IMG/VR virus record: IMGVR_UViG_3300047548_001236
Location: 218,856-282,855 of that record
DNA length: 64,000 bases
Direction: 5' to 3' (one strand)
Shown here: piece after piece, positions 1 through 64,000 of the stretch
Position numbering within the stretch: the stretch's first letter is position 1
Layout of the letters: every line of letters begins with the position of its first letter
Position numbers and translations under genes: made by a program
The notes under the pieces: model-generated
Databases searched by the model: none
Told to the model about the DNA's origin: nothing
What the model saw: the letters and a program-made list of their open reading frames with translations, nothing else

Positions 1-1
1 T

Positions 2-1456
2 AGGTTCCACCACTATGAACCATACGAGATAGATGATGCGATTGCTGGATACAAGAAGAGGTTGAGTGATAGCAACAATGATCCTACTGCCAGTGGGGTC
101 AGCTACCACCACACAACAAAAAATCTGACAGACATTAGCGAAAAGGCTAAGCTAAGTGACAAGCAATTCGATGCGATCCATTCTCTTCCTATTGGTAAAG
201 ATTACCTTAACCGACCAGAGGGCGTTCCACTCAGCCTGAGCAAAAACAAAAAGCTGACACATGAGCAGGTGGGTAAGTTGCTAGGCGCCCATGACGAGAA
301 GGTGCTTGATCATCACGAAGAGCAGCTTGCACAGAACCCTGTTGTGAAGGACGAACATATTGACGCATTGCTCAAATCACCGAGACTCAGCAAAGAAGCA
401 TTCCACTCGCTGGCCAACAATCCTAACTTGAAACAACATCACATCGACGCTCTTATCAAAGATCCAGAGACGCATGATAAGCTGGGTAGCAACCACGCGA
501 TCACTTTGACCAAGGATCATCAGGATCAGATAATAGATAGTGGCAAGTGGAAGGAAGGGTTTGCACATCGCAGTGACCTGCACCCTGATACCGTCGAGCA
601 TTTGCTGGGAAGTGGGTATGGAGCACACATCCATACGCACCTGGTCAACAACCCACATGTTGAGATGGATGATCGCCAGCTTCGTAGTTTGCATGCGCAG
701 CACAATAGAGGCGAGTCTGCAATTTCTGGAGCCATCTTCGATTCTCCAAAGACGTCTCCAGAGACGAGAGAGCATGTGTTCAATACTCATATGGATCATC
801 TTGAAAGAAGCGGTGGAGGTTCTAGCCCTGCTCTTGATACGATGATCCGTTCCAAGCATTTCACAAAAGACCACCTCGATCGAGTGCTGGATGTTGCTGA
901 CAAAACAGATAAACAACCAGGTGCAACGAACACAATGAGAATATACGCTTCGAGATATCTCAAGGCATCACCTGCTCAGCTTGATCGTCAGGTCAACGCT
1001 AGCAAGCAAGGCACCGCTCCAGTAGGTTATCTGCTTGACAATAAGAACCTGAAACCCGAACACTTGAAAACGTTGTTCAACGCTGCAGCTTCTAGCAAAA
1101 CGGAGTATGAAAAGGAAAAGGTGATGGAGCATCCATCCATCAACGGGGATGTTCTCCATCACGTGTTCGATAGTGGACATAGCTGGGATAGAACACGTGT
1201 TCTACACCACCCAAAAGTTCAAATGTCTCACTTCCAAAAAGCTATGGATGTGGGTCAATCCTTGCATGGCGCGATATCGTCTTCACCGAGTGCTCCGCCT
1301 TCGACTCTGAGTAAGCTGGCTGACTCGCCGTTCTCGTTCGTGCGTCAAAACATTGCGAGTCACAAGAACACACCTCAAGAAACCCTTGCTAACCTAGCAA
1401 ACGATTCAGCCGAAGAGGTGTCGTCCATTGCTAAGAAGCGTTTGAAGTTGAAATAA
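2..1456 (+). CDS. His-rich alpha-solenoid repeat protein with C-terminal LRV-type repeats; 5' end lies outside the window
   Basis: Frame is open from base 2 (RFHHYEPYEIDDAIAGYKKRLSDS...), so the TTG at 62 is not the true start. About 25-aa degenerate repeats (HPxxxxxHLxxxL); C-terminal SAPPSTLSKLADSPFSFVRQNIASHKNTPQETLANLAND is LRV-like. Confidence 0.7.
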   Translation, partial: RFHHYEPYEIDDAIAGYKKRLSDSNNDPTASGVSYHHTTKNLTDISEKAKLSDKQFDAIHSLPIGKDYLNRPEGVPLSLSKNKKLTHEQVGKLLGAHDEKVLDHHEEQLAQNPVVKDEHIDALLKSPRLSKEAFHSLANNPNLKQHHIDALIKDPETHDKLGSNHAITLTKDHQDQIIDSGKWKEGFAHRSDLHPDTVEHLLGSGYGAHIHTHLVNNPHVEMDDRQLRSLHAQHNRGESAISGAIFDSPKTSPETREHVFNTHMDHLERSGGGSSPALDTMIRSKHFTKDHLDRVLDVADKTDKQPGATNTMRIYASRYLKASPAQLDRQVNASKQGTAPVGYLLDNKNLKPEHLKTLFNAAASSKTEYEKEKVMEHPSINGDVLHHVFDSGHSWDRTRVLHHPKVQMSHFQKAMDVGQSLHGAISSSPSAPPSTLSKLADSPFSFVRQNIASHKNTPQETLANLANDSAEEVSSIAKKRLKLK

Positions 1457-1467
1457 GAGAGCCAAAC

Positions 1468-2442
1468 ATGGAATACGAACTCACATCTCAGAAGCTCGAC
1501 AACAACACCCATCTAGTGAAGAACAAGCACACGAACGAGCCAGTCGCCATACTGAAAAGAACTGGCGGCTACAAGCGAAATGAAGTCAAGTCGGAATGGC
1601 ACCCCGACTACAAGCTGTTGCACCCTGAGGTTCACGAAAACCTTCTGACGAGAAACTTCCACAAGCCACATGACAGCGTTTCTGATGCTGTTAGCAACAT
1701 CACATACATATCGCAAGATCACGCATTTGGTAAAAACTCGCGAATCGATCCTATCAAAACACGGTATGCCGGCGATTTTGATACCAAGACACCTTATGGC
1801 CAAGATACGAAAGGGCATAAGTGGCATGTGTTGGACGATGACGGGAAACACGTCGCTTCTATAACGTCATTCCACGGACCAAACCAAATTCACCGCGAGT
1901 CTCCTGTAAGTGTCGGTTGGGTCAAATCGTTCAACGATAGCGTTCCCGATAGTGTCAAAGAAGCGGCAAATTCAAAGCACGGAGGTCAGACTCTTTATGC
2001 GACGATGAACCGTATTCGTTACATGATGGACAACAAGGGTAAAGAGCCTCGCTTTGTCGGTACGCATGTCGACCCTGCGTCTAAGACTAAGATGTTCAAA
2101 ACGAATCTACCACCAGAAGAAGCGTCGAAGGCGTATGAAGAGCATCTAGCAAAGAGGCTAGGAAACGGCTACACGTTTACACGTCACGGACCCACGCTGT
2201 TTACAGCAGAGAAGCCAGCGCAAGGAAGGTACGATAGAACTTACCAACACCACGTTATAGCTATGCCTGGTCAGCTTCATCATATCGAGTCTTCGCTCCA
2301 TCACCCAGACTACGATACAACGACCAACAAGAACAAGGAAGTTGTTGAGTCGTATATGCTGAATCCTAATAAGAGACCTTACCCGTTGACGCTCGAAGAG
2401 CATCTCAAGGCACAACGTTTCCTCCTTAAAAAGGCTAGATAA
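1468..2442 (+). CDS. His-rich hypothetical protein, 324 aa
   Basis: Long ORF tightly packed between neighbours (11-nt gap upstream, abutting downstream); no recognisable motif. Confidence 0.75.
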   Translation: MEYELTSQKLDNNTHLVKNKHTNEPVAILKRTGGYKRNEVKSEWHPDYKLLHPEVHENLLTRNFHKPHDSVSDAVSNITYISQDHAFGKNSRIDPIKTRYAGDFDTKTPYGQDTKGHKWHVLDDDGKHVASITSFHGPNQIHRESPVSVGWVKSFNDSVPDSVKEAANSKHGGQTLYATMNRIRYMMDNKGKEPRFVGTHVDPASKTKMFKTNLPPEEASKAYEEHLAKRLGNGYTFTRHGPTLFTAEKPAQGRYDRTYQHHVIAMPGQLHHIESSLHHPDYDTTTNKNKEVVESYMLNPNKRPYPLTLEEHLKAQRFLLKKAR

Positions 2443-4536
2443 ATGCGCAGCTTCAAATCGTATCTGATAGAGTATATAACCGACAGCCAACGTGAACGTT
2501 ACAAAAACGTCCACATGACCGACAAAGCTCGTGCCGATACCGATGAATTTTTCGGTGTCGGTAACGACAAGGTTCACGGCGAAATCGAACACGGTGAAAA
2601 GTCCGAGATACATAAGCAACTCGAGAACCATCTCGGGCGAGAGGTATCTCATGAAGAATACAACAAGGGAACCGTGAAAGACAAACACAACCGTGATGTG
2701 AAGATCGGACGTTTGATCAAGGACAATGACCTACGTATTCAGTTTGACAAGGACCCATCTCGTCAGATTGCAAAAGCACCCACTCTGAAAACAACGACCG
2801 TTCGCGGTGTTGAGGTTGCAGGGCAGACAAACCCTGTACCCAATGCTGAACATCCTGAGGGACATTCGTGGAAGGGTTATAGCTGTAAGAACATTGAGTC
2901 AGGAATCAATAGGCGTTATCTCGAGCCAGAAATCAAGCACGGGACTGTTGTTCACTATGTACATGATCACAACGGCCAAGAAATATATCGAGCAACGCTT
3001 CACCCGCACCATAACGAACATGGTGATGTTGCATATGGCTTGGATGCTGAGTATGGTATCAAACACCCGAAGTTCACAGCTGATGCCCAGCGCGTCGCGA
3101 AGGAGCTCTCTGGTGAATATAAGCCAGGAACGTTCTGGAAGCACCCGGAAGTATACAACGACAACGGCAAGAGTAATATGTTCCACCCTGGCATATCCGA
3201 AGGGCATATTTCAGATATCTTAACACACGGTTCAACCAGTGACAAACATGATATCATGATGCACCCTGCTTTCACAAGCGATCACGTGTCCAAGGTTCTG
3301 AAATACGAACCAAATGGAGCACTGAGAGGACACGCTTTATTGAGAAGCGATCTTGTGACACCAGAACACATCACGACAGCTTTGAACGATCCCGACGACC
3401 ACGTTAAGCGTATGGCTCTACACAACGGGTCCAAAATTACAGCGGATCATGTTAAACGAGCTCTTGAGCCTGACATGCCAGCGGACATTCGCCGTCATAT
3501 GGCTAAAAACCGCCATGCAACACCTGAATTGCTTTCACAAGTTATCAAGCACGATCCGAACTCGGAAGTTGTGCAAACGGCTGTAATGAACAAGAATGCT
3601 ACCCCAGAACATATAACTCAGGCTTTACAACATCCTGACGTTTACGTGAGACAAGCGGCATTGACGCGTTCTGACCTCGTCAATGACAGCCATCTGCACA
3701 CCGCTGTCCGTGACTCCAGTCCTCGTATCACAACACATGCAGCTTTTCATCACAAAGCTAAACCAGAACATCTCGACTACATTATGGATCATGGACATAA
3801 CAACGCACTCGAAGCTATGTTCCACCGTGAAAGCAACGCAACGTCTGAACACATTGGCAAAGCTCTTCGTAGCACCGATCCAAGATTCACGACAACTATA
3901 AAAGAGTTCGCTGCATCACATCCCAACGCATCTTCGGAAAATATCATGGATGCGTTGAAACTAAACAACCCACGCATCACCTATGATGTGATCGATAATC
4001 ACGATAATCTCAGCAAAGAGCATATGGATCACATAGTGAAGCATACGCCTGATGATGACGATATGATATCCGCAATATCTCGTCACCCATCGTTGCGTGC
4101 CGAGCACATTACGCATCTTCTCGATAGACCGGGCATATCAAAGAACATATTCGCAAGTCGTATATACAAACAGCTAGCCAACCACCGGAATCTCGCTCCG
4201 GAACATATGGAGAGACTGGCCAAGCACGACAACTGGAATGTTCGAAATATCATTGCCAATCGTCACGATGCTCCTGCTCATGTTCTCTCACATATCGTCA
4301 GACACGATCCAGAAGAAGCAAACAGATATGATGCTATCATGAACGACAACACTCATCCGGACGATCTGGAGCATGCTGTCAAACATGATGAAAGCGTATT
4401 CAATAAGGAAGCTGCACTGCGCAACTTCAATACGCCGGTACATGCAATCAAGCACGTTTTGGATACATATAAGACAGGCGATCTGAGAAAACAAGCCATT
4501 AGCTCTCTGCGTCAAAGAGGAATACAAGCCGAATGA
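2443..4536 (+). CDS. Putative capsid-targeted internal virion protein: conserved N-domain plus HEAT/LRV-like repeats (paralogue A)
   Basis: N-terminus MRSFKSYLIE resembles the T4 capsid-targeting leader. First ~245 aa closely match the next ORF, followed by ~24-aa repeats such as ATPEHITQAL. Confidence 0.7.
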   Translation: MRSFKSYLIEYITDSQRERYKNVHMTDKARADTDEFFGVGNDKVHGEIEHGEKSEIHKQLENHLGREVSHEEYNKGTVKDKHNRDVKIGRLIKDNDLRIQFDKDPSRQIAKAPTLKTTTVRGVEVAGQTNPVPNAEHPEGHSWKGYSCKNIESGINRRYLEPEIKHGTVVHYVHDHNGQEIYRATLHPHHNEHGDVAYGLDAEYGIKHPKFTADAQRVAKELSGEYKPGTFWKHPEVYNDNGKSNMFHPGISEGHISDILTHGSTSDKHDIMMHPAFTSDHVSKVLKYEPNGALRGHALLRSDLVTPEHITTALNDPDDHVKRMALHNGSKITADHVKRALEPDMPADIRRHMAKNRHATPELLSQVIKHDPNSEVVQTAVMNKNATPEHITQALQHPDVYVRQAALTRSDLVNDSHLHTAVRDSSPRITTHAAFHHKAKPEHLDYIMDHGHNNALEAMFHRESNATSEHIGKALRSTDPRFTTTIKEFAASHPNASSENIMDALKLNNPRITYDVIDNHDNLSKEHMDHIVKHTPDDDDMISAISRHPSLRAEHITHLLDRPGISKNIFASRIYKQLANHRNLAPEHMERLAKHDNWNVRNIIANRHDAPAHVLSHIVRHDPEEANRYDAIMNDNTHPDDLEHAVKHDESVFNKEAALRNFNTPVHAIKHVLDTYKTGDLRKQAISSLRQRGIQAE

Positions 4537-6464
4537 TAAAGTTCAAATCGTTTTTGTTGGAATATCTAACAGACAAGCAAAGGGAACGGTATAAAGACGT
4601 TCGCATGACCGATAAGGCTCGCGCTGACACGGACCATTTCTTTGGAGCTGGGAATGACAAGATACACGGCGAGATCGAGCATGACGACAAGTCAGAAATT
4701 CATCACCAGCTCGAAGCCCATCTAGGCCAGCCTATTTCTCACGAGGATTACAAAAAAGGAACGACTCTCGATCGTCACGGTCGAGAAGTGAAGATTGGCC
4801 GTCTGATTAAGGATAACGACCTTCGCAATCAGTTTGACCAAGATCCATCACGTAAGATAGCCAAAACGTCAACGCTCAAAACCACAACGGTACGTGGTAC
4901 GGAAGTAGCTGGCCAGACAAATCCTGAGCCAAACGCAGAGCATCCAAACGGCCACTCGTGGCACGACATAAGCTGTAAAAACGTTGAGAATGGCATAAAC
5001 AAGCATTATCTTGATAAAGAGATCCAACACGGCACCGTTGTCCATTTTGTTCACGACCACAACGGGCAGGAAATCTACCGAGCAACATTACACCCACATC
5101 ACAACGATGAGGGTCATACCATCTACTCCGTCGATGCGGAATATGGTATAAAACACCCCAACTTCACACAGGATGCTCATCGTGTCGCGAGCCAGCTTTC
5201 TGGCGAGTATAAAAGGGGAACATTTGTCAAAAACCGCAATGTGTATAACGACAATGGAATGAGGTATGCTCTTCACCCAGCAGCACCTGGAGCTGAGGTT
5301 GATAAAGAAACCCACGAAGAACTCGCAAAACCGTACGAAAAGCAGAGTGCTGAGAAGCTGAGAGTGCTGCTAACACATCCAAATATTTCAGGCGAAACGT
5401 TGTCACACGTTCTACACACTACTCAGGAGACGCCTGCAGACGTATGGGGTCTTGCAGCTAAACACCCAAATCTGAAAGGTGAACACCTAGAAAAAGCGTT
5501 GAACAGCACACATAGTCACACAGCGACTTCGGCTCTAAAGAATCCTAATGTTACAGCCGAACATCTGCATAAAGTGTTGGACGCTCCAGATACCAATCGT
5601 AACTGGGCTCAAAAACGAGCTGTGTTCGAATCCCCTGCTGTCAATTCGAGCCACATTGAGAAAGCTCTCAAGACCGATCCTAGCGATGATTTGTTTCATG
5701 CTGCAGCACAACATCCTAAGACAACATCTGCGCAGTTGAACGTTGTCGCTCAGCATTACCCATACATTGCTCTCCAACACAGAAACGTCAAGCCATCCAA
5801 CATCGATAAATGGTTGGATAGTGACGATGGTCGTCTACGTCAAGGAGCTGCTCTGCATAAAGCGGCTACTGATGCTAACCTCACAAAAGCTCTGTCACAG
5901 GATCCTGAAACGCGATCAGGCACTGTTTGGGCTGCTCTAGGCAACCGTAACATAAAACCACATCACATCGAACCGTTTCTGAATCACAGTAACAGAGAAC
6001 TCCGCATTGCGGCTGCTGAAAGTCCTGGAATCTCTCCTGAGCAGATTGATAAAGTTCTTGACCACGAGAAAGATCGGCATGTTTTAAGTACATTGATCCA
6101 CAGAACCAATACCAAGGTTACAGATGCACATCTACGCAAGGTTCTGAACGGTGATTATCCGATGAGAGTTAAAGAAAAGGTAGCAGAGCATCCGAACATA
6201 TCTTCTGATACGATCAACAAGGCGTTGGATTTTGCTCATCAAAACGATAATGGGAAGATGGCGCTCGACGCTCTTAGTCACGACCACGTAACCTCAGACA
6301 ACCTACACCACGCGTTGAAACTCGACAATCCTCGCATCGAGAGCGACGTCTTGTGGCATAATCAGGCTACACCAGAACACTGGGAATACGTTGCCAAGCA
6401 CAGTAAAAGCCCAGGTAACGTTGCTGTTGCCGAGCGGTTCCTGGCAAACGGTAGAAGAGGATAA
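4533..6464 (+). CDS. Putative capsid-targeted internal virion protein: conserved N-domain plus HEAT/LRV-like repeats (paralogue B)
   Basis: N-terminus MIKFKSFLLE; ATGA overlap with paralogue A; shared N-domain, divergent repeat region. Confidence 0.7.
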   Translation: MIKFKSFLLEYLTDKQRERYKDVRMTDKARADTDHFFGAGNDKIHGEIEHDDKSEIHHQLEAHLGQPISHEDYKKGTTLDRHGREVKIGRLIKDNDLRNQFDQDPSRKIAKTSTLKTTTVRGTEVAGQTNPEPNAEHPNGHSWHDISCKNVENGINKHYLDKEIQHGTVVHFVHDHNGQEIYRATLHPHHNDEGHTIYSVDAEYGIKHPNFTQDAHRVASQLSGEYKRGTFVKNRNVYNDNGMRYALHPAAPGAEVDKETHEELAKPYEKQSAEKLRVLLTHPNISGETLSHVLHTTQETPADVWGLAAKHPNLKGEHLEKALNSTHSHTATSALKNPNVTAEHLHKVLDAPDTNRNWAQKRAVFESPAVNSSHIEKALKTDPSDDLFHAAAQHPKTTSAQLNVVAQHYPYIALQHRNVKPSNIDKWLDSDDGRLRQGAALHKAATDANLTKALSQDPETRSGTVWAALGNRNIKPHHIEPFLNHSNRELRIAAAESPGISPEQIDKVLDHEKDRHVLSTLIHRTNTKVTDAHLRKVLNGDYPMRVKEKVAEHPNISSDTINKALDFAHQNDNGKMALDALSHDHVTSDNLHHALKLDNPRIESDVLWHNQATPEHWEYVAKHSKSPGNVAVAERFLANGRRG

Positions 6465-6465
6465 G

Positions 6466-6489
6466 AAAAAAGCCCCTTTCGGGGCTTTT
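6466..6489. terminator. Bidirectional intrinsic terminator
   Basis: AAAAAAGCCCC-TTTC-GGGGCTTTT between convergent genes; GC stem with a U-tract on both strands. Confidence 0.9.
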
Positions 6490-6491
6490 CC

Positions 6492-6722
6492 TTAGGGACG
6501 AGCGATTAGCGTGTCCAGCTTTGCATTGATTTGTCGCAACGCTTCTGCTGTTGCCTCTGATTCAGTACGAGAAGCTTCCATCTGCGTTGTAGCAGTTTCG
6601 AGTTTGAGAAGCACTTCATCGATCCGCGGTTGGACAGTTTGCGTTGAAAGAAGATACGCAAGACCGATTGCGGCAATCGCCATAAGCGGAAGAGTGAAGA
6701 AGACAGCTTTCAAAAATGACAT
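6492..6722 (-). CDS. Small membrane-anchored coiled-coil protein
   Basis: N-terminal hydrophobic segment then heptad-like tail; ATG at 6722 has an AAAGGA SD. Confidence 0.6.
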   Translation of the reverse strand: MSFLKAVFFTLPLMAIAAIGLAYLLSTQTVQPRIDEVLLKLETATTQMEASRTESEATAEALRQINAKLDTLIARP

Positions 6723-6740
6723 GTATTTTCCTTTCAAGTG

Positions 6741-7103
6741 TTAGCTGTAGTTAACGTGGATTTGAGCGAAGTAGTGGAAGTTACCCATCGGTTCTTTGAT
6801 TGACCGAACAACAAACTCTGGAACAAAACGACCGAACCGTTCGATGAATTGATCTTTATCAAGAATTTCGGCGCCCATTGCCATCCAACCATCAAACGTC
6901 TCGGCAAAGTCGCGAATTAAGATGTCCTCGACTTTTGTCTTTAGAACGCCTCGATTAAACACAACCCTACCATTTTCATCTCGTTGTTCCTCGAAGTGAG
7001 GCTTAACCTCATAATCTTCATCTTTTGGGTGAAGATACGTGATCAGGATGGAAATAGTTCTACCTTCACCGGTTGCTGCGTAGTCTGATACAACGAAGTG
7101 CAC
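6741..7103 (-). CDS. Hypothetical protein
   Basis: ORF in gene-dense run; GTG start at 7103 after AGGTGA SD. Confidence 0.6.
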   Translation of the reverse strand: MHFVVSDYAATGEGRTISILITYLHPKDEDYEVKPHFEEQRDENGRVVFNRGVLKTKVEDILIRDFAETFDGWMAMGAEILDKDQFIERFGRFVPEFVVRSIKEPMGNFHYFAQIHVNYS

Positions 7104-7107
7104 TTTA

Positions 7108-7380
7108 TCACCTTTTGAAATAATACACAACAGACGTTCCAGTCAGACCATTGCACGAGATAGTAACGTCTACAAATTCGAGATTGCCGTCCTCTGACGC
7201 GTGTTCGGAAGCCCATTTATATGCTTCCTCGAAAGAAGCAAACCCCTCTGTCAGGTGAGCATACGAGTAATGACGCCAATAGTCTTCGTCATACTCAGAT
7301 GGTTTTGGTGAAGGATAGAACAGGATGGGATGGTAAGTCCCACCCTGTGTATCTTCTGCGATACAGATTTTGTTAGTCAT
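7108..7380 (-). CDS. Hypothetical protein
   Basis: ATGA overlap with the ligase stop. Confidence 0.6.
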   Translation of the reverse strand: MTNKICIAEDTQGGTYHPILFYPSPKPSEYDEDYWRHYSYAHLTEGFASFEEAYKWASEHASEDGNLEFVDVTISCNGLTGTSVVYYFKR

Positions 7381-8717
7381 GCGAAGCTCATTGCCATTTG
7401 CTTGATCTCCAGAGCACGCTCGAGAGTATCGGTTTCGGTTTTGTCAGTGCGAACCTCATCAAAGCGAGGGTGAGACAGAGCATAGTGCTCACTGTCACGA
7501 CCACGGGTGATGTCATTGCAGGTGACGGCGATAATCTTGCCGATGTACCAATCACGATTGCTGTTGATCTTCTCGAGCTGTTCATCGCTGAACCCCGAGC
7601 ACGATCCCTTGATCTTGTCATCGTCGGTCTTGTATTCAATCGCACCAAACGTCTTCTCACGCTTGGTTCCGATCCGACCTTCCTTGAAGCCGGTGACACG
7701 AACGTCAATCGTCATCTCAAGCTTCATCTTCAACTGATGCTTGCTGGTGCCGTCCTTGAACACACCATCTGCATCCTTAAGAATGCCACCTTCAAGACCC
7801 TGTTCCATCCAAGCTGTGACTTTGTCGAATGCTTCCGGAATGCTGGACACCAGATGAGATTCGATCAGTTTCAATTGACGGTGTTCAACATTTGCAAGGA
7901 TTTCGCTGAGAGTCCGAAGACGCTTGGCATACTTGGTGGTGTTTTTCACCTTACGCGAAGCATCCGTATATTCTTCGGGAGTAACATAATCCCACAGATG
8001 GAACACGATCTTATCCATCGGAGGATTGTCAGAATTCAGAAGACCGTTGCTTTCCGCACGGTTCTCAGTCCCTTCAACAATCATCTCACCCATGTAGTGA
8101 CCATCAGGCAGCACGTCGATCAGATCGTTTGCAAACGTGTAGTCGTACTGCTCACCGCTACGAGACAGGAACTCGATCTTACCACCGGAGACTTGCATCT
8201 CACGATACGTCCCATCTGCCTTCAACTGAATGAAAGCAGGGAACTTGATGTCCTTTGCAGTCTTGGCAGTAAACACACCGCAACGCATGTAGACAGGTTT
8301 TGTGATCAGATCGCCGAACACTTTGTTGATCTGCGTACGGCCACAGTTAATACGCAGATCGCGATTAATCACTTTGATCAGAAGATCGCGGTCGGTAGCA
8401 TCCATCGAAAGGAACACGCGCTCCATCGCCTCGATCGCATCATTGCCAGTCACGAGACGTTCAGACAGCTTGTGCTCGAGGAAGTCGAGAGCTTGCTCGA
8501 GCGTAGTCGTTGCATTTTCCGAAACTGGGAAAGGATTGCCTCCCAGTTTCTTGTACCAATGATTCATCGTCAGATAATAACGATAGATCACCTTATCGTA
8601 GGTCATTTTCAGCACACGCTGTAGCAGAGCGTTGTCTTTGTGCTTCTTCAAAACAGCGACCTTGTGGTTCGAGCTGTTGCTGGCGTTCAGTTCCTCAACA
8701 ATATTGTGGATGCTCAT
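7377..8717 (-). CDS. lig: ATP-dependent DNA ligase (T4 gp30-like)
   Basis: Motif I QLKADG (KxDG), GEMI, EGGILK, LKMK and C-terminal LSHPRFDEVRTDK; T4-type N-terminal domain. Confidence 0.95.
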   Translation of the reverse strand: MSIHNIVEELNASNSSNHKVAVLKKHKDNALLQRVLKMTYDKVIYRYYLTMNHWYKKLGGNPFPVSENATTTLEQALDFLEHKLSERLVTGNDAIEAMERVFLSMDATDRDLLIKVINRDLRINCGRTQINKVFGDLITKPVYMRCGVFTAKTAKDIKFPAFIQLKADGTYREMQVSGGKIEFLSRSGEQYDYTFANDLIDVLPDGHYMGEMIVEGTENRAESNGLLNSDNPPMDKIVFHLWDYVTPEEYTDASRKVKNTTKYAKRLRTLSEILANVEHRQLKLIESHLVSSIPEAFDKVTAWMEQGLEGGILKDADGVFKDGTSKHQLKMKLEMTIDVRVTGFKEGRIGTKREKTFGAIEYKTDDDKIKGSCSGFSDEQLEKINSNRDWYIGKIIAVTCNDITRGRDSEHYALSHPRFDEVRTDKTETDTLERALEIKQMAMSFA

Positions 8718-8734
8718 GACGAAGGGTCTCCTGA

Positions 8735-8884
8735 TTATTCATCTTCCTCTTCGTCATACACCCACTCTTGATCCGAGTCAACGAACCCGTCATCATACAG
8801 TGCCTCGAAAATCTCATCGACCATGTGATCCTGGCCTTCGATCAACATCAAGCACCACTTTGCGTATTGTTCAGCTGTTGCCAT
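8735..8884 (-). CDS. Small acidic hypothetical protein, 49 aa (not in ORF track)
   Basis: Manual translation MATAEQYAKWCLMLIEGQDHMVDEIFEALYDDGFVDSDQEWVYDEEEDE; fills a gap. Confidence 0.55.
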   Translation of the reverse strand: MATAEQYAKWCLMLIEGQDHMVDEIFEALYDDGFVDSDQEWVYDEEEDE

Positions 8885-9032
8885 TTTTCTGTTCCTCTTC
8901 CTTCAAAACATTGATTGCCTTATCCCAATACTCCCACTGCTCAACACCGTATGAGCGAAGGATCGCTAAGAGTTCGTGCTCCTTTAGAAGCCTTTCGTAC
9001 TCTTCTCTATATATCACGACTTTATCATTCAT
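8871..9032 (-). CDS. Small hypothetical protein, 53 aa (not in ORF track)
   Basis: Manual translation MNDKVVIYREEYERLLKEHELLAILRSYGVEQWEYWDKAINVLKEEEQKNGNS; resembles small phage proteins with an L..GVDNWEGY motif. Confidence 0.6.
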   Translation of the reverse strand: MNDKVVIYREEYERLLKEHELLAILRSYGVEQWEYWDKAINVLKEEEQKNGNS

Positions 9033-10185
9033 CAGAAACCCTTTCGTCGATTCTCATCCTCGTAACTTGGATCTCTCCCGACTTGTTGATCATTTTCAGA
9101 TCACCAGCGCGATATGAAACCTTAAACACGTCACGGCTTGCTCCAACTCGTGAACGAGCCTGTTTTAGATCTTTGAAGACAAACAAGTACGGGCTATTTA
9201 GTTCCTCTGTCTCCTGACCAGGAACATACACGACCTTCTTTCCGTACGTGTTATACAACCCTGGCCCGTATGTTCCGTTCCCGTTGTCTTTCAGAACCTT
9301 GTACCCGTAGAGGCGGAACTCAGGATCGTTTTCGTTCAACAGAGTGTAGTTTTTGGGTTTGGCTTCACCTAAAAAGCGTGTTGCCACCATAGTTTCAGTA
9401 TCAACGAGGAAGTATTCGCCGTCAGCGTTGACAACAACCGTTTTGAGATCACGTGAGAAAAGATCCTCCAAGTATTCCCCAGTCGACATCTCCTCTGTGA
9501 TTTCTTTATCACGTTCGTAGTAGGTGAACGATTCGATGTCCGCTAATACCTCCAGCGCACGTTCCAGTGTGAATTGTTCATCTTCGACTCGGAGACTGAT
9601 CTCACGACCGTATGTTCCACCAATTTGTGATTCCAGCTCCTGCCAAGATGTGGGCAGACCCTTATCAATGGCGGTCAGAATCATGCGGATGTGTTCGGGT
9701 TTACCAATATGGTATCCCTTTGCGGTGTATTTGGTCAACCTAAGAAGACTGTTTAACGGATATCGAGTATTGGGATTGAAACGAATTGTCTTGGATGCGA
9801 TGTCAGGATAAAAGTCTGGATGAAAGGTATGTTCCTTAGTATCGCAATCGAACGCGCCCATGCAAACAGTGAAGTCGAAATGCTCGAAGATCTTCTCAGC
9901 AGTCTCAAAGGTATCGTACGTCATGACTTGGATAATGCCACGTTCACCTTTGTCATTGGTGATGTCGTTTGATTTGAACGTGACAGCACGATCGGAGATG
10001 TTGACAACAAAACACCCATCTTCTTCAATCAGAGTGTAGAATGCGTCGATCATGGCCTTATCGGTCTTGGGATACACATCATAATCGTTCGTTTCAGTCT
10101 TCGTGGCTCGAGACAGAACAGCACCGCCAGCAATGAAACATCCTGGCAGGTTAACTTCATATCCTTTGGGCATTCTACTCATCAT
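9025..10185 (-). CDS. Pol-beta-superfamily nucleotidyltransferase (CCA-adding/poly(A) polymerase head-like) with C-terminal extension
   Basis: FIAGGAVLS...NDYDVY (AGG..DxD), FDFTVCMGAFD, RLTKYTAKGY; ATG at 10185 overlaps the upstream stop and has an AGGAGA SD. Confidence 0.7.
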   Translation of the reverse strand: MMSRMPKGYEVNLPGCFIAGGAVLSRATKTETNDYDVYPKTDKAMIDAFYTLIEEDGCFVVNISDRAVTFKSNDITNDKGERGIIQVMTYDTFETAEKIFEHFDFTVCMGAFDCDTKEHTFHPDFYPDIASKTIRFNPNTRYPLNSLLRLTKYTAKGYHIGKPEHIRMILTAIDKGLPTSWQELESQIGGTYGREISLRVEDEQFTLERALEVLADIESFTYYERDKEITEEMSTGEYLEDLFSRDLKTVVVNADGEYFLVDTETMVATRFLGEAKPKNYTLLNENDPEFRLYGYKVLKDNGNGTYGPGLYNTYGKKVVYVPGQETEELNSPYLFVFKDLKQARSRVGASRDVFKVSYRAGDLKMINKSGEIQVTRMRIDERVSDE

Positions 10186-10370
10186 GCATCTCCTGTTTTG
10201 TCTAACCAATCTTTCAACTTAATGTAGTCGCTTTCCACCATGTAGATGCAATTACCCGACCTCACGGCCTGTCCTTCGAGCACCTCAAGGAATTGATCCG
10301 ATCCATCTTCCTTATACAGTCGATGACCGCTGTGAACCACAATGATGTCCGTTCCCGTAAATGTATTCAT
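10182..10370 (-). CDS. Small hypothetical protein
   Basis: GGAG SD before ATG 10370; tight packing. Confidence 0.55.
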   Translation of the reverse strand: MNTFTGTDIIVVHSGHRLYKEDGSDQFLEVLEGQAVRSGNCIYMVESDYIKLKDWLDKTGDA

Positions 10371-10374
10371 TCGA

Positions 10375-10584
10375 CTAATCTCCAATCACGACTGTAGTTG
10401 TTGTGTAGCATTCAAAATCGATTCGCGTTTCAGATCCATCTGCATTGACTCGGTAGAGTTGGACAACGTGGTCGCTCTCGATCAATTCCGCAATCTCTTC
10501 GCGGACAACATTGATATCGTCTGAATCTCTCGTTGGTACGGACGGTCCACCACCACCGTAGCCTTGTGCCTTAATTCTGTACAT
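10375..10584 (-). CDS. Small hypothetical protein
   Basis: GAGG SD before ATG 10584; tight packing. Confidence 0.55.
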   Translation of the reverse strand: MYRIKAQGYGGGGPSVPTRDSDDINVVREEIAELIESDHVVQLYRVNADGSETRIDFECYTTTTVVIGD

Positions 10585-10849
10585 TGTGGTATTTCCTCTT
10601 GATTTCATTTTCGATTTCTACGGCCATGATATTTACAAGCTCGTGTTCGGGATTCAGACCCATAATAACCGAGAGATCGTGAATCAATTCGTTCGATGCA
10701 TTGCTTTCCAACATCAGCTCCGCACCGTTGACTACTGTTGAGAAATTATAGCTGATATCGTTCCAGGATTTTCCCTGCCGAATGCATTTAATGAAGTAGT
10801 CGACGCCATCAACAGTTACCGTGAAATCATCAAGAGTCATGCCATACAT
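10571..10849 (-). CDS. Hypothetical protein
   Basis: GGAG SD; overlaps neighbours by a few bases. Confidence 0.6.
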   Translation of the reverse strand: MYGMTLDDFTVTVDGVDYFIKCIRQGKSWNDISYNFSTVVNGAELMLESNASNELIHDLSVIMGLNPEHELVNIMAVEIENEIKRKYHNVQN

Positions 10850-11066
10850 CTCCAGGAAAGTCAGCTACCAAACGTTCATGATCGTTGGGATCATCGAACA
10901 CAAAATAATCCCAAGGCATGTCGTCTCCAGTGCATCGGTATGAGGATGATTTGATCCAAGTGTAGAAACGTTTGTATTTCGGTCCAAAACCTCTACTTCT
11001 ATAGTGCCTGATACCATCTTCACCGTCATACCAAAGGATGCCCAGGACGTCTGATTCGTTCACCAT
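10830..11066 (-). CDS. Hypothetical protein
   Basis: GAGGAG SD; tight packing. Confidence 0.55.
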   Translation of the reverse strand: MVNESDVLGILWYDGEDGIRHYRSRGFGPKYKRFYTWIKSSSYRCTGDDMPWDYFVFDDPNDHERLVADFPGDVWHDS

Positions 11067-11635
11067 ATCCGCAGCTCCTCGATATTGACTGGAGTGTAAT
11101 CGACTACCTCAACGCAAACATTGCGATAAGGTCCAGGAGGCGATTCCATGCTATGAATATGTCCGTGAACATTGAGCAGTTGCTTGGAGAAGTCCACGCT
11201 ACTGTAGAGACCGCTTTCGTGACGTGGATCGTGAGTTAGGATCAAGCCAAACTCAGGATACTTACGCCAGAACATCACTTTCTCAAATAGCCAGCGACCT
11301 TCTGAGTCTTTGCCAGAAAGATAACGAATGTCATCGTGGTTGCCAACAATCAGTCGCTTGTGGCCATTGAACTTACGCCAATCAACCTCGAACTTCGCCC
11401 GATGTTCAGGTGTGCGGTCATAGAAAACGTCCCCGAGGTGGTAGACGATGTCATTGGGTTTGACAACACTATTCCAGCCTTCGAGGATGCGTTCGTTCAT
11501 TTCTTCAACAGAATTGAAGTCACGAACACGACGGCCCTTGAAATCGTAGAACGTCAGTATATCCGGTTGGTTGAACCCCGGCTAATAGTGTGTATCAGAA
11601 ATAACCCAAATATCACGGGCTTTTCTCGTATACAC
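11060..11635 (-). pseudogene. Calcineurin-like metallophosphoesterase interrupted by an in-frame TAG at codon 18 (pseudogene or recoded gene)
   Basis: GGAGG SD (11645-11649) and GTG (11635) read MYTRKARDIWVISDTHY*PGFNQPDILTF...EEMNERILEGWNSVVKPNDIVYHLGD...GNHD...THDP...HGHIH. Motif I (DxH) lies upstream of the stop at 11582-11584, in the same frame as the rest. Confidence 0.8.
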
Positions 11636-11639
11636 ACTA

Positions 11640-12053
11640 TTAGACCTCCTTTCTCCTAGACCATCTCTCTCCATTTTCGTACCCTTCTATATTTTTCAAC
11701 GTGTCTTTTTGTTCAGGCCAATAATACGTAGTGTGCCTTATTTTGTGAAACAACTCATCTAGTGTTATAACATCATCTTGTTTTTTAGCTGATATGGAAC
11801 AGTTTTTTGAATGGGTAATTATGTTACAGTTCTCGACATGGTATAATATGTTAGGAAACACCCCAAGACGAAACCCACTGTTACGAGAAAACGTGTGGTC
11901 ACGTACTACACCGGTTGGGTTAGATTTCGCGTTGAATACCCCGATTTCGTTTATAACGGGGAACGACTCGACCATCAAATCAAACATACGGTATTTCCAG
12001 TCCGATTCAACGAAATAAATTTGATAGTCTGTTTTTTCCGAAAGAGGCAGCAT
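11640..12053 (-). CDS. Hypothetical protein (start uncertain)
   Basis: 137-codon minus-strand ORF filling the gap; no clear ATG/SD. Confidence 0.45.
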   Translation of the reverse strand: MLPLSEKTDYQIYFVESDWKYRMFDLMVESFPVINEIGVFNAKSNPTGVVRDHTFSRNSGFRLGVFPNILYHVENCNIITHSKNCSISAKKQDDVITLDELFHKIRHTTYYWPEQKDTLKNIEGYENGERWSRRKEV

Positions 12054-12085
12054 TGTAATGGGTGTCAGATATCACCCACATGTCT

Positions 12086-12463
12086 CTACTCATCAGACAC
12101 CTTCTTTCGTACAAACGACAATTTCTTACGGTCGATGTGGAAACTGAAATCGTTAGCCCACCGATCGCGTACTCTCTCGAGTGCGTTAGCGATTGATACG
12201 AACGCGCTGCGTTGCATCTCGTTTTTGGTCAGCTTCGATCCCTCTTCAAGAATAGCAATCTCGTCATTGAATGCTTTCAACAGCTTCGCTTCAAACGACG
12301 CAATGAACGCAATCTGTGCTTCGACCGCTTCCAGACGTTGGGTCAGCTTTTCAATCACTTCGTCTCTCGGATCGGGTTTAACCTCCGGTTTTTCATCAAC
12401 CGGAGGAGGGAGCTGAGTTAGCAGCTTCTTTGAGATTGGAACTTCTTTAACCTCTGCCATCAC
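12086..12463 (-). CDS. Hypothetical coiled-coil protein
   Basis: GTGA overlap with the upstream small ORF; helical composition. Confidence 0.6.
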   Translation of the reverse strand: MMAEVKEVPISKKLLTQLPPPVDEKPEVKPDPRDEVIEKLTQRLEAVEAQIAFIASFEAKLLKAFNDEIAILEEGSKLTKNEMQRSAFVSIANALERVRDRWANDFSFHIDRKKLSFVRKKVSDE

Positions 12464-12630
12464 ATGAGGAACCCTTCTTTCTGAACAGCTTTCTTTTCCA
12501 GGTCAGACAGACAAACGAACTTTGCAGTGAACTTACCATCAGCAAGTTTGACAGTGGTATATTCCACATACTTCAACTGCGTCTGGTTGATCTTACGAAT
12601 CAGCGAGGACAGCGTTTGATACGATTTCAT
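12460..12630 (-). CDS. Small hypothetical early protein, 56 aa (not in ORF track)
   Basis: MKSYQTLSSLIRKINQTQLKYVEYTTVKLADGKFTAKFVCLSDLEKKAVQKEGFLM; AAGGAG SD; directly after a sigma70-type promoter. Confidence 0.65.
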   Translation of the reverse strand: MKSYQTLSSLIRKINQTQLKYVEYTTVKLADGKFTAKFVCLSDLEKKAVQKEGFLM

Positions 12631-12653
12631 TGTCGGTCTCCTTGTCTACCTCT

Positions 12654-12682
12654 AATATAGGAGAGTGAACTGACGGAGTCAA
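12654..12682 (-). promoter_or_regulatory. Sigma70-type early promoter TTGACT-N17-TATATT
   Basis: Exact 17-nt spacer; the -35 box is flanked by a 10-bp inverted repeat. Confidence 0.75.
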
Positions 12683-12685
12683 CCG

Positions 12686-13792
12686 TCAGTTCTTTAGCAA
12701 CGTGATTTTATCTGATGCACGGGTGATCGCAGTATACAACCAACGTTGCCATACATCTCTAAAACACCACGACTCATCGTAGATCAACACATTATCCCAC
12801 TGACTACCTTGACTTTTGTGGCACGTGATAGCGTATCCATAGTCAAACTCTTGCGACCCTTTCAGCGTTTTCCAGTCAGGTTTAGCAGCGTCACTAACAA
12901 AGAAGCTCTTGTGGACCTTGACTTTAACAGGCAACTCATTAGTACCATCATCACGATCCAATGTGTAATGGAAAAAGTTGGTCTTGTACTTCTGTTGGTT
13001 AATGCTCCAGATCGTAAACATTCCACCGTTGAAGATGCCCAAGTCATGGTCATTCTTCAAACAGATTAACCGATCCCCTACAACAGGAGCGTCTGGATCC
13101 AGTTTCAACAGCTTACGGACTTTGCGATTGAGGTCATCTCTTGTTACGTTTCGCCCGACAAGAATTTGACTCGCATTCAAAGCGTCTTGAGATGAGATCT
13201 TGCTAACGACACGACTTTCACCATAATCACCGAAATCGGGATATGTTCCGTTTCGGACTTGCGTTGCAAGATACACGATCGGGTTATCTTCTGCTTGACG
13301 GTGAATCTCTGTCAGCATCACATCAGGCTTTGCATCCGTGAAGAAACCAGCACCTGAGACGGGAGGAAGTTGTGCAGGATCGCCGAGCACGAGAATTGGT
13401 TTTCGGAATGAAAGTAGATCCTTCGCCATTTTTTCGTCGACCATTGAACATTCGTCAATAATCAGCAAGGCAGCATCTTTCAAAATGCTACCATTCCGAT
13501 TGAGACGGAATGTCACTTCGCCGGTTTTGTCATCGACATCTGCAATATAGATCAAGCTATGGATTGTACGTGCTCCGACACATCCATTCTTTTGCATGAC
13601 AAGCGCAGCTTTGCCTGTGAAAGCTGCATACAGAACATCACCATCGATTGTCTCAGCGAAATGCCTCGCGAGAGTCGACTTGCCCGTCCCTGCATACCCA
13701 AACACACGGAAGATTTGCTTCTTCTTGGATTCTTGATAGAACCACTTATCGACAGCCTTCAAGGCTGCTTCTTGTTGGGGTGACCATTTCAT
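12686..13792 (-). CDS. dda: SF1B helicase (Dda/RecD-like)
   Basis: Walker A GYAGTGKST, Walker B IIDECSM, LGDPAQLPPV, LTEIHRQ, YAITCHKSQGSQW, YTAITRA. Confidence 0.9.
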   Translation of the reverse strand: MKWSPQQEAALKAVDKWFYQESKKKQIFRVFGYAGTGKSTLARHFAETIDGDVLYAAFTGKAALVMQKNGCVGARTIHSLIYIADVDDKTGEVTFRLNRNGSILKDAALLIIDECSMVDEKMAKDLLSFRKPILVLGDPAQLPPVSGAGFFTDAKPDVMLTEIHRQAEDNPIVYLATQVRNGTYPDFGDYGESRVVSKISSQDALNASQILVGRNVTRDDLNRKVRKLLKLDPDAPVVGDRLICLKNDHDLGIFNGGMFTIWSINQQKYKTNFFHYTLDRDDGTNELPVKVKVHKSFFVSDAAKPDWKTLKGSQEFDYGYAITCHKSQGSQWDNVLIYDESWCFRDVWQRWLYTAITRASDKITLLKN

Positions 13793-13794
13793 TG

Positions 13795-14013
13795 TTATTT
13801 CCCGTTATCAATGAATTCGATTGCTTGAGATTCCCACTCTGCAATATCGGAAACATCCGGTCCAAAAACAGGACTGTAGGTCATCGATACCTGACGTTCA
13901 AGAAGAACCTTAGCACCTTCTTTAATTGTCAGCACTCCGTAAAACTCATCTGTTTGCTTAACAGAACACTGATACTTGTTGTCCAGATCTGCTTTCCACA
14001 GAACGTCTTTCAT
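13795..14013 (-). CDS. Small hypothetical protein
   Basis: GAGG SD; ATGA overlap upstream. Confidence 0.55.
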   Translation of the reverse strand: MKDVLWKADLDNKYQCSVKQTDEFYGVLTIKEGAKVLLERQVSMTYSPVFGPDVSDIAEWESQAIEFIDNGK

Positions 14014-14264
14014 AATGCATTCCTCGCTTCATTGAATGTCATCTCATCAACGATCTGTATCTCCGAATCCGTTTCAATCCAGGCACGAGCACCGCATGAG
14101 AGTTGTGAACCATTGTATACCAATTTCGATGGTCCGTCAATCAGTACCTCTCGGCCATACCTGACAGTTTTGCCCGTCTTGATCGTATATACAGGTCTAT
14201 CTAAACCGTCCTTTGCATTCATCGCTATGTGCTGACGGTTGACGTGGATAATGTGCTTTGTCAT
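14010..14264 (-). CDS. Conserved-looking small phage protein
   Basis: IHVNRQHI...YNGSQLSCGARAWIET pattern recalled from small phage proteins; tight packing. Confidence 0.6.
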   Translation of the reverse strand: MTKHIIHVNRQHIAMNAKDGLDRPVYTIKTGKTVRYGREVLIDGPSKLVYNGSQLSCGARAWIETDSEIQIVDEMTFNEARNAL

Positions 14265-14265
14265 A

Positions 14266-14775
14266 TTAACCGACCCTCTTCTCTACAATAGCTTTAGGTA
14301 GAATAACAAAGCCATCAAATCCAGGGACAACATGAACAGACCACGCATTAAACACACGTCCCCTATACGGATCGTTGTAAGCAAGGTCTGTCTTAAACAT
14401 CATCGGACTGTAAAAGTAAGGTGTGTTGATGTCGGATTCATGAACCGTTTGAAAATACGTGTCTTCACCCATTACGACAACGTAATCATCTGGTGTGATT
14501 GTTGTATTGAAATCGTATTCATAGTTGTGAATTGCTTTCATGATTTTATCGGAAAGCAGCTTACACTTAGCGGGAGTGTAATCGTACATTTCAGTAACTA
14601 CATCATCGTAGTAAGGTTGTAGATACCCACGTTTGACCATTTGATTGAAAACCCAATCAAATAGATCTCGTGTCACATGCCAACCCTTGAACATGTTCGA
14701 TTTCTTGTATGCATCCTCGACAAGTAGCTTTTTGCTGATTCGATTGACTTTTGCATAACGAATTGTGTCTCTCAT
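14266..14775 (-). CDS. Hypothetical protein
   Basis: GAGGTG SD before ATG 14775. Confidence 0.6.
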   Translation of the reverse strand: MRDTIRYAKVNRISKKLLVEDAYKKSNMFKGWHVTRDLFDWVFNQMVKRGYLQPYYDDVVTEMYDYTPAKCKLLSDKIMKAIHNYEYDFNTTITPDDYVVVMGEDTYFQTVHESDINTPYFYSPMMFKTDLAYNDPYRGRVFNAWSVHVVPGFDGFVILPKAIVEKRVG

Positions 14776-14798
14776 ATTCACCTCATAAATGTAAATGG

Positions 14799-14820
14799 GT
14801 GAGGAGCCGAAGCTCCTCAC
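14799..14820 (-). terminator. C(UUCG)G hairpin, terminator- or processing-like
   Basis: GTGAGGAGC-TTCG-GCTCCTCAC, 9-bp stem at the stop of the upstream ORF; weak U-tract. Confidence 0.5.
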
Positions 14821-15044
14821 CCTCTGTAATGACCTACTCCCTCGTAGTCACATTCCCACTGTCCACATTCAGGACAACGATCTTTCCGATGAGGATATCC
14901 GTACCCATTCAGATCTTTACGATCCTTAAAGAACGTCTTTGGCGTTCCGTCAGGATACCGTAGACCTTTGTTGCGCTCATCGTTCATTTTCCAAATGAGC
15001 CCCATCATCACAGCATCGTCAAATGGTGTCTTTTCAGTATACAT
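14817..15044 (-). CDS. Small protein with C-terminal Cys cluster (CPECGQWEC)
   Basis: GGAGGT SD; CxxC motif. Confidence 0.55.
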   Translation of the reverse strand: MYTEKTPFDDAVMMGLIWKMNDERNKGLRYPDGTPKTFFKDRKDLNGYGYPHRKDRCPECGQWECDYEGVGHYRG

Positions 15045-15046
15045 GA

Positions 15047-16492
15047 TTAGTACCTCCCAGTTTCACGAGGAATGTATTCGCTTTCCATCAAAGCAGCTCG
15101 CTTGCGAATTGCTTCGAACGTGTCTTCGATCAACAGCTCACCGTTCTTGAACACGGTCCGCAGAATGTTTTGCTTGGATACCTCCTCGGGCAGCGTTCTG
15201 AAACCGCAAGAACCAATACCACACTGGTATTCGAGAGCAAGACGGCCTTTTTTGGACTGCTTGCCCTTGTCAGTGATCGGGTCTTTACTGAAACCTTCCC
15301 ACTCACCGTTGTTGATACGAATGGCCGAAGCCTTCATCGCATATTTCAGCGAATCGCGGTTCCAAGCCTGCAGAAGACCACCGCCCATACCGAAGGCGAT
15401 GTTATCGGCACTGAACCCAGCAGCTTTGAGGTTCTCAAGGATAATGGGCAACGTGTGTTCGTTGATACCATCTCCCTGAATCACTCGGATGTAAGGAGGA
15501 AGGACTTTATATCCCTTACTGTTGATCGTGTATCCAAACTTCTCAGCAAGGATCTTAACGACCTCGACAGGAACTGTTTCGGGATCACCACTGTCAGGAC
15601 GTACCACCAAGGTGCCGCCCATGTTGACGATCTTATCTTTCAGCTTGTCGCCCCAAAGATCACGGCATGCCGCATAGATGTCAAAGCTGTCCGAGACACA
15701 TGCAAGGATCTTGCCAGGCCCACCAAACTTGTCCAGCATGTTTTCGAATGCCTTAACTTCGTTTTCACGGCCCCAAGAAGTAATCGTGCTGTGTTCAGAA
15801 GCGGGAATTGAGAATCCAACAACCTGATCAGTGTTGTAGTACGCCATCACCCCTTCAAGAGCTTCGAACGTGTCGGTGCCCATGAAGTTGACAAGGTGTC
15901 CCATACCACCAAGGATTGCTGTTTCACCCGAGCTGGCACCACGAGCACCAAAGTCGTGCAGTTTGAACGTCAGTTGATCCATCACAGGAACATCCGACGT
16001 TTCGTGTAGGGCTTTAGCAATAAGCACCTTCATCTTGCGGCTCTTGGTCGCAACAGTGGAAGGATACCATACACCACGCAGCAGAGCGGTTTCAATGTAC
16101 GAGGTCAGCCACCACAGACGAGGATCGGTGTTGACAACCTGCACTTGAACGTTGTGAGTTTCCATGAACGTTCCTTCCGGAACAGCCTGGATCTCGAGAG
16201 GGAGAAGCCCACCATACTCTTTGACGATGATCTCCCAACCTTCACGGTTGAAAGGCAGGCCATGTGCAGTAACAATACGCTCTGCACGATCGATATCCTT
16301 CATCGTGATCGGAGTCAGTAGGTAGTCTTTGATGAATGCTTGCAGTCCAAAGAATACCGACATATCTTCACCACCACGTGACTCGATGTACGAGCTGATG
16401 TGAGTGGTTCCCTTGGGATATTGCATCCATTGGCTGAACTTGTAGCTGTCGGTGCGAACGATGGTACTGATAAAGCTAAGTACAGTCTTCAT
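15047..16492 (-). CDS. nadV: Nicotinamide phosphoribosyltransferase
   Basis: RTDSYKFSQW, LHDFGARG, SIPASEHSTIT, VSDSFD, VVRPDSGDP, IQGDGI, AFGMGGGLLQ. Confidence 0.95.
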   Translation of the reverse strand: MKTVLSFISTIVRTDSYKFSQWMQYPKGTTHISSYIESRGGEDMSVFFGLQAFIKDYLLTPITMKDIDRAERIVTAHGLPFNREGWEIIVKEYGGLLPLEIQAVPEGTFMETHNVQVQVVNTDPRLWWLTSYIETALLRGVWYPSTVATKSRKMKVLIAKALHETSDVPVMDQLTFKLHDFGARGASSGETAILGGMGHLVNFMGTDTFEALEGVMAYYNTDQVVGFSIPASEHSTITSWGRENEVKAFENMLDKFGGPGKILACVSDSFDIYAACRDLWGDKLKDKIVNMGGTLVVRPDSGDPETVPVEVVKILAEKFGYTINSKGYKVLPPYIRVIQGDGINEHTLPIILENLKAAGFSADNIAFGMGGGLLQAWNRDSLKYAMKASAIRINNGEWEGFSKDPITDKGKQSKKGRLALEYQCGIGSCGFRTLPEEVSKQNILRTVFKNGELLIEDTFEAIRKRAALMESEYIPRETGRY

Positions 16493-16544
16493 AATAGAAA
16501 CTCCTTCTATTGTTTGTGTTATGCCAAGACTCTCTGTCCTGGGC
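16493..16544 (-). promoter_or_regulatory. Tandem hairpin leader element (AGAGA loop plus GGAGU SD loop) of nadV
   Basis: mRNA GCCCAGGAC-AGAGA-GUCUUGGC AUAACACAAAC AAUAGAA-GGAGU-UUCUAUU AUG. Confidence 0.8.
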
Positions 16545-16549
16545 TTTGT

Positions 16550-16849
16550 TTAAGCAGCGGCTGGTTTAGCCTCCTGCCATTCTTTAGTCCACCGATCCAG
16601 TTCTTTGTAACCAGTGGGCCAATCATTCAAACCGAGGTCGGTCAGCTTACCGCAGCAGGGGCATTTGAAACATACTGCAGGGTCGCGATAACCCCAAGTA
16701 ACTTCTCCACCCGTCCCCGGAAAATACTTGAGATCGTTGAACTCAATCTCCAACAGAGCGTTACAACCTTCGCCACCATTACCCCATGCAGTACAACGAT
16801 GGCGCATAGCCCATTTTTCGCCAACTCGGCCAGGTTCGATGATTTTCAT
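16550..16849 (-). CDS. Small Cys-rich (probable Zn-binding) hypothetical protein in the NAD cluster
   Basis: C..C and CFKCPCC motifs; GAGGAG SD. Confidence 0.6.
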   Translation of the reverse strand: MKIIEPGRVGEKWAMRHRCTAWGNGGEGCNALLEIEFNDLKYFPGTGGEVTWGYRDPAVCFKCPCCGKLTDLGLNDWPTGYKELDRWTKEWQEAKPAAA

Positions 16850-16861
16850 ATTATGTTCTCC

Positions 16862-17962
16862 TCACAGTACAGGAACAAAATAGTCGATCATGAAAGCATG
16901 ATCTTCGAAGAACCGATCGCGCTGCTTTCCAATCTCATTCAGTGGAACCCAAAACGCTTTTTCAGCATCATCAGATCCTTTCACTTTGGGAAGCTCGCCA
17001 ACACCAAGATCGATGTAGAACGCTTGGGTGATGGTACGCCCACGAGCCGAACGATTCGGAGCATCAAAAGTCTTGGATGCCTTGATAGACCCCTTTAGAA
17101 CAGCAACAGGAACCTTGATCTTGGTTTCTTCTTTCAACTCACGAATGCAACCATCAACCATCGTCTCTTCTTGGTTGAGGAACCCTCCGGGTAATGCCCA
17201 TAAATTTTTTCCCGGCATGTCACCGCGCTTGACAAGCAGGATGTGACCCGACTGAACCACAACAGCATCGACAGTCATGAAGGTCGGCGGGAACGGTGCA
17301 GCCTTCCACGCCTCTTTGTACTTCTTGATCATCTGGTATTCAACAAGAAGTTTACCCCATGCTCCACCAGTATTACTGTTATTTGAGATAATCCGTTTCA
17401 TTTCCCAATGAGATTGTGAAGGCATAACTTCCCTGATGGAATCGTATTCCTCGTAATCAGTGGAATCAAAAAGCGACTTTCGAATGTCGGTGGCATTGAT
17501 ACCATCGACGTTAGGCACTTCAACATGGTTCTTCCACTTCGGGAAGATATTCAAGTAGTAGCTAGTGTGATCTTTCGAGTGACCAATCAGGCCAACATCG
17601 TTGAAATGCGGGCCGAGTGTTTCATCAACGACCTTCTGCACTGCATTGACCCACTTGTTGTCGTCATAGGGGTAGTCAGAGACAGGGACAACGAGAACAC
17701 GAGGGCTGGTTGCGAAGCCTTTGAGACTGCCAGCATCCCATGAGACGACTTCGTCCTTATAGACAGCATCGATCATGGCCTTGCGTTCTTGGAATGTGAA
17801 GGGATTTCGAATGCTCCGAGCAGCGAAACTGGATCCGACTACAACGACAACCTGTTTGGCTTGCTTGAGCGCGGCATCAATGACCGCCTTGTGTCCATTA
17901 TGAAACGGCTGGAATCTCCCTACAAACACAAGAGCATCCCGCATTTTAGTGGTATTTGACAT
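16862..17962 (-). CDS. nadM: Bifunctional NMN adenylyltransferase / ADP-ribose Nudix hydrolase (NadM-Nudix)
   Basis: GRFQPFHNGH (HxGH), RNPF, INATDIR; Nudix box GGFLNQEETMVDGCIRELKEETKI; GSDDAEKAFW. Confidence 0.95.
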   Translation of the reverse strand: MSNTTKMRDALVFVGRFQPFHNGHKAVIDAALKQAKQVVVVVGSSFAARSIRNPFTFQERKAMIDAVYKDEVVSWDAGSLKGFATSPRVLVVPVSDYPYDDNKWVNAVQKVVDETLGPHFNDVGLIGHSKDHTSYYLNIFPKWKNHVEVPNVDGINATDIRKSLFDSTDYEEYDSIREVMPSQSHWEMKRIISNNSNTGGAWGKLLVEYQMIKKYKEAWKAAPFPPTFMTVDAVVVQSGHILLVKRGDMPGKNLWALPGGFLNQEETMVDGCIRELKEETKIKVPVAVLKGSIKASKTFDAPNRSARGRTITQAFYIDLGVGELPKVKGSDDAEKAFWVPLNEIGKQRDRFFEDHAFMIDYFVPVL

Positions 17963-18010
17963 ATTAGAACTCCTCTAATGTATAAATAGTTTCGCAATCT
18001 CTTTGCAAAA
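17963..18010 (-). promoter_or_regulatory. Tandem hairpin leader element (AGAGA loop plus GGAGU SD loop) of nadM-Nudix
   Basis: mRNA UUUUGCAA-AGAGA-UUGCGAAA CUAUUUAUAC AUUAGA-GGAGU-UCUAAU AUG. Confidence 0.8.
17981..17988 (+). promoter_or_regulatory. T4-type late promoter TATAAATA for the homing endonuclease
   Basis: Exact T4 late consensus 86 nt upstream of the endonuclease ATG. Confidence 0.6.
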
Positions 18011-18074
18011 CGTTCTTCGCGGTAGTACCAATACCCAAGAACTCTACGATAAACAGTTTAGGAGCATCGCAGCT

Positions 18075-18794
18075 ATGGATATTTATATTTCCAACAAGTA
18101 CACTCGCACATATTTCACTATCATCAATAAGTCCCTTTCAGAAAACAGGAAAAGGACGGATTCACGCATTTATGAGGAACATCACATTGTCCCTAAATCG
18201 TGTGGAGGCCCAAACGAAGATGCCAATCTCGTACTCCTTACCCCCAAAGAACACTACGTGTGTCATCGACTTCTCCCAAAGATGGTAACGTCTAAGACCC
18301 ATTATGAGAAAATGATATACGCCTTGTGGTCACTTGTCAACGGTAATGGCAGGTCTAAACGATACTCACCTAGCGGTAAGATATACCAGCAAATCAAAGA
18401 AGAACAAAGAACTGTACGATCTGAACGCATGAAAGGTGAGAGAAATCACTTCTATGGTAAAACTCACTCTGACGAACTGAAAGCCAAGATGAGTATAGAT
18501 AACCCCGCAAAAAGAGAAGACGTCAAGGTAAAACTTCGAGGCCCTAGACCAGGATTTATGCCTCATAATCACTACACTGGGTGGTCGGATGCTACCAAAG
18601 AGAAATTGAGGCAGGCTAACATAGGCAAGAAACTGTCAGATGAGACCCGACAAAAGATGAGCAGAACAAGATCAAACAAAGTGTGGGTTAAAAAGGAAGG
18701 TGAAAAGTCTCGACATATACAGTCTGAATACTTACCCACCTTCCTGGCTGATGGTTGGTGTCTGGGCAGACACCTTACACGACGTAAGCCATAG
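18075..18794 (+). mobile_element. Free-standing HNH homing endonuclease with NUMOD3-like C-terminal repeats
   Basis: YEEHHIVPKSCGGPNEDANLVLLTPKEHYVCHRLL; NHFYGKTHSDELKAKMS, WSDATKEKLRQA, LSDETRQKMS; opposite strand to all neighbours; AGGAG SD before ATG 18075. Confidence 0.88.
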
Positions 18795-18799
18795 TCAAA

Positions 18800-19039
18800 T
18801 CACTCGGAAGTCAAGTCTTCTGCGGGGATTTGGCTGAGAAGTTTGGTGGCGGCTTTCGTAGCGTCGTCGACCAGTGCTTGAGGAGAATACCCCAGCAGTT
18901 TAGCAACAATCAGTCCGGCGTAGACCGATGCGAGTAGATCATCCTCAGTGTTTTCACTGTTTTCCAGTCTGCCAAGCCAGTCTTCCATATGAACTGCAGC
19001 GCGGGCGCTGATCTTGGCGATTCGTTCTTGTTCATCCAT
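18800..19039 (-). CDS. Small hypothetical protein in the NAD cluster
   Basis: AAAGGA SD; tight packing after nadR. Confidence 0.6.
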   Translation of the reverse strand: MDEQERIAKISARAAVHMEDWLGRLENSENTEDDLLASVYAGLIVAKLLGYSPQALVDDATKAATKLLSQIPAEDLTSE

Positions 19040-19041
19040 TA

Positions 19042-20082
19042 TCAGTTCCTTTCATATTCTCTGATAGGTGTGGTGTAGTAGTCAAACATCTTGATCACAT
19101 CGTTAGCGACTTCACGACGCTGCTTGCGCAAGTCTGTGTTAGCTACGACGGTGTATTCACAATCGAACTCTTCAAGTAGATCGATCCAGAATTGAGTTTG
19201 GCTTTCACGCTTATCGCCACCGTAACGAAGAGGATCCTGCTCAAACGGAATCTGATCATTCATCACGATGTATAGATCGGACTTAGTTTTCTTAGCATAG
19301 TGGGTGACCAGGTCGATATCTTCATCCGTCCCACCACCCCAAAGACGGTAGTAGCCCAGCGTGCTAAACAAGTCCGTGTCTTGGAAGATGAATGCCTTGT
19401 CATACAAGTCGTTCTGAGCTGCCTGTTGTACAGCATACTGCCCGTGAATGATTGCACGCATCTTTTCATCAGTGATTTCGGGACCAACCGTTTTGAGATA
19501 TTCACGAGCCCATTCGGGAACGAAGTGCCCATAAAGCTCCTCTGCCAACCACTTGGTCATAGTAGTCTTACCGCAGCTTTCAGCTCCAAACACTGTTACC
19601 GTCTTGCGAATGTGCTTTTGGAACTCCGGAAGGATGAAGTCAAAGTTTCCGATAAGATCTTGACGTACTTCCGTTCCTCTGATCGGAACGGTCTCGCGGT
19701 AGCGATTGCACGGCATAAACTTGCACCCGAGCACGTTGGCCATATCGATTCCGTACAGCTCGCTTGCGACAAAATAGTCGTCTGGTTTGACGTCTACAAA
19801 CTCTTCCACGATATCACGCCACACTTTCCAGAAGTTTGGATGCTCGCTGGGTTGTTGAGGGACGTCACGATGAAGGTGGTGGATCTTCACACGAGAATCG
19901 GCATTATATGCCGCTCTGAAAGCGTCAACTCTATCTTTACCGTTGACGGGCTCTCTTTCCATCGAGCCAACAATCACATGAACCGTACCACGCCACGTCA
20001 CCAACGACCGTGCAAAATCGATTAGATACTTGTGCCCGAGAGTGGGCACAAGTGCTGTCATAAGAATGATTGCGTTAGGCAT
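19042..20082 (-). CDS. nadR: NadR-like protein (NMN adenylyltransferase-like domain plus ribosylnicotinamide kinase), no HTH
   Basis: TALVPTLGH, VPIRGTEVR, Walker A GAESCGKTT, VPEWAREY, DTDLFST, PFEQDPLRYG; GGAGG SD before ATG 20082. Confidence 0.88.
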   Translation of the reverse strand: MPNAIILMTALVPTLGHKYLIDFARSLVTWRGTVHVIVGSMEREPVNGKDRVDAFRAAYNADSRVKIHHLHRDVPQQPSEHPNFWKVWRDIVEEFVDVKPDDYFVASELYGIDMANVLGCKFMPCNRYRETVPIRGTEVRQDLIGNFDFILPEFQKHIRKTVTVFGAESCGKTTMTKWLAEELYGHFVPEWAREYLKTVGPEITDEKMRAIIHGQYAVQQAAQNDLYDKAFIFQDTDLFSTLGYYRLWGGGTDEDIDLVTHYAKKTKSDLYIVMNDQIPFEQDPLRYGGDKRESQTQFWIDLLEEFDCEYTVVANTDLRKQRREVANDVIKMFDYYTTPIREYERN

Positions 20083-20092
20083 TTTTGCCTCC

Positions 20093-20287
20093 TCAGAGTT
20101 TCTGACGAACAAATCCAGTCGGTTGGGTCAGCATTTCGACAGCTTCGAGAACAAAGAATTGAATCCCTGGATTTGCCTTGGCAAGCCTTTCAGCTTCCCG
20201 AACTGCATCTTGACGATTAGCGTGCCGTACTTTTGGAGAATTACCGTCACCGGTAATCATCCAGAACTTTTTCGAGCTGTTTTCCAT
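20093..20287 (-). CDS. Small hypothetical protein (alternative upstream start near 20368)
   Basis: FWMI...PKVRHAN..DAVREAERLAKANPG..FFVLEA; AAAGGA SD. Confidence 0.6.
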   Translation of the reverse strand: MENSSKKFWMITGDGNSPKVRHANRQDAVREAERLAKANPGIQFFVLEAVEMLTQPTGFVRQKL

Positions 20288-20367
20288 TTCATTTCCTTTC
20301 AAAACATCATCATATCCGATCCACCAGGATCTTGGTTTGCACGTATACCAGTTTGAATCGTTTTCCA

Positions 20368-21078
20368 TCACAACCATCTCCGATTTGCATAATAATCATT
20401 TAGCCGTTCTTCCTCAGTGGAAGTGTCTTTTGTCATAGAACGCTTCCACTGAACATGACCGATAACGGTGTTTGCAAGGAAGAAGATATACTGGAAGGCA
20501 ACCAGAGTCAACCCACTATAGATGAAGAATGGAATTGAAACAATGTCAATACCTGCCCAAAGAGTCCAGTTTTCAAGCTTCTTGTTATCCAGCATCAACT
20601 GAGCAACGCCGCTAGCGACAGCAAGACCTACGTCGATTGGGTTCAGACCGGCAAGGCCAGCAGGGTTGAACAACATATTTGCAACAAGGAATAGACCGAG
20701 AATTGCAAGACCGACAGCACCGTATCCTGCATACCATTTCAGAGGAATGCGAGTGACGGGCCGAGTGTTGTCGTCGCTCCCCCAACGGAACCAACCGTAG
20801 ATCAGCGAGAACACTAGGTAGAGGTTGAACACCGCAAGTGCCAACATACCCCATTGGTAAAAGAGAACGGAATAAGCAGCGGTTGTTACAATACCGATTG
20901 GATAGTTCCATCGGGACTGGCGAGTGCACAACCAGGTGCAACTATATGAAGTGAAAACCGCAAACACTTCCAGCCAGTTGAGAGCCACGATCCATCCCAT
21001 CCAGAGACCGACACCGTAGCTGAGAGCAGTAAGCACCACTGCAAGGGCGATAGATTCAAGAATATACTTGGTAGTCAT
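20368..21078 (-). CDS. pnuC: Nicotinamide riboside transporter PnuC
   Basis: Multiple TM segments; LCTRQSRWNYPIG, YGWFRW, AQLMLDNKKLENWTLW..IDIVSI; next to nadR. Confidence 0.9.
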   Translation of the reverse strand: MTTKYILESIALAVVLTALSYGVGLWMGWIVALNWLEVFAVFTSYSCTWLCTRQSRWNYPIGIVTTAAYSVLFYQWGMLALAVFNLYLVFSLIYGWFRWGSDDNTRPVTRIPLKWYAGYGAVGLAILGLFLVANMLFNPAGLAGLNPIDVGLAVASGVAQLMLDNKKLENWTLWAGIDIVSIPFFIYSGLTLVAFQYIFFLANTVIGHVQWKRSMTKDTSTEEERLNDYYANRRWL

Positions 21079-21080
21079 CT

Positions 21081-21126
21081 GCAAAAACTCCTTTTGCTAT
21101 GAAACGTAGACCTCTCTGGTCCACGT
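21081..21126 (-). promoter_or_regulatory. Tandem hairpin leader element (AGAGA loop plus GGAGU SD loop) of pnuC
   Basis: mRNA ACGUGGACC-AGAGA-GGUCUACGU UUCAUA GCAAAA-GGAGU-UUUUGC AG AUG. Confidence 0.8.
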
Positions 21127-21138
21127 GCTTGTTTTGTA

Positions 21139-21330
21139 TCACCAGATAGGATCTGGTGCACCATCAATTATCACTTCTGTGATGAAGTATGCTCGGAACA
21201 GCCGCAGTTTCGTTTGTTCGAACATAGCCTCTGCTTCAACGGCTTTGTCGTGAGACGAGTATACACCCAACACGTAGGAACCATCATATCCCATGTCTCC
21301 ACGAAGGACAAATACTTTATCACCGCTCAT
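21139..21330 (-). CDS. Small hypothetical protein
   Basis: ATGA overlap; VLGVYSSHDKA pattern common in small phage proteins. Confidence 0.55.
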   Translation of the reverse strand: MSGDKVFVLRGDMGYDGSYVLGVYSSHDKAVEAEAMFEQTKLRLFRAYFITEVIIDGAPDPIW

Positions 21331-21479
21331 TGCACATATTCCCATTTCTCTTCTTCGATATACATACCCTTCATCTCAGGATACATATTCTCGTAAAAGT
21401 CTTTCCATTGTTCCGCGTCACCCAGCAAAGCAAATGCGGCTACCGGACCTAGCGTGGGACATTTGACAGTGTAACGCAT
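21327..21479 (-). CDS. Small hypothetical protein, 50 aa (not in ORF track)
   Basis: MRYTVKCPTLGPVAAFALLGDAEQWKDFYENMYPEMKGMYIEEEKWEYVQ; TGATG coupling. Confidence 0.5.
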   Translation of the reverse strand: MRYTVKCPTLGPVAAFALLGDAEQWKDFYENMYPEMKGMYIEEEKWEYVQ

Positions 21480-21691
21480 CAGAAAAACTTCTCCTCAAGA
21501 GTCGTCATCCAATATTCGAAGTCACCCCAGCCCATCTGTTTGGGGGTAACCAGACCCAATCGATCAGTAACCTTGTATTTGATCTTCTTGTACTCCAGCA
21601 TAGATGCCATGCAGAATACTGTATGAGTCTCGTCGGCAACGACAGTACAAGTCTTACCCCATTCGGGTTCATACCAAGTGATCATTCGCAT
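21479..21691 (-). CDS. Small hypothetical protein
   Basis: AGGTGA SD before ATG 21691. Confidence 0.55.
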   Translation of the reverse strand: MRMITWYEPEWGKTCTVVADETHTVFCMASMLEYKKIKYKVTDRLGLVTPKQMGWGDFEYWMTTLEEKFF

Positions 21692-21699
21692 TTGTTCAC

Positions 21700-21888
21700 C
21701 TATTTGTTGAATACAAATAATGGATAACCCTTTTGACGGCACTCGTCAACGGCTTCTTCATATGTGATAGCATTTAATTTGGTTTTTTCGTTCAAACGAA
21801 CAGTACACCATCCCGTTGTGTGTGGATTGACGTGACTCTTACAGTACACCCACACTCCTGAACCAAAGAAGCGTTCATCGTCTGTCAT
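21700..21888 (-). CDS. Small hypothetical protein
   Basis: ATGA overlap with the upstream stop; YC..H..PH.TGWC motif. Confidence 0.55.
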   Translation of the reverse strand: MTDDERFFGSGVWVYCKSHVNPHTTGWCTVRLNEKTKLNAITYEEAVDECRQKGYPLFVFNK

Positions 21889-22265
21889 TGCTTGATAAAT
21901 CCCCAAGCAATGCAGCCACCTCGAACATCTTTATCGCACGCTGCTAAAGTATCGTGATTGTCCATGATCGATGTAACGGTTTCACTACCGTCCATAAACC
22001 CGACCAACCAAAGTGGGATCAGAATTAGATTGCCGTCCCAATTTCCAAAACCAAACTCGTATAGGGTTTCACGATCCAGTTGTTTCAGCTCATTCTGTGT
22101 AATCGTTGGGATCTCTTCATATCCAAAATCCTTGGCGCGGGAGAGACCTCGAGCGAGTTCTTGGAACGCAAACTCCACACTCCATGAGTTGTGATATTCA
22201 TTGACCGACGATGCAGCATTCAGCACACGACGACGAGCTCTTTTCAGTTTTTCAATCGTATTCAT
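21885..22265 (-). CDS. Hypothetical protein
   Basis: GGAG SD; tight packing. Confidence 0.6.
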   Translation of the reverse strand: MNTIEKLKRARRRVLNAASSVNEYHNSWSVEFAFQELARGLSRAKDFGYEEIPTITQNELKQLDRETLYEFGFGNWDGNLILIPLWLVGFMDGSETVTSIMDNHDTLAACDKDVRGGCIAWGFIKQ

Positions 22266-22279
22266 TTAGCTTTCTCCTG

Positions 22280-22549
22280 TCATCCAAAAGGTTGGTTATC
22301 ACCACGAGTGATGGCAAGAATCTGTCGATACTTCTCTGCTTGGTCTTTTTCAATTTGAGTTGGAGAAGCGTGCACTTCATGTTCATACGATTCACTATCA
22401 GCAATCCTACCGATCGCGAAAGCATAGTTTTTAGCAGCCATCTCTTTCATGATAGCGAGTCTCTCCGCCAGACTGGGGTTATTCTCATATCGAATAAGAA
22501 TACTTTGAAGGTCGAGCAGAATTTGGACATCTCTTTTCGTCAGCATCAC
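22280..22549 (-). CDS. Hypothetical protein
   Basis: GGAG SD; GTGA overlap. Confidence 0.55.
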   Translation of the reverse strand: MMLTKRDVQILLDLQSILIRYENNPSLAERLAIMKEMAAKNYAFAIGRIADSESYEHEVHASPTQIEKDQAEKYRQILAITRGDNQPFG

Positions 22550-22758
22550 GCGTTCTCCCGCATCCGAAGGTATTCGTTGATGTCGTCCTGGATTTCATTC
22601 AGAGTCACGAGCCCCGCCTGCCAATCGGCATAGATCCGTTGATACACTTTGTTCTGATCAACGGGGATCTTCCCATATTGTGCATTGACGTGTTGAACAT
22701 GGAGAAACACCAATTGGCGAATCTTCCGCTGAACGAGTTGTGTGGGTTCGGTCATCAC
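22546..22758 (-). CDS. Small hypothetical protein
   Basis: AAGGA SD; GTGA overlap. Confidence 0.55.
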   Translation of the reverse strand: MMTEPTQLVQRKIRQLVFLHVQHVNAQYGKIPVDQNKVYQRIYADWQAGLVTLNEIQDDINEYLRMRENA

Positions 22759-22913
22759 ATGGTTTCCTTCAAGCGCTTGTTGATGATTTGATTGATCCTA
22801 TCGGTGATCAATTTTTTTGCCCACTCGGGTGCGGGATCGGAGGGGACAAGAGTCAGAGCCTTCCGCAACTGAGCATTTGTCAGGGCATTCAGACGAGCCA
22901 GTTCTTTTTCCAT
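22755..22913 (-). CDS. Small hypothetical protein, 52 aa
   Basis: GAGGAG SD before ATG 22913 (MEKELARL...). Confidence 0.5.
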   Translation of the reverse strand: MEKELARLNALTNAQLRKALTLVPSDPAPEWAKKLITDRINQIINKRLKETM

Positions 22914-22917
22914 TTGA

Positions 22918-23250
22918 TCACTCCTCGTCTTCATCATCTTCATCCTTCCAGCGATTCTTCCACAGCCATTCGTGGCTGCCTGGCTTACGTCCCATGGCGC
23001 GACCATCCACCCACTCTCCCACGGTACGAGCCGTAAACGAAAGGGTACCCGTGTTGGCATACACCTCAACACTATCCTCCATGGTGATCTTGCCCTCGCT
23101 CAGGAGCTTGGTCAGCAGAGCCAGGATGGGCGAACGGTACGACACAGCCGTCACTCCCAGAGCCGTAGCTGCCGGCTTCATGGTGTACTCACTCTTACCC
23201 CGAGTCTTCTTGACCGAGCCGGTATCGATGCGGATCACGTTGTTGGTCAT
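22918..23250 (-). CDS. Early hypothetical protein with acidic tail
   Basis: First gene after an early promoter; AAGGAG SD. Confidence 0.65.
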   Translation of the reverse strand: MTNNVIRIDTGSVKKTRGKSEYTMKPAATALGVTAVSYRSPILALLTKLLSEGKITMEDSVEVYANTGTLSFTARTVGEWVDGRAMGRKPGSHEWLWKNRWKDEDDEDEE

Positions 23251-23275
23251 CTTTTATCTCCTTGCTTATGAATAC

Positions 23276-23304
23276 AATATAGGCCAAACCTCGATCCGGG
23301 GCAA
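23276..23304 (-). promoter_or_regulatory. Sigma70-type early promoter TTGCCC-N17-TATATT
   Basis: 17-nt spacer; CC directly before the -10 as in sister promoters. Confidence 0.65.
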
Positions 23305-23319
23305 GAGCTGTTTTCAAAA

Positions 23320-24096
23320 TTATAGAATGAAATTGACTCTTTGCTCGATGGGCAGATCACCAAAGAATCCCACATCGACAGTCATAATTTGACGTCGAGT
23401 AACAAGCAGATCAGTGGGCCATTTGTTTTCGGGAATGTTCTGCAGTTCTTCACTAGTCAAATAGGATTCCACCTTGACTGGCTTGACATAGGCCCCATAC
23501 TTCCATTGATTGGGGATCTTGTCCCACCATACGTCATATTCATTCTCAAGAATGGTGGTCATACTTTCTCCATTCAGGCCATGCATTAGCTTGGCTCCTG
23601 CTGTCCAACGAAACAAAGAAGAAATGCTGTTTTTACGTGCGTCCTGGGCTCGCCATAGCAACACATTTGAGGCTTCGATGTCAGAAGGAATTTCCCAGGT
23701 TCTACAATCAAAATAGGCCAGTCTATCGACAGGAATGTGGCCCATAGTCTGGATCAGCACGTTGAAGTGTGCAGTTGCCATGGAAGCAAACACTGAGTTG
23801 ATCTTGGATACTTTACCATTAAAGATCCGCTCGCCTTCAACGGGAGGGTATAGTAGGGTGATTTCGTCCGACTGTGTATAACCTACAGAGGCATGAGTCT
23901 CTTCAACCAGACGCTTGGTTGTGGTCACCATAGCGTTGGTAATTCCGTGATCGAAGGGTTTCTTGAAGCCCTTCGTGAATTTGCTAAAGCCCTTGCCATC
24001 AATTCGCACAGCCATCCACTTGTTGGGATCGATCTTGGCAGACGTGTAGGCCTGCTCATACTTCTTCATTCGATCACCAAATTCATCATTTTTCAT
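23320..24096 (-). CDS. thg1: tRNA(His) guanylyltransferase / Thg1-like protein
   Basis: MKKYE, VRIDGKGFSKFT..FKKPFD, YTQSDEIT, FNGKVSKINS, FDCR, WRAQDARKNSIS. Confidence 0.92.
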   Translation of the reverse strand: MKNDEFGDRMKKYEQAYTSAKIDPNKWMAVRIDGKGFSKFTKGFKKPFDHGITNAMVTTTKRLVEETHASVGYTQSDEITLLYPPVEGERIFNGKVSKINSVFASMATAHFNVLIQTMGHIPVDRLAYFDCRTWEIPSDIEASNVLLWRAQDARKNSISSLFRWTAGAKLMHGLNGESMTTILENEYDVWWDKIPNQWKYGAYVKPVKVESYLTSEELQNIPENKWPTDLLVTRRQIMTVDVGFFGDLPIEQRVNFIL

Positions 24097-24311
24097 CTTG
24101 AAATTTCCTGTTTGATCGATTCCATCGAATCAGGTTGTGTTAGAGCTTCTTCTAAAAATTCGGACACAAACGAGACGATCGCTGGACTACCTCGTTTGTG
24201 GAAGGATAGTGTATCTGAGGCGAGATTGAACCTGGAAATATCCGCAACAGCAAATCCAAGTTCTGTGTATTTGTCTTTCAGTTGTTTGAGATTTTCCTCT
24301 ATTGTTATCAT
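24093..24311 (-). CDS. Small hypothetical protein
   Basis: ATGA overlaps at both ends. Confidence 0.5.
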   Translation of the reverse strand: MITIEENLKQLKDKYTELGFAVADISRFNLASDTLSFHKRGSPAIVSFVSEFLEEALTQPDSMESIKQEISR

Positions 24312-24574
24312 TGAGCCTGGTCCTGTTGCTTGAGGTTTTCAATGTAAATCACCCGATCTGTGATTGTGCCTGCGCAGAACTCGCGAGTGACGTAGTGGAC
24401 CATTTCATCACGATTGAATGCATATTCAGCACCACAAGATTGAATCATGGCCATATTCTCATCGTGAGTCTGAGATCCCGAAAGGTAGAACAACGTGGCA
24501 ATCCCCAAGATTACCACGACAATGGCAATAGCAACGCCGATCCCAAATACAGCTTCCCAACCCTTCTCACTCAT
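24308..24574 (-). CDS. Small single-TM membrane protein
   Basis: MSEKGWEAVFGIGVAIAIVVVILGIATLFY; ATGA overlap with the HD gene. Confidence 0.55.
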   Translation of the reverse strand: MSEKGWEAVFGIGVAIAIVVVILGIATLFYLSGSQTHDENMAMIQSCGAEYAFNRDEMVHYVTREFCAGTITDRVIYIENLKQQDQAQ

Positions 24575-25194
24575 TGGCCTTCTCCCTTCACTAGATTTGC
24601 GAGCGCGATTGATAAGTCGATCCCATTCAGCACGCTCTCGTAGAACTCTTTGTGCTTCGGATCTCGACTGACGTTCGTAAGCACGCGCTCTCGCAACCCT
24701 TGCATAAACACTGCACTTTGGCTTGCGAATGCTTTTGGATCGATAGAGTAAAGATTGCATGATTCTTCCATGATGTTGGCAAAATTACGAATGGTTGATG
24801 AAGTATCTGTCAGACCATGTAGATCTGCCCTGATGATGGCAGAAAGATCAGGCGACGTAACAAGATGATCAACAGTACCATAGATCATCTCGGACCCACG
24901 TGCAAGAACATAATCATTGATCTTGTATTTGGGGATGTTCCCATTGAACGTCAGCATGATGGCAGAACGCTTTTCCTTCTCTGGGAGTTTGTCATACACA
25001 ATATCATGAAATAACACAGCCCAGTCAAGAGCCTCATCATAGGGCTCATTGGTTTTCTCCAGATAGGCATACATTGATTGAACATGATCGTAGTTGTGAT
25101 ACGTCAACCCCAAATCCTTGGTGTAGTGTTGGATAGCTCCAACAGCATCTTTTGCAAGATCGAGGTCTGTGATACGAGACCAATTATTCATCAT
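24571..25194 (-). CDS. HD-superfamily metal-dependent phosphohydrolase
   Basis: YHNYDH, AVLFHDIVYD, IIRADL; start adjusted to MMNNWSR next to the upstream stop. Confidence 0.75.
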   Translation of the reverse strand: MMNNWSRITDLDLAKDAVGAIQHYTKDLGLTYHNYDHVQSMYAYLEKTNEPYDEALDWAVLFHDIVYDKLPEKEKRSAIMLTFNGNIPKYKINDYVLARGSEMIYGTVDHLVTSPDLSAIIRADLHGLTDTSSTIRNFANIMEESCNLYSIDPKAFASQSAVFMQGLRERVLTNVSRDPKHKEFYESVLNGIDLSIALANLVKGEGQ

Positions 25195-25843
25195 CTTCAT
25201 CCTCTTCGTCGCCGATGAACACAATACGAGCAGCGACGATCTCTCCTTTGTCATTGCGACCCACGTAGCAATTGTACCCACCATCACCATAGCCCGAATG
25301 AGTAGCAACGCCAAACCCTACGTTGGCGATACCAAGATAGTTTGGCTCAGAGCGAACACGTGTAGCAGTCCTCATGGAGTCGATGATATCACGGACTCGC
25401 TCGTTGGAAAGTTCTTTTGATTCTGTGTAAATCTTTTCCAATCTCTCAATCATATCTTCGGTATAAAGGGGTTCTTCCCAAATCCTTTCATCACCGGCGG
25501 TCCCGGAGCAGACCTTTCCGTAGAACGTATCCAAATTCATGTATTCGCCAGTCTCGCCTTCGGGATACTGGGTTTCATCAAAGAATCCGGCCTGGCCACT
25601 ATCAACACCAACATGAATTTCTGTCAGTTCGTGCGCATCGACATTACCGATAAAGTCACCATGCCAAATGCACAGTTCAGCAATCCGATCACCCCAACCA
25701 GTTTGTTCATGAGACGCGACAACCTTCTCAGCAATCCATGCACCAGGAAGAACATTTTCAAGAACACCGGCACACCACGTTCCCTTGGTGTAACAGGGAT
25801 CGGTGACACGGAGTTGGTTAGAAGTCAAGTGAAAAACGGTCAT
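25184..25843 (-). CDS. Hypothetical protein with VTDPCY, GVDSGQAG and SGYGDGGY motifs
   Basis: Motifs recalled from a widespread uncharacterised family (DUF4241-like); AAGGA SD. Confidence 0.6.
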   Translation of the reverse strand: MTVFHLTSNQLRVTDPCYTKGTWCAGVLENVLPGAWIAEKVVASHEQTGWGDRIAELCIWHGDFIGNVDAHELTEIHVGVDSGQAGFFDETQYPEGETGEYMNLDTFYGKVCSGTAGDERIWEEPLYTEDMIERLEKIYTESKELSNERVRDIIDSMRTATRVRSEPNYLGIANVGFGVATHSGYGDGGYNCYVGRNDKGEIVAARIVFIGDEEDEDDE

Positions 25844-25857
25844 AATATATCCTTATG

Positions 25858-26365
25858 TTAGATTGGCTGTCCGTAGATATCATAGAGGGTAACCGAGTGG
25901 AACCCCTCATCAACAGAAGGTTCAACATAGCTGCGAACCATACTCTCGATCACGTTATCGGGAATGGTTTTCCCGGGACGATTGGCGAGACGACGGCGCA
26001 GCTCATCCCACTCCGATTGATCTCGGGGCGGCACCATGCAAATGCAATGCCTGGTGTAGATTTTGGGAGTCTTGGCCAAGATGCTGGCTCGCTTCTTGGG
26101 GGACATATTGGTCTGATCCCAGTATACGTCAATTTTACATTCAAACGCCATAGTCAGCAACTCATTCATGCGTTTGGTTGCAGGATCAATATACTTGGAG
26201 AATCCGAAGTCATAGCTCCATCCATTAACATTGGACCACTGTTCAATCAGGGCATCGGTGCTGTATACGAATACGTCTCCTCCGAACTCAGGATCATCAA
26301 CGAACTTCAGAAAAGACGACTTGCCAGAACCAGGCAACCCCCACGAGAACAGTCATGTTACGCAT
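25858..26365 (-). pseudogene. AAA_33 / polynucleotide-kinase-like P-loop protein with a +1 frameshift in a G5 run
   Basis: ATG 26365 (GGAGG SD, abuts the upstream TGA) reads MRNMTVLVG. Removing one G from GTGGGGGTT (26338-26342) restores VG-LPGSGKSS; downstream YSTD, WDQTN, RPGKTIP. Confidence 0.75.
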
Positions 26366-26560
26366 TCAGCGAATCCCTCCAATATTTTGCTCACACCACA
26401 CACTGTGGAGCTGCTCCATAACAGCCTTGATATCTCGGTTCTCACGATCAGACAAGCGGATTTCATTGCCGTTGACCATATTGACAACTCCTCGGTCAAT
26501 ATTAACCGAGGAGACGTTATCCAAATTGATGATGTGGGTTTGGGTAAAGAACAGTCTCAT
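26366..26560 (-). CDS. Small hypothetical protein
   Basis: GAGG SD before ATG 26560. Confidence 0.55.
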   Translation of the reverse strand: MRLFFTQTHIINLDNVSSVNIDRGVVNMVNGNEIRLSDRENRDIKAVMEQLHSVWCEQNIGGIR

Positions 26561-26571
26561 TAGGTTTCCTC

Positions 26572-26859
26572 TCAGAACATAACAGAACGAACGATTTCGA
26601 CGGGAGCGCCAAGATCGCGAACACGAAACTTTTTGCGAATCGAACAGCCGTGCTTGTTGCAGAAGTCGGCGTACCACTGCTCATCACTACGGCACTGGTT
26701 GTTTGCAGCTTCTTCGGTGGTGAACGACCACTTCAACTGCCAGTAGTTGTCAGGATCAATTCCGTTCAGACGCATTTGAGCTTTGTGCTCGGCCGGAAGA
26801 TCTTCAAGATACTCGACCACGAACTGGTTGATACGCTCGATGTAGGTTTCGTTTTCCAT
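26572..26859 (-). CDS. Early hypothetical protein
   Basis: AAGGAG SD before ATG 26859; follows an early promoter. Confidence 0.6.
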   Translation of the reverse strand: MENETYIERINQFVVEYLEDLPAEHKAQMRLNGIDPDNYWQLKWSFTTEEAANNQCRSDEQWYADFCNKHGCSIRKKFRVRDLGAPVEIVRSVMF

Positions 26860-26885
26860 GGCTGATCTCCTTTGCCTATGCAATG

Positions 26886-26914
26886 GATATAGGATTAAAA
26901 CGTAGTGAAGTCAA
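26886..26914 (-). promoter_or_regulatory. Sigma70-type early promoter TTGACT-N17-TATATC
   Basis: 17-nt spacer; CC-TATAT motif. Confidence 0.72.
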
Positions 26915-26921
26915 CCAGCTT

Positions 26922-27563
26922 TCACCGATTGACTTCAACTTCCATGAAATAATTTGCAGAGCCTTCGTCGATAAGATCACGAATCTCATCAGCGGTATCA
27001 GTGATCGAGTACTTGTAGCTGGTCGAAGTGTACGATTTCTTTTTACCTTCGATGATATCCAGCATCAGCCGCTTGAGAATGTGCCAGGTGTAGGAGAAGT
27101 CTGAGAACCAGATCTTCTCTTCGGCCAGCCGCAGCATCTGCTTGTCGACCCCTTTCGGAGCCCACCCTCGAGCAAACATCTCATCGAGATTATGGTCCCA
27201 ACAGTGCTCCTTGACATAATCATTGACGAGGATTGCATAGTCGTTGTACTGATCAGCCAGTTTCTCAACCGAAATCACAAATGTATCGCTGGCACCCACA
27301 TAGCTATGATCGCAGCAACGACATTCCGTGTAGACTGTCTCCGTGATTGCGGCTCGTTGATCGCGGAAAGTCGTGGGATCGACGATGGGTAGTTGAGGAA
27401 TATGTTTGTAAACTCCAAGGGTACGGAACCCCCAGGCAGTCAACAAACCGCTGCTATCCACATAACCGTTACGTTTCAGAGACCGAAGCGTCCGACCGTC
27501 AATTTGACCACCTCCGTGAATTGTTTGAAGGTGGGTGATGATCGCAGCGTTGTTCATTTTCAC
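26922..27563 (-). CDS. Early hypothetical protein, possible N-terminal winged-helix-like segment
   Basis: AAGGAG SD; GRTLRSLKRNGYVDSSGLLTAWG segment. Confidence 0.6.
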   Translation of the reverse strand: MKMNNAAIITHLQTIHGGGQIDGRTLRSLKRNGYVDSSGLLTAWGFRTLGVYKHIPQLPIVDPTTFRDQRAAITETVYTECRCCDHSYVGASDTFVISVEKLADQYNDYAILVNDYVKEHCWDHNLDEMFARGWAPKGVDKQMLRLAEEKIWFSDFSYTWHILKRLMLDIIEGKKKSYTSTSYKYSITDTADEIRDLIDEGSANYFMEVEVNR

Positions 27564-27583
27564 ATTCTCCTTTTGTCTAAACA

Positions 27584-27612
27584 GATATAGGAGGGTTCGT
27601 ATACAGATTCAA
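27584..27612 (-). promoter_or_regulatory. Sigma70-type early promoter TTGAAT-N17-TATATC
   Basis: 17-nt spacer; CC-TATAT motif. Confidence 0.7.
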
Positions 27613-27630
27613 CAAGTATATTGTAAATGA

Positions 27631-27879
27631 TCACCACTCAACCACGTTGACACGGAACGATGCAAACGATGAGATGTCGATCACGCAATTGTGGATATTG
27701 ATGTACCCATTACCATCGCTGCTGTTGAACACTTGTTTGATCAGGTTCTTAATCTGATCGATCCCCTCTTGAATCTGTTCAGCGTCAGCTTCATCATCGA
27801 TGGGAGCTGTTTCAAGCAGCACCCAGTGGACACCACCATTCTTGAGAAGACCTTCGATGCTCAGCGATTTCTTTGCCAT
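27631..27879 (-). CDS. Small hypothetical protein
   Basis: GGAG SD; tight packing. Confidence 0.55.
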   Translation of the reverse strand: MAKKSLSIEGLLKNGGVHWVLLETAPIDDEADAEQIQEGIDQIKNLIKQVFNSSDGNGYINIHNCVIDISSFASFRVNVVEW

Positions 27880-27882
27880 GAT

Positions 27883-28188
27883 TCAGCTCCAATCCATTTC
27901 CACAAATTCGGTGCGACCACCGGGTTCAATGCGTTTGCCTTCAACGATGATGGCAACGGGACCATTCCACTCGTACCACATACCATCGCGAACGGTTTCA
28001 CGAGACGACCATCCAATATCACGGAAGTCGCCGATGCACAGACCATACGCATAGCCAGATGCATCAATCACTTCGATAACTTCACCGGCCTTGATCTTTT
28101 CGATTGCTTCGGCCAGCAGTTGCTTCTTTTGTTGGTAGGCTTCGATCATTGTGTTGTCTCCCATCGACAGCAAAGGTCCTGTCATCAC
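27883..28188 (-). CDS. Hypothetical protein
   Basis: ORF in gene-dense run. Confidence 0.55.
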   Translation of the reverse strand: MMTGPLLSMGDNTMIEAYQQKKQLLAEAIEKIKAGEVIEVIDASGYAYGLCIGDFRDIGWSSRETVRDGMWYEWNGPVAIIVEGKRIEPGGRTEFVEMDWS

Positions 28189-28225
28189 TGCTCAGTCCTT
28201 TGCTGTCGTTGTAGGAGATATAGGA

Positions 28226-28876
28226 TCACTCTTCTGGAGTGTCAACAGTCTCAATGACTTTTTTCTGAGCTTTTTTCTTAGCACCTTGTTGCTCAGACTT
28301 CTTTTGGCGAGCCTTGAGTCGCTTGATCACCTCATGACCATCCATCCAGATGTCCTTGTTATTGAGGATGGATACGATTTCTTCTGGAGACAGGAAGTCG
28401 TTGTAGATCTCTTTGAGAAGACGCTCAGACCACTTGCGTTCATGCTGTAGCTGGTCGAACATCTCACCACCTTTACCAAACACGCCTGAGCTGTAGTTAT
28501 GGAACATGAACATCGAATGCTCAGATACTTCGAATGTTTCAGCACAAAGGAAAATCATGGTTGCCGCTGACATGCATGCACCTTCGACAGACATGATCAC
28601 TGTTGCTGCAGTCTCTTGTAGCACTCTCATAAACTGAATTGCAGTGAACACATCACCGCCATATGAGTTGATGTAGATCTTGACAGCATCATTCTCACCA
28701 GCATGACGGATCGTATCGAACCATTGGATATATTCATCTGCTGATTCAATATCACCGCTGAGGTAGAACTCGTGGACGTTGATGATAGGCTTTGTGAAGA
28801 ACCTTTCATCCTGTTTTTGCGATTTCCCAAATATGTCCAGTAGGTCTAGCTTGCCGCCTGTTTTGTTATTCTTCAC
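28226..28876 (-). CDS. clpP: ClpP-like (S14) serine protease
   Basis: IYINSYGGDV, GACMSAAT (catalytic Ser), MFMFH (catalytic His), DIWMDGHE. Confidence 0.85.
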   Translation of the reverse strand: MKNNKTGGKLDLLDIFGKSQKQDERFFTKPIINVHEFYLSGDIESADEYIQWFDTIRHAGENDAVKIYINSYGGDVFTAIQFMRVLQETAATVIMSVEGACMSAATMIFLCAETFEVSEHSMFMFHNYSSGVFGKGGEMFDQLQHERKWSERLLKEIYNDFLSPEEIVSILNNKDIWMDGHEVIKRLKARQKKSEQQGAKKKAQKKVIETVDTPEE

Positions 28877-28889
28877 GTTGATGTCCTTC

Positions 28890-29462
28890 TCAGAAGTTGT
28901 GATTTTCTTTATATTGCTTGAGCCACTTCAACGCGGCTTCTCTCTCTCTTTCCCAACGGGGAATGTGTATGTCCCAACCAACAGAGTCAGGCCATGTATC
29001 CGATTTTTTATATTCCGGGATTTTCTCAAGATTGGCAATAGCTTCGTCAATGGTGAGGTTACCATCCTTACCAAATGCACCACGAACCTTGTAAGCGGGG
29101 TGCTTACCAAGCCCTTCAAGGGTACTGATCCCCAATGCTTCTTCGACGTGACAACGGATACAGGAGCAGGGAACACATATACAATCACCCATATGTTCGG
29201 CGTTCAGATAACTGAGGAACGAGGTGACTTCTTCGGACTCGGTTGTCATGTTGCAGATGGGGCCCCATTTGGCGAGTTTATTACTGACAGCTTCGAGAGT
29301 CGGGATGTTGTCTTTATCGATTTTGCCATCGAGCCACATATGGACGGAACATAGAATTTCAGTATATTCTTCATTTTGTAAGTAGAGAACGACACGTTCC
29401 TTGTCACGTTCGTCGACCTCTATAGTAGTGTTGAATGGGTTTGGTTGCCAGTTAATTTTCAT
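28890..29462 (-). CDS. Hypothetical protein with HMGDCICVPCSCIRC cluster
   Basis: ATGA overlap; Cys/His cluster. Confidence 0.6.
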   Translation of the reverse strand: MKINWQPNPFNTTIEVDERDKERVVLYLQNEEYTEILCSVHMWLDGKIDKDNIPTLEAVSNKLAKWGPICNMTTESEEVTSFLSYLNAEHMGDCICVPCSCIRCHVEEALGISTLEGLGKHPAYKVRGAFGKDGNLTIDEAIANLEKIPEYKKSDTWPDSVGWDIHIPRWEREREAALKWLKQYKENHNF

Positions 29463-29728
29463 TCGTCGTATATCTCCAGTCTCGCTTGCTTTGCACGGTA
29501 TCCTCCGTCGTGCCAACGTTGGATGCGAATCGACAGTTCGCCCTCATCTAAAGGTACAAGATTAGTTTGGCAGTGCTTTCTCCAGGCTTGTCTAGCTGTC
29601 TGAGCAAACGTGCCGTGACTCATTTCGGGCCAGATTTTGTCTTTATGTTTGACGTCCCACGGAGAAAGTGGAGGTACAATCACCCACCCATCGAGATAGT
29701 ATGTTTTGGTTTCATTTGGTTTCGTCAT
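29459..29728 (-). CDS. Hypothetical protein
   Basis: GAGGTG SD. Confidence 0.55.
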   Translation of the reverse strand: MTKPNETKTYYLDGWVIVPPLSPWDVKHKDKIWPEMSHGTFAQTARQAWRKHCQTNLVPLDEGELSIRIQRWHDGGYRAKQARLEIYDE

Positions 29729-29984
29729 ATGGTGTCACCTCAAAACGGCAATGCGATAGCCACTGCGGCTCTATATACTGTTTGGCTACTTCATGGAATC
29801 GTTCTTTCCATCTCTCAACACCTTCATCTGACAGACGACTAAACGTATAGTCTACTTTATGCGGAGGAACGATGGATCTCCAGAACACCTTTTCGTAATT
29901 CTGGGTGATTAGGATTCTCTCAATGTTTGACAGAGCTTCATCGCCTGTAAACGGAATAGTCACTTTCAGCTTGTTACTTGGCAT
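29712..29984 (-). CDS. Hypothetical protein
   Basis: Tight packing. Confidence 0.5.
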   Translation of the reverse strand: MPSNKLKVTIPFTGDEALSNIERILITQNYEKVFWRSIVPPHKVDYTFSRLSDEGVERWKERFHEVAKQYIEPQWLSHCRFEVTPYDETK

Positions 29985-30342
29985 CCCAATAGTCCTTTGG
30001 CATATTGGTCCAAGGAGTAGACCAGTAGAACACGATCCAGTACAGATTCAATTGAGCGTGAGGGCAATCGTACCAAAACTTGTGTAGGCCAAACACAGGC
30101 CATCCTAGCACTGTTTTGAACCAACCATCATCCGAGCTTTTTCTCAATGCATCGCGCATCTCTTTATCGATTCGACCGACTTTGAAGTAGTAGAAGTAGT
30201 GATCAGTGCCGAGTGTCTTCTCGGTCTGGTAGAATTCAATCCCTTCACGGACGATCTTAAAATTCCAGGGATACTGTTTCAACTTTCCTGATCCTTCTTT
30301 GAACTCATCGTATTGAGGTAAAGCTCGTATGCAGACTCGCAC
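29974..30342 (-). CDS. Hypothetical aromatic-rich protein
   Basis: GGAG SD; overlaps the upstream ORF. Confidence 0.5.
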   Translation of the reverse strand: MRVCIRALPQYDEFKEGSGKLKQYPWNFKIVREGIEFYQTEKTLGTDHYFYYFKVGRIDKEMRDALRKSSDDGWFKTVLGWPVFGLHKFWYDCPHAQLNLYWIVFYWSTPWTNMPKDYWDAK

Positions 30343-30464
30343 GCATCACATTGTTTACCATCTACTTCTCCATAACCACCATTACAGGTGTTGTTTCCAC
30401 ACTTACCGCATATGACAACGTCGTGCTCACATAAACTACAGTAGTCCCAGTAATGATTCATCAT
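30279..30464 (-). CDS. Small Cys-rich (Zn-finger-like) protein
   Basis: CSLC, CGKC..NTC, CDAC motifs. Confidence 0.6.
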   Translation of the reverse strand: MMNHYWDYCSLCEHDVVICGKCGNNTCNGGYGEVDGKQCDACESAYELYLNTMSSKKDQES

Positions 30465-30739
30465 CAGTCCTTTTCATACACATAAAACGTTGGCTCGTAA
30501 TCAAGCTCGAACGAGAAGTCGGTGGGTTTGTTAACGCCCTGCTGTTTGACTCGAACAGTAGACTTGCCGTTATCGTTACGCATCCACTCCCAACCATCCA
30601 TGTTGCTGTGAGCATATTGAAGGAACTTTTCAGCGACCAACGACTCCCACCCAGGGTATTCCATCATTGTCCAGTGCTCATCGTCGTCATCTTCATCGCC
30701 GACAATCCAAGCCTGATACTCAACCTGCGAGCCCATCAA
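30464..30739 (-). CDS. Hypothetical acidic protein
   Basis: GAGGTG SD; TGATG coupling. Confidence 0.55.
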   Translation of the reverse strand: MMGSQVEYQAWIVGDEDDDDEHWTMMEYPGWESLVAEKFLQYAHSNMDGWEWMRNDNGKSTVRVKQQGVNKPTDFSFELDYEPTFYVYEKD

Positions 30740-30981
30740 TACACCTCTCTATGATTCGTATGTTCTACAAATCCACACAACGCGCATGTTCTAACGTCGT
30801 AATAACCGTCAAGTCTTCCATATTCATCATCTGTTGACTTATGCTGGACATTGACAAAGTTGTCGGGGTGAGGACACGCAGCCTGAAAATCTTTAATCTC
30901 CTGACGAAGACCTTTGATCGCTTGCTCGTGATCCTCTATATCTTTATATATCTGAACCAACGGTCTCTTTGCTTTAACCAT
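30736..30981 (-). CDS. Small coiled-coil plus CPH/CALC protein
   Basis: Start moved to MVKAKR next to the upstream stop. Confidence 0.5.
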   Translation of the reverse strand: MVKAKRPLVQIYKDIEDHEQAIKGLRQEIKDFQAACPHPDNFVNVQHKSTDDEYGRLDGYYDVRTCALCGFVEHTNHREVY

Positions 30982-31210
30982 TCTTCTTTTTCTCCAATCG
31001 GTAGGCGCCTTCTGGCTTATCAAGGGATGCAAGAAAATCGTCGAACATGTCAGGAGACATAACGATTTCAACATGATTGTCGATATCCTCATTCCATTGA
31101 CGAATGATAATACAGTCATCGTATAGGTTAAACGTCACGTCTTCATGGAATCCACTATCATCGAGGATAGTGATTTTAACCTCATCCAATTCCATTTCTG
31201 TCGTAAACAT
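30974..31210 (-). CDS. Small hypothetical protein
   Basis: AAGGAG SD; TGATG coupling. Confidence 0.6.
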   Translation of the reverse strand: MFTTEMELDEVKITILDDSGFHEDVTFNLYDDCIIIRQWNEDIDNHVEIVMSPDMFDDFLASLDKPEGAYRLEKKKNG

Positions 31211-31596
31211 CAGATAGTCTCCTTCCAGAAGGTGTTCTTGATATCTTGCCACACCTGCTCCGCGACATCATTGTTGGGCATACGGTAGGTGTGCTTTGTC
31301 TCCCCATAAGAGATTGTCACCATGGGGGATTGCCAGTATGTATAATCCCAACCGCTACCCCATAGCTTGAACGGTGTGTAAAACCTGCTAAGAGTAGGAT
31401 GTTTCTTCTTCCACAGCTTAACCAAGCGACGATTAACAACCACATCGGGATGGCTACGCCGGCCTTTAGACCAATACACTCCTAGCAGTTGAATAGTGTT
31501 AATGTGCGCAAAACGAGGTTCATCTTCGTTTTTCATAGCAGGTAATGGATACTTCACTAAATGTTCTGTTGGCGTATCTGTCATATCAAACTCCAA
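31210..31596 (-). CDS. Hypothetical protein
   Basis: Tight packing. Confidence 0.55.
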   Translation of the reverse strand: MEFDMTDTPTEHLVKYPLPAMKNEDEPRFAHINTIQLLGVYWSKGRRSHPDVVVNRRLVKLWKKKHPTLSRFYTPFKLWGSGWDYTYWQSPMVTISYGETKHTYRMPNNDVAEQVWQDIKNTFWKETI

Positions 31597-32035
31597 ATTT
31601 CAAAGTAATGTCGTCTCGAATCTCCATCAGCAGTTTGCCAAGCATATTCTTGCCCGTGCCGATAGGACATTGGCCCCAGAACCTATCGTTCCATGTATTC
31701 CCTTCGATCAGCTCACGCGGTGCTGTCGATTGAAGCCAGCTATACAAAGGTACGTCAGACCGGAATGGAGAAAACTTGCGCTCGAGGATTCGACGCATCT
31801 CCATCACTTTAATCTGCTCCCAATCATCTCTAAGTTTTATCGTGCGACCGAACTTCTTCACCTGATACGGCGATGCGATTTTTGAGATCTTTTCTCGCAG
31901 CTCTTCGTCTTTTGTCTTGGCAGCGACATACGCATGTTCAGACGAAGGATACGTCAACCCTTCATAAGCAACGTCAGCCATAAACATATTTGACAAAAAG
32001 AAGTAGCGATCTTTGAAACTTATTATGGGCTCCAA
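31586..32035 (-). CDS. NADAR-family (YbiA-like) ADP-ribose / N-glycosidase
   Basis: FFLSNMF, YPSSEHAYVAAK, KKFGR, DDWEQIK, LIEGNTWNDRFWG, GKNMLGKLLMEIR; probable TTG start at 32035 after AGGTGA. Confidence 0.88.
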   Translation of the reverse strand: MEPIISFKDRYFFLSNMFMADVAYEGLTYPSSEHAYVAAKTKDEELREKISKIASPYQVKKFGRTIKLRDDWEQIKVMEMRRILERKFSPFRSDVPLYSWLQSTAPRELIEGNTWNDRFWGQCPIGTGKNMLGKLLMEIRDDITLKFGV

Positions 32036-32298
32036 TTTTTCACCTGTTTGTTTCCATGACAATACATGCAAGCCGTGTACGACTCGAATCCGTTCACCTT
32101 ACCACGCTCATTCTCTGTAAATCCACAGAAATGTCCGGTCCGATGAATACCAATCATGCACCGGAACCAGTGATAAAAGAAACGGCGATAGCCCTTGAAG
32201 CCATCACCATGGGTTTGAGCTTCAAGGGCAATATTGATCCAGCGTCCAGAATACCAGACGAATACTCTTTTGTGCTTGAACAGAATGGGGAATCTCAT
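32023..32298 (-). CDS. Hypothetical protein
   Basis: ATGA overlap with the upstream stop. Confidence 0.5.
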   Translation of the reverse strand: MRFPILFKHKRVFVWYSGRWINIALEAQTHGDGFKGYRRFFYHWFRCMIGIHRTGHFCGFTENERGKVNGFESYTACMYCHGNKQVKNWSP

Positions 32299-33110
32299 GT
32301 CCACAGACTCTTTCTAACTTTAATCAGACGAATCAACATTTCCGTGTCCTCTTCATCATACTGACGTTCAATTTCACGGTTTTTGTCCATAATCGCACGA
32401 AAAGCGTCGCGATCTTCCTCAGGATCATCATCAAACATATCAATGCCGCGTTTGCGCTGTTGTTCGCTGTGAGCTTCCCAGCCACTAACAACGTACGGAT
32501 CGGGACGGTTAGGACGAATCTCCGTCCACCATTTGTAAAGCTCTGTGATCTCGGTAGCAGCAATTGCTTGAGCTGTGGGCTTGGCTTCGTGCTTCTTGTC
32601 TTCTTCGAGCCACTCTTCGTCCGTAAGCTCGGACGCCCATTTCAAGTGATCGAGTCCAGCCTCACGGTTGCGATACGTACGAAGGCGCCATTTACCAGCT
32701 TGCCACCACTTCTTATCTTTCAGCTTTTCTTCGTCCCAGCGGATGTTGGAATACGCTGTCTCAATCTCGACGAAGTCGACTAGTTCGTCAAACATGCAGT
32801 ACAGCATACGCTCACTCAAATCCATGAAGCTGCCAGGTTTCACATGTTTGGGATGAGCGACCAACGCGTGAGCTTGATCGATCCACCGATTGACGATGTA
32901 GTACTTAATATTGTACATCTTGTCAGTAGGCCAATAGACGATCTTTTGAAGATGATCCAAACCCTCCTCTGCAAGCCAGTAACGAATGGGATGGTTAGCC
33001 TTTGCTTCGGCTTCCCACTTCTTCCATCCAGAACCGCTCTCAGCGTGTGGTTTCTTCGTTCCTCTCAGCCAATCGGCGAATTTGGAACAACTCCAGTAGC
33101 TGCTACGCAT
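32295..33110 (-). CDS. Trp-rich hypothetical protein, 271 aa
   Basis: Long ORF; YWSCSKFADWLRG...ELYKWWT...MLIRLIKVRKSLWT recalled from T4-like phage hypotheticals. Confidence 0.7.
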   Translation of the reverse strand: MRSSYWSCSKFADWLRGTKKPHAESGSGWKKWEAEAKANHPIRYWLAEEGLDHLQKIVYWPTDKMYNIKYYIVNRWIDQAHALVAHPKHVKPGSFMDLSERMLYCMFDELVDFVEIETAYSNIRWDEEKLKDKKWWQAGKWRLRTYRNREAGLDHLKWASELTDEEWLEEDKKHEAKPTAQAIAATEITELYKWWTEIRPNRPDPYVVSGWEAHSEQQRKRGIDMFDDDPEEDRDAFRAIMDKNREIERQYDEEDTEMLIRLIKVRKSLWT

Positions 33111-33113
33111 TGC

Positions 33114-33341
33114 TTAACGCCCTTTCAAAAACTCAACAAATTTGTGCTGATCATCCTGCGATTCAAAACAGAGAGTGTGTGAGTACATGTCAGTGTACCT
33201 CACAAAACCCCACTGGTGTTGTTTAAGATGAGCTCTGCACCATCTTTTTCCTTCATACTCAAAATCTTCGTCGATTTCCACAGTATAATGCTCTTGGTGC
33301 ATCCACTTCTGCTTATACTCGAATATCTCCTGAGGTGTCAT
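33114..33341 (-). CDS. Small hypothetical protein
   Basis: GAGG SD; ATGA overlap. Confidence 0.6.
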   Translation of the reverse strand: MTPQEIFEYKQKWMHQEHYTVEIDEDFEYEGKRWCRAHLKQHQWGFVRYTDMYSHTLCFESQDDQHKFVEFLKGR

Positions 33342-33670
33342 CCATGCCTCTCAAATGCATCTGCCATCATCTGTTTGTAATTGTCGAGCTCGGTGCGAGC
33401 TTTTTCAGACACGATCATCGGATCATCCCAATTAATCATGTTCTGTTCATCGGTCACCCCAATTTCACATCCACACCCCATATCGAGCCAGTCGTGCAGA
33501 GTTACAGGTTCTTTCCCATTGAACTCAAGAAAATCTACTAGGCAGTGAACGCAGACGTACCCTTGTACCCAGTCTTTGAATTCCTGATGAGAATTGAACG
33601 ACCATTCAGTCGCTGTAGAATCAGGAAACGGAGAAGGTTCCCCCGCGGGATAATATTCAACGACGATCAA
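33338..33670 (-). CDS. Hypothetical protein (CVHC, CGC motifs)
   Basis: GAGGAG SD. Confidence 0.55.
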   Translation of the reverse strand: MIVVEYYPAGEPSPFPDSTATEWSFNSHQEFKDWVQGYVCVHCLVDFLEFNGKEPVTLHDWLDMGCGCEIGVTDEQNMINWDDPMIVSEKARTELDNYKQMMADAFERHG

Positions 33671-34028
33671 GCTCTGTTTGCTCCTCTTGACGGATTTTCA
33701 TTTCAGCTTCTGCTTCTTTTTTCGAAGAAAACCAATCACAATCATCAGCATCACGGTCATGTAGATACATCATCCCTTCTGTTGGGTGTTCAATAAAATA
33801 TTTTGTCTCGTCAATGTCCTCAGGAATGACATTGCCAGTGGTGTGAACATCCGCTCTACCCACATACGTGTATTCAGCAACAGAATACACGCGGACTGGC
33901 TTGTCATAGCGATACCACTCAACACCATTTTCATCAACCATGATAATCTTCTTGCGATTGAACACGTGAAGATCTTCGGTCACCTGATATACCTTATCCC
34001 CAAAAGACAGGTTGTTAAACTCAATCAT
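33657..34028 (-). CDS. Hypothetical protein
   Basis: AAAGGA SD. Confidence 0.6.
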   Translation of the reverse strand: MIEFNNLSFGDKVYQVTEDLHVFNRKKIIMVDENGVEWYRYDKPVRVYSVAEYTYVGRADVHTTGNVIPEDIDETKYFIEHPTEGMMYLHDRDADDCDWFSSKKEAEAEMKIRQEEQTELDRR

Positions 34029-34407
34029 TGCTTGTCCTTTCCATTTCAGAAACGGCTTTTTGAAGAATCTCTAGCAGCTCGCTATCCTTTTCATCTTGTT
34101 CTGCTCTATACTGCTGATTTTCTCTCAATGCTTCTTCGTGAACGTGGCTAAACCCTGTTCCATGCACACGCTTCACGTTTTCGATGATACATTCATCGCA
34201 AATAGCGATATCGAGAGTTGTTCCCTTCCCGTCCATCGGATCGAACACGCGTGACCCGTAGTGGCCATAGGTGATAAAGTGCAAACCACCCATAGGATGC
34301 ACTGTTACACGAGACGAGGTGCCGTCAGAGCGCTGGGTTTCATATATCCAGTTTCCCATCTGCCGTCCACAGCAAAAACAATCAATCGTCGCGTCGGTCT
34401 TTACCAT
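34021..34407 (-). CDS. Probable Zn-binding hypothetical protein (CFCC...CDEC)
   Basis: Start moved to MVKTDAT (AAAGGA SD). Confidence 0.6.
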   Translation of the reverse strand: MVKTDATIDCFCCGRQMGNWIYETQRSDGTSSRVTVHPMGGLHFITYGHYGSRVFDPMDGKGTTLDIAICDECIIENVKRVHGTGFSHVHEEALRENQQYRAEQDEKDSELLEILQKAVSEMERTSND

Positions 34408-34588
34408 TTGGGATCCTTTCATACGTTTGTGAGTGTGGAGGATGGACTCCATCGCTAGTGTCGCTGAGCAGCTCGATCTTCGGACCCTTCGGTCTGATGT
34501 TCGATAATGGAATTGATCCTTCTGTGAGCTTTCTCCGTTCAAGATCTTCGAACCATTGTTTCCATTCGATAATCGAACGCTCATTCAT
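34382..34588 (-). CDS. Small hypothetical protein
   Basis: Fills the gap between neighbours; short overlaps. Confidence 0.45.
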   Translation of the reverse strand: MNERSIIEWKQWFEDLERRKLTEGSIPLSNIRPKGPKIELLSDTSDGVHPPHSQTYERIPNGKDRRDD

Positions 34589-34712
34589 TCAGTAAACCCT
34601 TTTGATAAAGAAACATCCTCATCGTATGCATAAACACCTTGGGATAGTGATCGGGGTTGACCATTTGATGTTTGTTTTGTTGCACGAACTCTTCGATCAA
34701 TTCGTCAGTCAA
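34581..34712 (-). CDS. Small hypothetical protein, 43 aa (TTG start; not in ORF track)
   Basis: MTDELIEEFVQQNKHQMVNPDHYPKVFMHTMRMFLYQKGLLNE; NP.HYP motif seen in small T4-like proteins. Confidence 0.5.
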   Translation of the reverse strand: MTDELIEEFVQQNKHQMVNPDHYPKVFMHTMRMFLYQKGLLNE

Positions 34713-34980
34713 TTCCAAATAGCGCTCTGACATCACGTTTTATTTCCATCGCTTTGGGAGTCAAGACATCATCTTCTTCGAGTGCAAATTCTCTGAGAAG
34801 AAACACAAGATGGTCCTTCAACTCGTCTGTTGGTTGGTTTGTTTCAAATATTGGTATTTCTTCGATATGTCCAGACGGAAGTCGTAAAGTGTATATGTCA
34901 AACCCTTCGCTATGTCGTTCAACTCGAAAAAACGGATAGTATATTGTTTCGTATGACTTGCCGTCGTGCTCAATCTTCAT
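34705..34980 (-). CDS. Hypothetical protein
   Basis: GGTGA SD before ATG 34980. Confidence 0.55.
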   Translation of the reverse strand: MKIEHDGKSYETIYYPFFRVERHSEGFDIYTLRLPSGHIEEIPIFETNQPTDELKDHLVFLLREFALEEDDVLTPKAMEIKRDVRALFGID

Positions 34981-35197
34981 AACAGTCACCGTACTCGCTT
35001 CCAATACGCTGATACATCTCCATCATATCTTCACTGAGCTTTTCTGCTCGTGCTTTCAGATGAGGAGTTTTATCGACGAACGGGTGGTCGAGTACGTATT
35101 GGTTAAACATTTCCATAACGAGAAACATTCGGTCAAGAGATTCGTGGGCATACCATTGGTCTAATACAACGGGACCTGATCTATCAATTCTTGGCAT
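34970..35197 (-). CDS. Small hypothetical protein
   Basis: Tight packing. Confidence 0.55.
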   Translation of the reverse strand: MPRIDRSGPVVLDQWYAHESLDRMFLVMEMFNQYVLDHPFVDKTPHLKARAEKLSEDMMEMYQRIGSEYGDCYED

Positions 35198-35489
35198 ACT
35201 GCTTCCCATACACTAGCTTTTCATATAAGAAATACTCAGCACTTCCAATTTTGTAACTGTCGCCTAGTTTGGAGAGAAGCATGTCAATTTCCGATAGAGA
35301 CAAATCAACCGTTTCTTTTGTAACGTGACCGCCTCTTGCTTCCACCTCTGCAAACAATTCGTGGTCATCAAAATCACTGATATCGTAAGAAACAGGCTCA
35401 CCTCGACTCTCTAGCTCTTCACGCAGCTCATCGTCTGTAAAGGCGCTGAGATCTATATCAATACTCGCAGTTGTTTCAAATGTTGGCAT
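35184..35489 (-). CDS. Small acidic protein with internal repeat (DLSAFTDDELREELESRG / DISDFDDHELFAEVEARG)
   Basis: Two-copy internal repeat visible in the translation; GAGGAG SD. Confidence 0.65.
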   Translation of the reverse strand: MPTFETTASIDIDLSAFTDDELREELESRGEPVSYDISDFDDHELFAEVEARGGHVTKETVDLSLSEIDMLLSKLGDSYKIGSAEYFLYEKLVYGKQYAKN

Positions 35490-35733
35490 GTGGGGGATTC
35501 TCCTCGTAATAGTCATATGGAAGATCTGAACAGGGCATGTTTTTATACCAAAAGCGATATATGAGCTCTGGACAACTGCTGTCTCTAACAGAGCGTGGAT
35601 AGCCTTGCTCGACTATCCACGCATCCATTTGCTCTGGTTTGAGCCATTCTGGTACGATTTTTGGAAAACCGTATCTCCATCCATCAGGAACGTCAACAAG
35701 CAGTACTGTTACAGTTTGTTGCTGACTTGCCAT
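35476..35733 (-). CDS. Small hypothetical protein (VDVPDGWRYGFPK motif)
   Basis: Start moved to MASQQQ (CAGGA SD). Confidence 0.55.
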   Translation of the reverse strand: MASQQQTVTVLLVDVPDGWRYGFPKIVPEWLKPEQMDAWIVEQGYPRSVRDSSCPELIYRFWYKNMPCSDLPYDYYEENPPHANI

Positions 35734-35858
35734 TTCCTGAAATCCTCGTAAAAAAGATACCATAGAACAGGAAATACAACTGCCCAACTGCCCGCCATAA
35801 TGGCCCCAGCAGCAAAGTCTGCAATAACAACACATACTACATAATCGTACCAGCGCAT
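35709..35858 (-). CDS. Small membrane protein, 49 aa (not in ORF track)
   Basis: MRWYDYVVCVVIADFAAGAIMAGSWAVVFPVLWYLFYEDFRKWQVSNKL; GAGGAG SD. Confidence 0.55.
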   Translation of the reverse strand: MRWYDYVVCVVIADFAAGAIMAGSWAVVFPVLWYLFYEDFRKWQVSNKL

Positions 35859-35867
35859 AGCATCTCC

Positions 35868-36398
35868 TCAGATTGCTGTTGTTTGTGAAAACCTTCTTAC
35901 AATTTCCACGCTATTGTCAGTGTAGAAAACGTGGCTTCCTACTCGACCTACCATCTCCAAACGTCGGGCCCATCTCGGTGTGTAACCCAGAGCTTCGGGG
36001 TTGATAAAGTGCGTAGCACCATTGTTAAAGTAGTTGGCCGACCCATTCATGAGGGATTCAGCGATCTCTACAGCGACAATCCATGATTCGATTTCACGAG
36101 GTGTCTTATCACGGCGCGACGTCCATGAAAATTGACCATCCTGATAGACAACTTCACAGATTGAGTCAGGATAATTGTCTGACCGAACACGGTTGAGAGT
36201 TACCTCTCCGACCATCTGCATTGCCATCACTTGTTCGGCATAGGTTTTACCATCCCCTCTCGCCTCAAAGTACATGTTTAGAGCGAGAGTCGTGACTTCG
36301 TCGATCGGATCTTTAGGATCGCAATGCTTGGCGACCGCAGCAGAACCGAAAACAGCAATGCAAAGGGCCGCCACAAAGGGAAGAATATACTTCTTCAT
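35868..36398 (-). CDS. sleB: Cell wall hydrolase, SleB/Hydrolase_2 family, with signal peptide
   Basis: LALNMYFEARG, VTLNRV, YPDSICEVVYQ..QFSW, GATHF, VGSHVFY. Confidence 0.88.
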   Translation of the reverse strand: MKKYILPFVAALCIAVFGSAAVAKHCDPKDPIDEVTTLALNMYFEARGDGKTYAEQVMAMQMVGEVTLNRVRSDNYPDSICEVVYQDGQFSWTSRRDKTPREIESWIVAVEIAESLMNGSANYFNNGATHFINPEALGYTPRWARRLEMVGRVGSHVFYTDNSVEIVRRFSQTTAI

Positions 36399-36426
36399 TT
36401 GTAGTTCCTTCTAGTTGGTTTGAGTT

Positions 36427-36455
36427 AACATAAACCAACCAGGACAATAGATCAA
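36427..36455 (-). promoter_or_regulatory. Sigma70-type promoter TTGATC-N17-TATGTT with the -10 box in an 8-bp inverted repeat loop
   Basis: 17-nt spacer; GTTGGTTT (36414-36421) / AAACCAAC (36432-36439). Confidence 0.5.
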
Positions 36456-36467
36456 GCGTTATGCTTG

Positions 36468-36926
36468 TTATGGTGCGCTCAGCCTTTTCCTGAGTAAGGT
36501 AGTAAGTTCGTCGAAAGTATTAAGAACTGGTGTCCTGGTTAGTTCGCTAGTGATGACGACGTTTCCTTTGCGGAAGTAGCCGTCGGGGCAACAGACTAAA
36601 GCCTGCTTACCTGATCCAATCACGTAACCGAGTTCCATCAACGTGATGGGTGATTGTGTGTTTGGATCGAAGTAGAACACCACAAGGTCGGCCTTGTGAA
36701 TGTGTTCAAGCTCCCACGAGACCTGCTCGTGGAACTGTGTGCCGGGAGTCGGATCCTGCTTCCAAGATGAATCCCAGTCATCACGTCGCGGGTTAAACAG
36801 GACAACGTCCTCTATATCCGCAACAGTTGCAGCAAGACGATCTTGCCACATCTCGGCTTTTCCCATCTCGATGGAACCGGCCAAGAAAACGGTCTTAACT
36901 CTATTTGGTGCTTTCACATGTATCAT
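36468..36926 (-). CDS. Nucleoside 2-deoxyribosyltransferase-like protein
   Basis: VFLAGSI, NPRR, QVSWELEHI, SPITLMELG, GYFRKGNV. Confidence 0.82.
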   Translation of the reverse strand: MIHVKAPNRVKTVFLAGSIEMGKAEMWQDRLAATVADIEDVVLFNPRRDDWDSSWKQDPTPGTQFHEQVSWELEHIHKADLVVFYFDPNTQSPITLMELGYVIGSGKQALVCCPDGYFRKGNVVITSELTRTPVLNTFDELTTLLRKRLSAP

Positions 36927-36941
36927 AACAAACTCTTTTGA

Positions 36942-37292
36942 TTATAGATCAGAAGAGTGGTGTATTACTTGCCACACATCTCTCTGATCACCCTTAGTGA
37001 CGATTGTAAGTTGGTGTTGTTCAGAACCGTTATATTTGGAGTAGACGTGTTCGGTGACAACACCAGGACGATATGTTTTTGTCTGATATCGATAACCGGA
37101 AGCCATCACCCACTCATGCAGATGTTCATGCTTCATCTTGATGGACATACGATCATTGATATAGCCGACACCACCATCCTCAGTCATAACCTTGTGAAAA
37201 TCTTTCAACTCTTCATCAAGGTTGAGAATACCCGAATCTTGTTCGGGCATGTATATCACACTTTCGCTGAGAATCTGCTTGAACGTTTTCAT
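36942..37292 (-). CDS. Putative capsid-targeted internal head protein
   Basis: Starts MKTFKQILSE; own late-type promoter CATAAATA 26 nt upstream. Confidence 0.65.
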   Translation of the reverse strand: MKTFKQILSESVIYMPEQDSGILNLDEELKDFHKVMTEDGGVGYINDRMSIKMKHEHLHEWVMASGYRYQTKTYRPGVVTEHVYSKYNGSEQHQLTIVTKGDQRDVWQVIHHSSDL

Positions 37293-37318
37293 ATAGCACC
37301 TTTTGTTGATAATGCTAG

Positions 37319-37326
37319 TATTTATG
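37319..37326 (-). promoter_or_regulatory. Late promoter variant CATAAATA
   Basis: 7/8 match to T4 TATAAATA, directly upstream of a CTS-bearing gene. Confidence 0.55.
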
Positions 37327-37327
37327 C

Positions 37328-37567
37328 TCAACCCTTATTCAGGCCAGCCGAGTCGATGAGCAGCCATAGACCCAACTTTTCCAAAGCGTTCATCTCGTCA
37401 ATGCCCGCAGCAACTAACCGTAGCTTCTGCTCTAAAGCATCGAGAGCTTCGTAGACGTCTTTCTCTGGCACGTAACCATAGTTATATTGATACGTTAGTT
37501 TGATGCAATCAAACCCAGGATTGTACGGCTTCAAGTTAGCACGAAGCTGCTCGATTGTAACAGACAT
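37328..37567 (-). CDS. Small hypothetical protein
   Basis: Abuts the upstream stop; AAGGA SD. Confidence 0.55.
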   Translation of the reverse strand: MSVTIEQLRANLKPYNPGFDCIKLTYQYNYGYVPEKDVYEALDALEQKLRLVAAGIDEMNALEKLGLWLLIDSAGLNKG

Positions 37568-37765
37568 TTACTTTTCCTTTATGTCAAAAGACGCCATTAG
37601 ATGCTCAGCCAATGTAAGGTTTGAGCCGAAGAACTTACCGCCAAATTGCTCATCAAAGCACCAGCGATAAAGTTGTTCGTCGTCCCAGTCTACTGCAGAT
37701 GTGTTTGTCTGCCTTTCGATCTCCATTGCGATTTTCTCGCGTAGTGTTAGATTTGGTTTCATCAT
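37568..37765 (-). CDS. Small hypothetical protein
   Basis: GAGGG SD. Confidence 0.5.
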   Translation of the reverse strand: MMKPNLTLREKIAMEIERQTNTSAVDWDDEQLYRWCFDEQFGGKFFGSNLTLAEHLMASFDIKEK

Positions 37766-37792
37766 ACCCTCATCGTTGCTCGAAAGTCAATT

Positions 37793-37817
37793 AAAAAGAG
37801 GGCCGAAGCCCTCTTTT
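37793..37817 (-). terminator. Intrinsic terminator with C(UUCG)G loop after nrdJ
   Basis: Minus strand AAAAGAGGGC-TTCG-GCCCTCTTTTT. Confidence 0.88.
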
Positions 37818-37818
37818 C

Positions 37819-40062
37819 TTAAATGGCACATCCAATCGGACCAGCACACGCAGCAGCCGCTGTCGTGTCAATATCTGTAAACTTCTTCGACTCAAGTTGT
37901 GTCGCGAAATCAACGGACTTGTAGTTTTCCTGGATCTTTGCCCACTTGTGTAGCAAGTAGACGGCTTTCAAGCAATATTCAGCACGCTTGCGGTCGCCAT
38001 TGAAGTAGGTCTTAGCATACTTGTCGAAACGACGAATCCAATCAGCGCGAATGTCAGCCTTCTCCTGGTTGCCTTCATTGTCGCCGAAGTTTGCGATCAT
38101 AATAGCAGACCACAGATTATCGAAGATCTTGACACCATCAACAATCAGACCCGAAGCGAACATTGCACCACGTCCATACTTACGGGTGATCTCCTCTTCC
38201 GTTTCAATAGCTGTAAAAGGAGCTTGCGCGAAGTCCTTGTCACCGCTGGAGGCAAGAAGGCTAACACCAGCAAACGAGTGACGGTTCTCAAACAGATACT
38301 CTTCAACCTCATCCCACTGAGTAGGTAGAACGTCGATTGTATTGGATACGTTGTGACGTACTGTAGGATCTACGCAAAGCGACTCGTCAGTGCCATACTC
38401 GACCCAGTTCTGTTGAATAAGTTTGACCTTTTCAAGCAGGTTAACGCCATACAGATCAGTCTTCCAGATTGAGGTCTTTGGTGCAATGACAGGGAATGAA
38501 ATCACATAGTCCGTCTTGTTTTGCGACCAGACGGATTCTTCCACCATGTAAGGATTGACAGCTTTGATCAGCTGTGCCACTTCCGAGTCCTTGTTCATTT
38601 GCATGTTGCGGATATACAGAGGAGCTTGTTCACCGTGAACACCAGAAGCGGTCTTCAACAGAACCGAAGCGTTACCGGCAGGCTTAACACATGTAGTACG
38701 AGCAGCAGGATTAATTCCAATAATCTTAGCAACGTGACGATTGACTTCACGAACAAGCGTTGCACCCTTCTGCAGAATTTCAGGCTGCAGAAGAATCTGT
38801 GGGTTGTTCATCCAACCAGTGATCGAAACACCGAGCAGAGCCTCACGATCAAAGATTTTCTTCGAAATATCGCCAATAAACTTGAAGTTTGTGTATCCAG
38901 CTTGCAATGTTCCAAGAATAGCTGCACCACGGCATGCTCTCATGAACTCTTCAACAGAGTTAGCCTTCGCACCGTTGATTTCTGTTAGGTTGCAGCCTTG
39001 CCAACCAGAATGCTTTTCACCATTCTCGTCGATGAATACCGGATACTTACCGATTTCAACACAAGGGTTGTAAGTATGCTCTGTCGACTCAGTAAACACA
39101 AAACCAGGCTCACCAAACTCACGGACAGATTGCATCAGCTTGTGGAACTGCTCACGATCAGCTGTTGAACGGACGATCAGAGCAGAGTTGTTCGAACGGC
39201 CACGCTGAGGATTCTCAATGAACCAGTTGCCCGTCTTTGCCTTCATCATTTCTTCGTCGTCGGGCGAGAATAGGAAGATCGTGGCGGAACGACGCACACC
39301 ACCAGCTAGAACAGCATCAGCCAAGTGCATGGAGATATCATACACGTGGATTGGTGATAGCTGAGTAGCGCCTTTAAGAACCAGACCTTGTAACAGATGC
39401 TCAATCTTGTCAAGCGCGCGACGCAGGGGTTCAGGACCAGGAGCTTTGAAGCCGCCGCTAATCAACGCACCCTTTTCACGAATCTTCGAAAGGTCGAAGT
39501 ACACACGACGTCCTTCGTATTCTGGATGCTTACCACCGCCTACGAAATACGAGGAAAGCAGAACATCAGCACAGTCAGCCCATCCTTCAATGCTATCTTC
39601 TGGGGTGAAGATCTTTGCTTGCTTGGAACGGTTTTGGATCTTCGGCAGCTTAGCGATATGATGCTTCTGGACGGATACGCCAGCACCTGCTCCACACAAT
39701 AGCACATAGAAGAACTCGCCAAAGAACTCAGCACGATCCGCATACGTACTGGTGCAGTTGTACAGTCTCATTTGATGCTTGAGTAACTGCTCACCACCGA
39801 ATTGAAGAGCGCGTTGTGCACCAAGGAAGTACTTTTGTTTGTATAGTTGCTCCGCCTCATCCATCAGAGCAGACAGCTCATCCGTCATCTTATCTTTGTA
39901 GAACTGACGGTGCATAGACATCACGCGCTCGACAGCTTCATCCCACGTTTCGTATCTGTTTTTGGAATCGTTCCATCTCGAATATCCTTCGAAAAACTTT
40001 GCGTCGGACATCATATCTCGTGTGTCGCGATCGCCATTAAGATATATGACATTATCGGTCAT
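37819..40062 (-). CDS. nrdJ: Class II (adenosylcobalamin-dependent) ribonucleoside-triphosphate reductase, RTPR type
   Basis: LYNCT, AGGVRRSATI, YNPCVEI, QGCNLTEIN, TTCVKPAGNAS, C-terminal CAGPIGC; no intron or intein apparent. Confidence 0.9.
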   Translation of the reverse strand: MTDNVIYLNGDRDTRDMMSDAKFFEGYSRWNDSKNRYETWDEAVERVMSMHRQFYKDKMTDELSALMDEAEQLYKQKYFLGAQRALQFGGEQLLKHQMRLYNCTSTYADRAEFFGEFFYVLLCGAGAGVSVQKHHIAKLPKIQNRSKQAKIFTPEDSIEGWADCADVLLSSYFVGGGKHPEYEGRRVYFDLSKIREKGALISGGFKAPGPEPLRRALDKIEHLLQGLVLKGATQLSPIHVYDISMHLADAVLAGGVRRSATIFLFSPDDEEMMKAKTGNWFIENPQRGRSNNSALIVRSTADREQFHKLMQSVREFGEPGFVFTESTEHTYNPCVEIGKYPVFIDENGEKHSGWQGCNLTEINGAKANSVEEFMRACRGAAILGTLQAGYTNFKFIGDISKKIFDREALLGVSITGWMNNPQILLQPEILQKGATLVREVNRHVAKIIGINPAARTTCVKPAGNASVLLKTASGVHGEQAPLYIRNMQMNKDSEVAQLIKAVNPYMVEESVWSQNKTDYVISFPVIAPKTSIWKTDLYGVNLLEKVKLIQQNWVEYGTDESLCVDPTVRHNVSNTIDVLPTQWDEVEEYLFENRHSFAGVSLLASSGDKDFAQAPFTAIETEEEITRKYGRGAMFASGLIVDGVKIFDNLWSAIMIANFGDNEGNQEKADIRADWIRRFDKYAKTYFNGDRKRAEYCLKAVYLLHKWAKIQENYKSVDFATQLESKKFTDIDTTAAAACAGPIGCAI

Positions 40063-40097
40063 GCTTTCCTCTTTTTGTTATAGTTGATGAGTTGTCG

Positions 40098-40125
40098 ACA
40101 CGAGTTTTTGAAAAAAATCTCGTGT
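40098..40125 (-). promoter_or_regulatory. Hairpin in the nrdJ 5' leader
   Basis: mRNA ACACGAG-A-UUUUU-UUC-AAAAA-CUCGUGU between the late promoter and the SD. Confidence 0.45.
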
Positions 40126-40158
40126 TGTGTAAAAGTCGGTTATTAGAGCTGCGTTTTG

Positions 40159-40166
40159 TATTTATA
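40159..40166 (-). promoter_or_regulatory. T4-type late promoter TATAAATA upstream of nrdJ
   Basis: Exact consensus in the intergenic gap. Confidence 0.65.
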
Positions 40167-40181
40167 CACACGCCTATGGCG

Positions 40182-41072
40182 TTAGACAGCCATAGGCATC
40201 TTTATTTCAGCATGGTGTGTGTATCCTTCTAGTACAAACATTTTCGTAGCATCGAAAGGAAACTTGTGCTGCAGACCATCTTGCAGGTCAAACTCAGGAT
40301 CAATCTTAAGTGTTGGCAGTGGGTGGGGTTCACGTTCGATCAATTGTTTCATTGCATCGATATGATTGTTGTATATATGAGCATCCCCTATCGTATGTAC
40401 ATAGTCACCGACTCCAAGACCACATTCTCTTGCAATCATATGAGTTAACAACGCGTATGATGCAATGTTGAATGGAACACCTAGACCAACGTCAGCAGAC
40501 CTTTGATACATTTGACAGGACAAAAGACCGTTGACTACACGGAATTGTGTAAGCAGGTGACAGGGTGGTAAAGCCATGTCATCTAGTAGTAGCGGGTTCC
40601 AAGCAGTTAGAATAATTCTTCGAGAATCGGGCGTGCTCTTAATTTGTTTGAGAATTTGTTGTATCTGATCTACGCCAGACACGGAGACTGGGTAGTAGTC
40701 AAAGTGGCGCCAGTTAAAACCGTAGACGGGACCTAGTTCTTTAATATATTCATCGTTGTAGTGTCCGAGATCTACTCCTTGCTTGTCAGCATTTGCTGTC
40801 CAGATTGTTGTTTTACCAACCAGCTCATCCCTCGGCTTACCGTATGTCAGCTCAGCTAAGCGACGTTCATCTGTCGACCCCTCTAAGAACCACAACAGCT
40901 CCGCGACGACAGACTTCCATGCTAGCTTTTTTGTAGTAACAGCAGGGAACCCTTCTTGCAGGTTGAAACGCATCTGATATCCAAACAGCGATTTAGTTCC
41001 AACACCTGTTCTATCTGAAACGTCCACTCCGTTTTCCAAAACATCTTTGACAAGTTGTTGGTATTGTTTCAT
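40182..41072 (-). CDS. thyA: Thymidylate synthase
   Basis: DRTGVGT, FPAVTTKK, LGPVYGFNWR, SRRII, ALPPCH, YQRSADVGLGVPFNIASY, GDAHIY; uninterrupted. Confidence 0.97.
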   Translation of the reverse strand: MKQYQQLVKDVLENGVDVSDRTGVGTKSLFGYQMRFNLQEGFPAVTTKKLAWKSVVAELLWFLEGSTDERRLAELTYGKPRDELVGKTTIWTANADKQGVDLGHYNDEYIKELGPVYGFNWRHFDYYPVSVSGVDQIQQILKQIKSTPDSRRIILTAWNPLLLDDMALPPCHLLTQFRVVNGLLSCQMYQRSADVGLGVPFNIASYALLTHMIARECGLGVGDYVHTIGDAHIYNNHIDAMKQLIEREPHPLPTLKIDPEFDLQDGLQHKFPFDATKMFVLEGYTHHAEIKMPMAV

Positions 41073-41329
41073 TGGGTTATCTCCGCAACAGTAAAGGAAC
41101 AATGATTTTTGAACGGCGAGTTGCTGAAAATTTCTCTGAATGCTGTTTTATAGTTTTCAACCCCGTCTTCTGTCAAAGGACCAAAACGATAAACCATTTT
41201 GTGGATTGATGTCATCGATGGTTGGTATTCCTTTTCATAAGATGAGAATCTCAACAAACGAATAACGGTGTCAAAGTTATCTTCAATCGGGATCACAACA
41301 GTGAGGACGAAGAATTGGGGTTCTTTCAT
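41069..41329 (-). CDS. Small hypothetical protein
   Basis: ATGA overlaps at both ends. Confidence 0.55.
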   Translation of the reverse strand: MKEPQFFVLTVVIPIEDNFDTVIRLLRFSSYEKEYQPSMTSIHKMVYRFGPLTEDGVENYKTAFREIFSNSPFKNHCSFTVAEITQ

Positions 41330-41814
41330 AGTCTTCTCCATATACTAAACGTGCATTCTGATGTCTTCTGCACAGCTGTCATTTGAACGAAACGATCCAA
41401 GAGAACAGGATCGAAAAATGTGTCGCATTGATAGGTTCCGTGAAATCGTGTCAAATAGACGAAATCACAGTGTGGAATTGCTTGCTTGTAGATCTGCCCT
41501 CCACCAATGATCCATATCTTCTTTGGAAAGAAACGATCGTTTAGTTCTTTTAGTACAGCAGAATCAAACCCCGCCACTCTAATATCAGGCGAACCTTCGA
41601 TACTACTTATGTCTGATGAAACAACGCAGTTGACACGTTTCGGTAAACACTTGTTGCCTAACGATTGCCAAGTTTTCCTTCCCATCACAACGACACCGTC
41701 CATTGTATTCTCTCGAAACCATTTCATATCGTATTCGTTACGAGGCCAGGGCAAGTCGTTGTTGTTACCTATTCCCCAGTTATCGTCACATGCTAGAATT
41801 GCATTTACTGTCAC
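41326..41814 (-). CDS. folA: Dihydrofolate reductase
   Basis: IGNNNDLPW, DMKWFRENT, VVMGRKTWQSL, LPKRVNCV, IIGGGQIY, CDTFF. Confidence 0.95.
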   Translation of the reverse strand: MTVNAILACDDNWGIGNNNDLPWPRNEYDMKWFRENTMDGVVVMGRKTWQSLGNKCLPKRVNCVVSSDISSIEGSPDIRVAGFDSAVLKELNDRFFPKKIWIIGGGQIYKQAIPHCDFVYLTRFHGTYQCDTFFDPVLLDRFVQMTAVQKTSECTFSIWRRL

Positions 41815-42833
41815 GTTTTTCTCCACATTGCTAGTTTCAGGTTGGCTTCAAGCCCCTTGTATGTATTTGCTCTGATAATCGACTCGATGTCTTGGATACC
41901 AGCGAGAACCATATCATTAATGTCCTTTTGTTGTATGTTAGTTGGCCATATACACACGGACATGCCCTGACGAATCAATCTCTCAATCCTCTTATGGATC
42001 TCTTTGTTTCTAGGTTCATTATCGAACACGAAAGTTGCATTGGATGGGTTGTCGATACCCTCGAAGCTTCCATCAGCTCCTGCCATTGCTACTGCATTAT
42101 TCAAGAACAGCGAGTCTATAGGTCCCTCAACAACGAAATATGGCTTGTTGAAATCGACCTTATCGAGACCGAAGATTTTCGGTTTGTCTTGGAACATAAT
42201 TGTTAGATACCGTAACCCGTCAGGATCGAATCCTCTGCCTGTCAGACCAAAGCAAACTCCTTTCTTGTCGATAAACGGCAAGATTAAACGAGGATGATCT
42301 TTGTCTGTGTTTTGAAACTTGCCTGGCAGATTGCTGTTGATCCACTGCATGAACTTTGGGGCGTAAAACAATCTGTAGTGCTGATGAGAAGGTATCTTTC
42401 TCTTCTGTATGTATTTTTTCACAGGGTGGTCTGGTTGAAGCTGACTAATCTTTTTGATCTTCTTCAACGGATCCGTCATGATCTTCGGAGTGTTCGTTTT
42501 GAACTCTTCGGGTGACGTGTTTGAGCTTACTATTCCACCCTTCACCTTGCCAATGTACTTAGCTGACAGGTATTGGTTGTATACTAGCGGATCGACAGTT
42601 TTGATAAAGTTGTGGAAGTTGAGGCTTGCACTGCAGTTGTGGCAATAATAATGAAAGGACCCGTCTTTCGGATCCTCTAAAAGCCAGCCTCTAGCTTTGA
42701 TCTTAGATTTTTGTGAGTCCCCGCATATGGGGCATCTAAAGTTGATCTGGTAAGGATTTGTCGCCTTGATCTTGAAACGGTCAAGCCTATTTGATAGTTG
42801 CGTAGCGTGTTGTAGATCAACTATATCTACCAT
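41811..42833 (-). CDS. gp61: DNA primase (T4 gp61-like)
   Basis: Zn finger CPICGDSQKS...YCHNC; TOPRIM VVEGPIDSLF, VFDNEPRN, KDINDM. Confidence 0.95.
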   Translation of the reverse strand: MVDIVDLQHATQLSNRLDRFKIKATNPYQINFRCPICGDSQKSKIKARGWLLEDPKDGSFHYYCHNCSASLNFHNFIKTVDPLVYNQYLSAKYIGKVKGGIVSSNTSPEEFKTNTPKIMTDPLKKIKKISQLQPDHPVKKYIQKRKIPSHQHYRLFYAPKFMQWINSNLPGKFQNTDKDHPRLILPFIDKKGVCFGLTGRGFDPDGLRYLTIMFQDKPKIFGLDKVDFNKPYFVVEGPIDSLFLNNAVAMAGADGSFEGIDNPSNATFVFDNEPRNKEIHKRIERLIRQGMSVCIWPTNIQQKDINDMVLAGIQDIESIIRANTYKGLEANLKLAMWRKT

Positions 42834-42866
42834 AATGAAGCCCTTTATTGAAAATATACATTAATC

Positions 42867-42895
42867 AGTATATCTCCGCAAGGGCGTGTTGTCAA
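42867..42895 (-). promoter_or_regulatory. Sigma70 consensus promoter TTGACA-N17-TATACT for the primase/folA/thyA run
   Basis: Near-perfect consensus with 17-nt spacer. Confidence 0.8.
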
Positions 42896-43359
42896 CCACC
42901 AAAGAGCGAGGTCCAAGGAATCTTACTTATAATCAGAACGATAACAGCGGTGATGCCCGCAGCATACCATCTCCACCCTTCCAAGGAAGCAATTCTCTTG
43001 TCCTGTTCTTCTAGCTTAGCGTTCAGAGTGTCGGACATCTTCTCGATTGCGTCCATCATCTGCTTGTGTCTTGCGTCTCGATCCGCTTCGATTTTTGTAG
43101 CCATGTCGTCAAGACGTTTGCTTAGCTCTTTTCTAAATTCTGCCTCGTCGTTGTTGTGCTTCACGAGATTTTCCTCTAGTAGTGTTATTCTTCGGGCGTC
43201 ATTTTCTAGAGTCTTCTCTTGCACGGCTAGGGACTTGGAAATCTCCGATATTTGTTCGAGAGTGTCGTCCACTTTTTTGTAAACCTGGCTTATCTGAGTG
43301 ATGTCACGTTTGATAACAGCAACGTCTGTCTTGATGGTATTTATCTCATTGTCGGTCAT
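42892..43359 (-). CDS. Coiled-coil protein with C-terminal TM (XhlA/holin-like)
   Basis: Long heptad region then WRWYAAGITAVIVLIISKIPW; directly downstream of the holin. Confidence 0.6.
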   Translation of the reverse strand: MTDNEINTIKTDVAVIKRDITQISQVYKKVDDTLEQISEISKSLAVQEKTLENDARRITLLEENLVKHNNDEAEFRKELSKRLDDMATKIEADRDARHKQMMDAIEKMSDTLNAKLEEQDKRIASLEGWRWYAAGITAVIVLIISKIPWTSLFGG

Positions 43360-43660
43360 CTGGTGCTTCCTCTGATGTGTCCTGACCCTCCTGATACGTC
43401 GTCCTCAGCCTTTCGATCTTCTCCTTGCCTCTTGTGAAAGCGGAAATACCAAGTACGGCACCCATAGCAGCGTGGAATATACCACCAGATAAAAGGGTTA
43501 GCGGTGCCCATTGCAAAGTCACGGCTCCTGCTGCATATGCTTGCAAGATGCTCCACAAAATTGGAGCGACGATGAAGTCGAAGAGTATGATGACCATGTA
43601 GGCCACAGCCATCATCGGACGCCAGTATTTTTGAAGCCAGGTATCTTTTTTGCTACTCAT
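43346..43660 (-). CDS. Holin (3TM holin family, GTA-release type)
   Basis: WRPMMAVAY..IILFDFIVAP...GIFHAAMGAVLG...RGKEK; next to the spanins. Confidence 0.72.
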   Translation of the reverse strand: MSSKKDTWLQKYWRPMMAVAYMVIILFDFIVAPILWSILQAYAAGAVTLQWAPLTLLSGGIFHAAMGAVLGISAFTRGKEKIERLRTTYQEGQDTSEEAPDDRQ

Positions 43661-43665
43661 GACAC

Positions 43666-43673
43666 TATTTATG
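43666..43673 (-). promoter_or_regulatory. Late promoter variant CATAAATA, 5 nt before the holin ATG
   Basis: 7/8 match in the short intergenic gap. Confidence 0.4.
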
Positions 43674-43676
43674 AGA

Positions 43677-44036
43677 TTAGAATTGTTGCTGGTAAATTGC
43701 AACGACTCTCTTGTATTGTTCTATATTGGCACGTATGTCTGAGAGGTTAAGCGCAAGGTTTTCGTATCCCTCACGAGTCAAAGCAAAGAACACAAGTTCT
43801 CCCTCCTTTATGCTTGCAAACTTCTCATCTATGTTTTCTGGGGTGATTATTACCCATTGTATCGTTCTGAGATCCAACTGATCAACACTAGGAACAATTG
43901 GAGCGGGTCTTGGGACTTCGATTGTTCTAACTTCAACGGATGTGACGGGCTCTACGGGTGGCGTTGATGAACATGCACTAAGGAGTGACAAGCTCATGAT
44001 AAAGCCAAGGGCATTCAGAGTTAAACTCCCTTTCAT
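43677..44036 (-). CDS. Outer-membrane spanin (o-spanin lipoprotein)
   Basis: Signal peptide with lipobox LSAC (Cys22), Pro-rich; start overlaps the 3' end of the i-spanin. Confidence 0.8.
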   Translation of the reverse strand: MKGSLTLNALGFIMSLSLLSACSSTPPVEPVTSVEVRTIEVPRPAPIVPSVDQLDLRTIQWVIITPENIDEKFASIKEGELVFFALTREGYENLALNLSDIRANIEQYKRVVAIYQQQF

Positions 44037-44454
44037 TCCTTGCATTCCTTTCTTGTTCTGTGAGTGGAGATCCTGACAGCAACTCAAAGCATCTAAGTGC
44101 TTTGTCACTTGCGTTGTTAATGGTCCTCTGGACCAATTCAGGCCGTGCTGCTGCGAGTGCATCCAACTCATGTCTTCCAAGACGTTCCCTCAGTTCCTTG
44201 TTCTGCATCCTTATTACTTGAAACTCAGACTGAACTTGTGTGAATTGTTCTTGGACTCTTTGATACGAAGCCTGTAAGTCGTCGATTGTTTGCAAATTTT
44301 GCTCATTCGCTACAACAAGCTGTTTGTTGTTTTCCTCAAGCACGGCATTATTTTCAATCAATTGAGCAATACGAGTTTGAGTGGTGCTGTAGTAGTAGTA
44401 AGCAGCACCACTGATCATTGCAACCAATATACCTATAAAGATCCAGGATTTCAT
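43978..44454 (-). CDS. Inner-membrane spanin (i-spanin)
   Basis: N-terminal TM, long coiled coil, C-terminal Cys pair. Confidence 0.8.
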   Translation of the reverse strand: MKSWIFIGILVAMISGAAYYYYSTTQTRIAQLIENNAVLEENNKQLVVANEQNLQTIDDLQASYQRVQEQFTQVQSEFQVIRMQNKELRERLGRHELDALAAARPELVQRTINNASDKALRCFELLSGSPLTEQERNARNEREFNSECPWLYHELVTP

Positions 44455-44457
44455 TTG

Positions 44458-44631
44458 TTACTTTGCGACGTCGTCAGATTCTTCTTCGGGATGGTATTCG
44501 TCGTCCTCTTTGGCTTTCATTTTTGCTTCCAATGCAAGACCTATGCGAGAACGTAGTTCTTCTTTCAAGGTTGCTTCGAAACCAAGAGCGTTTTTATCCA
44601 TCGCTTCTTGTACAAGTGTTTTAACCGACAT
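44458..44631 (-). CDS. Small acidic prohead-core-like protein, 57 aa, paralogue of 44853-45293 (not in ORF track)
   Basis: MSVKTLVQEAMDKNALGFEATLKEELRSRIGLALEAKMKAKEDDEYHPEEESDDVAK; GAGGA SD. Confidence 0.7.
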   Translation of the reverse strand: MSVKTLVQEAMDKNALGFEATLKEELRSRIGLALEAKMKAKEDDEYHPEEESDDVAK

Positions 44632-44845
44632 TTTTATATCCTCTGTGAGTTAGGTTAGTTGAAAGGTTTTCCATCGAGTGGTTATACGTTGCAATTTCTC
44701 TATTGCTGTCATCGTACACATGCGTGACAATGCCGTTCTTCACTCTTTTGTAACGCCCGTAGTTATCGTTGAAGTCGTCTCCCGACATATTATACAGGTT
44801 TTTGTGCTTTGCTTCTATTATAAACGCTTTAAACGACTTCAACAT
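44621..44845 (-). CDS. Putative capsid-targeted small internal protein
   Basis: N-terminus MLKSFKAFIIE. Confidence 0.6.
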   Translation of the reverse strand: MLKSFKAFIIEAKHKNLYNMSGDDFNDNYGRYKRVKNGIVTHVYDDSNREIATYNHSMENLSTNLTHRGYKNVG

Positions 44846-44852
44846 GATACGA

Positions 44853-45293
44853 TCATTCCTTTGTTGCAGCTACCTTAGCTGACGAGCTTTTACCTTCCAT
44901 CTTTCTGACCTTTTCATCGGCCATTTTGACGCCAGCGTATCTATTATCCACTTTCTTGGTTGGTAGTTTGCGATGCTTTGATGCGTCAGATGCTTTAATA
45001 GAATAATTTGCTGCTAGCTTTGCAGAAATTTCATCGAGCTGAGCAGACTCAGATCTCATCTTAGCGTTTTCAGCGTCCTTTTGCTCGTCTTCGTCGTCAT
45101 CCTTGTCTTCTGGCTCAAGTTCGACGTCGTCTTCTGGTGTTTCTTCCTCGTCGTCCTCTTCATCCTCAGGTAGGCCATTCATCTTGGCTTCGAGAGCGAG
45201 AGACATGCGACGACGGAGTTCTTCTTTAAGAGTCTTTTCAAACCCCAAAGCATCCTTTTCCATTGCTTCTTGAATTAGTGTCTTAACTGACAT
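44853..45293 (-). CDS. Acidic prohead-core-like (gp67-like architecture) protein
   Basis: MSVKTLIQEAMEKDALGFEKTLKEELRRRMSLALE then a D/E-rich tract and LDE site. Confidence 0.6.
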   Translation of the reverse strand: MSVKTLIQEAMEKDALGFEKTLKEELRRRMSLALEAKMNGLPEDEEDDEEETPEDDVELEPEDKDDDEDEQKDAENAKMRSESAQLDEISAKLAANYSIKASDASKHRKLPTKKVDNRYAGVKMADEKVRKMEGKSSSAKVAATKE

Positions 45294-45311
45294 GATTGTT
45301 CCTTTCTTGGG

Positions 45312-46181
45312 TTATTTTACAATTTGGCTGATTTGTGTTTCGTCTAGCTTGCCTGTTATAGGATATTTATTTGCCCTTTGCCAAGAACGAACAGCAGCTT
45401 CTGTTGTAACGCCATATATGCCATCGACAGAGATTCTTAGAGACTGCTGTACTCTACGTACTAGATCACCTTTTGCTCCTCTCTGCAATGATCTCGCTTG
45501 AGGAGCAGCAGCTGGAGTCGTGACTGCATCTGTTATTTGTGGATTGACAGGAGTCGCGGAAGTTAGACCGACGAAAGCGTTCTTGTTTCTCGAATAGCGA
45601 GAAACACGATCGTTCATACCATTATCGCCGCCATTAACAGCTCGGGACATTCCTCGGATATCGTCAGCATCCGCAAAACGATTGAGGTTGTTCGTTCTCC
45701 AGAACCATAAAGCCGATTCCATCGCGCCTTTTTTCGTTTCCATATATGCGGCAGCTTCCTCTGCAGTCATGTCGACTGACTTGCCAAACTTTTCGTAATT
45801 CCATCTACCAGTCAATTGAATCAAACCACGGCCTCTAAATCTCCAGCCATCACCAGGCTGTGTGTTACCGAGCTTGTTGGTTCTATTTGCGTCGTCGTAA
45901 ACCCTATTTGCGATCATCTCAGGCTTGCGAGCGAACTGCTTTGCAGTTTCCTTTGTAAAGTACCTTCCGAAAGTTTTCAAAAGAGCGGTTTCGCTATAAT
46001 TGAGATTTTCTTGAAGTACCTTAAAATCACCTGATTCGTGTCCTGCTTGAGCCATAAAACCAGCTATTCGGTTAGCCGTCGTCAGATCGTATTTTGGAAA
46101 CAACTCCTCTGCTATGTCGTACCACTCCTTAGCAGATTTGTTGGTGGGTATCATTTTCTCGAATTGTTCTAATGTTAGCAT
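45312..46181 (-). CDS. Endolysin: GH19 chitinase-like catalytic domain plus C-terminal peptidoglycan-binding domain
   Basis: RIAGFMAQAGHES, ENLNYS, DGWRFRGRGLIQLTGRWNY, SALWFW, VNGG; C-terminal LQRGAKGDLV..VQ..L...DGIYG..TEAAVRSWQ. Confidence 0.92.
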   Translation of the reverse strand: MLTLEQFEKMIPTNKSAKEWYDIAEELFPKYDLTTANRIAGFMAQAGHESGDFKVLQENLNYSETALLKTFGRYFTKETAKQFARKPEMIANRVYDDANRTNKLGNTQPGDGWRFRGRGLIQLTGRWNYEKFGKSVDMTAEEAAAYMETKKGAMESALWFWRTNNLNRFADADDIRGMSRAVNGGDNGMNDRVSRYSRNKNAFVGLTSATPVNPQITDAVTTPAAAPQARSLQRGAKGDLVRRVQQSLRISVDGIYGVTTEAAVRSWQRANKYPITGKLDETQISQIVK

Positions 46182-46192
46182 TTATTGTTACC

Positions 46193-46900
46193 TCATGCAA
46201 TTCTATCTGTTGGTTGTGGATGTCTCTTATCACGACGGCCACGTTGAATGTTTGTTGGTTCAGGGGCGTATCCAATTGGCTGCGTTGGAGATGCAGCTTG
46301 TGTGGAAGCTGCTTCTTTCACAAACGCTGCAAACGTCTTCCTGCCAGCCATATCCATTGCTGTTGCGGCAGCCTGTTTGCGATGCTTCTTTTGCTGCGCT
46401 CTCGTGAGACCAGGTTCACCTTGTGGACCTACACCCAACCCTGCAATATCACCTCCGCCAACATTCACCGTCGGCGCTCCACCTTCACCCTCTTCTGTAA
46501 TTTTTCTGTTGTCTTCGGTGAAAATAGGTAGATAATAGTGATACCACTCTAGAAATAAATTAGCTGATCGTTCAATATCAGCATCTGATGTGGATTCATT
46601 CAATGCGGATTTATCGGAAAAATGGTTCCATTCTTTGATTAACCATAATGCAGCCATGTAAGATGCTATTTTTGATGACCCACCCGGAACTTTTGCAAGT
46701 AGCTTTTTGAGTTTCAGGATCATGAGATCGAACTTGCCAAATGATTGGATCTGTTCGGGAGTTCTCTCAGGCTTGCTCGTGACTATATTTCCCTTTTCGT
46801 CAATTACACCAGTTTTGAAAGCCTCCCATTGAGTGAACGGGAGGGCCAATCTTTTCAGAAATTGATATACGAGAAATAGGTCGACGGCCTTCTTTATCAT
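46193..46900 (-). CDS. Conserved T4-like phage protein, probably virion-associated
   Basis: DLFLVYQFLKRL..PF..WEAFKTGVIDEKGN and EGGAPTVNVGGGDIAGLG patterns recalled from T4-like phage head-gene regions. Confidence 0.6.
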   Translation of the reverse strand: MIKKAVDLFLVYQFLKRLALPFTQWEAFKTGVIDEKGNIVTSKPERTPEQIQSFGKFDLMILKLKKLLAKVPGGSSKIASYMAALWLIKEWNHFSDKSALNESTSDADIERSANLFLEWYHYYLPIFTEDNRKITEEGEGGAPTVNVGGGDIAGLGVGPQGEPGLTRAQQKKHRKQAAATAMDMAGRKTFAAFVKEAASTQAASPTQPIGYAPEPTNIQRGRRDKRHPQPTDRIA

Positions 46901-46901
46901 T

Positions 46902-47765
46902 TTATTCCTTAGCCCTCTTACCGGCAAGATAGTTCTTGATCACTTCGTTGTGCTTTTCAGAATCCTCAGTAGGTCGACCAACAGATCTCACTGACACAAG
47001 TCTCTTGCTTTGTTCGTCGGCACGAGAGGACATACCTCTCTGATATACGTGATGAAGGGTGCTTTTACCTGTCTTAGTATTCTCAACACGAATGGCAACA
47101 GTATCGCCGTAATCGTCCTTATCGTGTACAGGTACACCGATTCTACCCATTTTACGAGTGTGAGCGACAACGTGAGATGGCGGTCCTTCTCTCATTGAAG
47201 TTTTCTGCCCTGTTTTCAGGGTGTAGCTACCGTACTGTTGTGGCTGCCAAAGACGACTCTCGTTCATATCGACACTCTCGTGATACATTCTACCTTGAAG
47301 TCTTGCAGCTCTCTTTTCGCGCCACGCTTCATGATCGTCAACAGCATCTTCTTTAGATGCTATCTGCTCGAATTCAGGATCGTTTCTTGTGTATATCATC
47401 GAGTGCTCATCACCACTCATTGGCTTACCCGACGCATCAATTCTACGCACTTCGATTTCATCGGGTGTACGTCTTGTCACGGCAACATCTGAGGAGCCGT
47501 CCCAGTCAACAGTATGTACCGCTTCACTAACGCACTTACCACCTTTGTATACAGCAACGTCGTTTTTGCTGGGATAGAGAGATACATAGTGCTTATCGCC
47601 TACTTTATTGACATGGTAGCTGTTGCTCATATTCTCAGGCTTTGATGAGAATGACATAGCTGCTTGTCTTGCTGATTTTTCGTCCGTGGCTTCGAGAAGC
47701 GCGCCCTCTCGTAGAGAAGACAAATGCATTCTATCTAAGCCGAACCATCCGTTTGATGTCCACAT
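46902..47765 (-). CDS. Putative internal head protein with MWTSN leader and multiple xxE processing sites
   Basis: MWTSNGWFG...SLRE, ALLE-A, CVSE-A, DMNE-S. Confidence 0.55.
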   Translation of the reverse strand: MWTSNGWFGLDRMHLSSLREGALLEATDEKSARQAAMSFSSKPENMSNSYHVNKVGDKHYVSLYPSKNDVAVYKGGKCVSEAVHTVDWDGSSDVAVTRRTPDEIEVRRIDASGKPMSGDEHSMIYTRNDPEFEQIASKEDAVDDHEAWREKRAARLQGRMYHESVDMNESRLWQPQQYGSYTLKTGQKTSMREGPPSHVVAHTRKMGRIGVPVHDKDDYGDTVAIRVENTKTGKSTLHHVYQRGMSSRADEQSKRLVSVRSVGRPTEDSEKHNEVIKNYLAGKRAKE

Positions 47766-47780
47766 CTATTTACTTCCTCT

Positions 47781-48155
47781 TTAATCTGATGCTTCAATTG
47801 CGCGACTTGTATTGAAAGCCTTCTTAGAGCTTTCTTCTGCTTGCTTTATGGCTTCACTAGCTGCTGGGTGCATATGCTTGCTACGGTCGCCCATTTGCTG
47901 AAATGCATACATGTGGTGTGCAGCTTCGTCTTGAGCTTTTGCGGCATCGTCGTGTTCTCTTGCGGCGATTTCATTGAACCGACCACCCATAGCTCTATGA
48001 CGTGCAGCCATATCACGGTGTAATTGACCCATGCGTTCATGATTGATCTCATGCTCGCCCCAGTTAACGTCACCGCCACCGAGTTTGAATTCAGCTTCGT
48101 CAATACTGTTAAATTGTTCTCTACTGAAACCAAACCACTTGTTTGATGTCCACAT
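47781..48155 (-). CDS. Putative internal head protein with MWTSN leader
   Basis: MWTSNKWFG...SIDE-A; His/Ala-rich helical body. Confidence 0.55.
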   Translation of the reverse strand: MWTSNKWFGFSREQFNSIDEAEFKLGGGDVNWGEHEINHERMGQLHRDMAARHRAMGGRFNEIAAREHDDAAKAQDEAAHHMYAFQQMGDRSKHMHPAASEAIKQAEESSKKAFNTSRAIEASD

Positions 48156-48156
48156 T

Positions 48157-48543
48157 TTACACTTCCTCGAGCTTCTTTGCGATAATAGCGTCTGATATTA
48201 TTCTGTTTGTATGTAGTACAGTGCCGTTATATTCTACTGTTGGAGGCAAATAGTTCAGATATTCAACGAATGGTTTAAGGTATTGGTGAAAACCTTCTAA
48301 CTTCATGAATAACATATTTGTTGCGGCTTTGCCAAAACAGTTGTAGATAACAATCAAATGATTCAGAATCAACCTTTCTTTCAGGTCGCCGAGTGTATGA
48401 TATCGTCCAAATAACTTCCTGAGGTATTGGAATCGCTTGAGGTCTTCTTCGAATTCCGACACGTCGTGGCATTGGATGTTATCATAATGATTGGCGGCGT
48501 ACACCAGAAAGGTTGATTCACTTAGTCTCACGGCAGATCTCAA
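48157..48543 (-). CDS. Conserved T4-like hypothetical protein
   Basis: YAANHYDN..C....EFEEDLKRF.YL..LF..Y....LKERLILNH..V.YN.FG pattern recalled from non-coliphage T4-likes. Confidence 0.7.
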   Translation of the reverse strand: MRSAVRLSESTFLVYAANHYDNIQCHDVSEFEEDLKRFQYLRKLFGRYHTLGDLKERLILNHLIVIYNCFGKAATNMLFMKLEGFHQYLKPFVEYLNYLPPTVEYNGTVLHTNRIISDAIIAKKLEEV

Positions 48544-48878
48544 CTATCTGCTATTGTTGCGTCTTCAATATCCGTGTTACCCGATACACCCAGGTCGCCT
48601 GCGTCTACAGCAGATACCTTCATAGGTACCAGGGTCTCTACAAACTTACGGCCATTACCGTATTCTTTATAGAGGATCCAACCTGGCGTCTTCACACCGT
48701 TGGCGCGGTTAGCTGCAACCCCAGCTTCTGTCGTATCGACGAAGAATGCGTTGTTGACGTCAACCTGCATTGGAAGACCACCGTAATCAATCTCTGCGTT
48801 AGCTGCAGGGAAGTCGGTGGAATCGAGTAGAAACTTTGGCGCTGAATTTGCGCTATCTGTATTTCCCCAAAGACTCAT
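48540..48878 (-). CDS. Small putative virion structural protein
   Basis: MSLWGNTD...PGW...RKFVETLV pattern; AAGGAG SD. Confidence 0.6.
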   Translation of the reverse strand: MSLWGNTDSANSAPKFLLDSTDFPAANAEIDYGGLPMQVDVNNAFFVDTTEAGVAANRANGVKTPGWILYKEYGNGRKFVETLVPMKVSAVDAGDLGVSGNTDIEDATIADS

Positions 48879-49018
48879 TTTTGTTCTCCTTGTTGTTTTT
48901 CTTTGTGTCTCAGTCTTTCACTTACCAAAATTCGTTCTGCTTCAATCTGATATGGATCAAAATTATTGATAATGTCCTCAAGCAACTGCGAGCTTAGTAG
49001 TTTCTTCCACCAGTTCAT
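48875..49018 (-). CDS. Small hypothetical protein, 47 aa (not in ORF track)
   Basis: MNWWKKLLSSQLLEDIINNFDPYQIEAERILVSERLRHKEKQQGEQK; ends in an ATGA overlap with the next gene. Confidence 0.45.
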   Translation of the reverse strand: MNWWKKLLSSQLLEDIINNFDPYQIEAERILVSERLRHKEKQQGEQK

Positions 49019-49301
49019 CTATTTTAATCCTCAGAGTGGTTGTGCCAGGAATGATGCGGTGATACACCATCTTCGGCACAAAGAATTCATCGCCTTTATT
49101 TATCAAGAATGGTAACTCATTGTCATACTGGAACAACCAACCACATCCCTCAATAACTTCAATTCGTCTGCTTTCCTTGTCACGGTGCCACACAAAGTCC
49201 TCATCCTGTTGATCGGGTTGGAAAGATCTAACCAACACCCCATCACGAATTTGTTCATCAATAAACGGCTTTGGCGTTTCGTTGAATACCGCGTTGATCA
49301 T
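48978..49301 (-). CDS. Small cupin-like protein
   Basis: VWHRD..SR.IEV....GW.FQYDNELP......F.VPK.VYHRII; GAGG SD. Confidence 0.6.
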   Translation of the reverse strand: MINAVFNETPKPFIDEQIRDGVLVRSFQPDQQDEDFVWHRDKESRRIEVIEGCGWLFQYDNELPFLINKGDEFFVPKMVYHRIIPGTTTLRIKIDELVEETTKLAVA

Positions 49302-49309
49302 ATGACCTC

Positions 49310-49852
49310 TCACCAGAAAAATTTACCACCACCTGTTAGTCCAACCGATTTAGCGAAGTAAGGAAGTCTACAAGACCAATATGCGGCGGACGTCTTATCT
49401 GTCTGATCTGAACATTTATGCCGCGACGCAAAGTTTTTACGTGCCTCTGGATCGTTGATCTTTGCTGTCAACCCTGTTGTATCCCCAAACGTTACCTTCT
49501 TAATATTGCCTGTTGAAGGATCTTTGACGTACACGTAGAATTTCTTTGGTCCACCTCTACGGGGCTTGTTTAACGGAACCTTTTCTTCTTCACCCTCCAT
49601 CAAAGGTATATCGAGAGGAACCGCCCTGTCTTCGTAAAGTGCATACTCGCCAATATCTGATTCAAGTAATTCTTTCTCAAACCAGTCTTTTGTTTCATAC
49701 AAACCAACATCGTAAAGATAGCGAGCCTCGGTAAACAACGCATTGCTCATTTCTGAATGAGGCCTAAACACGTTTTCCGTGAATGGAATCTTTTTCGTCA
49801 AATGATATTCAATTGCACGCTCTAGCGTATGTTCTTTGAGGCTTCTCAACAT
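49310..49852 (-). CDS. Conserved T4-like protein with KKFYVYV...ARKNFASRHKC...AAYWSC domain
   Basis: Motif recalled from T4-like and other phage hypotheticals; lies in the head-protein cluster. Confidence 0.6.
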   Translation of the reverse strand: MLRSLKEHTLERAIEYHLTKKIPFTENVFRPHSEMSNALFTEARYLYDVGLYETKDWFEKELLESDIGEYALYEDRAVPLDIPLMEGEEEKVPLNKPRRGGPKKFYVYVKDPSTGNIKKVTFGDTTGLTAKINDPEARKNFASRHKCSDQTDKTSAAYWSCRLPYFAKSVGLTGGGKFFW

Positions 49853-50382
49853 TACGACTTCTTCCCTTTGTTACCGTAGGCTCCGCCTTCGTACCATGCA
49901 CACCAACCATTAGGGCTGATAGTTCCAGATACAGCGGTACACTTATTTGGTTCTCTCCACATTGTGCAATTGACACAGCGTTGACCGTTCTTTGGCTTGT
50001 CTTGATACTTAGCCTCAGCTTTTGATGCCTTTTTCTCTTCCGCGACTACCCTTGCTACAAATGGAAACATTGGCTGTAAATGAGCATATTCGTGTCCGAC
50101 ATATTCTATGTCGTCCGCTACAGGGTTCATTTCTTCTGCTGGCAACTCTTCGGATTGATCACCGCCGTTAGCCTTCATGTATGTGCATACTGAGACAAGG
50201 TAATCGGACGCGAGCGTCACTTTGCTTTCACCCCATCTTTCCATTGTTGCACCGGAGTCCAACATTGATATAATCTCTTGAGCTGCATTGACTGCCACTT
50301 GCAACTCTCTTTTAGACATGTCGTCTTGCTCTACTTTCGAGTCGCAAGCAACTTCATTCAGAACCTGCTTAAATGTCTTCAT
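49852..50382 (-). CDS. Capsid-targeted protein with C-terminal HiPIP (high-potential 4Fe-4S) domain
   Basis: N-terminus MKTFKQVLNE; C-terminus KASKAEAKYQDKPKNGQRCVNC-X8-C-X12-C with ISPNGWC; no Tat signal. Confidence 0.78.
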   Translation of the reverse strand: MKTFKQVLNEVACDSKVEQDDMSKRELQVAVNAAQEIISMLDSGATMERWGESKVTLASDYLVSVCTYMKANGGDQSEELPAEEMNPVADDIEYVGHEYAHLQPMFPFVARVVAEEKKASKAEAKYQDKPKNGQRCVNCTMWREPNKCTAVSGTISPNGWCAWYEGGAYGNKGKKS

Positions 50383-50400
50383 TTGGAATTCTCCTTAAGA

Positions 50401-52092
50401 TCACGATTTATCTTCGATGTCGAGCGTCTTAGGATATCCCTTCTCGCCAGGGCGAAGCCTGCGAAGACCTTTTTCACGACGCTTCCTGATGTTGTACCAG
50501 AGTCCTTTGGGTTTATGCTTTTCCTCGACTACTTGTCCAGGCGTCTCTCTCTTGTATATATCTGTCAAACTGTCTGTGCCCCACTCTCTTTGGTCAGGAA
50601 TGCTTTCTTCTGGATCTAGAGACTCGGTGACGTCAAATGTGTTGAGATATGCCTTATGGCCTTTTGTCAGTCTGTATCTATTGTACAGCTTTTCAAGCTC
50701 TTTAGCTTTTTCAGGGTCAAGATTGTATTTACTCGTGACGGATCCCGCATCACCATCTATATCCGGCGTTGCTTCATAATCTTTGAGTGCTGCAAGCATG
50801 TTCTTTCTTTCAAGTTCACGCTTGATAATTGTCTGGATGGGATCGAGATCGTCCGCTTCATTCATTCTGTCACGAATATCAGCAAACCGTTTTGAAGCTC
50901 TCTTGTTGACATCGGCATGTCTTGCATTCGTCATCATTCTGTGATGTCTGACTGCGTCCACCTTCTTTTCACTTGCGATGACGGAACGCACTCTATCTGT
51001 ATTAGACGTCTCGAGAGCTTCGATCAGCTGATTTAGATCAGTAAGAACCTCAACACTCTCGAAAACAGCATCTGTGTAATTTTTGAAGGCCTCGTTAACA
51101 TGACCTCTGTGTCCTGTAGCCGATGCTGATAGACTAACATGGTGGGAGTGTGATCTGCTTAGACGTTCAGTTTCGACTTTACGAACGACGGGGAGCAGTC
51201 TCTTAGCAATTCGCTCGATCACTGCAGGTGGGATATTCATCAGACGAGCGTCAAGAGCGTTCTTTTCAACCACGGAAAGTTCTGCGTAATCCTTGTTACG
51301 CAGAATACGCGAGCGGATGATTTCAAGCGCTCTTTTACGGGCTCTTTCTCTAAGTTTTTCAGGGGATGCTCTGCGCTCTGCAGCTCTTTCACGTGCGATT
51401 TCAATTCGCTTCGCGTAGCGACGCATCGTCTGCGCCTTCTTAATCCGCTCTGAATACGGAATAGGACGTATCTTTTCTGTGAGGTATCCCTCAGACAAAC
51501 CGTCTAATTGCACCACGACAGCTTCAAATATATCTCTCGCTGATGGACGTAGCGGCATTGCCAACGATTGCTTGAACGAAGTGAAATCACCGCGAATTGC
51601 GTGTTCTGCGATTACATCGTATGACCCAGGATCGCTATATGGAACGATGTCTATTGATTCGAAACGCAGCTCATCACGGTGCATAGCTACTACGTTGGAA
51701 ACGTCATACGCTTCTTCTTGCATGCATACAATCACGACGCTGTTGTATTCGTCTTCGCAAACCTTTAGTGCTTCAAGTATGGTAGGAACAGCACTTGGAT
51801 ACACAATGTTTCCAAAAACGCTTTGGGACATACCAATCCGCTGTTGCTCATCAAGATACCCCTCAGAGACGTCACGGTTTGAAACAAACACATATGTATC
51901 TGCCTCGTACAGCTTTGCATACTTTTTCAGGGTTTCAACCAGACGTTGATCAGCGATAGAGGGAGGGGAATAGTCACCCATCGTCAACATCGCCTTGCTT
52001 TTCTTGTCTCTTTCGAGCGTAGGATTTACCTCGACATATTTTGATGGGCTGAACTTTTTTAGGACAACCTTTTGGATTTTCTTCTCGGTCAT
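50401..52092 (-). CDS. Large putative virion protein with degenerate cytidylyltransferase-like N-domain
   Basis: TMGDYSPPSIAD in place of GRFNPPTIGH; PTILEAL; IRGDFTSFKQSL; basic RMRR...ASPEKLRERA helix domain; many xxE sites; own late promoter. Confidence 0.6.
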   Translation of the reverse strand: MTEKKIQKVVLKKFSPSKYVEVNPTLERDKKSKAMLTMGDYSPPSIADQRLVETLKKYAKLYEADTYVFVSNRDVSEGYLDEQQRIGMSQSVFGNIVYPSAVPTILEALKVCEDEYNSVVIVCMQEEAYDVSNVVAMHRDELRFESIDIVPYSDPGSYDVIAEHAIRGDFTSFKQSLAMPLRPSARDIFEAVVVQLDGLSEGYLTEKIRPIPYSERIKKAQTMRRYAKRIEIARERAAERRASPEKLRERARKRALEIIRSRILRNKDYAELSVVEKNALDARLMNIPPAVIERIAKRLLPVVRKVETERLSRSHSHHVSLSASATGHRGHVNEAFKNYTDAVFESVEVLTDLNQLIEALETSNTDRVRSVIASEKKVDAVRHHRMMTNARHADVNKRASKRFADIRDRMNEADDLDPIQTIIKRELERKNMLAALKDYEATPDIDGDAGSVTSKYNLDPEKAKELEKLYNRYRLTKGHKAYLNTFDVTESLDPEESIPDQREWGTDSLTDIYKRETPGQVVEEKHKPKGLWYNIRKRREKGLRRLRPGEKGYPKTLDIEDKS

Positions 52093-52129
52093 GAGAACAC
52101 CTTTCACTGGATTTGAGATCTGTTTACAG

Positions 52130-52137
52130 TATTTATA
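52130..52137 (-). promoter_or_regulatory. T4-type late promoter TATAAATA for the head-protein/lysis run
   Basis: Exact consensus in the intergenic gap. Confidence 0.75.
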
Positions 52138-52140
52138 CTG

Positions 52141-52827
52141 TCAAGACTTTAGGTGTTTGTGAAAGGATGATATTGTAGAACCGTAAAAGGTATCTGCTTT
52201 ATTCCATATTGTCGATTGCCTTATCCATCCGATAGCTGGGGTCGGATCAACAACAGCAAGAGGAACGCGACTTCTTCTTTTCTTCATGAAAAAACGGTTG
52301 TCTATTGGACCACCACCTCCACCAGTCCTCAACTCGTCTAACAGAGATTGTGCTGTTTTAGGAGTCAGTGCGTACGCGTGAGCGCCGTTGTGATGATCGA
52401 TATCTATTATCTTTCTGGGAGGTCCGGCAGCTATGTGATCATACTTAGATGGGTCGTTAAGTTTATACCCCAACACAACAATTTTACCATCGGGAATGTT
52501 CATATTGATAGGATGTAACATCAAAGCATCATGTTCCAAAACAATAGCGCATTGCTGTGTTTCAGCAATGCGCTTCCATATTAATGCATGTGACACGGAA
52601 CAACAGGCTGCTTTGTCAATCTTGTCGTCGTTTATTCGGTGATCCATACTTCCCTGTAGGATTTCTAAACCCGTCGATGTCCACGCATTGTAACTTGTCA
52701 TGTTTTCTACGCCATCAAAGAACTCGTACTGAATGCCTACGCTTTCACATGATCTTGCGCACGTGTCAGCATATTCCCGTGACAGTGGCGACGTAATGCG
52801 AAGGATGTACGCCTTTTCTGGCCTCAT
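52141..52827 (-). CDS. Glycosyltransferase family 25 (paralogue 1)
   Basis: KAYIL, FFDG, AACCSVSHALIW, IVLEHDA, GAHAYAL. Confidence 0.8.
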   Translation of the reverse strand: MRPEKAYILRITSPLSREYADTCARSCESVGIQYEFFDGVENMTSYNAWTSTGLEILQGSMDHRINDDKIDKAACCSVSHALIWKRIAETQQCAIVLEHDALMLHPINMNIPDGKIVVLGYKLNDPSKYDHIAAGPPRKIIDIDHHNGAHAYALTPKTAQSLLDELRTGGGGGPIDNRFFMKKRRSRVPLAVVDPTPAIGWIRQSTIWNKADTFYGSTISSFHKHLKS

Positions 52828-52831
52828 CGAA

Positions 52832-53521
52832 TTACCTATAGTTGTTGTTGAAAGATTCGATGAACGGGTAGTTTAACGTTGACGATTCTTTCCATATTGT
52901 CGATTTTCTGATCCAACCAATTGCTGGAGTTGGGTCGGCAATTGAGAGAGGAACCTTTGTCCGTCTCATTTTCAAGAAAAAGCAATTGTCAACAGGAGTA
53001 TTAACTCCAATAGTATTTAGCTCGTTCAACATTATTGACGCGGTATTCCACGTGAGTGCATAAGCGTGCGCTCCTTCATGTCCATCGATACCTATTAGTT
53101 TGCGAGGCGGACCAGCCTTGACGTGGTCATAACGGTTCGGATCCTGTAGTTTATAACCGAGTGCGACAATCATGTTATCAGGAATATGAACCGTAACTGG
53201 GTGAAGCATGATTGCATCATGCTCTAACACGATGGCAACTTCCTTTCGTGTGGCTATTTTGTGCCACACCATTGCATGGCTGACTGTTGCACATGCAGCC
53301 TTATCGACTTTCCCCGATTTGTAGACGCCAAGCATCTTGACAGGAAAATGGCACATCATCCATGCATCATATGCTGTTTGATTCTCGATTCCGTCAAAGA
53401 ATTCGTATGGAAGACCAATCTTTTCGCATGATTTTACAGCCTCTGATGCATATTGCTGTGACAGTGGATCAGATATTCGAATAATGTATGCTTTTTCGGG
53501 GTACATAATATGAACGCTCAC
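52832..53521 (-). CDS. Glycosyltransferase family 25 (paralogue 2)
   Basis: KAYII, FFDG, ACATVSHAMVW, IVLEHDA, GAHAYAL; visibly similar to paralogue 1. Confidence 0.8.
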   Translation of the reverse strand: MSVHIMYPEKAYIIRISDPLSQQYASEAVKSCEKIGLPYEFFDGIENQTAYDAWMMCHFPVKMLGVYKSGKVDKAACATVSHAMVWHKIATRKEVAIVLEHDAIMLHPVTVHIPDNMIVALGYKLQDPNRYDHVKAGPPRKLIGIDGHEGAHAYALTWNTASIMLNELNTIGVNTPVDNCFFLKMRRTKVPLSIADPTPAIGWIRKSTIWKESSTLNYPFIESFNNNYR

Positions 53522-54213
53522 AGAGTTGTTGTTGATTTCAAGTTTTGAACTTGAGTATAGTAGGTTTTACTCACGGCCAAAAAATTACATAATTGTTGAC
53601 ACATAATTGCATCGTTTGGCCACAGACCGTATTTATAGCAGAGTTCAATCAGATGCTTTGCAGCAAACGGTTTGATGATGTATGCGGAATTGCCAGGCAG
53701 ACCTTGGGGAACCTCCTTACTAGCAAGCATTGGAGGACTCATCAGCTCATCTTTACTGTTCTGTACCATGTCGTGGTACGTCCTAAAAGCAAATGTTGCA
53801 TGCATTGGACTATTGATACCTATTACACCATATCTTGTTTCAAGCAGCGGTTCTGGATCTAGCTTATGCACAAACATTGCGTCATGTTCTAATACGAGGA
53901 TTGGCTCTTGTGTTTGCATGCATTTTTCCCACAATAGAAAATGACTCAGAGAACAAGCGACTCTTCTTTTAGGATCTCTACCACCGTAAGCGGTCTTTCT
54001 CATCTCGGTCCATGGATCTAACACAGAACCGACATCTGGATAATTCCATATCAGCTTTTTAGCCTTCATCAATCCGTCTACGTCAGGTGGCGTTACAGCT
54101 TGAAACCTTTCAACAGTAAACGCGTTACCAACACCTTTTGACGATGATAAAAGAGCATGGAACCCTTTCTCAGATATCTCATTACCGTTCATTACTATTG
54201 CATAAGCCTTCAT
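53518..54213 (-). CDS. Glycosyltransferase family 25 (paralogue 3)
   Basis: RFQAV, ACSLSHFLLW, LVLEHDA, GNSAYII, PNDA. Confidence 0.8.
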   Translation of the reverse strand: MKAYAIVMNGNEISEKGFHALLSSSKGVGNAFTVERFQAVTPPDVDGLMKAKKLIWNYPDVGSVLDPWTEMRKTAYGGRDPKRRVACSLSHFLLWEKCMQTQEPILVLEHDAMFVHKLDPEPLLETRYGVIGINSPMHATFAFRTYHDMVQNSKDELMSPPMLASKEVPQGLPGNSAYIIKPFAAKHLIELCYKYGLWPNDAIMCQQLCNFLAVSKTYYTQVQNLKSTTTL

Positions 54214-54216
54214 AAA

Positions 54217-54513
54217 TCAATCCTTGTTATCGAATAACCACTTTGCTTTATCGTCAACCCAAACATCGTACACGGGCTTTTTCATACGCAATTCGTGGTA
54301 TTTACATCCCCACTGTTTCAACTGCTTCTCGGTCAACTCCGAAAAGTCAAGACCTCTACTCATTCCTCGTGCTGTCCAATATATGATAGTGTTTCCTTCA
54401 TCGTAAAGCTGGTTTATACGATCGATTCTTTCTTGGATAGGCTGTGACTGTGTGTAATCGCCAGAAGGCGGTGAAAAACATATAGTCCCATCAATATCTA
54501 CAATGTAAATCAT
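54217..54513 (-). CDS. Small HAD-superfamily phosphatase (capsule/heptose-phosphate phosphatase-like)
   Basis: VDIDGT, YWTARG, MKKP.YDVWVDDKA. Confidence 0.8.
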   Translation of the reverse strand: MIYIVDIDGTICFSPPSGDYTQSQPIQERIDRINQLYDEGNTIIYWTARGMSRGLDFSELTEKQLKQWGCKYHELRMKKPVYDVWVDDKAKWLFDNKD

Positions 54514-54866
54514 CGCTGACTATCTCCTTTGAATACACGGTAGTTATCCTCGACAGAGTCAGGCGTCGAAACTTCCAAAATTGTACCAGCTTCAAGGCAT
54601 ATCAATTGGTGAGGCATTAAAGGAGGATTGTGCCATACGTCACCCACGTTAAGCGTTTTAACGTGTTGCTCTGCATTCGTGGTGTCAATATAACGAACTT
54701 CAAATTTCCCCTGAACAACATACCACGTTTCGTCCTTGACAGCATGGAAATGCATGGAGAACATTGCTCCTCGATTGAAGTTCAAAAACTTCGAACAATA
54801 TAGATCATTGCTGACCCATATGTTTTCAGAACCCCAGCCTTTTTCAACATATCCGGACAATCTCAT
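54510..54866 (-). CDS. Cupin, sugar isomerase-like
   Basis: VEKGWG.E, FSMHFHAVKDETWYV..G, PHQL, EVSTPDSVEDNYR. Confidence 0.8.
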   Translation of the reverse strand: MRLSGYVEKGWGSENIWVSNDLYCSKFLNFNRGAMFSMHFHAVKDETWYVVQGKFEVRYIDTTNAEQHVKTLNVGDVWHNPPLMPHQLICLEAGTILEVSTPDSVEDNYRVFKGDSQR

Positions 54867-55612
54867 AGACCCACCTCCTCTAATCTTGGGGCATATACGC
54901 CAACATGACGTACTGTCACTTCCGAAGCTCTCATTGCAAATTGTATTGATTGGCTCATGTCTTGCGTTGAGCAGAACATGTATGATAATGCTGCTAGGAA
55001 CGTATCACCAGCTCCACAAACATCATGCACTTCGACTTTTCTAGGGTAATATACTTCTGCTCCATAGACAACCTTTTCACCGCCGTATGTAACAACAGCA
55101 TCGTGATGATCGGACGTTCGAGCTTCCCACTCGATATGGTTGACCTTGAGACAAAAGCCGTCGAACTGTTTCAAGTCTGTCTTCTTTGTGTCGATAAATT
55201 TAGGACAAGAGTATTTCGATCCTATCACAGCAATATCTTCATATGATAGAAACCCTTTGTTGTAGTCAGATACCACCACACAATCGTACACATCGTCAGG
55301 AAGAGTGTTCAAATCAATGCGATGGTTTCCAAGTCTCTCATCGACCCTAAGCAGTTGTGTGTTTCTTTTTATATCAATATATCGTGTCTTCTTCTCGATC
55401 ACGGCACTGATCATAACGACATCACATCCTAGATTTGAAAGATTTAGCATTACATTGGACGCCATACCACCCAGCTCACGGCTATGATGCATGTCAAGTA
55501 TCGGAACAGGTGCTTCTGGACTTAGTCTGTTGACATTCCCATAATGGTAAACGTCGATACAACTATCGCCTATCAATAATACTTTGAATTGTGTTTGTTG
55601 TTGACTGTCCAT
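54863..55612 (-). CDS. hldA: Heptose-7-phosphate kinase (HldE/RfaE kinase domain, PfkB family)
   Basis: LIGDSCID.Y..G.V.RLSPEAPVP, GGMASNV..NL, SDYNKG, DVCGAGDTF. Confidence 0.85.
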   Translation of the reverse strand: MDSQQQTQFKVLLIGDSCIDVYHYGNVNRLSPEAPVPILDMHHSRELGGMASNVMLNLSNLGCDVVMISAVIEKKTRYIDIKRNTQLLRVDERLGNHRIDLNTLPDDVYDCVVVSDYNKGFLSYEDIAVIGSKYSCPKFIDTKKTDLKQFDGFCLKVNHIEWEARTSDHHDAVVTYGGEKVVYGAEVYYPRKVEVHDVCGAGDTFLAALSYMFCSTQDMSQSIQFAMRASEVTVRHVGVYAPRLEEVGL

Positions 55613-55967
55613 TGTTCCTCTCAAAATAAACTAGGCTTTCACTATATTCAGCTCCAACGACTGGACGACCTCTCCAGTCAGACCCAATCACTCTCACCGC
55701 GGGCTTGTGTTTCTTCAACAATTCGATCAACTGCTGATCCGAATCAAATTCTTCGACAATGTCTACAGGTTTCAACTGTTCCATAATTGCACGGCGAATG
55801 TTGATTGGGTTGATCGGACGACTCGGTCCCTTCGATTCAGCAATTCTACGATCAGAGTCCAGCCCTACAACTAATCGATCTCCAAGCCCTTTTGCGTATT
55901 TAAGAAGTTCAATGTGTCCTTCATGAAGAAGATCGAATGCTCCATTGCAAAATATCACTTTAGACAT
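55563..55967 (-). CDS. hldC: Heptose-1-phosphate adenylyltransferase (HldE/RfaE domain II)
   Basis: NGAFDLLHEGH, LVVGLDSD, KGPSRPIN, IGSDW, STTNTI. Confidence 0.85.
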   Translation of the reverse strand: MSKVIFCNGAFDLLHEGHIELLKYAKGLGDRLVVGLDSDRRIAESKGPSRPINPINIRRAIMEQLKPVDIVEEFDSDQQLIELLKKHKPAVRVIGSDWRGRPVVGAEYSESLVYFERNNGQSTTNTIQSIIDRR

Positions 55968-56574
55968 CGATGATCCTCACGTTGCGGTTACGGTACATTG
56001 CTTCTAACGCATAGTCCCAGAAGTTATGTCGTCGACGGTGCTCGCTGTTTAACAGAATCGTGCACGGGGTTCCTGCAGACATTGCTACCCAACTTGTTCC
56101 CGATGCTGCTCCAACGTGTTCTTGCGCATTCGCTACAGTGTCGAACAGCTGTTTTAGAGTCATGCCCTGTTGATGTGCATTGCTAAGGTCGATCGTTCGA
56201 CGGTTGCCAACATATTTAGACACATCCCCCACACTACGTGTGCTGTTGCGCGAATGTAGCTGCGTAGTAACATAATCGCCGACCGACTTAGTTGTCGTAT
56301 ACTGTACTGTGGGTATGTTGTTTTCCAAATACACTTGATCTGGATATAGCACTGTCGAGTGCGTTCCTCTAAGGAATTTCACTCTATACTTATCAGGATA
56401 TATCTGATTGCTAAGATCTTGAATTAACTTCACACCATATGCGTCAGGATCATCGACATACAAAGTAATATCCGATCCTATATACGCAAGGACAGAGCAT
56501 ACCAGAATGCTGTCGCCTAACTTCCATCCACCAAAACTGGGTCTACCTCTTGCTTCCAGTCTAAAGCTGTTCAC
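55960..56574 (-). CDS. GT9 (heptosyltransferase)-like glycosyltransferase, divergent
   Basis: N-terminal LGDSILV; C-terminal HVGAASGTSWVAMSAGTP resembling the GT9 DSG..H.A.A..P motif. Confidence 0.55.
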   Translation of the reverse strand: MNSFRLEARGRPSFGGWKLGDSILVCSVLAYIGSDITLYVDDPDAYGVKLIQDLSNQIYPDKYRVKFLRGTHSTVLYPDQVYLENNIPTVQYTTTKSVGDYVTTQLHSRNSTRSVGDVSKYVGNRRTIDLSNAHQQGMTLKQLFDTVANAQEHVGAASGTSWVAMSAGTPCTILLNSEHRRRHNFWDYALEAMYRNRNVRIIDV

Positions 56575-57278
56575 AACAACCTCACATCGTAACCTTTTTC
56601 AATCCATCTCTTTGCAACACCCGTTTGCTTATCAGCTGGAATGTATACGTGGACGTCTTTTGGATCCTTGACGCAATATGCAAAGTGCGTTAGACCGCTG
56701 TCAATACCAACGTGAAACTCGGCGTGCTCAAGCATATATGCAACTGTTGCTAACCCCATACTATCACGTCCACCGATATTGATATAGGCGTAATTGGGAT
56801 ACCAACGACGCAGAATTGAATCGATCATATGTGTCGTGTAACCACACCTTTTCGAAACGCCGGTATACTGGAACGTGACGTATTTCTTAGGAGGGAGAGT
56901 GCATTTTCTCAACTGTGTTTTATCTACTGTCAGATATGGAGCTGTAGGGTAATTGTCCAACACAGTCCGACCGCTAACTTGTGCTAACGTGTCGTTGTCA
57001 TACGACTTGGATATATATGATAGATATCTTCCTTGGTCGATGACTAACCGATCAAGGACGTCGGAAGCATTACACAGCTTTGCAAACTCTTTGTACGCGT
57101 CATTGATGAACGGTACGAGTAGCTTGCTGTTTGCAGGACAGCCGTTGGCAAAGTTGCTGACAGTTGCAACCATATCTCCGAAACCTCGAGGGGTCGTGAC
57201 AAGAACTTTTTGTTGGGTGGAGGCGGGACGGAAAAAATCCGTCCCATCCGAGAAACCGCGTAGAATAAAGTCGTTCAC
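56571..57278 (-). CDS. GT9 (heptosyltransferase)-like glycosyltransferase
   Basis: RGFGDMV; HVGIDSGLTHFA; GTG start overlapping the upstream TGA. Confidence 0.65.
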   Translation of the reverse strand: MNDFILRGFSDGTDFFRPASTQQKVLVTTPRGFGDMVATVSNFANGCPANSKLLVPFINDAYKEFAKLCNASDVLDRLVIDQGRYLSYISKSYDNDTLAQVSGRTVLDNYPTAPYLTVDKTQLRKCTLPPKKYVTFQYTGVSKRCGYTTHMIDSILRRWYPNYAYINIGGRDSMGLATVAYMLEHAEFHVGIDSGLTHFAYCVKDPKDVHVYIPADKQTGVAKRWIEKGYDVRLL

Positions 57279-57880
57279 GGAACTAGCCTTAGCTGGTGTT
57301 GACCATATTGGGCATATGCTCTGCTTGCCCAATCCAAGAAATTGGTGGGTTGGAAGTTTGACAGAGCTGGGTCCACATACCAGTCTTCAAAATAGATTCC
57401 ATGCATATCCAGACGTCGAACGTCTTTAATTACACGAAGGTATCCTTGTGCTGTAAGAAGTTCGTAAGCCTTGATCTGGTATACGTCATTAGTTGAGTAC
57501 TTGTCATGCTCAAACGTGATACATTTAGTGCGGATTCCTGCATCAACGATACGCTGCAATGCTTTGAATGTGAATTCTGGCGGTTCGATATCAAGCGATA
57601 TGTAATCGAAGAATTTTTCGTTTAAACCTTCATAATCGAACGTCAGCGCATCAGCAATATGGAATTCATCCTTCGTTCTCCACGAAGAGTTCCACATTTC
57701 CCTGTATTTCTCTTCAATCTCTATCGATACCCCAGACCACCCGTTCTTTTCGAGCAAAGCTGTGTTACTGTTTTTTTCAGGTTGGTATGCTCCTATTTCC
57801 AACCACCTTTTGCCTTTGCCACACACTTCGAGAGCAAAAAGATCTTGCAGTGCGTGCGTTGAGCTTCTAAATGAATTCAT
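57275..57880 (-). CDS. FkbM-like SAM-dependent methyltransferase
   Basis: WLEIGA, SNTALLE..GWSGVSIE, DYISLDIE, ITFEHD, FEDWYV. Confidence 0.75.
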   Translation of the reverse strand: MNSFRSSTHALQDLFALEVCGKGKRWLEIGAYQPEKNSNTALLEKNGWSGVSIEIEEKYREMWNSSWRTKDEFHIADALTFDYEGLNEKFFDYISLDIEPPEFTFKALQRIVDAGIRTKCITFEHDKYSTNDVYQIKAYELLTAQGYLRVIKDVRRLDMHGIYFEDWYVDPALSNFQPTNFLDWASRAYAQYGQHQLRLVP

Positions 57881-58371
57881 CGTTTAACTCCCATAGCTGC
57901 GAACGAGTTGTAAAGGTCGACCTCCGACACGAAAATTTTCTCCCATCCTCTTGCTTCAAAATAATCGCGGATAAACTGAGGAAGAAGAATATTGACGTGC
58001 TTTCTGTTGTTCCATGGTCTCCAGTATTCTTGTGAGTAGTGTGGCAGATATAGGAACATTACACCGCCTGGCCTGATCCTCGTGGACCAGTAATCAAGCA
58101 CTCCAACCCAATCTGGAAGATGCTCTAAACAATGTGAAGAGAAGATGTAGTCGTATTGGTGGTCTGGAAGATTGTTTGCATGATATTCGTCATCGACAGA
58201 CAGGTCAATCAACCTTGCTCCTGGAAATTTCCACTGCTCGTTTCCACCCCCGATATCTAGCCCCTCGCCGCGTAGAACCTCTTTTGCAAAAGGCATTATA
58301 AATCTAGCTGCATTACCGTTTGTTTGAAAAGCAGGATATTGGCCTTCTTTGAAAACTACTGTATCGATCAT
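57877..58371 (-). CDS. Class I SAM-dependent methyltransferase
   Basis: GLDIGGG, YDYIFSSHCLEHL, IRPGGVMFLYLP. Confidence 0.82.
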   Translation of the reverse strand: MIDTVVFKEGQYPAFQTNGNAARFIMPFAKEVLRGEGLDIGGGNEQWKFPGARLIDLSVDDEYHANNLPDHQYDYIFSSHCLEHLPDWVGVLDYWSTRIRPGGVMFLYLPHYSQEYWRPWNNRKHVNILLPQFIRDYFEARGWEKIFVSEVDLYNSFAAMGVKR

Positions 58372-59159
58372 CTTAGTCCTTCCATGTTTAATACTTGCTC
58401 GACATTCTCACCTTTTGACGGTAGATGATCCTTCAAGAAGAAGTGTATAAAATACGAGTCTTTTAGGTAAAAATCTTCGATCCCTTTGTATAGCGCATTC
58501 CATCTCCAGTTGAGGCGCTTGTATTTGACACCGTCTTTACGAATCCAGTAGTTTAACAAAGTTTGATCTGTAGACCATTTCCAGAATCCAAGACCATCAA
58601 TGAAACGCTTGAATTCTGGACGAGCAAGAAACTCTGCAGGTGTCTGACCGTTGAGGTACTTCTTGATCTCGCTGCTGAAAATCATCAGACCCATATTCAT
58701 AAACTCGTAGCCACGTTCGTTTTTCTTCCAATCGATGTCGGTTAGCGTCTCGTACTGTTCTCTCGAGTAAGCTGAAATCTTGCCAAAATATGCTCTGGTG
58801 AGCGGCATCTCTCTCTCGACCACAGCTCCAAATTCCGAACCGTCGTCCAGCTCAGCAAATATATTTGGTGCATTTTCTCGGATGTAGATATCCGAATCGA
58901 TGATAGCTATTCTATCATACTGATCGAGATATGAAAACGCATTTTCCTTCTCGTATATAGGTAGATAGCCCAGTCTTCCATATGAAGCTGAGCTGCGATT
59001 TGTTACCTTGATGTCTGGAACTATTTTTAGGATGGGTTCTCGCTGAACAATATGATCAAACCCATGCTTTTTACAATATCTTGCTACCGATGCAACACAG
59101 TAGTCGTACAGTTTCAGTTTTGGTCCTACATAGACCTGGTATATCATACACTTCTTCAT
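58368..59159 (-). CDS. GT-A fold glycosyltransferase (GT8/GT34-like)
   Basis: YCKKHG, AIIDSDIYI (DxD), NMGLM, DQTLLN, WRWNA, FIHF; start moved to MKKCMIY (GGAG SD). Confidence 0.75.
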   Translation of the reverse strand: MKKCMIYQVYVGPKLKLYDYCVASVARYCKKHGFDHIVQREPILKIVPDIKVTNRSSASYGRLGYLPIYEKENAFSYLDQYDRIAIIDSDIYIRENAPNIFAELDDGSEFGAVVEREMPLTRAYFGKISAYSREQYETLTDIDWKKNERGYEFMNMGLMIFSSEIKKYLNGQTPAEFLARPEFKRFIDGLGFWKWSTDQTLLNYWIRKDGVKYKRLNWRWNALYKGIEDFYLKDSYFIHFFLKDHLPSKGENVEQVLNMEGLR

Positions 59160-59179
59160 TATCTCTCCCATCATAGAAA

Positions 59180-59205
59180 GAAAGGTGGAAGTAACTCCAC
59201 CTTTC
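59180..59205 (-). terminator. 10-bp hairpin with U-rich tail in the leader of the glycosylation island
   Basis: GAAAGGTGGA-GTTACT-TCCACCTTTC followed by TTTCTAT on the minus strand. Confidence 0.55.
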
Positions 59206-59216
59206 ACAATCACAAG

Positions 59217-59224
59217 TATTTATA
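59217..59224 (-). promoter_or_regulatory. T4-type late promoter TATAAATA for the glycosylation island
   Basis: Exact consensus in the intergenic gap. Confidence 0.7.
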
Positions 59225-59230
59225 TGCGAA

Positions 59231-59389
59231 TCACCAACGTTGTTGGAAAGGTGCGCGTCCTTTATCTATTTCGCGCATTCTTCTTTCAAGATCAACGTGA
59301 TCGACAGCTTCGCTAAGATATTTCTCTTCGTCGGACATCGTCTTCGAGCCGTGTACAAGATTTCTAAGAGCTTGAAAAAGTAACATCAT
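59231..59389 (-). CDS. Small host-like protein, DUF3563-like, 52 aa (not in ORF track)
   Basis: MMLLFQALRNLVHGSKTMSDEEKYLSEAVDHVDLERRMREIDKGRAPFQQRW; YLSEAxDxxDLERRMR pattern. Confidence 0.65.
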   Translation of the reverse strand: MMLLFQALRNLVHGSKTMSDEEKYLSEAVDHVDLERRMREIDKGRAPFQQRW

Positions 59390-59565
59390 TTTGCGAACGA
59401 AGCTCCAAGCTCATGTACCTTACCCATTTTGACCATCGTCAAAATGTAATCGTACGATTCGTGCTTATACTCAGATGACCACAGCATGTATGCTATCTCG
59501 CGCTGTGCCTTTTCGTGACGGGACTCGATCATCGCATCCCACAAACCAATGAAGAAACTCTTCAT
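59386..59565 (-). CDS. Small host-like helical protein, 59 aa (not in ORF track)
   Basis: MKSFFIGLWDAMIESRHEKAQREIAYMLWSSEYKHESYDYILTMVKMGKVHELGASFAK; AAAGGAG SD; ATGA coupling. Confidence 0.6.
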   Translation of the reverse strand: MKSFFIGLWDAMIESRHEKAQREIAYMLWSSEYKHESYDYILTMVKMGKVHELGASFAK

Positions 59566-59597
59566 TTTCTTTCTCCTTTCCGTAACAATACAACTGA

Positions 59598-59605
59598 TAT
59601 TTATT
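59598..59605 (-). promoter_or_regulatory. Late promoter variant AATAAATA
   Basis: 7/8 match upstream of the two small genes. Confidence 0.4.
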
Positions 59606-59676
59606 GCACTATATCATGAAAAGTCGTGTTCCGGTCAGGGTATTTGCGAATAGCTGCTTTCACATAAAGTGGACGA

Positions 59677-60984
59677 TCAAGTAATCTCTTGCCAAGCAAT
59701 CGATCCAAGAGCATCGTCGCCCGCTGCTGCACCTGTAGCAATCAAGCTGAATACTGTGCCTTTGTTAGACGCGGCAAATGGATTACGTTCCAACTGATAC
59801 GAGAATACATCAGCAGTCTTGAGATTTGTCGTTTGACCACCAGCGCCCGACGCAACGTTGACAAATCCCTGAGCAAGAGTTCTTCCGCCTGTGATTGCAG
59901 TGGCGGTGATATCGTATTCAATAGACGACTCGGATGCCACGTTTGCCCATTGAGCTCCTGTAAGCGTTCCGCCAACAACAATCTTCCAATTGTAACGTGT
60001 GTTATTCCCCACACCAAAGAATTCAACATCTGTCGGAACCACAATTGCATCAGCTCTCGTGTCTTTCAAACGTATTGATATGATTGGTGTGAATGTTCCA
60101 GCTGTAGGAATGTCCTTGGGTGTCATCAATGGTATGCCAATTGTGAAGGAACGGCCCCGAAGGTCGTAACCACCTTCGGATATCACAGACGTACAAACAA
60201 TTTTTGCAGTGCTAGGCACGGCCGTGTTTGCAGTGTTTTCAATCTCCATGCGTACAGGCAAGCACGCTGTTCCCATGTACGTAGTTTCAATCCTATTAGC
60301 GTGGTGGAATGAATGACAGTGAATCAGCTTACCGTCAATCACAAAACCGTTACGGACTGTGCCTAGTCCCAACCATTCGATGTCGGTAAACATGATTTGT
60401 GCTTTTGTGATGTCGAGAACAAGTCCGCTAGGACCATCCCCATCAAGAGGATCGACATTCCACTGCGACTGCGGAACTTTGGTTTCTCTTAGTGAGCCGC
60501 TTGAGAATGAACGCTCAACGAAGAACAACTCGTTGTTTGCAAGTTCAAGAAATATACCGTTCTGCTCTCCAAAATATCCATAACGCTGGCGCAAACCGTT
60601 TTGTGGAGGGGCGAGAACAAACGTTTGTAGAATTTGTAGTGATTTGCCAGGCTGGTACGCAAACACTCTAGACGATTCTCTTTTGACAACGTCACCTGCG
60701 GTTGTACCAACATTGCAAAGGACTATACTAGAATTTGGGTCGTGAACAGTGTTAGCCGCTCCAGCAGTGAACTGACTTATTCTTCCGTTGTCTTGGAACC
60801 GATGAAATGAATCAAATAAAGTGAACGGATCTGACGTTCGAGCTCTACCAAATGCATCAACGGCCATACCACTTGGGTTGGCTGGGCCAATCATATTACC
60901 GTATTGATCGGCCAACATGACAACTTCAAAAAGGGTCTTGTTGTCACCGAGATATCTATACGTATCTTTTCTATACTGAGCCAT
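59677..60984 (-). CDS. Putative virion structural protein (beta-rich)
   Basis: VDAFGRARTSDPFTLFDS, YQPGKS, RYGYFGEQNGIFLE, WLGLGTVRNGF pattern recalled from T4-like structural proteins; Gly/Thr/Ala-rich. Confidence 0.6.
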   Translation of the reverse strand: MAQYRKDTYRYLGDNKTLFEVVMLADQYGNMIGPANPSGMAVDAFGRARTSDPFTLFDSFHRFQDNGRISQFTAGAANTVHDPNSSIVLCNVGTTAGDVVKRESSRVFAYQPGKSLQILQTFVLAPPQNGLRQRYGYFGEQNGIFLELANNELFFVERSFSSGSLRETKVPQSQWNVDPLDGDGPSGLVLDITKAQIMFTDIEWLGLGTVRNGFVIDGKLIHCHSFHHANRIETTYMGTACLPVRMEIENTANTAVPSTAKIVCTSVISEGGYDLRGRSFTIGIPLMTPKDIPTAGTFTPIISIRLKDTRADAIVVPTDVEFFGVGNNTRYNWKIVVGGTLTGAQWANVASESSIEYDITATAITGGRTLAQGFVNVASGAGGQTTNLKTADVFSYQLERNPFAASNKGTVFSLIATGAAAGDDALGSIAWQEIT

Positions 60985-60999
60985 TGAAATTCACTACCT

Positions 61000-61245
61000 T
61001 TACCTGCTAGATGGCTTATTTATAGCTGAACGTAATCTCCGCTCAATGATCCGTTGAGTATTATCCAAGTGTTTTTCTTCGCTGTCAATACCACTAACCC
61101 AAGCCACCTCAGCGTCGAGGCTATTGACGAGTGGCTTGGATTGAGTGCGATAAAATTGTAAGGCTTTTCTGAGCAGTATAAGAGCTAGTTTGTTCATCCA
61201 TAGGTTCTTACGGATCTTCATGCGAGCCTTCATTTTTCCAAACAT
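61000..61245 (-). CDS. Small hypothetical protein (start uncertain)
   Basis: Fills the gap between long ORFs. Confidence 0.45.
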   Translation of the reverse strand: MFGKMKARMKIRKNLWMNKLALILLRKALQFYRTQSKPLVNSLDAEVAWVSGIDSEEKHLDNTQRIIERRLRSAINKPSSR

Positions 61246-61248
61246 ATC

Positions 61249-62853
61249 TCATACGCGTATTGTGCATTTACCATTGATGACGTTGATAAGCTGACGCTGT
61301 CCGTTTTCATAGACTAGACAGCATGTTTGGGTCCAAGATGTGGGACCTCTGTTGTAACCAAGATCCAACTTCGTCATGGTTCCCACGCGGAACACACCTC
61401 TATGAATAGCAGCAGAATGCGCATGACCAATAACACAGTTTCCATATGTCTTCTCAAGAGTTGCGAGCGAAGGTTTTGCACCATTCATCCCAAGATCGCC
61501 GTGCGAACCACATTCAACGTCACCGATCTTGTAGCTGGAATCTCGAGTAAGAAAAGTCCAGTGTTCTGGAACACGTTGCTGCACAACCTCAAATCCTCGT
61601 TTGAGGACGTCTTTTTTCTCGAAAAGAGCTGTAGCTATCTTGAGGCTTGTGTAGTGGTTTGTGGGATCGCTGATGTAGCGGCCTTCTTGAAGATATCGTG
61701 TTAGGAATTCGTCGTGGTTTGACTTGACAATTACCACTTCCCGAGGATTGAGGTAGCCGTCAATGTAATCAATCAAACCATATGTGTCTAATAGTTCTTG
61801 ATATAGATCGTGATATCCTTGCATCTCCCTAATTGCACGAGCAGCAATTGTTGTTTCGTGATGGTTGATACTAAACCCGTCAAAGATATCGTGCAGGAAC
61901 ACGCGATTGATCTCCATCGTCGATGCAAGCTCGAGAACGGGTTTGAGAGCTTCATCATCGACGTTGACAGCATGCAAATCGCCAAACACGAGGTTTGTCT
62001 CAACTGCAATGGTAGATCCATCAGGATTATATTGCGTTCCGAGATCAATGAACGATCCATCACTATCTGCTTGGATTTGACGGAAATGGAACACACGATC
62101 GTCCTGGATCTCAATGACAATCGCTCCAATTACGTGATCTTTTTCTGCGATATAAGACAAGCGCTTTGATACGAACGTCTCTGTGTAGTATCGCGGAAGC
62201 GTGCAAGCTCCTGTCGTCATGATCGAGTAATTCGTGCCACGGTTGTTGCCAGAAGGCACAAACTCCAAGAACTGTTTCGTTCCTGCAAACACGAACGATC
62301 CGTCTCTGTTTCCAATGCGAGACAGTCCGGTGATCGGACGGATCTGCTTCGCTGATACCTGAATGCTACACAAGCTGATGTTGTTGTTCAACAACGTATC
62401 CTTCGATACAAACATGTACTTGGGGTCAGAGAATACACTAGCAAAAACGGCTGTCTTATTTTCGAAGCTATTGGTGACACTTTCACAAGGCATGACAACA
62501 ATCTGTGCATCGTGCTCCTTGCTATATGTGTCAAGAGCTTTAAGGAATCCTTCATGTGGGGGTGAATCAGCAACAGCAGTTGTTACGATGAACGTTTTTG
62601 TGCTGTTTACACTTGCGCTACGTTGATCTGAGAACACATCATCTAATGACATGAACATATTGGACAGATCAGAGGAGTGCTCTTGATCCATGTGTTGATG
62701 AAGCTTCTCGATTCCACCAAAGCGTGAGCGTATGGCATCACGTGTAATGCCATACTTCAAGAAGTCTGCGTATGTCGGTCTTGTGTTGGTATCGGCAGCG
62801 ATGGTCAAATAATGTTGTATTATTTGCTGCCGTTTATCGTTTAGAGTTGTCAT
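61249..62853 (-). CDS. Calcineurin-like metallophosphoesterase with N-terminal HTH-like segment and uncharacterised middle domain
   Basis: FGDLH, HDIFDG, SNHDE, SHGD, IGHAH motifs; N-terminal RPTYADF..YGITRDAIRSRFGG. Confidence 0.65.
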   Translation of the reverse strand: MTTLNDKRQQIIQHYLTIAADTNTRPTYADFLKYGITRDAIRSRFGGIEKLHQHMDQEHSSDLSNMFMSLDDVFSDQRSASVNSTKTFIVTTAVADSPPHEGFLKALDTYSKEHDAQIVVMPCESVTNSFENKTAVFASVFSDPKYMFVSKDTLLNNNISLCSIQVSAKQIRPITGLSRIGNRDGSFVFAGTKQFLEFVPSGNNRGTNYSIMTTGACTLPRYYTETFVSKRLSYIAEKDHVIGAIVIEIQDDRVFHFRQIQADSDGSFIDLGTQYNPDGSTIAVETNLVFGDLHAVNVDDEALKPVLELASTMEINRVFLHDIFDGFSINHHETTIAARAIREMQGYHDLYQELLDTYGLIDYIDGYLNPREVVIVKSNHDEFLTRYLQEGRYISDPTNHYTSLKIATALFEKKDVLKRGFEVVQQRVPEHWTFLTRDSSYKIGDVECGSHGDLGMNGAKPSLATLEKTYGNCVIGHAHSAAIHRGVFRVGTMTKLDLGYNRGPTSWTQTCCLVYENGQRQLINVINGKCTIRV

Positions 62854-62882
62854 TCAATCCATCATCTGTTGTTGTTATGGTT

Positions 62883-62890
62883 TATTTATC
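62883..62890 (-). promoter_or_regulatory. Late promoter variant GATAAATA
   Basis: 7/8 match 29 nt upstream of the phosphoesterase ATG. Confidence 0.4.
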
Positions 62891-63401
62891 AGGGCCGAAT
62901 TTCGGACCCGTTAATTTTCACAGCAGTGATGGAGTCCAGAGAAAACGAGCGGATGACCACCTTGTTCTCGATTCCTCCCTGTGATTCCTCATTTTCCTTA
63001 ACGACGGGAATCCCTTCGATGTCATCTTTGTCGGTTTCGACGCCATCGACCAGATAAACGCTTTTGCCAGGAGAGACGAAGATGCATTCCAGGTACTTCT
63101 TGCCGTTGTGATCGATGAACGGGCTTTGCTCGATTCGTTGACCCCACGCACGTTTGCCAAGCACAAAAGTAGAAGGATCTTTACCTTCTTCGGCCATACG
63201 ACGCTTGATCATGTTCTCATAGCCGTTTTGTTCGGTGCTATTGAACACCATCACGTTAGCTCCACGAGTTGCTTTCTGCACACGACCTTGCAGTGGATTC
63301 TTCTTACCACCAGTCAGCTTGACGTCGGTAAGAGTGTCCAGGCTGATGAACGTCACACCTTTGACGTGATCGACAGCAGACTTGAGAGTTTGGTAATCCA
63401 T
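62889..63401 (-). CDS. Hypothetical protein
   Basis: AAAGGAG SD; 170-aa ORF. Confidence 0.65.
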   Translation of the reverse strand: MDYQTLKSAVDHVKGVTFISLDTLTDVKLTGGKKNPLQGRVQKATRGANVMVFNSTEQNGYENMIKRRMAEEGKDPSTFVLGKRAWGQRIEQSPFIDHNGKKYLECIFVSPGKSVYLVDGVETDKDDIEGIPVVKENEESQGGIENKVVIRSFSLDSITAVKINGSEIRP

Positions 63402-63429
63402 GATGTATCTCCTTTGATTTCAATATATC

Positions 63430-63627
63430 TCAATATGCCTGGCCAGTCAACTCATAACCGACAGCAACGAACGAAGGTGTCCATCCTGCAAAGCCAGAAC
63501 CGAGATTAAGTTTACGGCACAGTCCACGAGCTCGTTCCTCCGATGTGCGGAGTTCGATTGTCGTATCGGTATCGACCTCGATAATGTCGAAAGTGCCTTT
63601 GTCGTTCTTCGTCACCTTGTAGCTCAT
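63430..63627 (-). CDS. Small conserved T4-like protein
   Basis: CRKLNLGSGFAGWTPSF motif; ATGA overlap with the helicase stop. Confidence 0.65.
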   Translation of the reverse strand: MSYKVTKNDKGTFDIIEVDTDTTIELRTSEERARGLCRKLNLGSGFAGWTPSFVAVGYELTGQAY

Positions 63628-64000
63628 GATAACTGATCTCCTGTGTCAAATAGCTGTTTCTTACCACGTCGTATAGGCTTGTTCTCGTCACCCCACTGTT
63701 CAGCAAACGCACTCTTGTCAAACGTAGAAGTGTCTTGCTGAGCAGCAGTACTCGCCTCCGATGTCACATTCTTCTGTGCACTCTCTTCTAGATTGTACAG
63801 CTTCATCTTCGAACGGTCAATCCCAACAACAAACCGTCTGTAGTAGTTAATGTCACCCCATCGATTCTTCAACTGTTTAATCATCACCTGGCCAAGATTG
63901 TCCAGTTCCTCTGATGTGATAAGAGCGAAGATTGCGTCAGCGGTATGGGTGATACCCATTGATTCGGACGTGTTGGTTAGATCGACGTCTGAGTTGTCAT
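63624..64000 (-). CDS. gp41: Replicative DnaB-like helicase (T4 gp41), C-terminal part; 5' end outside the window
   Basis: NSDVDLTNTSESMGITHTAD..FAL...EEL..LGQ.MIKQLKNR......RFVVGIDRSKMKLY. Confidence 0.93.
   Translation of the reverse strand, partial: DNSDVDLTNTSESMGITHTADAIFALITSEELDNLGQVMIKQLKNRWGDINYYRRFVVGIDRSKMKLYNLEESAQKNVTSEASTAAQQDTSTFDKSAFAEQWGDENKPIRRGKKQLFDTGDQLS

What the first reader, a model, noticed from the sequence alone, without database searches (positions are those of the whole stretch)
52141..59224. Late-expressed 7-kb glycan island with a split ADP-heptose pathway, six glycosyltransferases and two methyltransferases
Seen: twelve tightly coupled genes: GT8/34-like, two MTases, two GT9-like, heptose adenylyltransferase, heptose kinase, cupin, HAD phosphatase and three GT25 paralogues, behind TATAAATA. 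No GmhA isomerase or HldD epimerase is in the window. Known: HldE/GmhB make ADP-heptose, GT9 enzymes transfer heptose, GT25 enzymes extend LOS, and large cyanomyoviruses carry LPS-like gene clusters. Inference: late timing favours glycosylation of the virion (capsid or fibres) with a methylated heptose-containing glycan over early receptor masking. The cupin could replace GmhA or make an unusual sugar.
Basis: partly seen in the sequence, partly recalled or inferred. Interest (0 to 1): 0.62.

Follow-up and report, generated by a model that had tools for sequence, protein, structure and literature searches.

The report
Phage heptose-glycan operon without GmhA
A 283-kb freshwater T4-like phage carries a twelve-gene operon, behind a late-promoter motif, that should make an activated seven-carbon sugar and build a methylated glycan; a small, highly conserved cupin protein appears to replace the usual first enzyme of that pathway.

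Summary
Window 52141-59224 (minus strand) carries twelve overlapping genes: GT8, two methyltransferases, two compact GT9-like transferases, an HldC-like nucleotidyltransferase, an HldA-like kinase, a cupin, a 98-aa HAD and three GT25 enzymes. An intergenic TATAAATA precedes them. In this genome the same motif precedes sheath, prohead protease, scaffold and neck genes.

The complete 282,855-bp genome has no SIS isomerase (GmhA) and no SDR epimerase (HldD). It also lacks psbA, and its capsid protein is closest to rhizobial and pelagibacter T4-like phages. It is therefore not evidently a cyanophage.

The trio of nucleotidyltransferase, kinase and cupin is the invariable core of a cassette found in more than 570 viral contigs. 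It is already known, uncharacterised, as cyanophage "LPS genes" T4-GC 304/305/307. It usually comes with an HldD-like epimerase and often with GmhB-like or other HAD phosphatases. It never comes with an SIS isomerase. A few bacterial MAGs carry hldE-hldD-cupin-gmhB operons.

I infer that the cupin is the missing sedoheptulose-7-phosphate isomerase (about 0.5). Its best structural match, however, is the CapF epimerase domain.

The glycan's acceptor is unresolved: virion proteins about 0.4, host envelope about 0.35. No RNA data exist. This is a new variant of a known kind.

The parts
59217..59224 (-). TATAAATA, T4-type late-promoter motif in front of the operon
   Evidence: Sequence read. Genome-wide enrichment and intergenic placement. 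The same motif precedes sheath, prohead protease, scaffold, head-tail adaptor and baseplate tube cap genes.
59180..59205 (-). 11-bp stem-loop followed by a T-rich run, between the promoter motif and the first start codon. It could be a leader hairpin or a weak terminator for upstream transcripts.
   Evidence: function not tested
58368..59174 (-). G1, GT8-family glycosyltransferase with a DSD motif. The ORF is open to GTG 59213; the likely start is ATG 59174 or 59159.
   Evidence: Pfam PF01501 7e-6, above the cut-off. 51-58% identical homologues in islands L021, L034 and L057.
57877..58371 (-). G2, class I SAM methyltransferase
   Evidence: Pfam Methyltransf_23 4e-11. 51-66% identical homologues in L021, L030, L034 and L057.
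57275..57880 (-). G3, FkbM-type methyltransferase-like protein
   Evidence: No Pfam or PDB sequence hit. ESM Atlas features 0.98 and structure TM 0.83-0.85 to viral clusters carrying PF05050.
56571..57278 (-). G4, compact GT9-like glycosyltransferase. The ORF is open to TTG 57332; GTG 57278 overlaps the G3 stop as GTGA.
   Evidence: Pfam GT9 7e-5, 22.6 bits against 22. TIGR02193 8e-5 on the C-terminal motif. Start codon read.
55960..56574 (-). G5, miniature (204 aa) GT-B protein of GT9 type
   Evidence: AF2 pLDDT 94. Foldseek top hits are TibC and WaaC. VIA Z 11.0 WaaC, 10.8 WaaF, 9.6 TibC, 9.2 3TOV. Small family: 29 representatives among 1.84 billion proteins.
55563..55967 (-). G6, HldC-like heptose-1-phosphate nucleotidyl(adenylyl)transferase with HxGH and STT motifs
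   Evidence: TIGR02199 3e-32, below the cut-off. phrog_7878 9e-45. Motifs read.
54863..55624 (-). G7, HldA-like PfkB kinase (253 aa, shorter than the ~315 aa of HldA)
   Evidence: TIGR02198 1e-36, below the cut-off. Best PDB hit is HldA 4E84, 3.6e-17. phrog_8133 2e-79.
54510..54866 (-). G8, 118-aa metal cupin; candidate sedoheptulose-7-phosphate isomerase
   Evidence: Pfam Cupin_1/2 and near-threshold MannoseP_isomer. Invariant H41, E46, H86 plus K9, K26, K44, R110. AF2 pLDDT 95. Present in 47 of 48 complete cassettes.
54217..54513 (-). G9, 98-aa minimal HAD phosphatase (DIDGT, T47, K77/78, DD86-87)
   Evidence: Pfam HAD_PNKP 1.7e-3, TIGR01689 2e-5, phrog_1238 1e-29. Motifs read.
53518..54213 (-). 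G10, GT25 glycosyltransferase
   Evidence: Pfam PF01755 4.6e-12. 36-54% identical homologues in L021, L030, L034 and L057.
52832..53521 (-). G11, GT25 glycosyltransferase, tandem paralogue of G12
   Evidence: Pfam 1.8e-8. 56% identical to G12.
52141..52827 (-). G12, GT25 glycosyltransferase, last gene of the operon
   Evidence: Pfam 4.1e-10.
52130..52137 (-). Next TATAAATA, 22 nt before the 568-aa gene 50401-52107. It marks the start of the next late unit and so the lower edge of the island.

Best explanation
The twelve genes form one translationally coupled operon. It is transcribed from a T4-type late promoter in a freshwater T4-like phage whose host is unknown.

[quoted passage not shown] The cupin G8 isomerises sedoheptulose-7-phosphate to D-glycero-D-manno-heptose-7-phosphate, taking the place of the absent SIS enzyme GmhA. 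This step is inferred (about 0.5).
2. The HldA-like kinase G7 phosphorylates O1.
3. The mini-HAD G9 removes the 7-phosphate.
4. The HldC-like transferase G6 adds AMP.

There is no HldD, so the donor stays in the D,D form.

Two compact GT9-like enzymes then transfer heptose. One GT8 and three GT25 enzymes add hexoses from host UDP-sugars, and two methyltransferases cap the glycan. All twelve proteins are soluble. There is no flippase, polymerase or ligase, so assembly takes place in the cytoplasm on an acceptor that is reachable there.

I consider phage structural proteins the most likely acceptor (about 0.4). Host envelope glycolipid is nearly as likely.

What is shown: gene content, motif integrity, the statistics of the late-promoter motif, and the conservation pattern. 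What is inferred: the cupin's reaction, the nucleotide used, the order of transfers, the timing and the acceptor.
For: Family assignments and intact catalytic motifs.

No SIS or SIS_2 and no SDR epimerase in the complete genome.

The kinase alignment finds at least 571 IMG/VR contigs. In 48 loci with at least 4 kb on both sides, the counts are NT 48, cupin 47, HldD-like SDR 42 (TIGR02197 7.6e-66) and HAD 28. The HADs come from three unrelated subfamilies, including GmhB (PRK08942 5e-40). Every canonical step is therefore recognisable except the isomerase, and the only other constant gene is the cupin.

No SIS gene is present in P-SSM2 or S-SSM7, or in the eight partial viral contigs searched. 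Their so-called 'phosphoheptose isomerase' is the mini-HAD.

Cyanobacterial hosts of cassette-bearing phages have no heptose in their LPS (PMC4390846). Those phages must therefore supply the isomerase themselves.

E. coli lacking gmhB is near wild type because other phosphatases substitute, whereas strains lacking gmhA or hldE are deep-rough (PMC9454879). This matches a patchy HAD and a constant cupin.

The cupin is the most conserved protein of the cassette (up to 73% identity, against about 53% for the kinase). It keeps a metal triad and four invariant basic residues. It has near-threshold PMI hits (PF01050 1.9e-4, TIGR01479 7e-4) and structural matches to cupin phosphomannose and D-lyxose/mannose isomerases (Z 14.0-14.6).

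The cupin persists here and in 6 of 48 loci without any SDR. This argues against a role that needs a keto-sugar partner.

Bacterial MAG contigs carry hldE(fused)-hldD-cupin-gmhB operons, and 4 of 5 such genomes have no GmhA-like gene.

Late timing: motif statistics and the genes the motif precedes.

Link to structural genes: a virion structural gene with its own TATAAATA lies just upstream. In related phages the cassette abuts gp13/14/15 in 12 of 86 loci and proteins of at least 700 aa in 28 of 86.

No transmembrane segments in any of the twelve proteins.
Against: No biochemical or expression data exist for any member of the cassette, and no RNA run holds this DNA.

The cupin's best structural match is the CapF cupin domain, a nucleotide-sugar C3-epimerase (Z 16.0, against 14.6 for the isomerases). 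In most loci the cupin sits next to the SDR, as in CapF. The cupin fold alone does not identify a reaction.

The kinase and the NTase score far below the NCBIfam equivalog cut-offs (126 against 345 bits and 111 against 181 bits). Neither the sugar nor the nucleotide is proven.

One MAG with the cupin operon also has a GmhA-like gene (182 bits). The host of this phage is unknown and may supply GmhA.

GT8, GT9 and GT25 together are the classical LOS/LPS-core enzyme set, which points to a lipid acceptor.

TATAAATA is not conserved before the cassette in related phages. No collagen-like or otherwise obvious acceptor protein was found.
Confidence: 0.4

Rival explanations
1. Host-envelope remodelling. 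The same operon makes ADP-heptose, but the GT9, GT8 and GT25 enzymes extend or replace the core oligosaccharide of nascent host LPS/LOS at the inner face of the cytoplasmic membrane. Host MsbA and Lpt then export it. The altered receptors block superinfection or keep progeny from re-adsorbing to infected cells and debris.
For: GT8 + GT9 + GT25 is the canonical LOS/LPS-core set (established knowledge of Neisseria and Haemophilus LgtC, LgtB/Lic2A and RfaC/F). G5 is structurally nearer to WaaC and WaaF (Z 11.0, 10.8) than to the protein heptosyltransferase TibC (9.6). LOS-type assembly needs no flippase or polymerase, which fits the gene content. This is the standing hypothesis for cyanophage and pelagiphage clusters (PMC1079782; PMC7029224).
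Against: A late-promoter motif and a lytic T4-like life style leave little time for new LPS to reach the surface. Cyanobacterial hosts of related cassettes have neither Kdo nor heptose in their core, so the classical acceptor is missing there. The GT9-like proteins are a third shorter than LPS heptosyltransferases.
Confidence: 0.35
2. The cupin is a tailoring enzyme, not the isomerase. Heptose-7-phosphate comes from the host's GmhA. The cupin epimerises or otherwise modifies the nucleotide-heptose (CapF- or WbuC-like), giving an unusual heptose.
For: The best structural match is the CapF cupin domain (Z 16.0, rmsd 1.8 A, 109 residues). TIGR04366 WbuC cupin 1.2e-5. The cupin is usually adjacent to the SDR. 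One MAG has both the cupin operon and a GmhA-like gene.
Against: This genome has no SDR at all to generate a keto intermediate, and 6 of 48 loci keep the cupin without the SDR. The SDR is clearly HldD-like (7.6e-66), and HldD needs no partner. Cyanophage hosts lack heptose and cyanophage genomes lack SIS, so an isomerase would still be missing. The HxH...E...H metal site and four invariant basic residues fit a phosphosugar isomerase.
Confidence: 0.3
3. The cassette activates a different sugar by the same chemistry (for example a hexose: isomerase, anomeric kinase, 6-phosphatase, NTase), or the island is drifting 'stuffer' DNA.
For: Kinase and NTase are below the equivalog cut-offs. The cupin has PMI-like hits. 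Sullivan et al. 2010 raised the stuffer idea (PMC3037559).
Against: HldA, HldC, HldD and GmhB are the best hits for four separate genes across the cassette family, and GT9-like genes co-occur. All catalytic motifs are intact, no frame is broken, and the cupin is up to 73% conserved over at least 571 contigs. This excludes drift.
Confidence: 0.08
4. The glycosyltransferases modify phage DNA (hypermodified bases).
For: Phage GTs do this in T-even phages (established knowledge). In some related loci a dCMP deaminase lies beside the cassette.
Against: DNA-modifying GTs belong to other families and act early or in mid infection. Here the motif is late, and the families are GT8, GT9 and GT25. A search for a hydroxymethylase was not done.
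Confidence: 0.03

Closest known systems
Cyanomyovirus 'LPS gene clusters' (P-SSM2, S-SSM7, S-SM2; T4-GC 304, 305, 306, 307, 308)
   Same: Homologous NTase, kinase, cupin and mini-HAD (36-45% identity for the kinase; PHROG hits 9e-45, 2e-79, 3e-40, 1e-29). They are co-directional and tightly packed, and accompanied by GT9-like enzymes, methyltransferases and other sugar genes. The function is equally uncharacterised (PMC1079782, PMC3037559).
   Different: There is no HldD-like epimerase (GC 308) and no carbamoyltransferase. The order is cupin-HAD rather than HAD-cupin. A GT8 and three GT25 enzymes are added. The genome lacks psbA and is from fresh water. The closest full-island relatives are four uncultured contigs, L021, L030, L034 and L057.
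Bacterial ADP-L-glycero-beta-D-manno-heptose pathway (GmhA, HldA/HldE, GmhB, HldC, HldD)
   Same: A PfkB kinase with the HldA N-terminal signature, a cytidylyltransferase-fold NTase with rfaE domain II as its best hit, and a HAD phosphatase. HldA and HldC as separate genes occur in many bacteria.
   Different: The SIS isomerase and the SDR epimerase are absent from the whole genome. A cupin is present instead. The kinase is about 60 residues shorter. The phosphatase is a 98-aa HAD of another subfamily.
GT9 heptosyltransferases (WaaC, WaaF; protein O-heptosyltransferases TibC/AAH)
   Same: G5 has a GT-B fold with GT9 enzymes as its top eight structural matches. G4 carries the GT9 C-terminal nucleotide-sugar motif.
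   Different: 204 and about 235 aa, against 320-400 aa. Sequence profiles do not reach significance for G5. The acceptor is unknown.
Phage and virus virion glycosylation (mycobacteriophage capsid/tail glycosylation; chlorovirus capsid glycans)
   Same: Virus-encoded soluble glycosyltransferases act in the cytoplasm. The gene position next to structural genes and the late-promoter motif fit (PMC11256854 mentions the mycobacteriophage case).
   Different: No glycan has been shown on any T4-like marine or freshwater phage. Here a sugar-nucleotide pathway is encoded as well. This is a resemblance by analogy only.
CapF (S. aureus) cupin domain and cupin-type phosphomannose / D-lyxose isomerases
   Same: Same small metal-binding cupin barrel (Z 16.0 and 14.0-14.6).
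   Different: 11-22% identity. CapF's cupin is fused to an SDR and acts on a UDP-4-keto sugar, whereas this genome has no SDR. No substrate data exist.

Membership tests
Canonical ADP-heptose pathway | SIS-fold sedoheptulose-7-phosphate isomerase GmhA | tested here: not met
   PF13580 and PF01380 give no match in the complete genome, while the controls ring.
Canonical ADP-heptose pathway | Heptose-7-phosphate kinase (HldA / HldE domain I) | tested here: inconclusive
   TIGR02198 is the best hit (1e-36) but scores 126 bits against a cut-off of 345. Best PDB hit is HldA 4E84 at 3.6e-17. GAGD and the N-terminal signature are intact.
Canonical ADP-heptose pathway | Heptose-1,7-bisphosphate 7-phosphatase GmhB (HAD-IIIA) | tested here: inconclusive
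   G9 is a HAD with all four motifs, but of another mini-HAD subfamily (TIGR01689 2e-5, TIGR01662 8e-4). True GmhB-like genes occupy the same place in 21 related loci.
Canonical ADP-heptose pathway | Heptose-1-phosphate adenylyltransferase (HldC / HldE domain II) | tested here: inconclusive
   TIGR02199 is the best hit (3e-32) at 111 bits against a cut-off of 181.5. The next best is TagD at 1e-17. The HxGH motif is present.
Canonical ADP-heptose pathway | ADP-heptose 6-epimerase HldD | tested here: not met
   PF01370 gives no match in the genome. It is present in 42 of 48 related cassettes.
Canonical ADP-heptose pathway | Product is ADP-glycero-manno-heptose | not testable with these tools
   Needs enzyme reconstitution and MS or NMR.
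T4-like phage 'LPS/heptose cassette' (T4-GC 304/305/307/308) | Adjacent NTase, kinase and cupin homologues | tested here: met
   phrog_7878 9e-45, phrog_8133 2e-79, phrog_7851 3e-40. The same triad is present in 47-48 of 48 complete loci.
T4-like phage 'LPS/heptose cassette' (T4-GC 304/305/307/308) | HldD-like epimerase (GC 308) in the cassette | tested here: not met
   Absent from the whole genome.
GT9 heptosyltransferases | Pfam PF01075 above the gathering score | tested here: inconclusive
   G4 scores 22.6 against 22 bits, over the C-terminal motif only. G5 has no hit, and only 1 of 29 members of its family has a weak one.
GT9 heptosyltransferases | GT-B fold closest to solved GT9 enzymes | tested here: met
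   G5: Z 11.0 WaaC, 10.8 WaaF, 9.6 TibC, 9.2 3TOV, with 174-177 of 204 residues aligned. G4 was not folded.
GT9 heptosyltransferases | Full-size two-domain enzyme (about 320-350 aa) using ADP-heptose | tested here: not met
   The length criterion fails (204 and about 235 aa). Donor use is not testable here.
GT25 (LOS beta-1,4-glycosyltransferases) | Pfam PF01755 above the gathering score | tested here: met
   46.6, 35.0 and 40.3 bits against a cut-off of 24.
T4-type late transcription unit | TATAAATA at an intergenic site just upstream, the same motif as before virion genes | tested here: met
T4-type late transcription unit | Late sigma (gp55/gp33) in the genome, and late RNA accumulation | not tested
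   No search for gp55/gp33 was run. No RNA run holds this DNA.
Virion glycosylation systems | Glycan covalently attached to capsid or tail proteins | not testable with these tools
   Needs purified virions and glycoproteomics.

The most novel reading that the evidence does not exclude
The 118-aa cupin is a previously unrecognised, non-SIS sedoheptulose-7-phosphate isomerase. It makes hundreds of aquatic phages (and a few bacteria) autonomous for ADP-heptose. In this phage the heptose is used late in infection, by miniature GT9 enzymes, to O-glycosylate virion proteins with a methylated heptose-hexose glycan. That would be the first virion glycosylation system in T4-like phages.
Probability: 0.18. 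Interest if true: 0.75.

Novelty: new variant of a known kind. Interest (0 to 1): 0.5.

Why it matters
Heptose-related 'LPS genes' have been listed in cyanophage genomes since 2005 without any assigned role, and were even suspected of being stuffer DNA.

This work shows that the NTase-kinase-cupin triad is an invariable core found in more than 570 viral contigs. It also shows that the public 'phosphoheptose isomerase' label belongs to a HAD phosphatase, and that the only unassigned constant gene coincides with the only missing step. Together these turn the clusters into a concrete, cheaply testable pathway hypothesis: a non-orthologous replacement of GmhA.

Cyanobacterial hosts contain no heptose. 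Any heptose found in infected cells or virions of cultured carriers would therefore be phage-made, which makes the acceptor question (virion or cell surface) directly answerable.

ADP-heptose is also an innate-immune signal in animals and a drug-target pathway in Gram-negative bacteria, so an alternative first enzyme has general biochemical interest.

Tried and rejected
1. Nucleotide searches against 50,697 phage records found no near match and only short fragments at 69-78% identity. There is no close sequenced relative.

2. The idea that GT25 enzymes (the collagen galactosyltransferase family) act on collagen-like fibres was rejected. No G-X-Y run of six or more repeats exists in any of the 444 predicted proteins.

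3. hhalign of the G5 family against two phage GT9-like alignments was not significant (probability 0.3-1.2%). The GT9 assignment for G5 rests on the fold only.

4. Conservation of the late motif before the cassette in related loci was not found (6 of 86). My simple ORF calling makes this a rough test.

5. A complementarity test (SIS present where the cupin is missing) was uninformative. The five contigs are 1-11% fragments, and the 'missing' cupin of L057 was an artefact of my ORF selection.

6. A phylogenetic profile across the phylum of MAG G006 found the cupin in only 1 of 151 genomes. It is sporadic there, so no anticorrelation with GmhA could be measured.

7. Expression: no RNA run holds the stretch. 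Reads laid were DNA contigs only. They confirm the sequence at about 170x in the probable source sample, and identical pieces appear in three other studies, but they say nothing about transcripts.

8. Cupin function from structure: the fold search lists isomerases, epimerases, dioxygenases and decarboxylases within 2 Z units of each other. It does not decide the reaction.

9. Complex prediction was not used. Enzyme-acceptor contacts are transient, and I have no specific acceptor candidate beyond gene neighbourhood.

10. The DNA-modification alternative was not tested. No search for a hydroxymethylase was made.

Full report
THE GENOME

The window is the last 64 kb of a 282,855-bp IMG/VR virus record that CheckV rates as complete. 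It encodes a T4-type major capsid protein (Pfam Gp23, 1.8e-146). Its closest relatives, at 64-67% identity, are Sinorhizobium phiM12/phiN3, Stenotrophomonas DLP_6, Methylophilales Melnitz and Pelagibacter HTVC008M.

It has no psbA. The DNA is held by freshwater and wastewater metagenomes, at about 170x in the probable source sample. It is therefore a large freshwater T4-like phage of unknown host, not demonstrably a cyanomyovirus. One neighbouring virion protein (59677-60984) is nevertheless most similar, at 50%, to proteins of cyanophages.

CHECKING THE OBSERVATION

Twelve minus-strand ORFs fill 52141-59213 with 4-8 nt overlaps or 3-4 nt gaps. The assignments are:

| Gene | Assignment | Evidence |
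|---|---|---|
| G1 | GT8 | Pfam 7e-6, above cut-off |
| G2 | Methyltransf_23 | 4e-11 |
| G3 | FkbM-like methyltransferase | ESM Atlas only: features 0.98, structure TM 0.83-0.85 |
| G4 | Marginal GT9 | 22.6 bits against 22 |
| G5 | 204-aa GT9-like protein | No sequence-family hit; AF2 model pLDDT 94; Z 11.0 WaaC, 10.8 WaaF, 9.6 TibC, 9.2 a Veillonella GT9. The top eight matches are all GT9 |
| G6 | HldC-like | TIGR02199 3e-32 |
| G7 | HldA-like | TIGR02198 1e-36; best PDB hit Burkholderia HldA |
| G8 | Cupin | |
| G9 | 98-aa HAD with all four motifs | |
| G10-G12 | GT25 | Above cut-off; G11 and G12 are 56% identical tandem copies |

None of the twelve proteins has a membrane-spanning stretch. 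The whole genome has no SIS or SIS_2 domain and no SDR epimerase, while the control genomes ring.

THE PROMOTER

TATAAATA lies at 59217-59224, in the short gap after a small upstream ORF. The genome holds 46 copies, against about 17 expected from composition. Twenty-seven of them lie wholly or partly in the 6% of the DNA that is non-coding, mostly 0-40 nt before a same-strand start.

The genes they precede include the head-tail adaptor, tail sheath, prohead protease, scaffold and baseplate tube cap. They also include two homing endonucleases and the virion structural gene just upstream of the island. That is the behaviour of a T4-type late promoter. The inference of late transcription is therefore reasonable, but it remains an inference, because no RNA run holds this DNA.

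A stem-loop with a T-rich tail (59180-59205) lies between the motif and the first ATG. Its role is unknown. A second TATAAATA at 52130-52137 starts the next unit, the 568-aa gene, and bounds the island.

WHAT THE CASSETTE IS

A kinase alignment finds at least 571 IMG/VR contigs. I analysed 86 loci, including P-SSM2 and S-SSM7. In the 48 loci with at least 4 kb on each side, the counts are as follows:

| Gene | Loci (of 48) | Note |
|---|---|---|
| NTase | 48 | |
| Cupin | 47 | |
| SDR | 42 | Clearly HldD-like: TIGR02197 7.6e-66 |
| HAD phosphatase | 28 | Three unrelated subfamilies, one true GmhB (PRK08942 5e-40) |
| GT9-like | 17 | |
| Carbamoyltransferase | 14 | |

This is the set that Sullivan et al. 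noted as co-occurring 'LPS genes' T4-GC 304, 305, 307 and 308, of unknown function and possibly stuffer DNA (PMC3037559; PMC1079782).

Four steps of the canonical ADP-heptose pathway are thus recognisable by homology somewhere in the cassette family. The fifth, the isomerase, never is. No SIS gene exists in this genome, in P-SSM2, in S-SSM7, or in the eight partial viral contigs searched. The gene annotated 'phosphoheptose isomerase' in public records (phrog_1238, PSSM2_311) is in fact the mini-HAD.

THE CUPIN

The cupin is the only constant gene without an assigned step, and it is the most conserved protein of the cassette (up to 73% identity). Its features:

- It keeps H39/H41/E46/H86, the classical cupin metal site, and four invariant basic residues.
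- It scores just below threshold on the phosphomannose-isomerase families (PF01050 1.9e-4, TIGR01479 7e-4).
- Its AF2 model (pLDDT 95) matches cupin phosphomannose isomerases of Thermococcus (Z 14.6) and D-lyxose/mannose isomerases (Z 14.0).
- The best match, however, is the cupin domain of CapF, a nucleotide-sugar C3-epimerase (Z 16.0).

Converting fructose-6-P to mannose-6-P is the hexose analogue of converting sedoheptulose-7-P to D-glycero-D-manno-heptose-7-P. The isomerase reading is therefore chemically natural.

Three further observations favour it over a CapF-like role:

- This genome, and 6 of 48 loci, keep the cupin without any SDR that could make a keto-sugar.
- Cyanobacterial LPS contains no heptose (PMC4390846), so cyanophages with the cassette must bring their own isomerase.
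- In E. coli the phosphatase step is replaceable while gmhA and hldE are not (PMC9454879). That mirrors a patchy HAD and a constant cupin.

Bacterial MAG contigs of 150-357 kb carry hldE(fused)-hldD-cupin-gmhB operons, and four of five such genomes show no GmhA-like gene. One does, and the cupin is sporadic in its phylum (1 of 151 genomes), so this support is modest.

No paper in the searchable library links a cupin to sedoheptulose isomerisation. I put the isomerase reading at about 0.5 and the tailoring-enzyme reading at about 0.3.

THE REST OF THE ISLAND AND THE ACCEPTOR

The GT8, the MTase, the GT9-like genes and the GT25 genes recur together with the core in four uncultured contigs, L021, L030, L034 and L057 (36-66% identity). 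There they lie between different flanking genes. The extended island is therefore a mobile, variable module.

All the enzymes are soluble, and there is no flippase, polymerase or ligase. Assembly is therefore stepwise in the cytoplasm, on one of three possible acceptors: nascent lipid A-core, phage proteins, or (unlikely) DNA.

For virion proteins:
- the late motif;
- the structural gene next door;
- the position of the cassette beside gp13/14/15 in 12 related loci and beside very large proteins in 28 of 86;
- the lack of a heptose/Kdo core in the cyanobacterial hosts of related phages;
- the precedents of TibC-type protein heptosylation and mycobacteriophage virion glycosylation (my own knowledge; PMC11256854).

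For the host envelope:
- the GT8/GT9/GT25 combination is the classical LOS set;
- G5 is slightly nearer to WaaC and WaaF than to TibC;
- this is the standing hypothesis in the literature.

I found no collagen-like or other obvious acceptor. My estimate is virion about 0.4, host envelope about 0.35, other about 0.25.

VERDICT

The island is a new variant of a known but uncharacterised kind of phage gene cluster. It lacks both GmhA and HldD, carries miniature HAD and GT9 enzymes, and has a conserved cupin that probably supplies the first step. The hypotheses are directly testable with cultured relatives.

Noticed in passing
window 49852-50382 (-): A 176-aa protein with a C-terminal HIPIP (high-potential iron-sulfur protein) domain (Pfam 1.5e-5, above cut-off). 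This is an unusual redox protein for a phage genome. It lies two genes downstream of the island.
   Followed up: no
window 50401-52107 (-): A 568-aa gene directly after the island, with its own TATAAATA (52130-52137). Its N-terminal half hits PHROGs named 'cytidyltransferase' (phrog_3041 7e-14; phrog_23027 3e-21), but it has no Pfam or NCBIfam hit and no HxGH motif. Its C-terminal half is highly charged. Whether it belongs functionally to the island is unknown.
   Followed up: partly
L001 9749-10093 (P-SSM2 PSSM2_311) and phrog_1238 / phrog_7851: Public annotations appear wrong. The 'phosphoheptose isomerase' of cyanophages is a mini-HAD phosphatase (DxDGT motif, HAD family hits). The 'cysteine dioxygenase' is the conserved cassette cupin. 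Neither P-SSM2 nor S-SSM7 has any SIS-domain gene.
   Followed up: yes
window 59180-59205 (-): An 11-bp stem-loop plus T-rich run lies between the late-promoter motif and the first start codon of the operon. It would be in the 5' leader of late transcripts and could also terminate read-through from the upstream structural gene.
   Followed up: no
window 52546-52574 (-): A 12-bp perfect inverted repeat with 7 GC pairs inside the coding region of the last GT25 gene (G12). The terminator scan flagged it. It is probably coincidental with coding, but it is the strongest hairpin in the 15 kb scanned.
   Followed up: no
window 53630-53637 (-): A further TATAAATA inside G10, 108 nt before the G11 start. 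It may be an internal late promoter for the duplicated GT25 pair, or chance.
   Followed up: no
G000:C1:74898-75326 (-), outside the window: A second cytidylyltransferase-fold gene in the genome matches the cassette NTase profile (7e-26). It may belong to NAD or another nucleotide pathway.
   Followed up: no
window 18003-18794 (+) and L092 6032-6751: Two homing-endonuclease genes are each preceded by an intergenic TATAAATA, as seen for some mobile endonuclease genes of T4.
   Followed up: partly
L095, L096, L097 (MAG contigs labelled Chitinophagales, Caulobacter, Polynucleobacter): These 23-30 kb 'bacterial' MAG contigs carry phage-type cassettes (cupin 69-73% identical; in L097 with carbamoyltransferase and a GT9-like gene). 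They are probably phage contigs binned into MAGs.
   Followed up: no
L012 11075-14323: A 1082-aa multidomain protein beside the cassette in a related contig combines several glycosyltransferase domains and a methyltransferase domain (PHROG hits). In the ESM Atlas, FkbM-like domains resembling G3 are also fused to TPR, DUF6445/2OG-oxygenase and radical-SAM/SPASM domains in viral proteins.
   Followed up: no
window 61249-62853 (-): A 534-aa protein upstream of the structural gene hits phrog_1745 'DNA transfer protein' (9e-101), with a weak metallophosphoesterase match. It has no Pfam hit.
   Followed up: no
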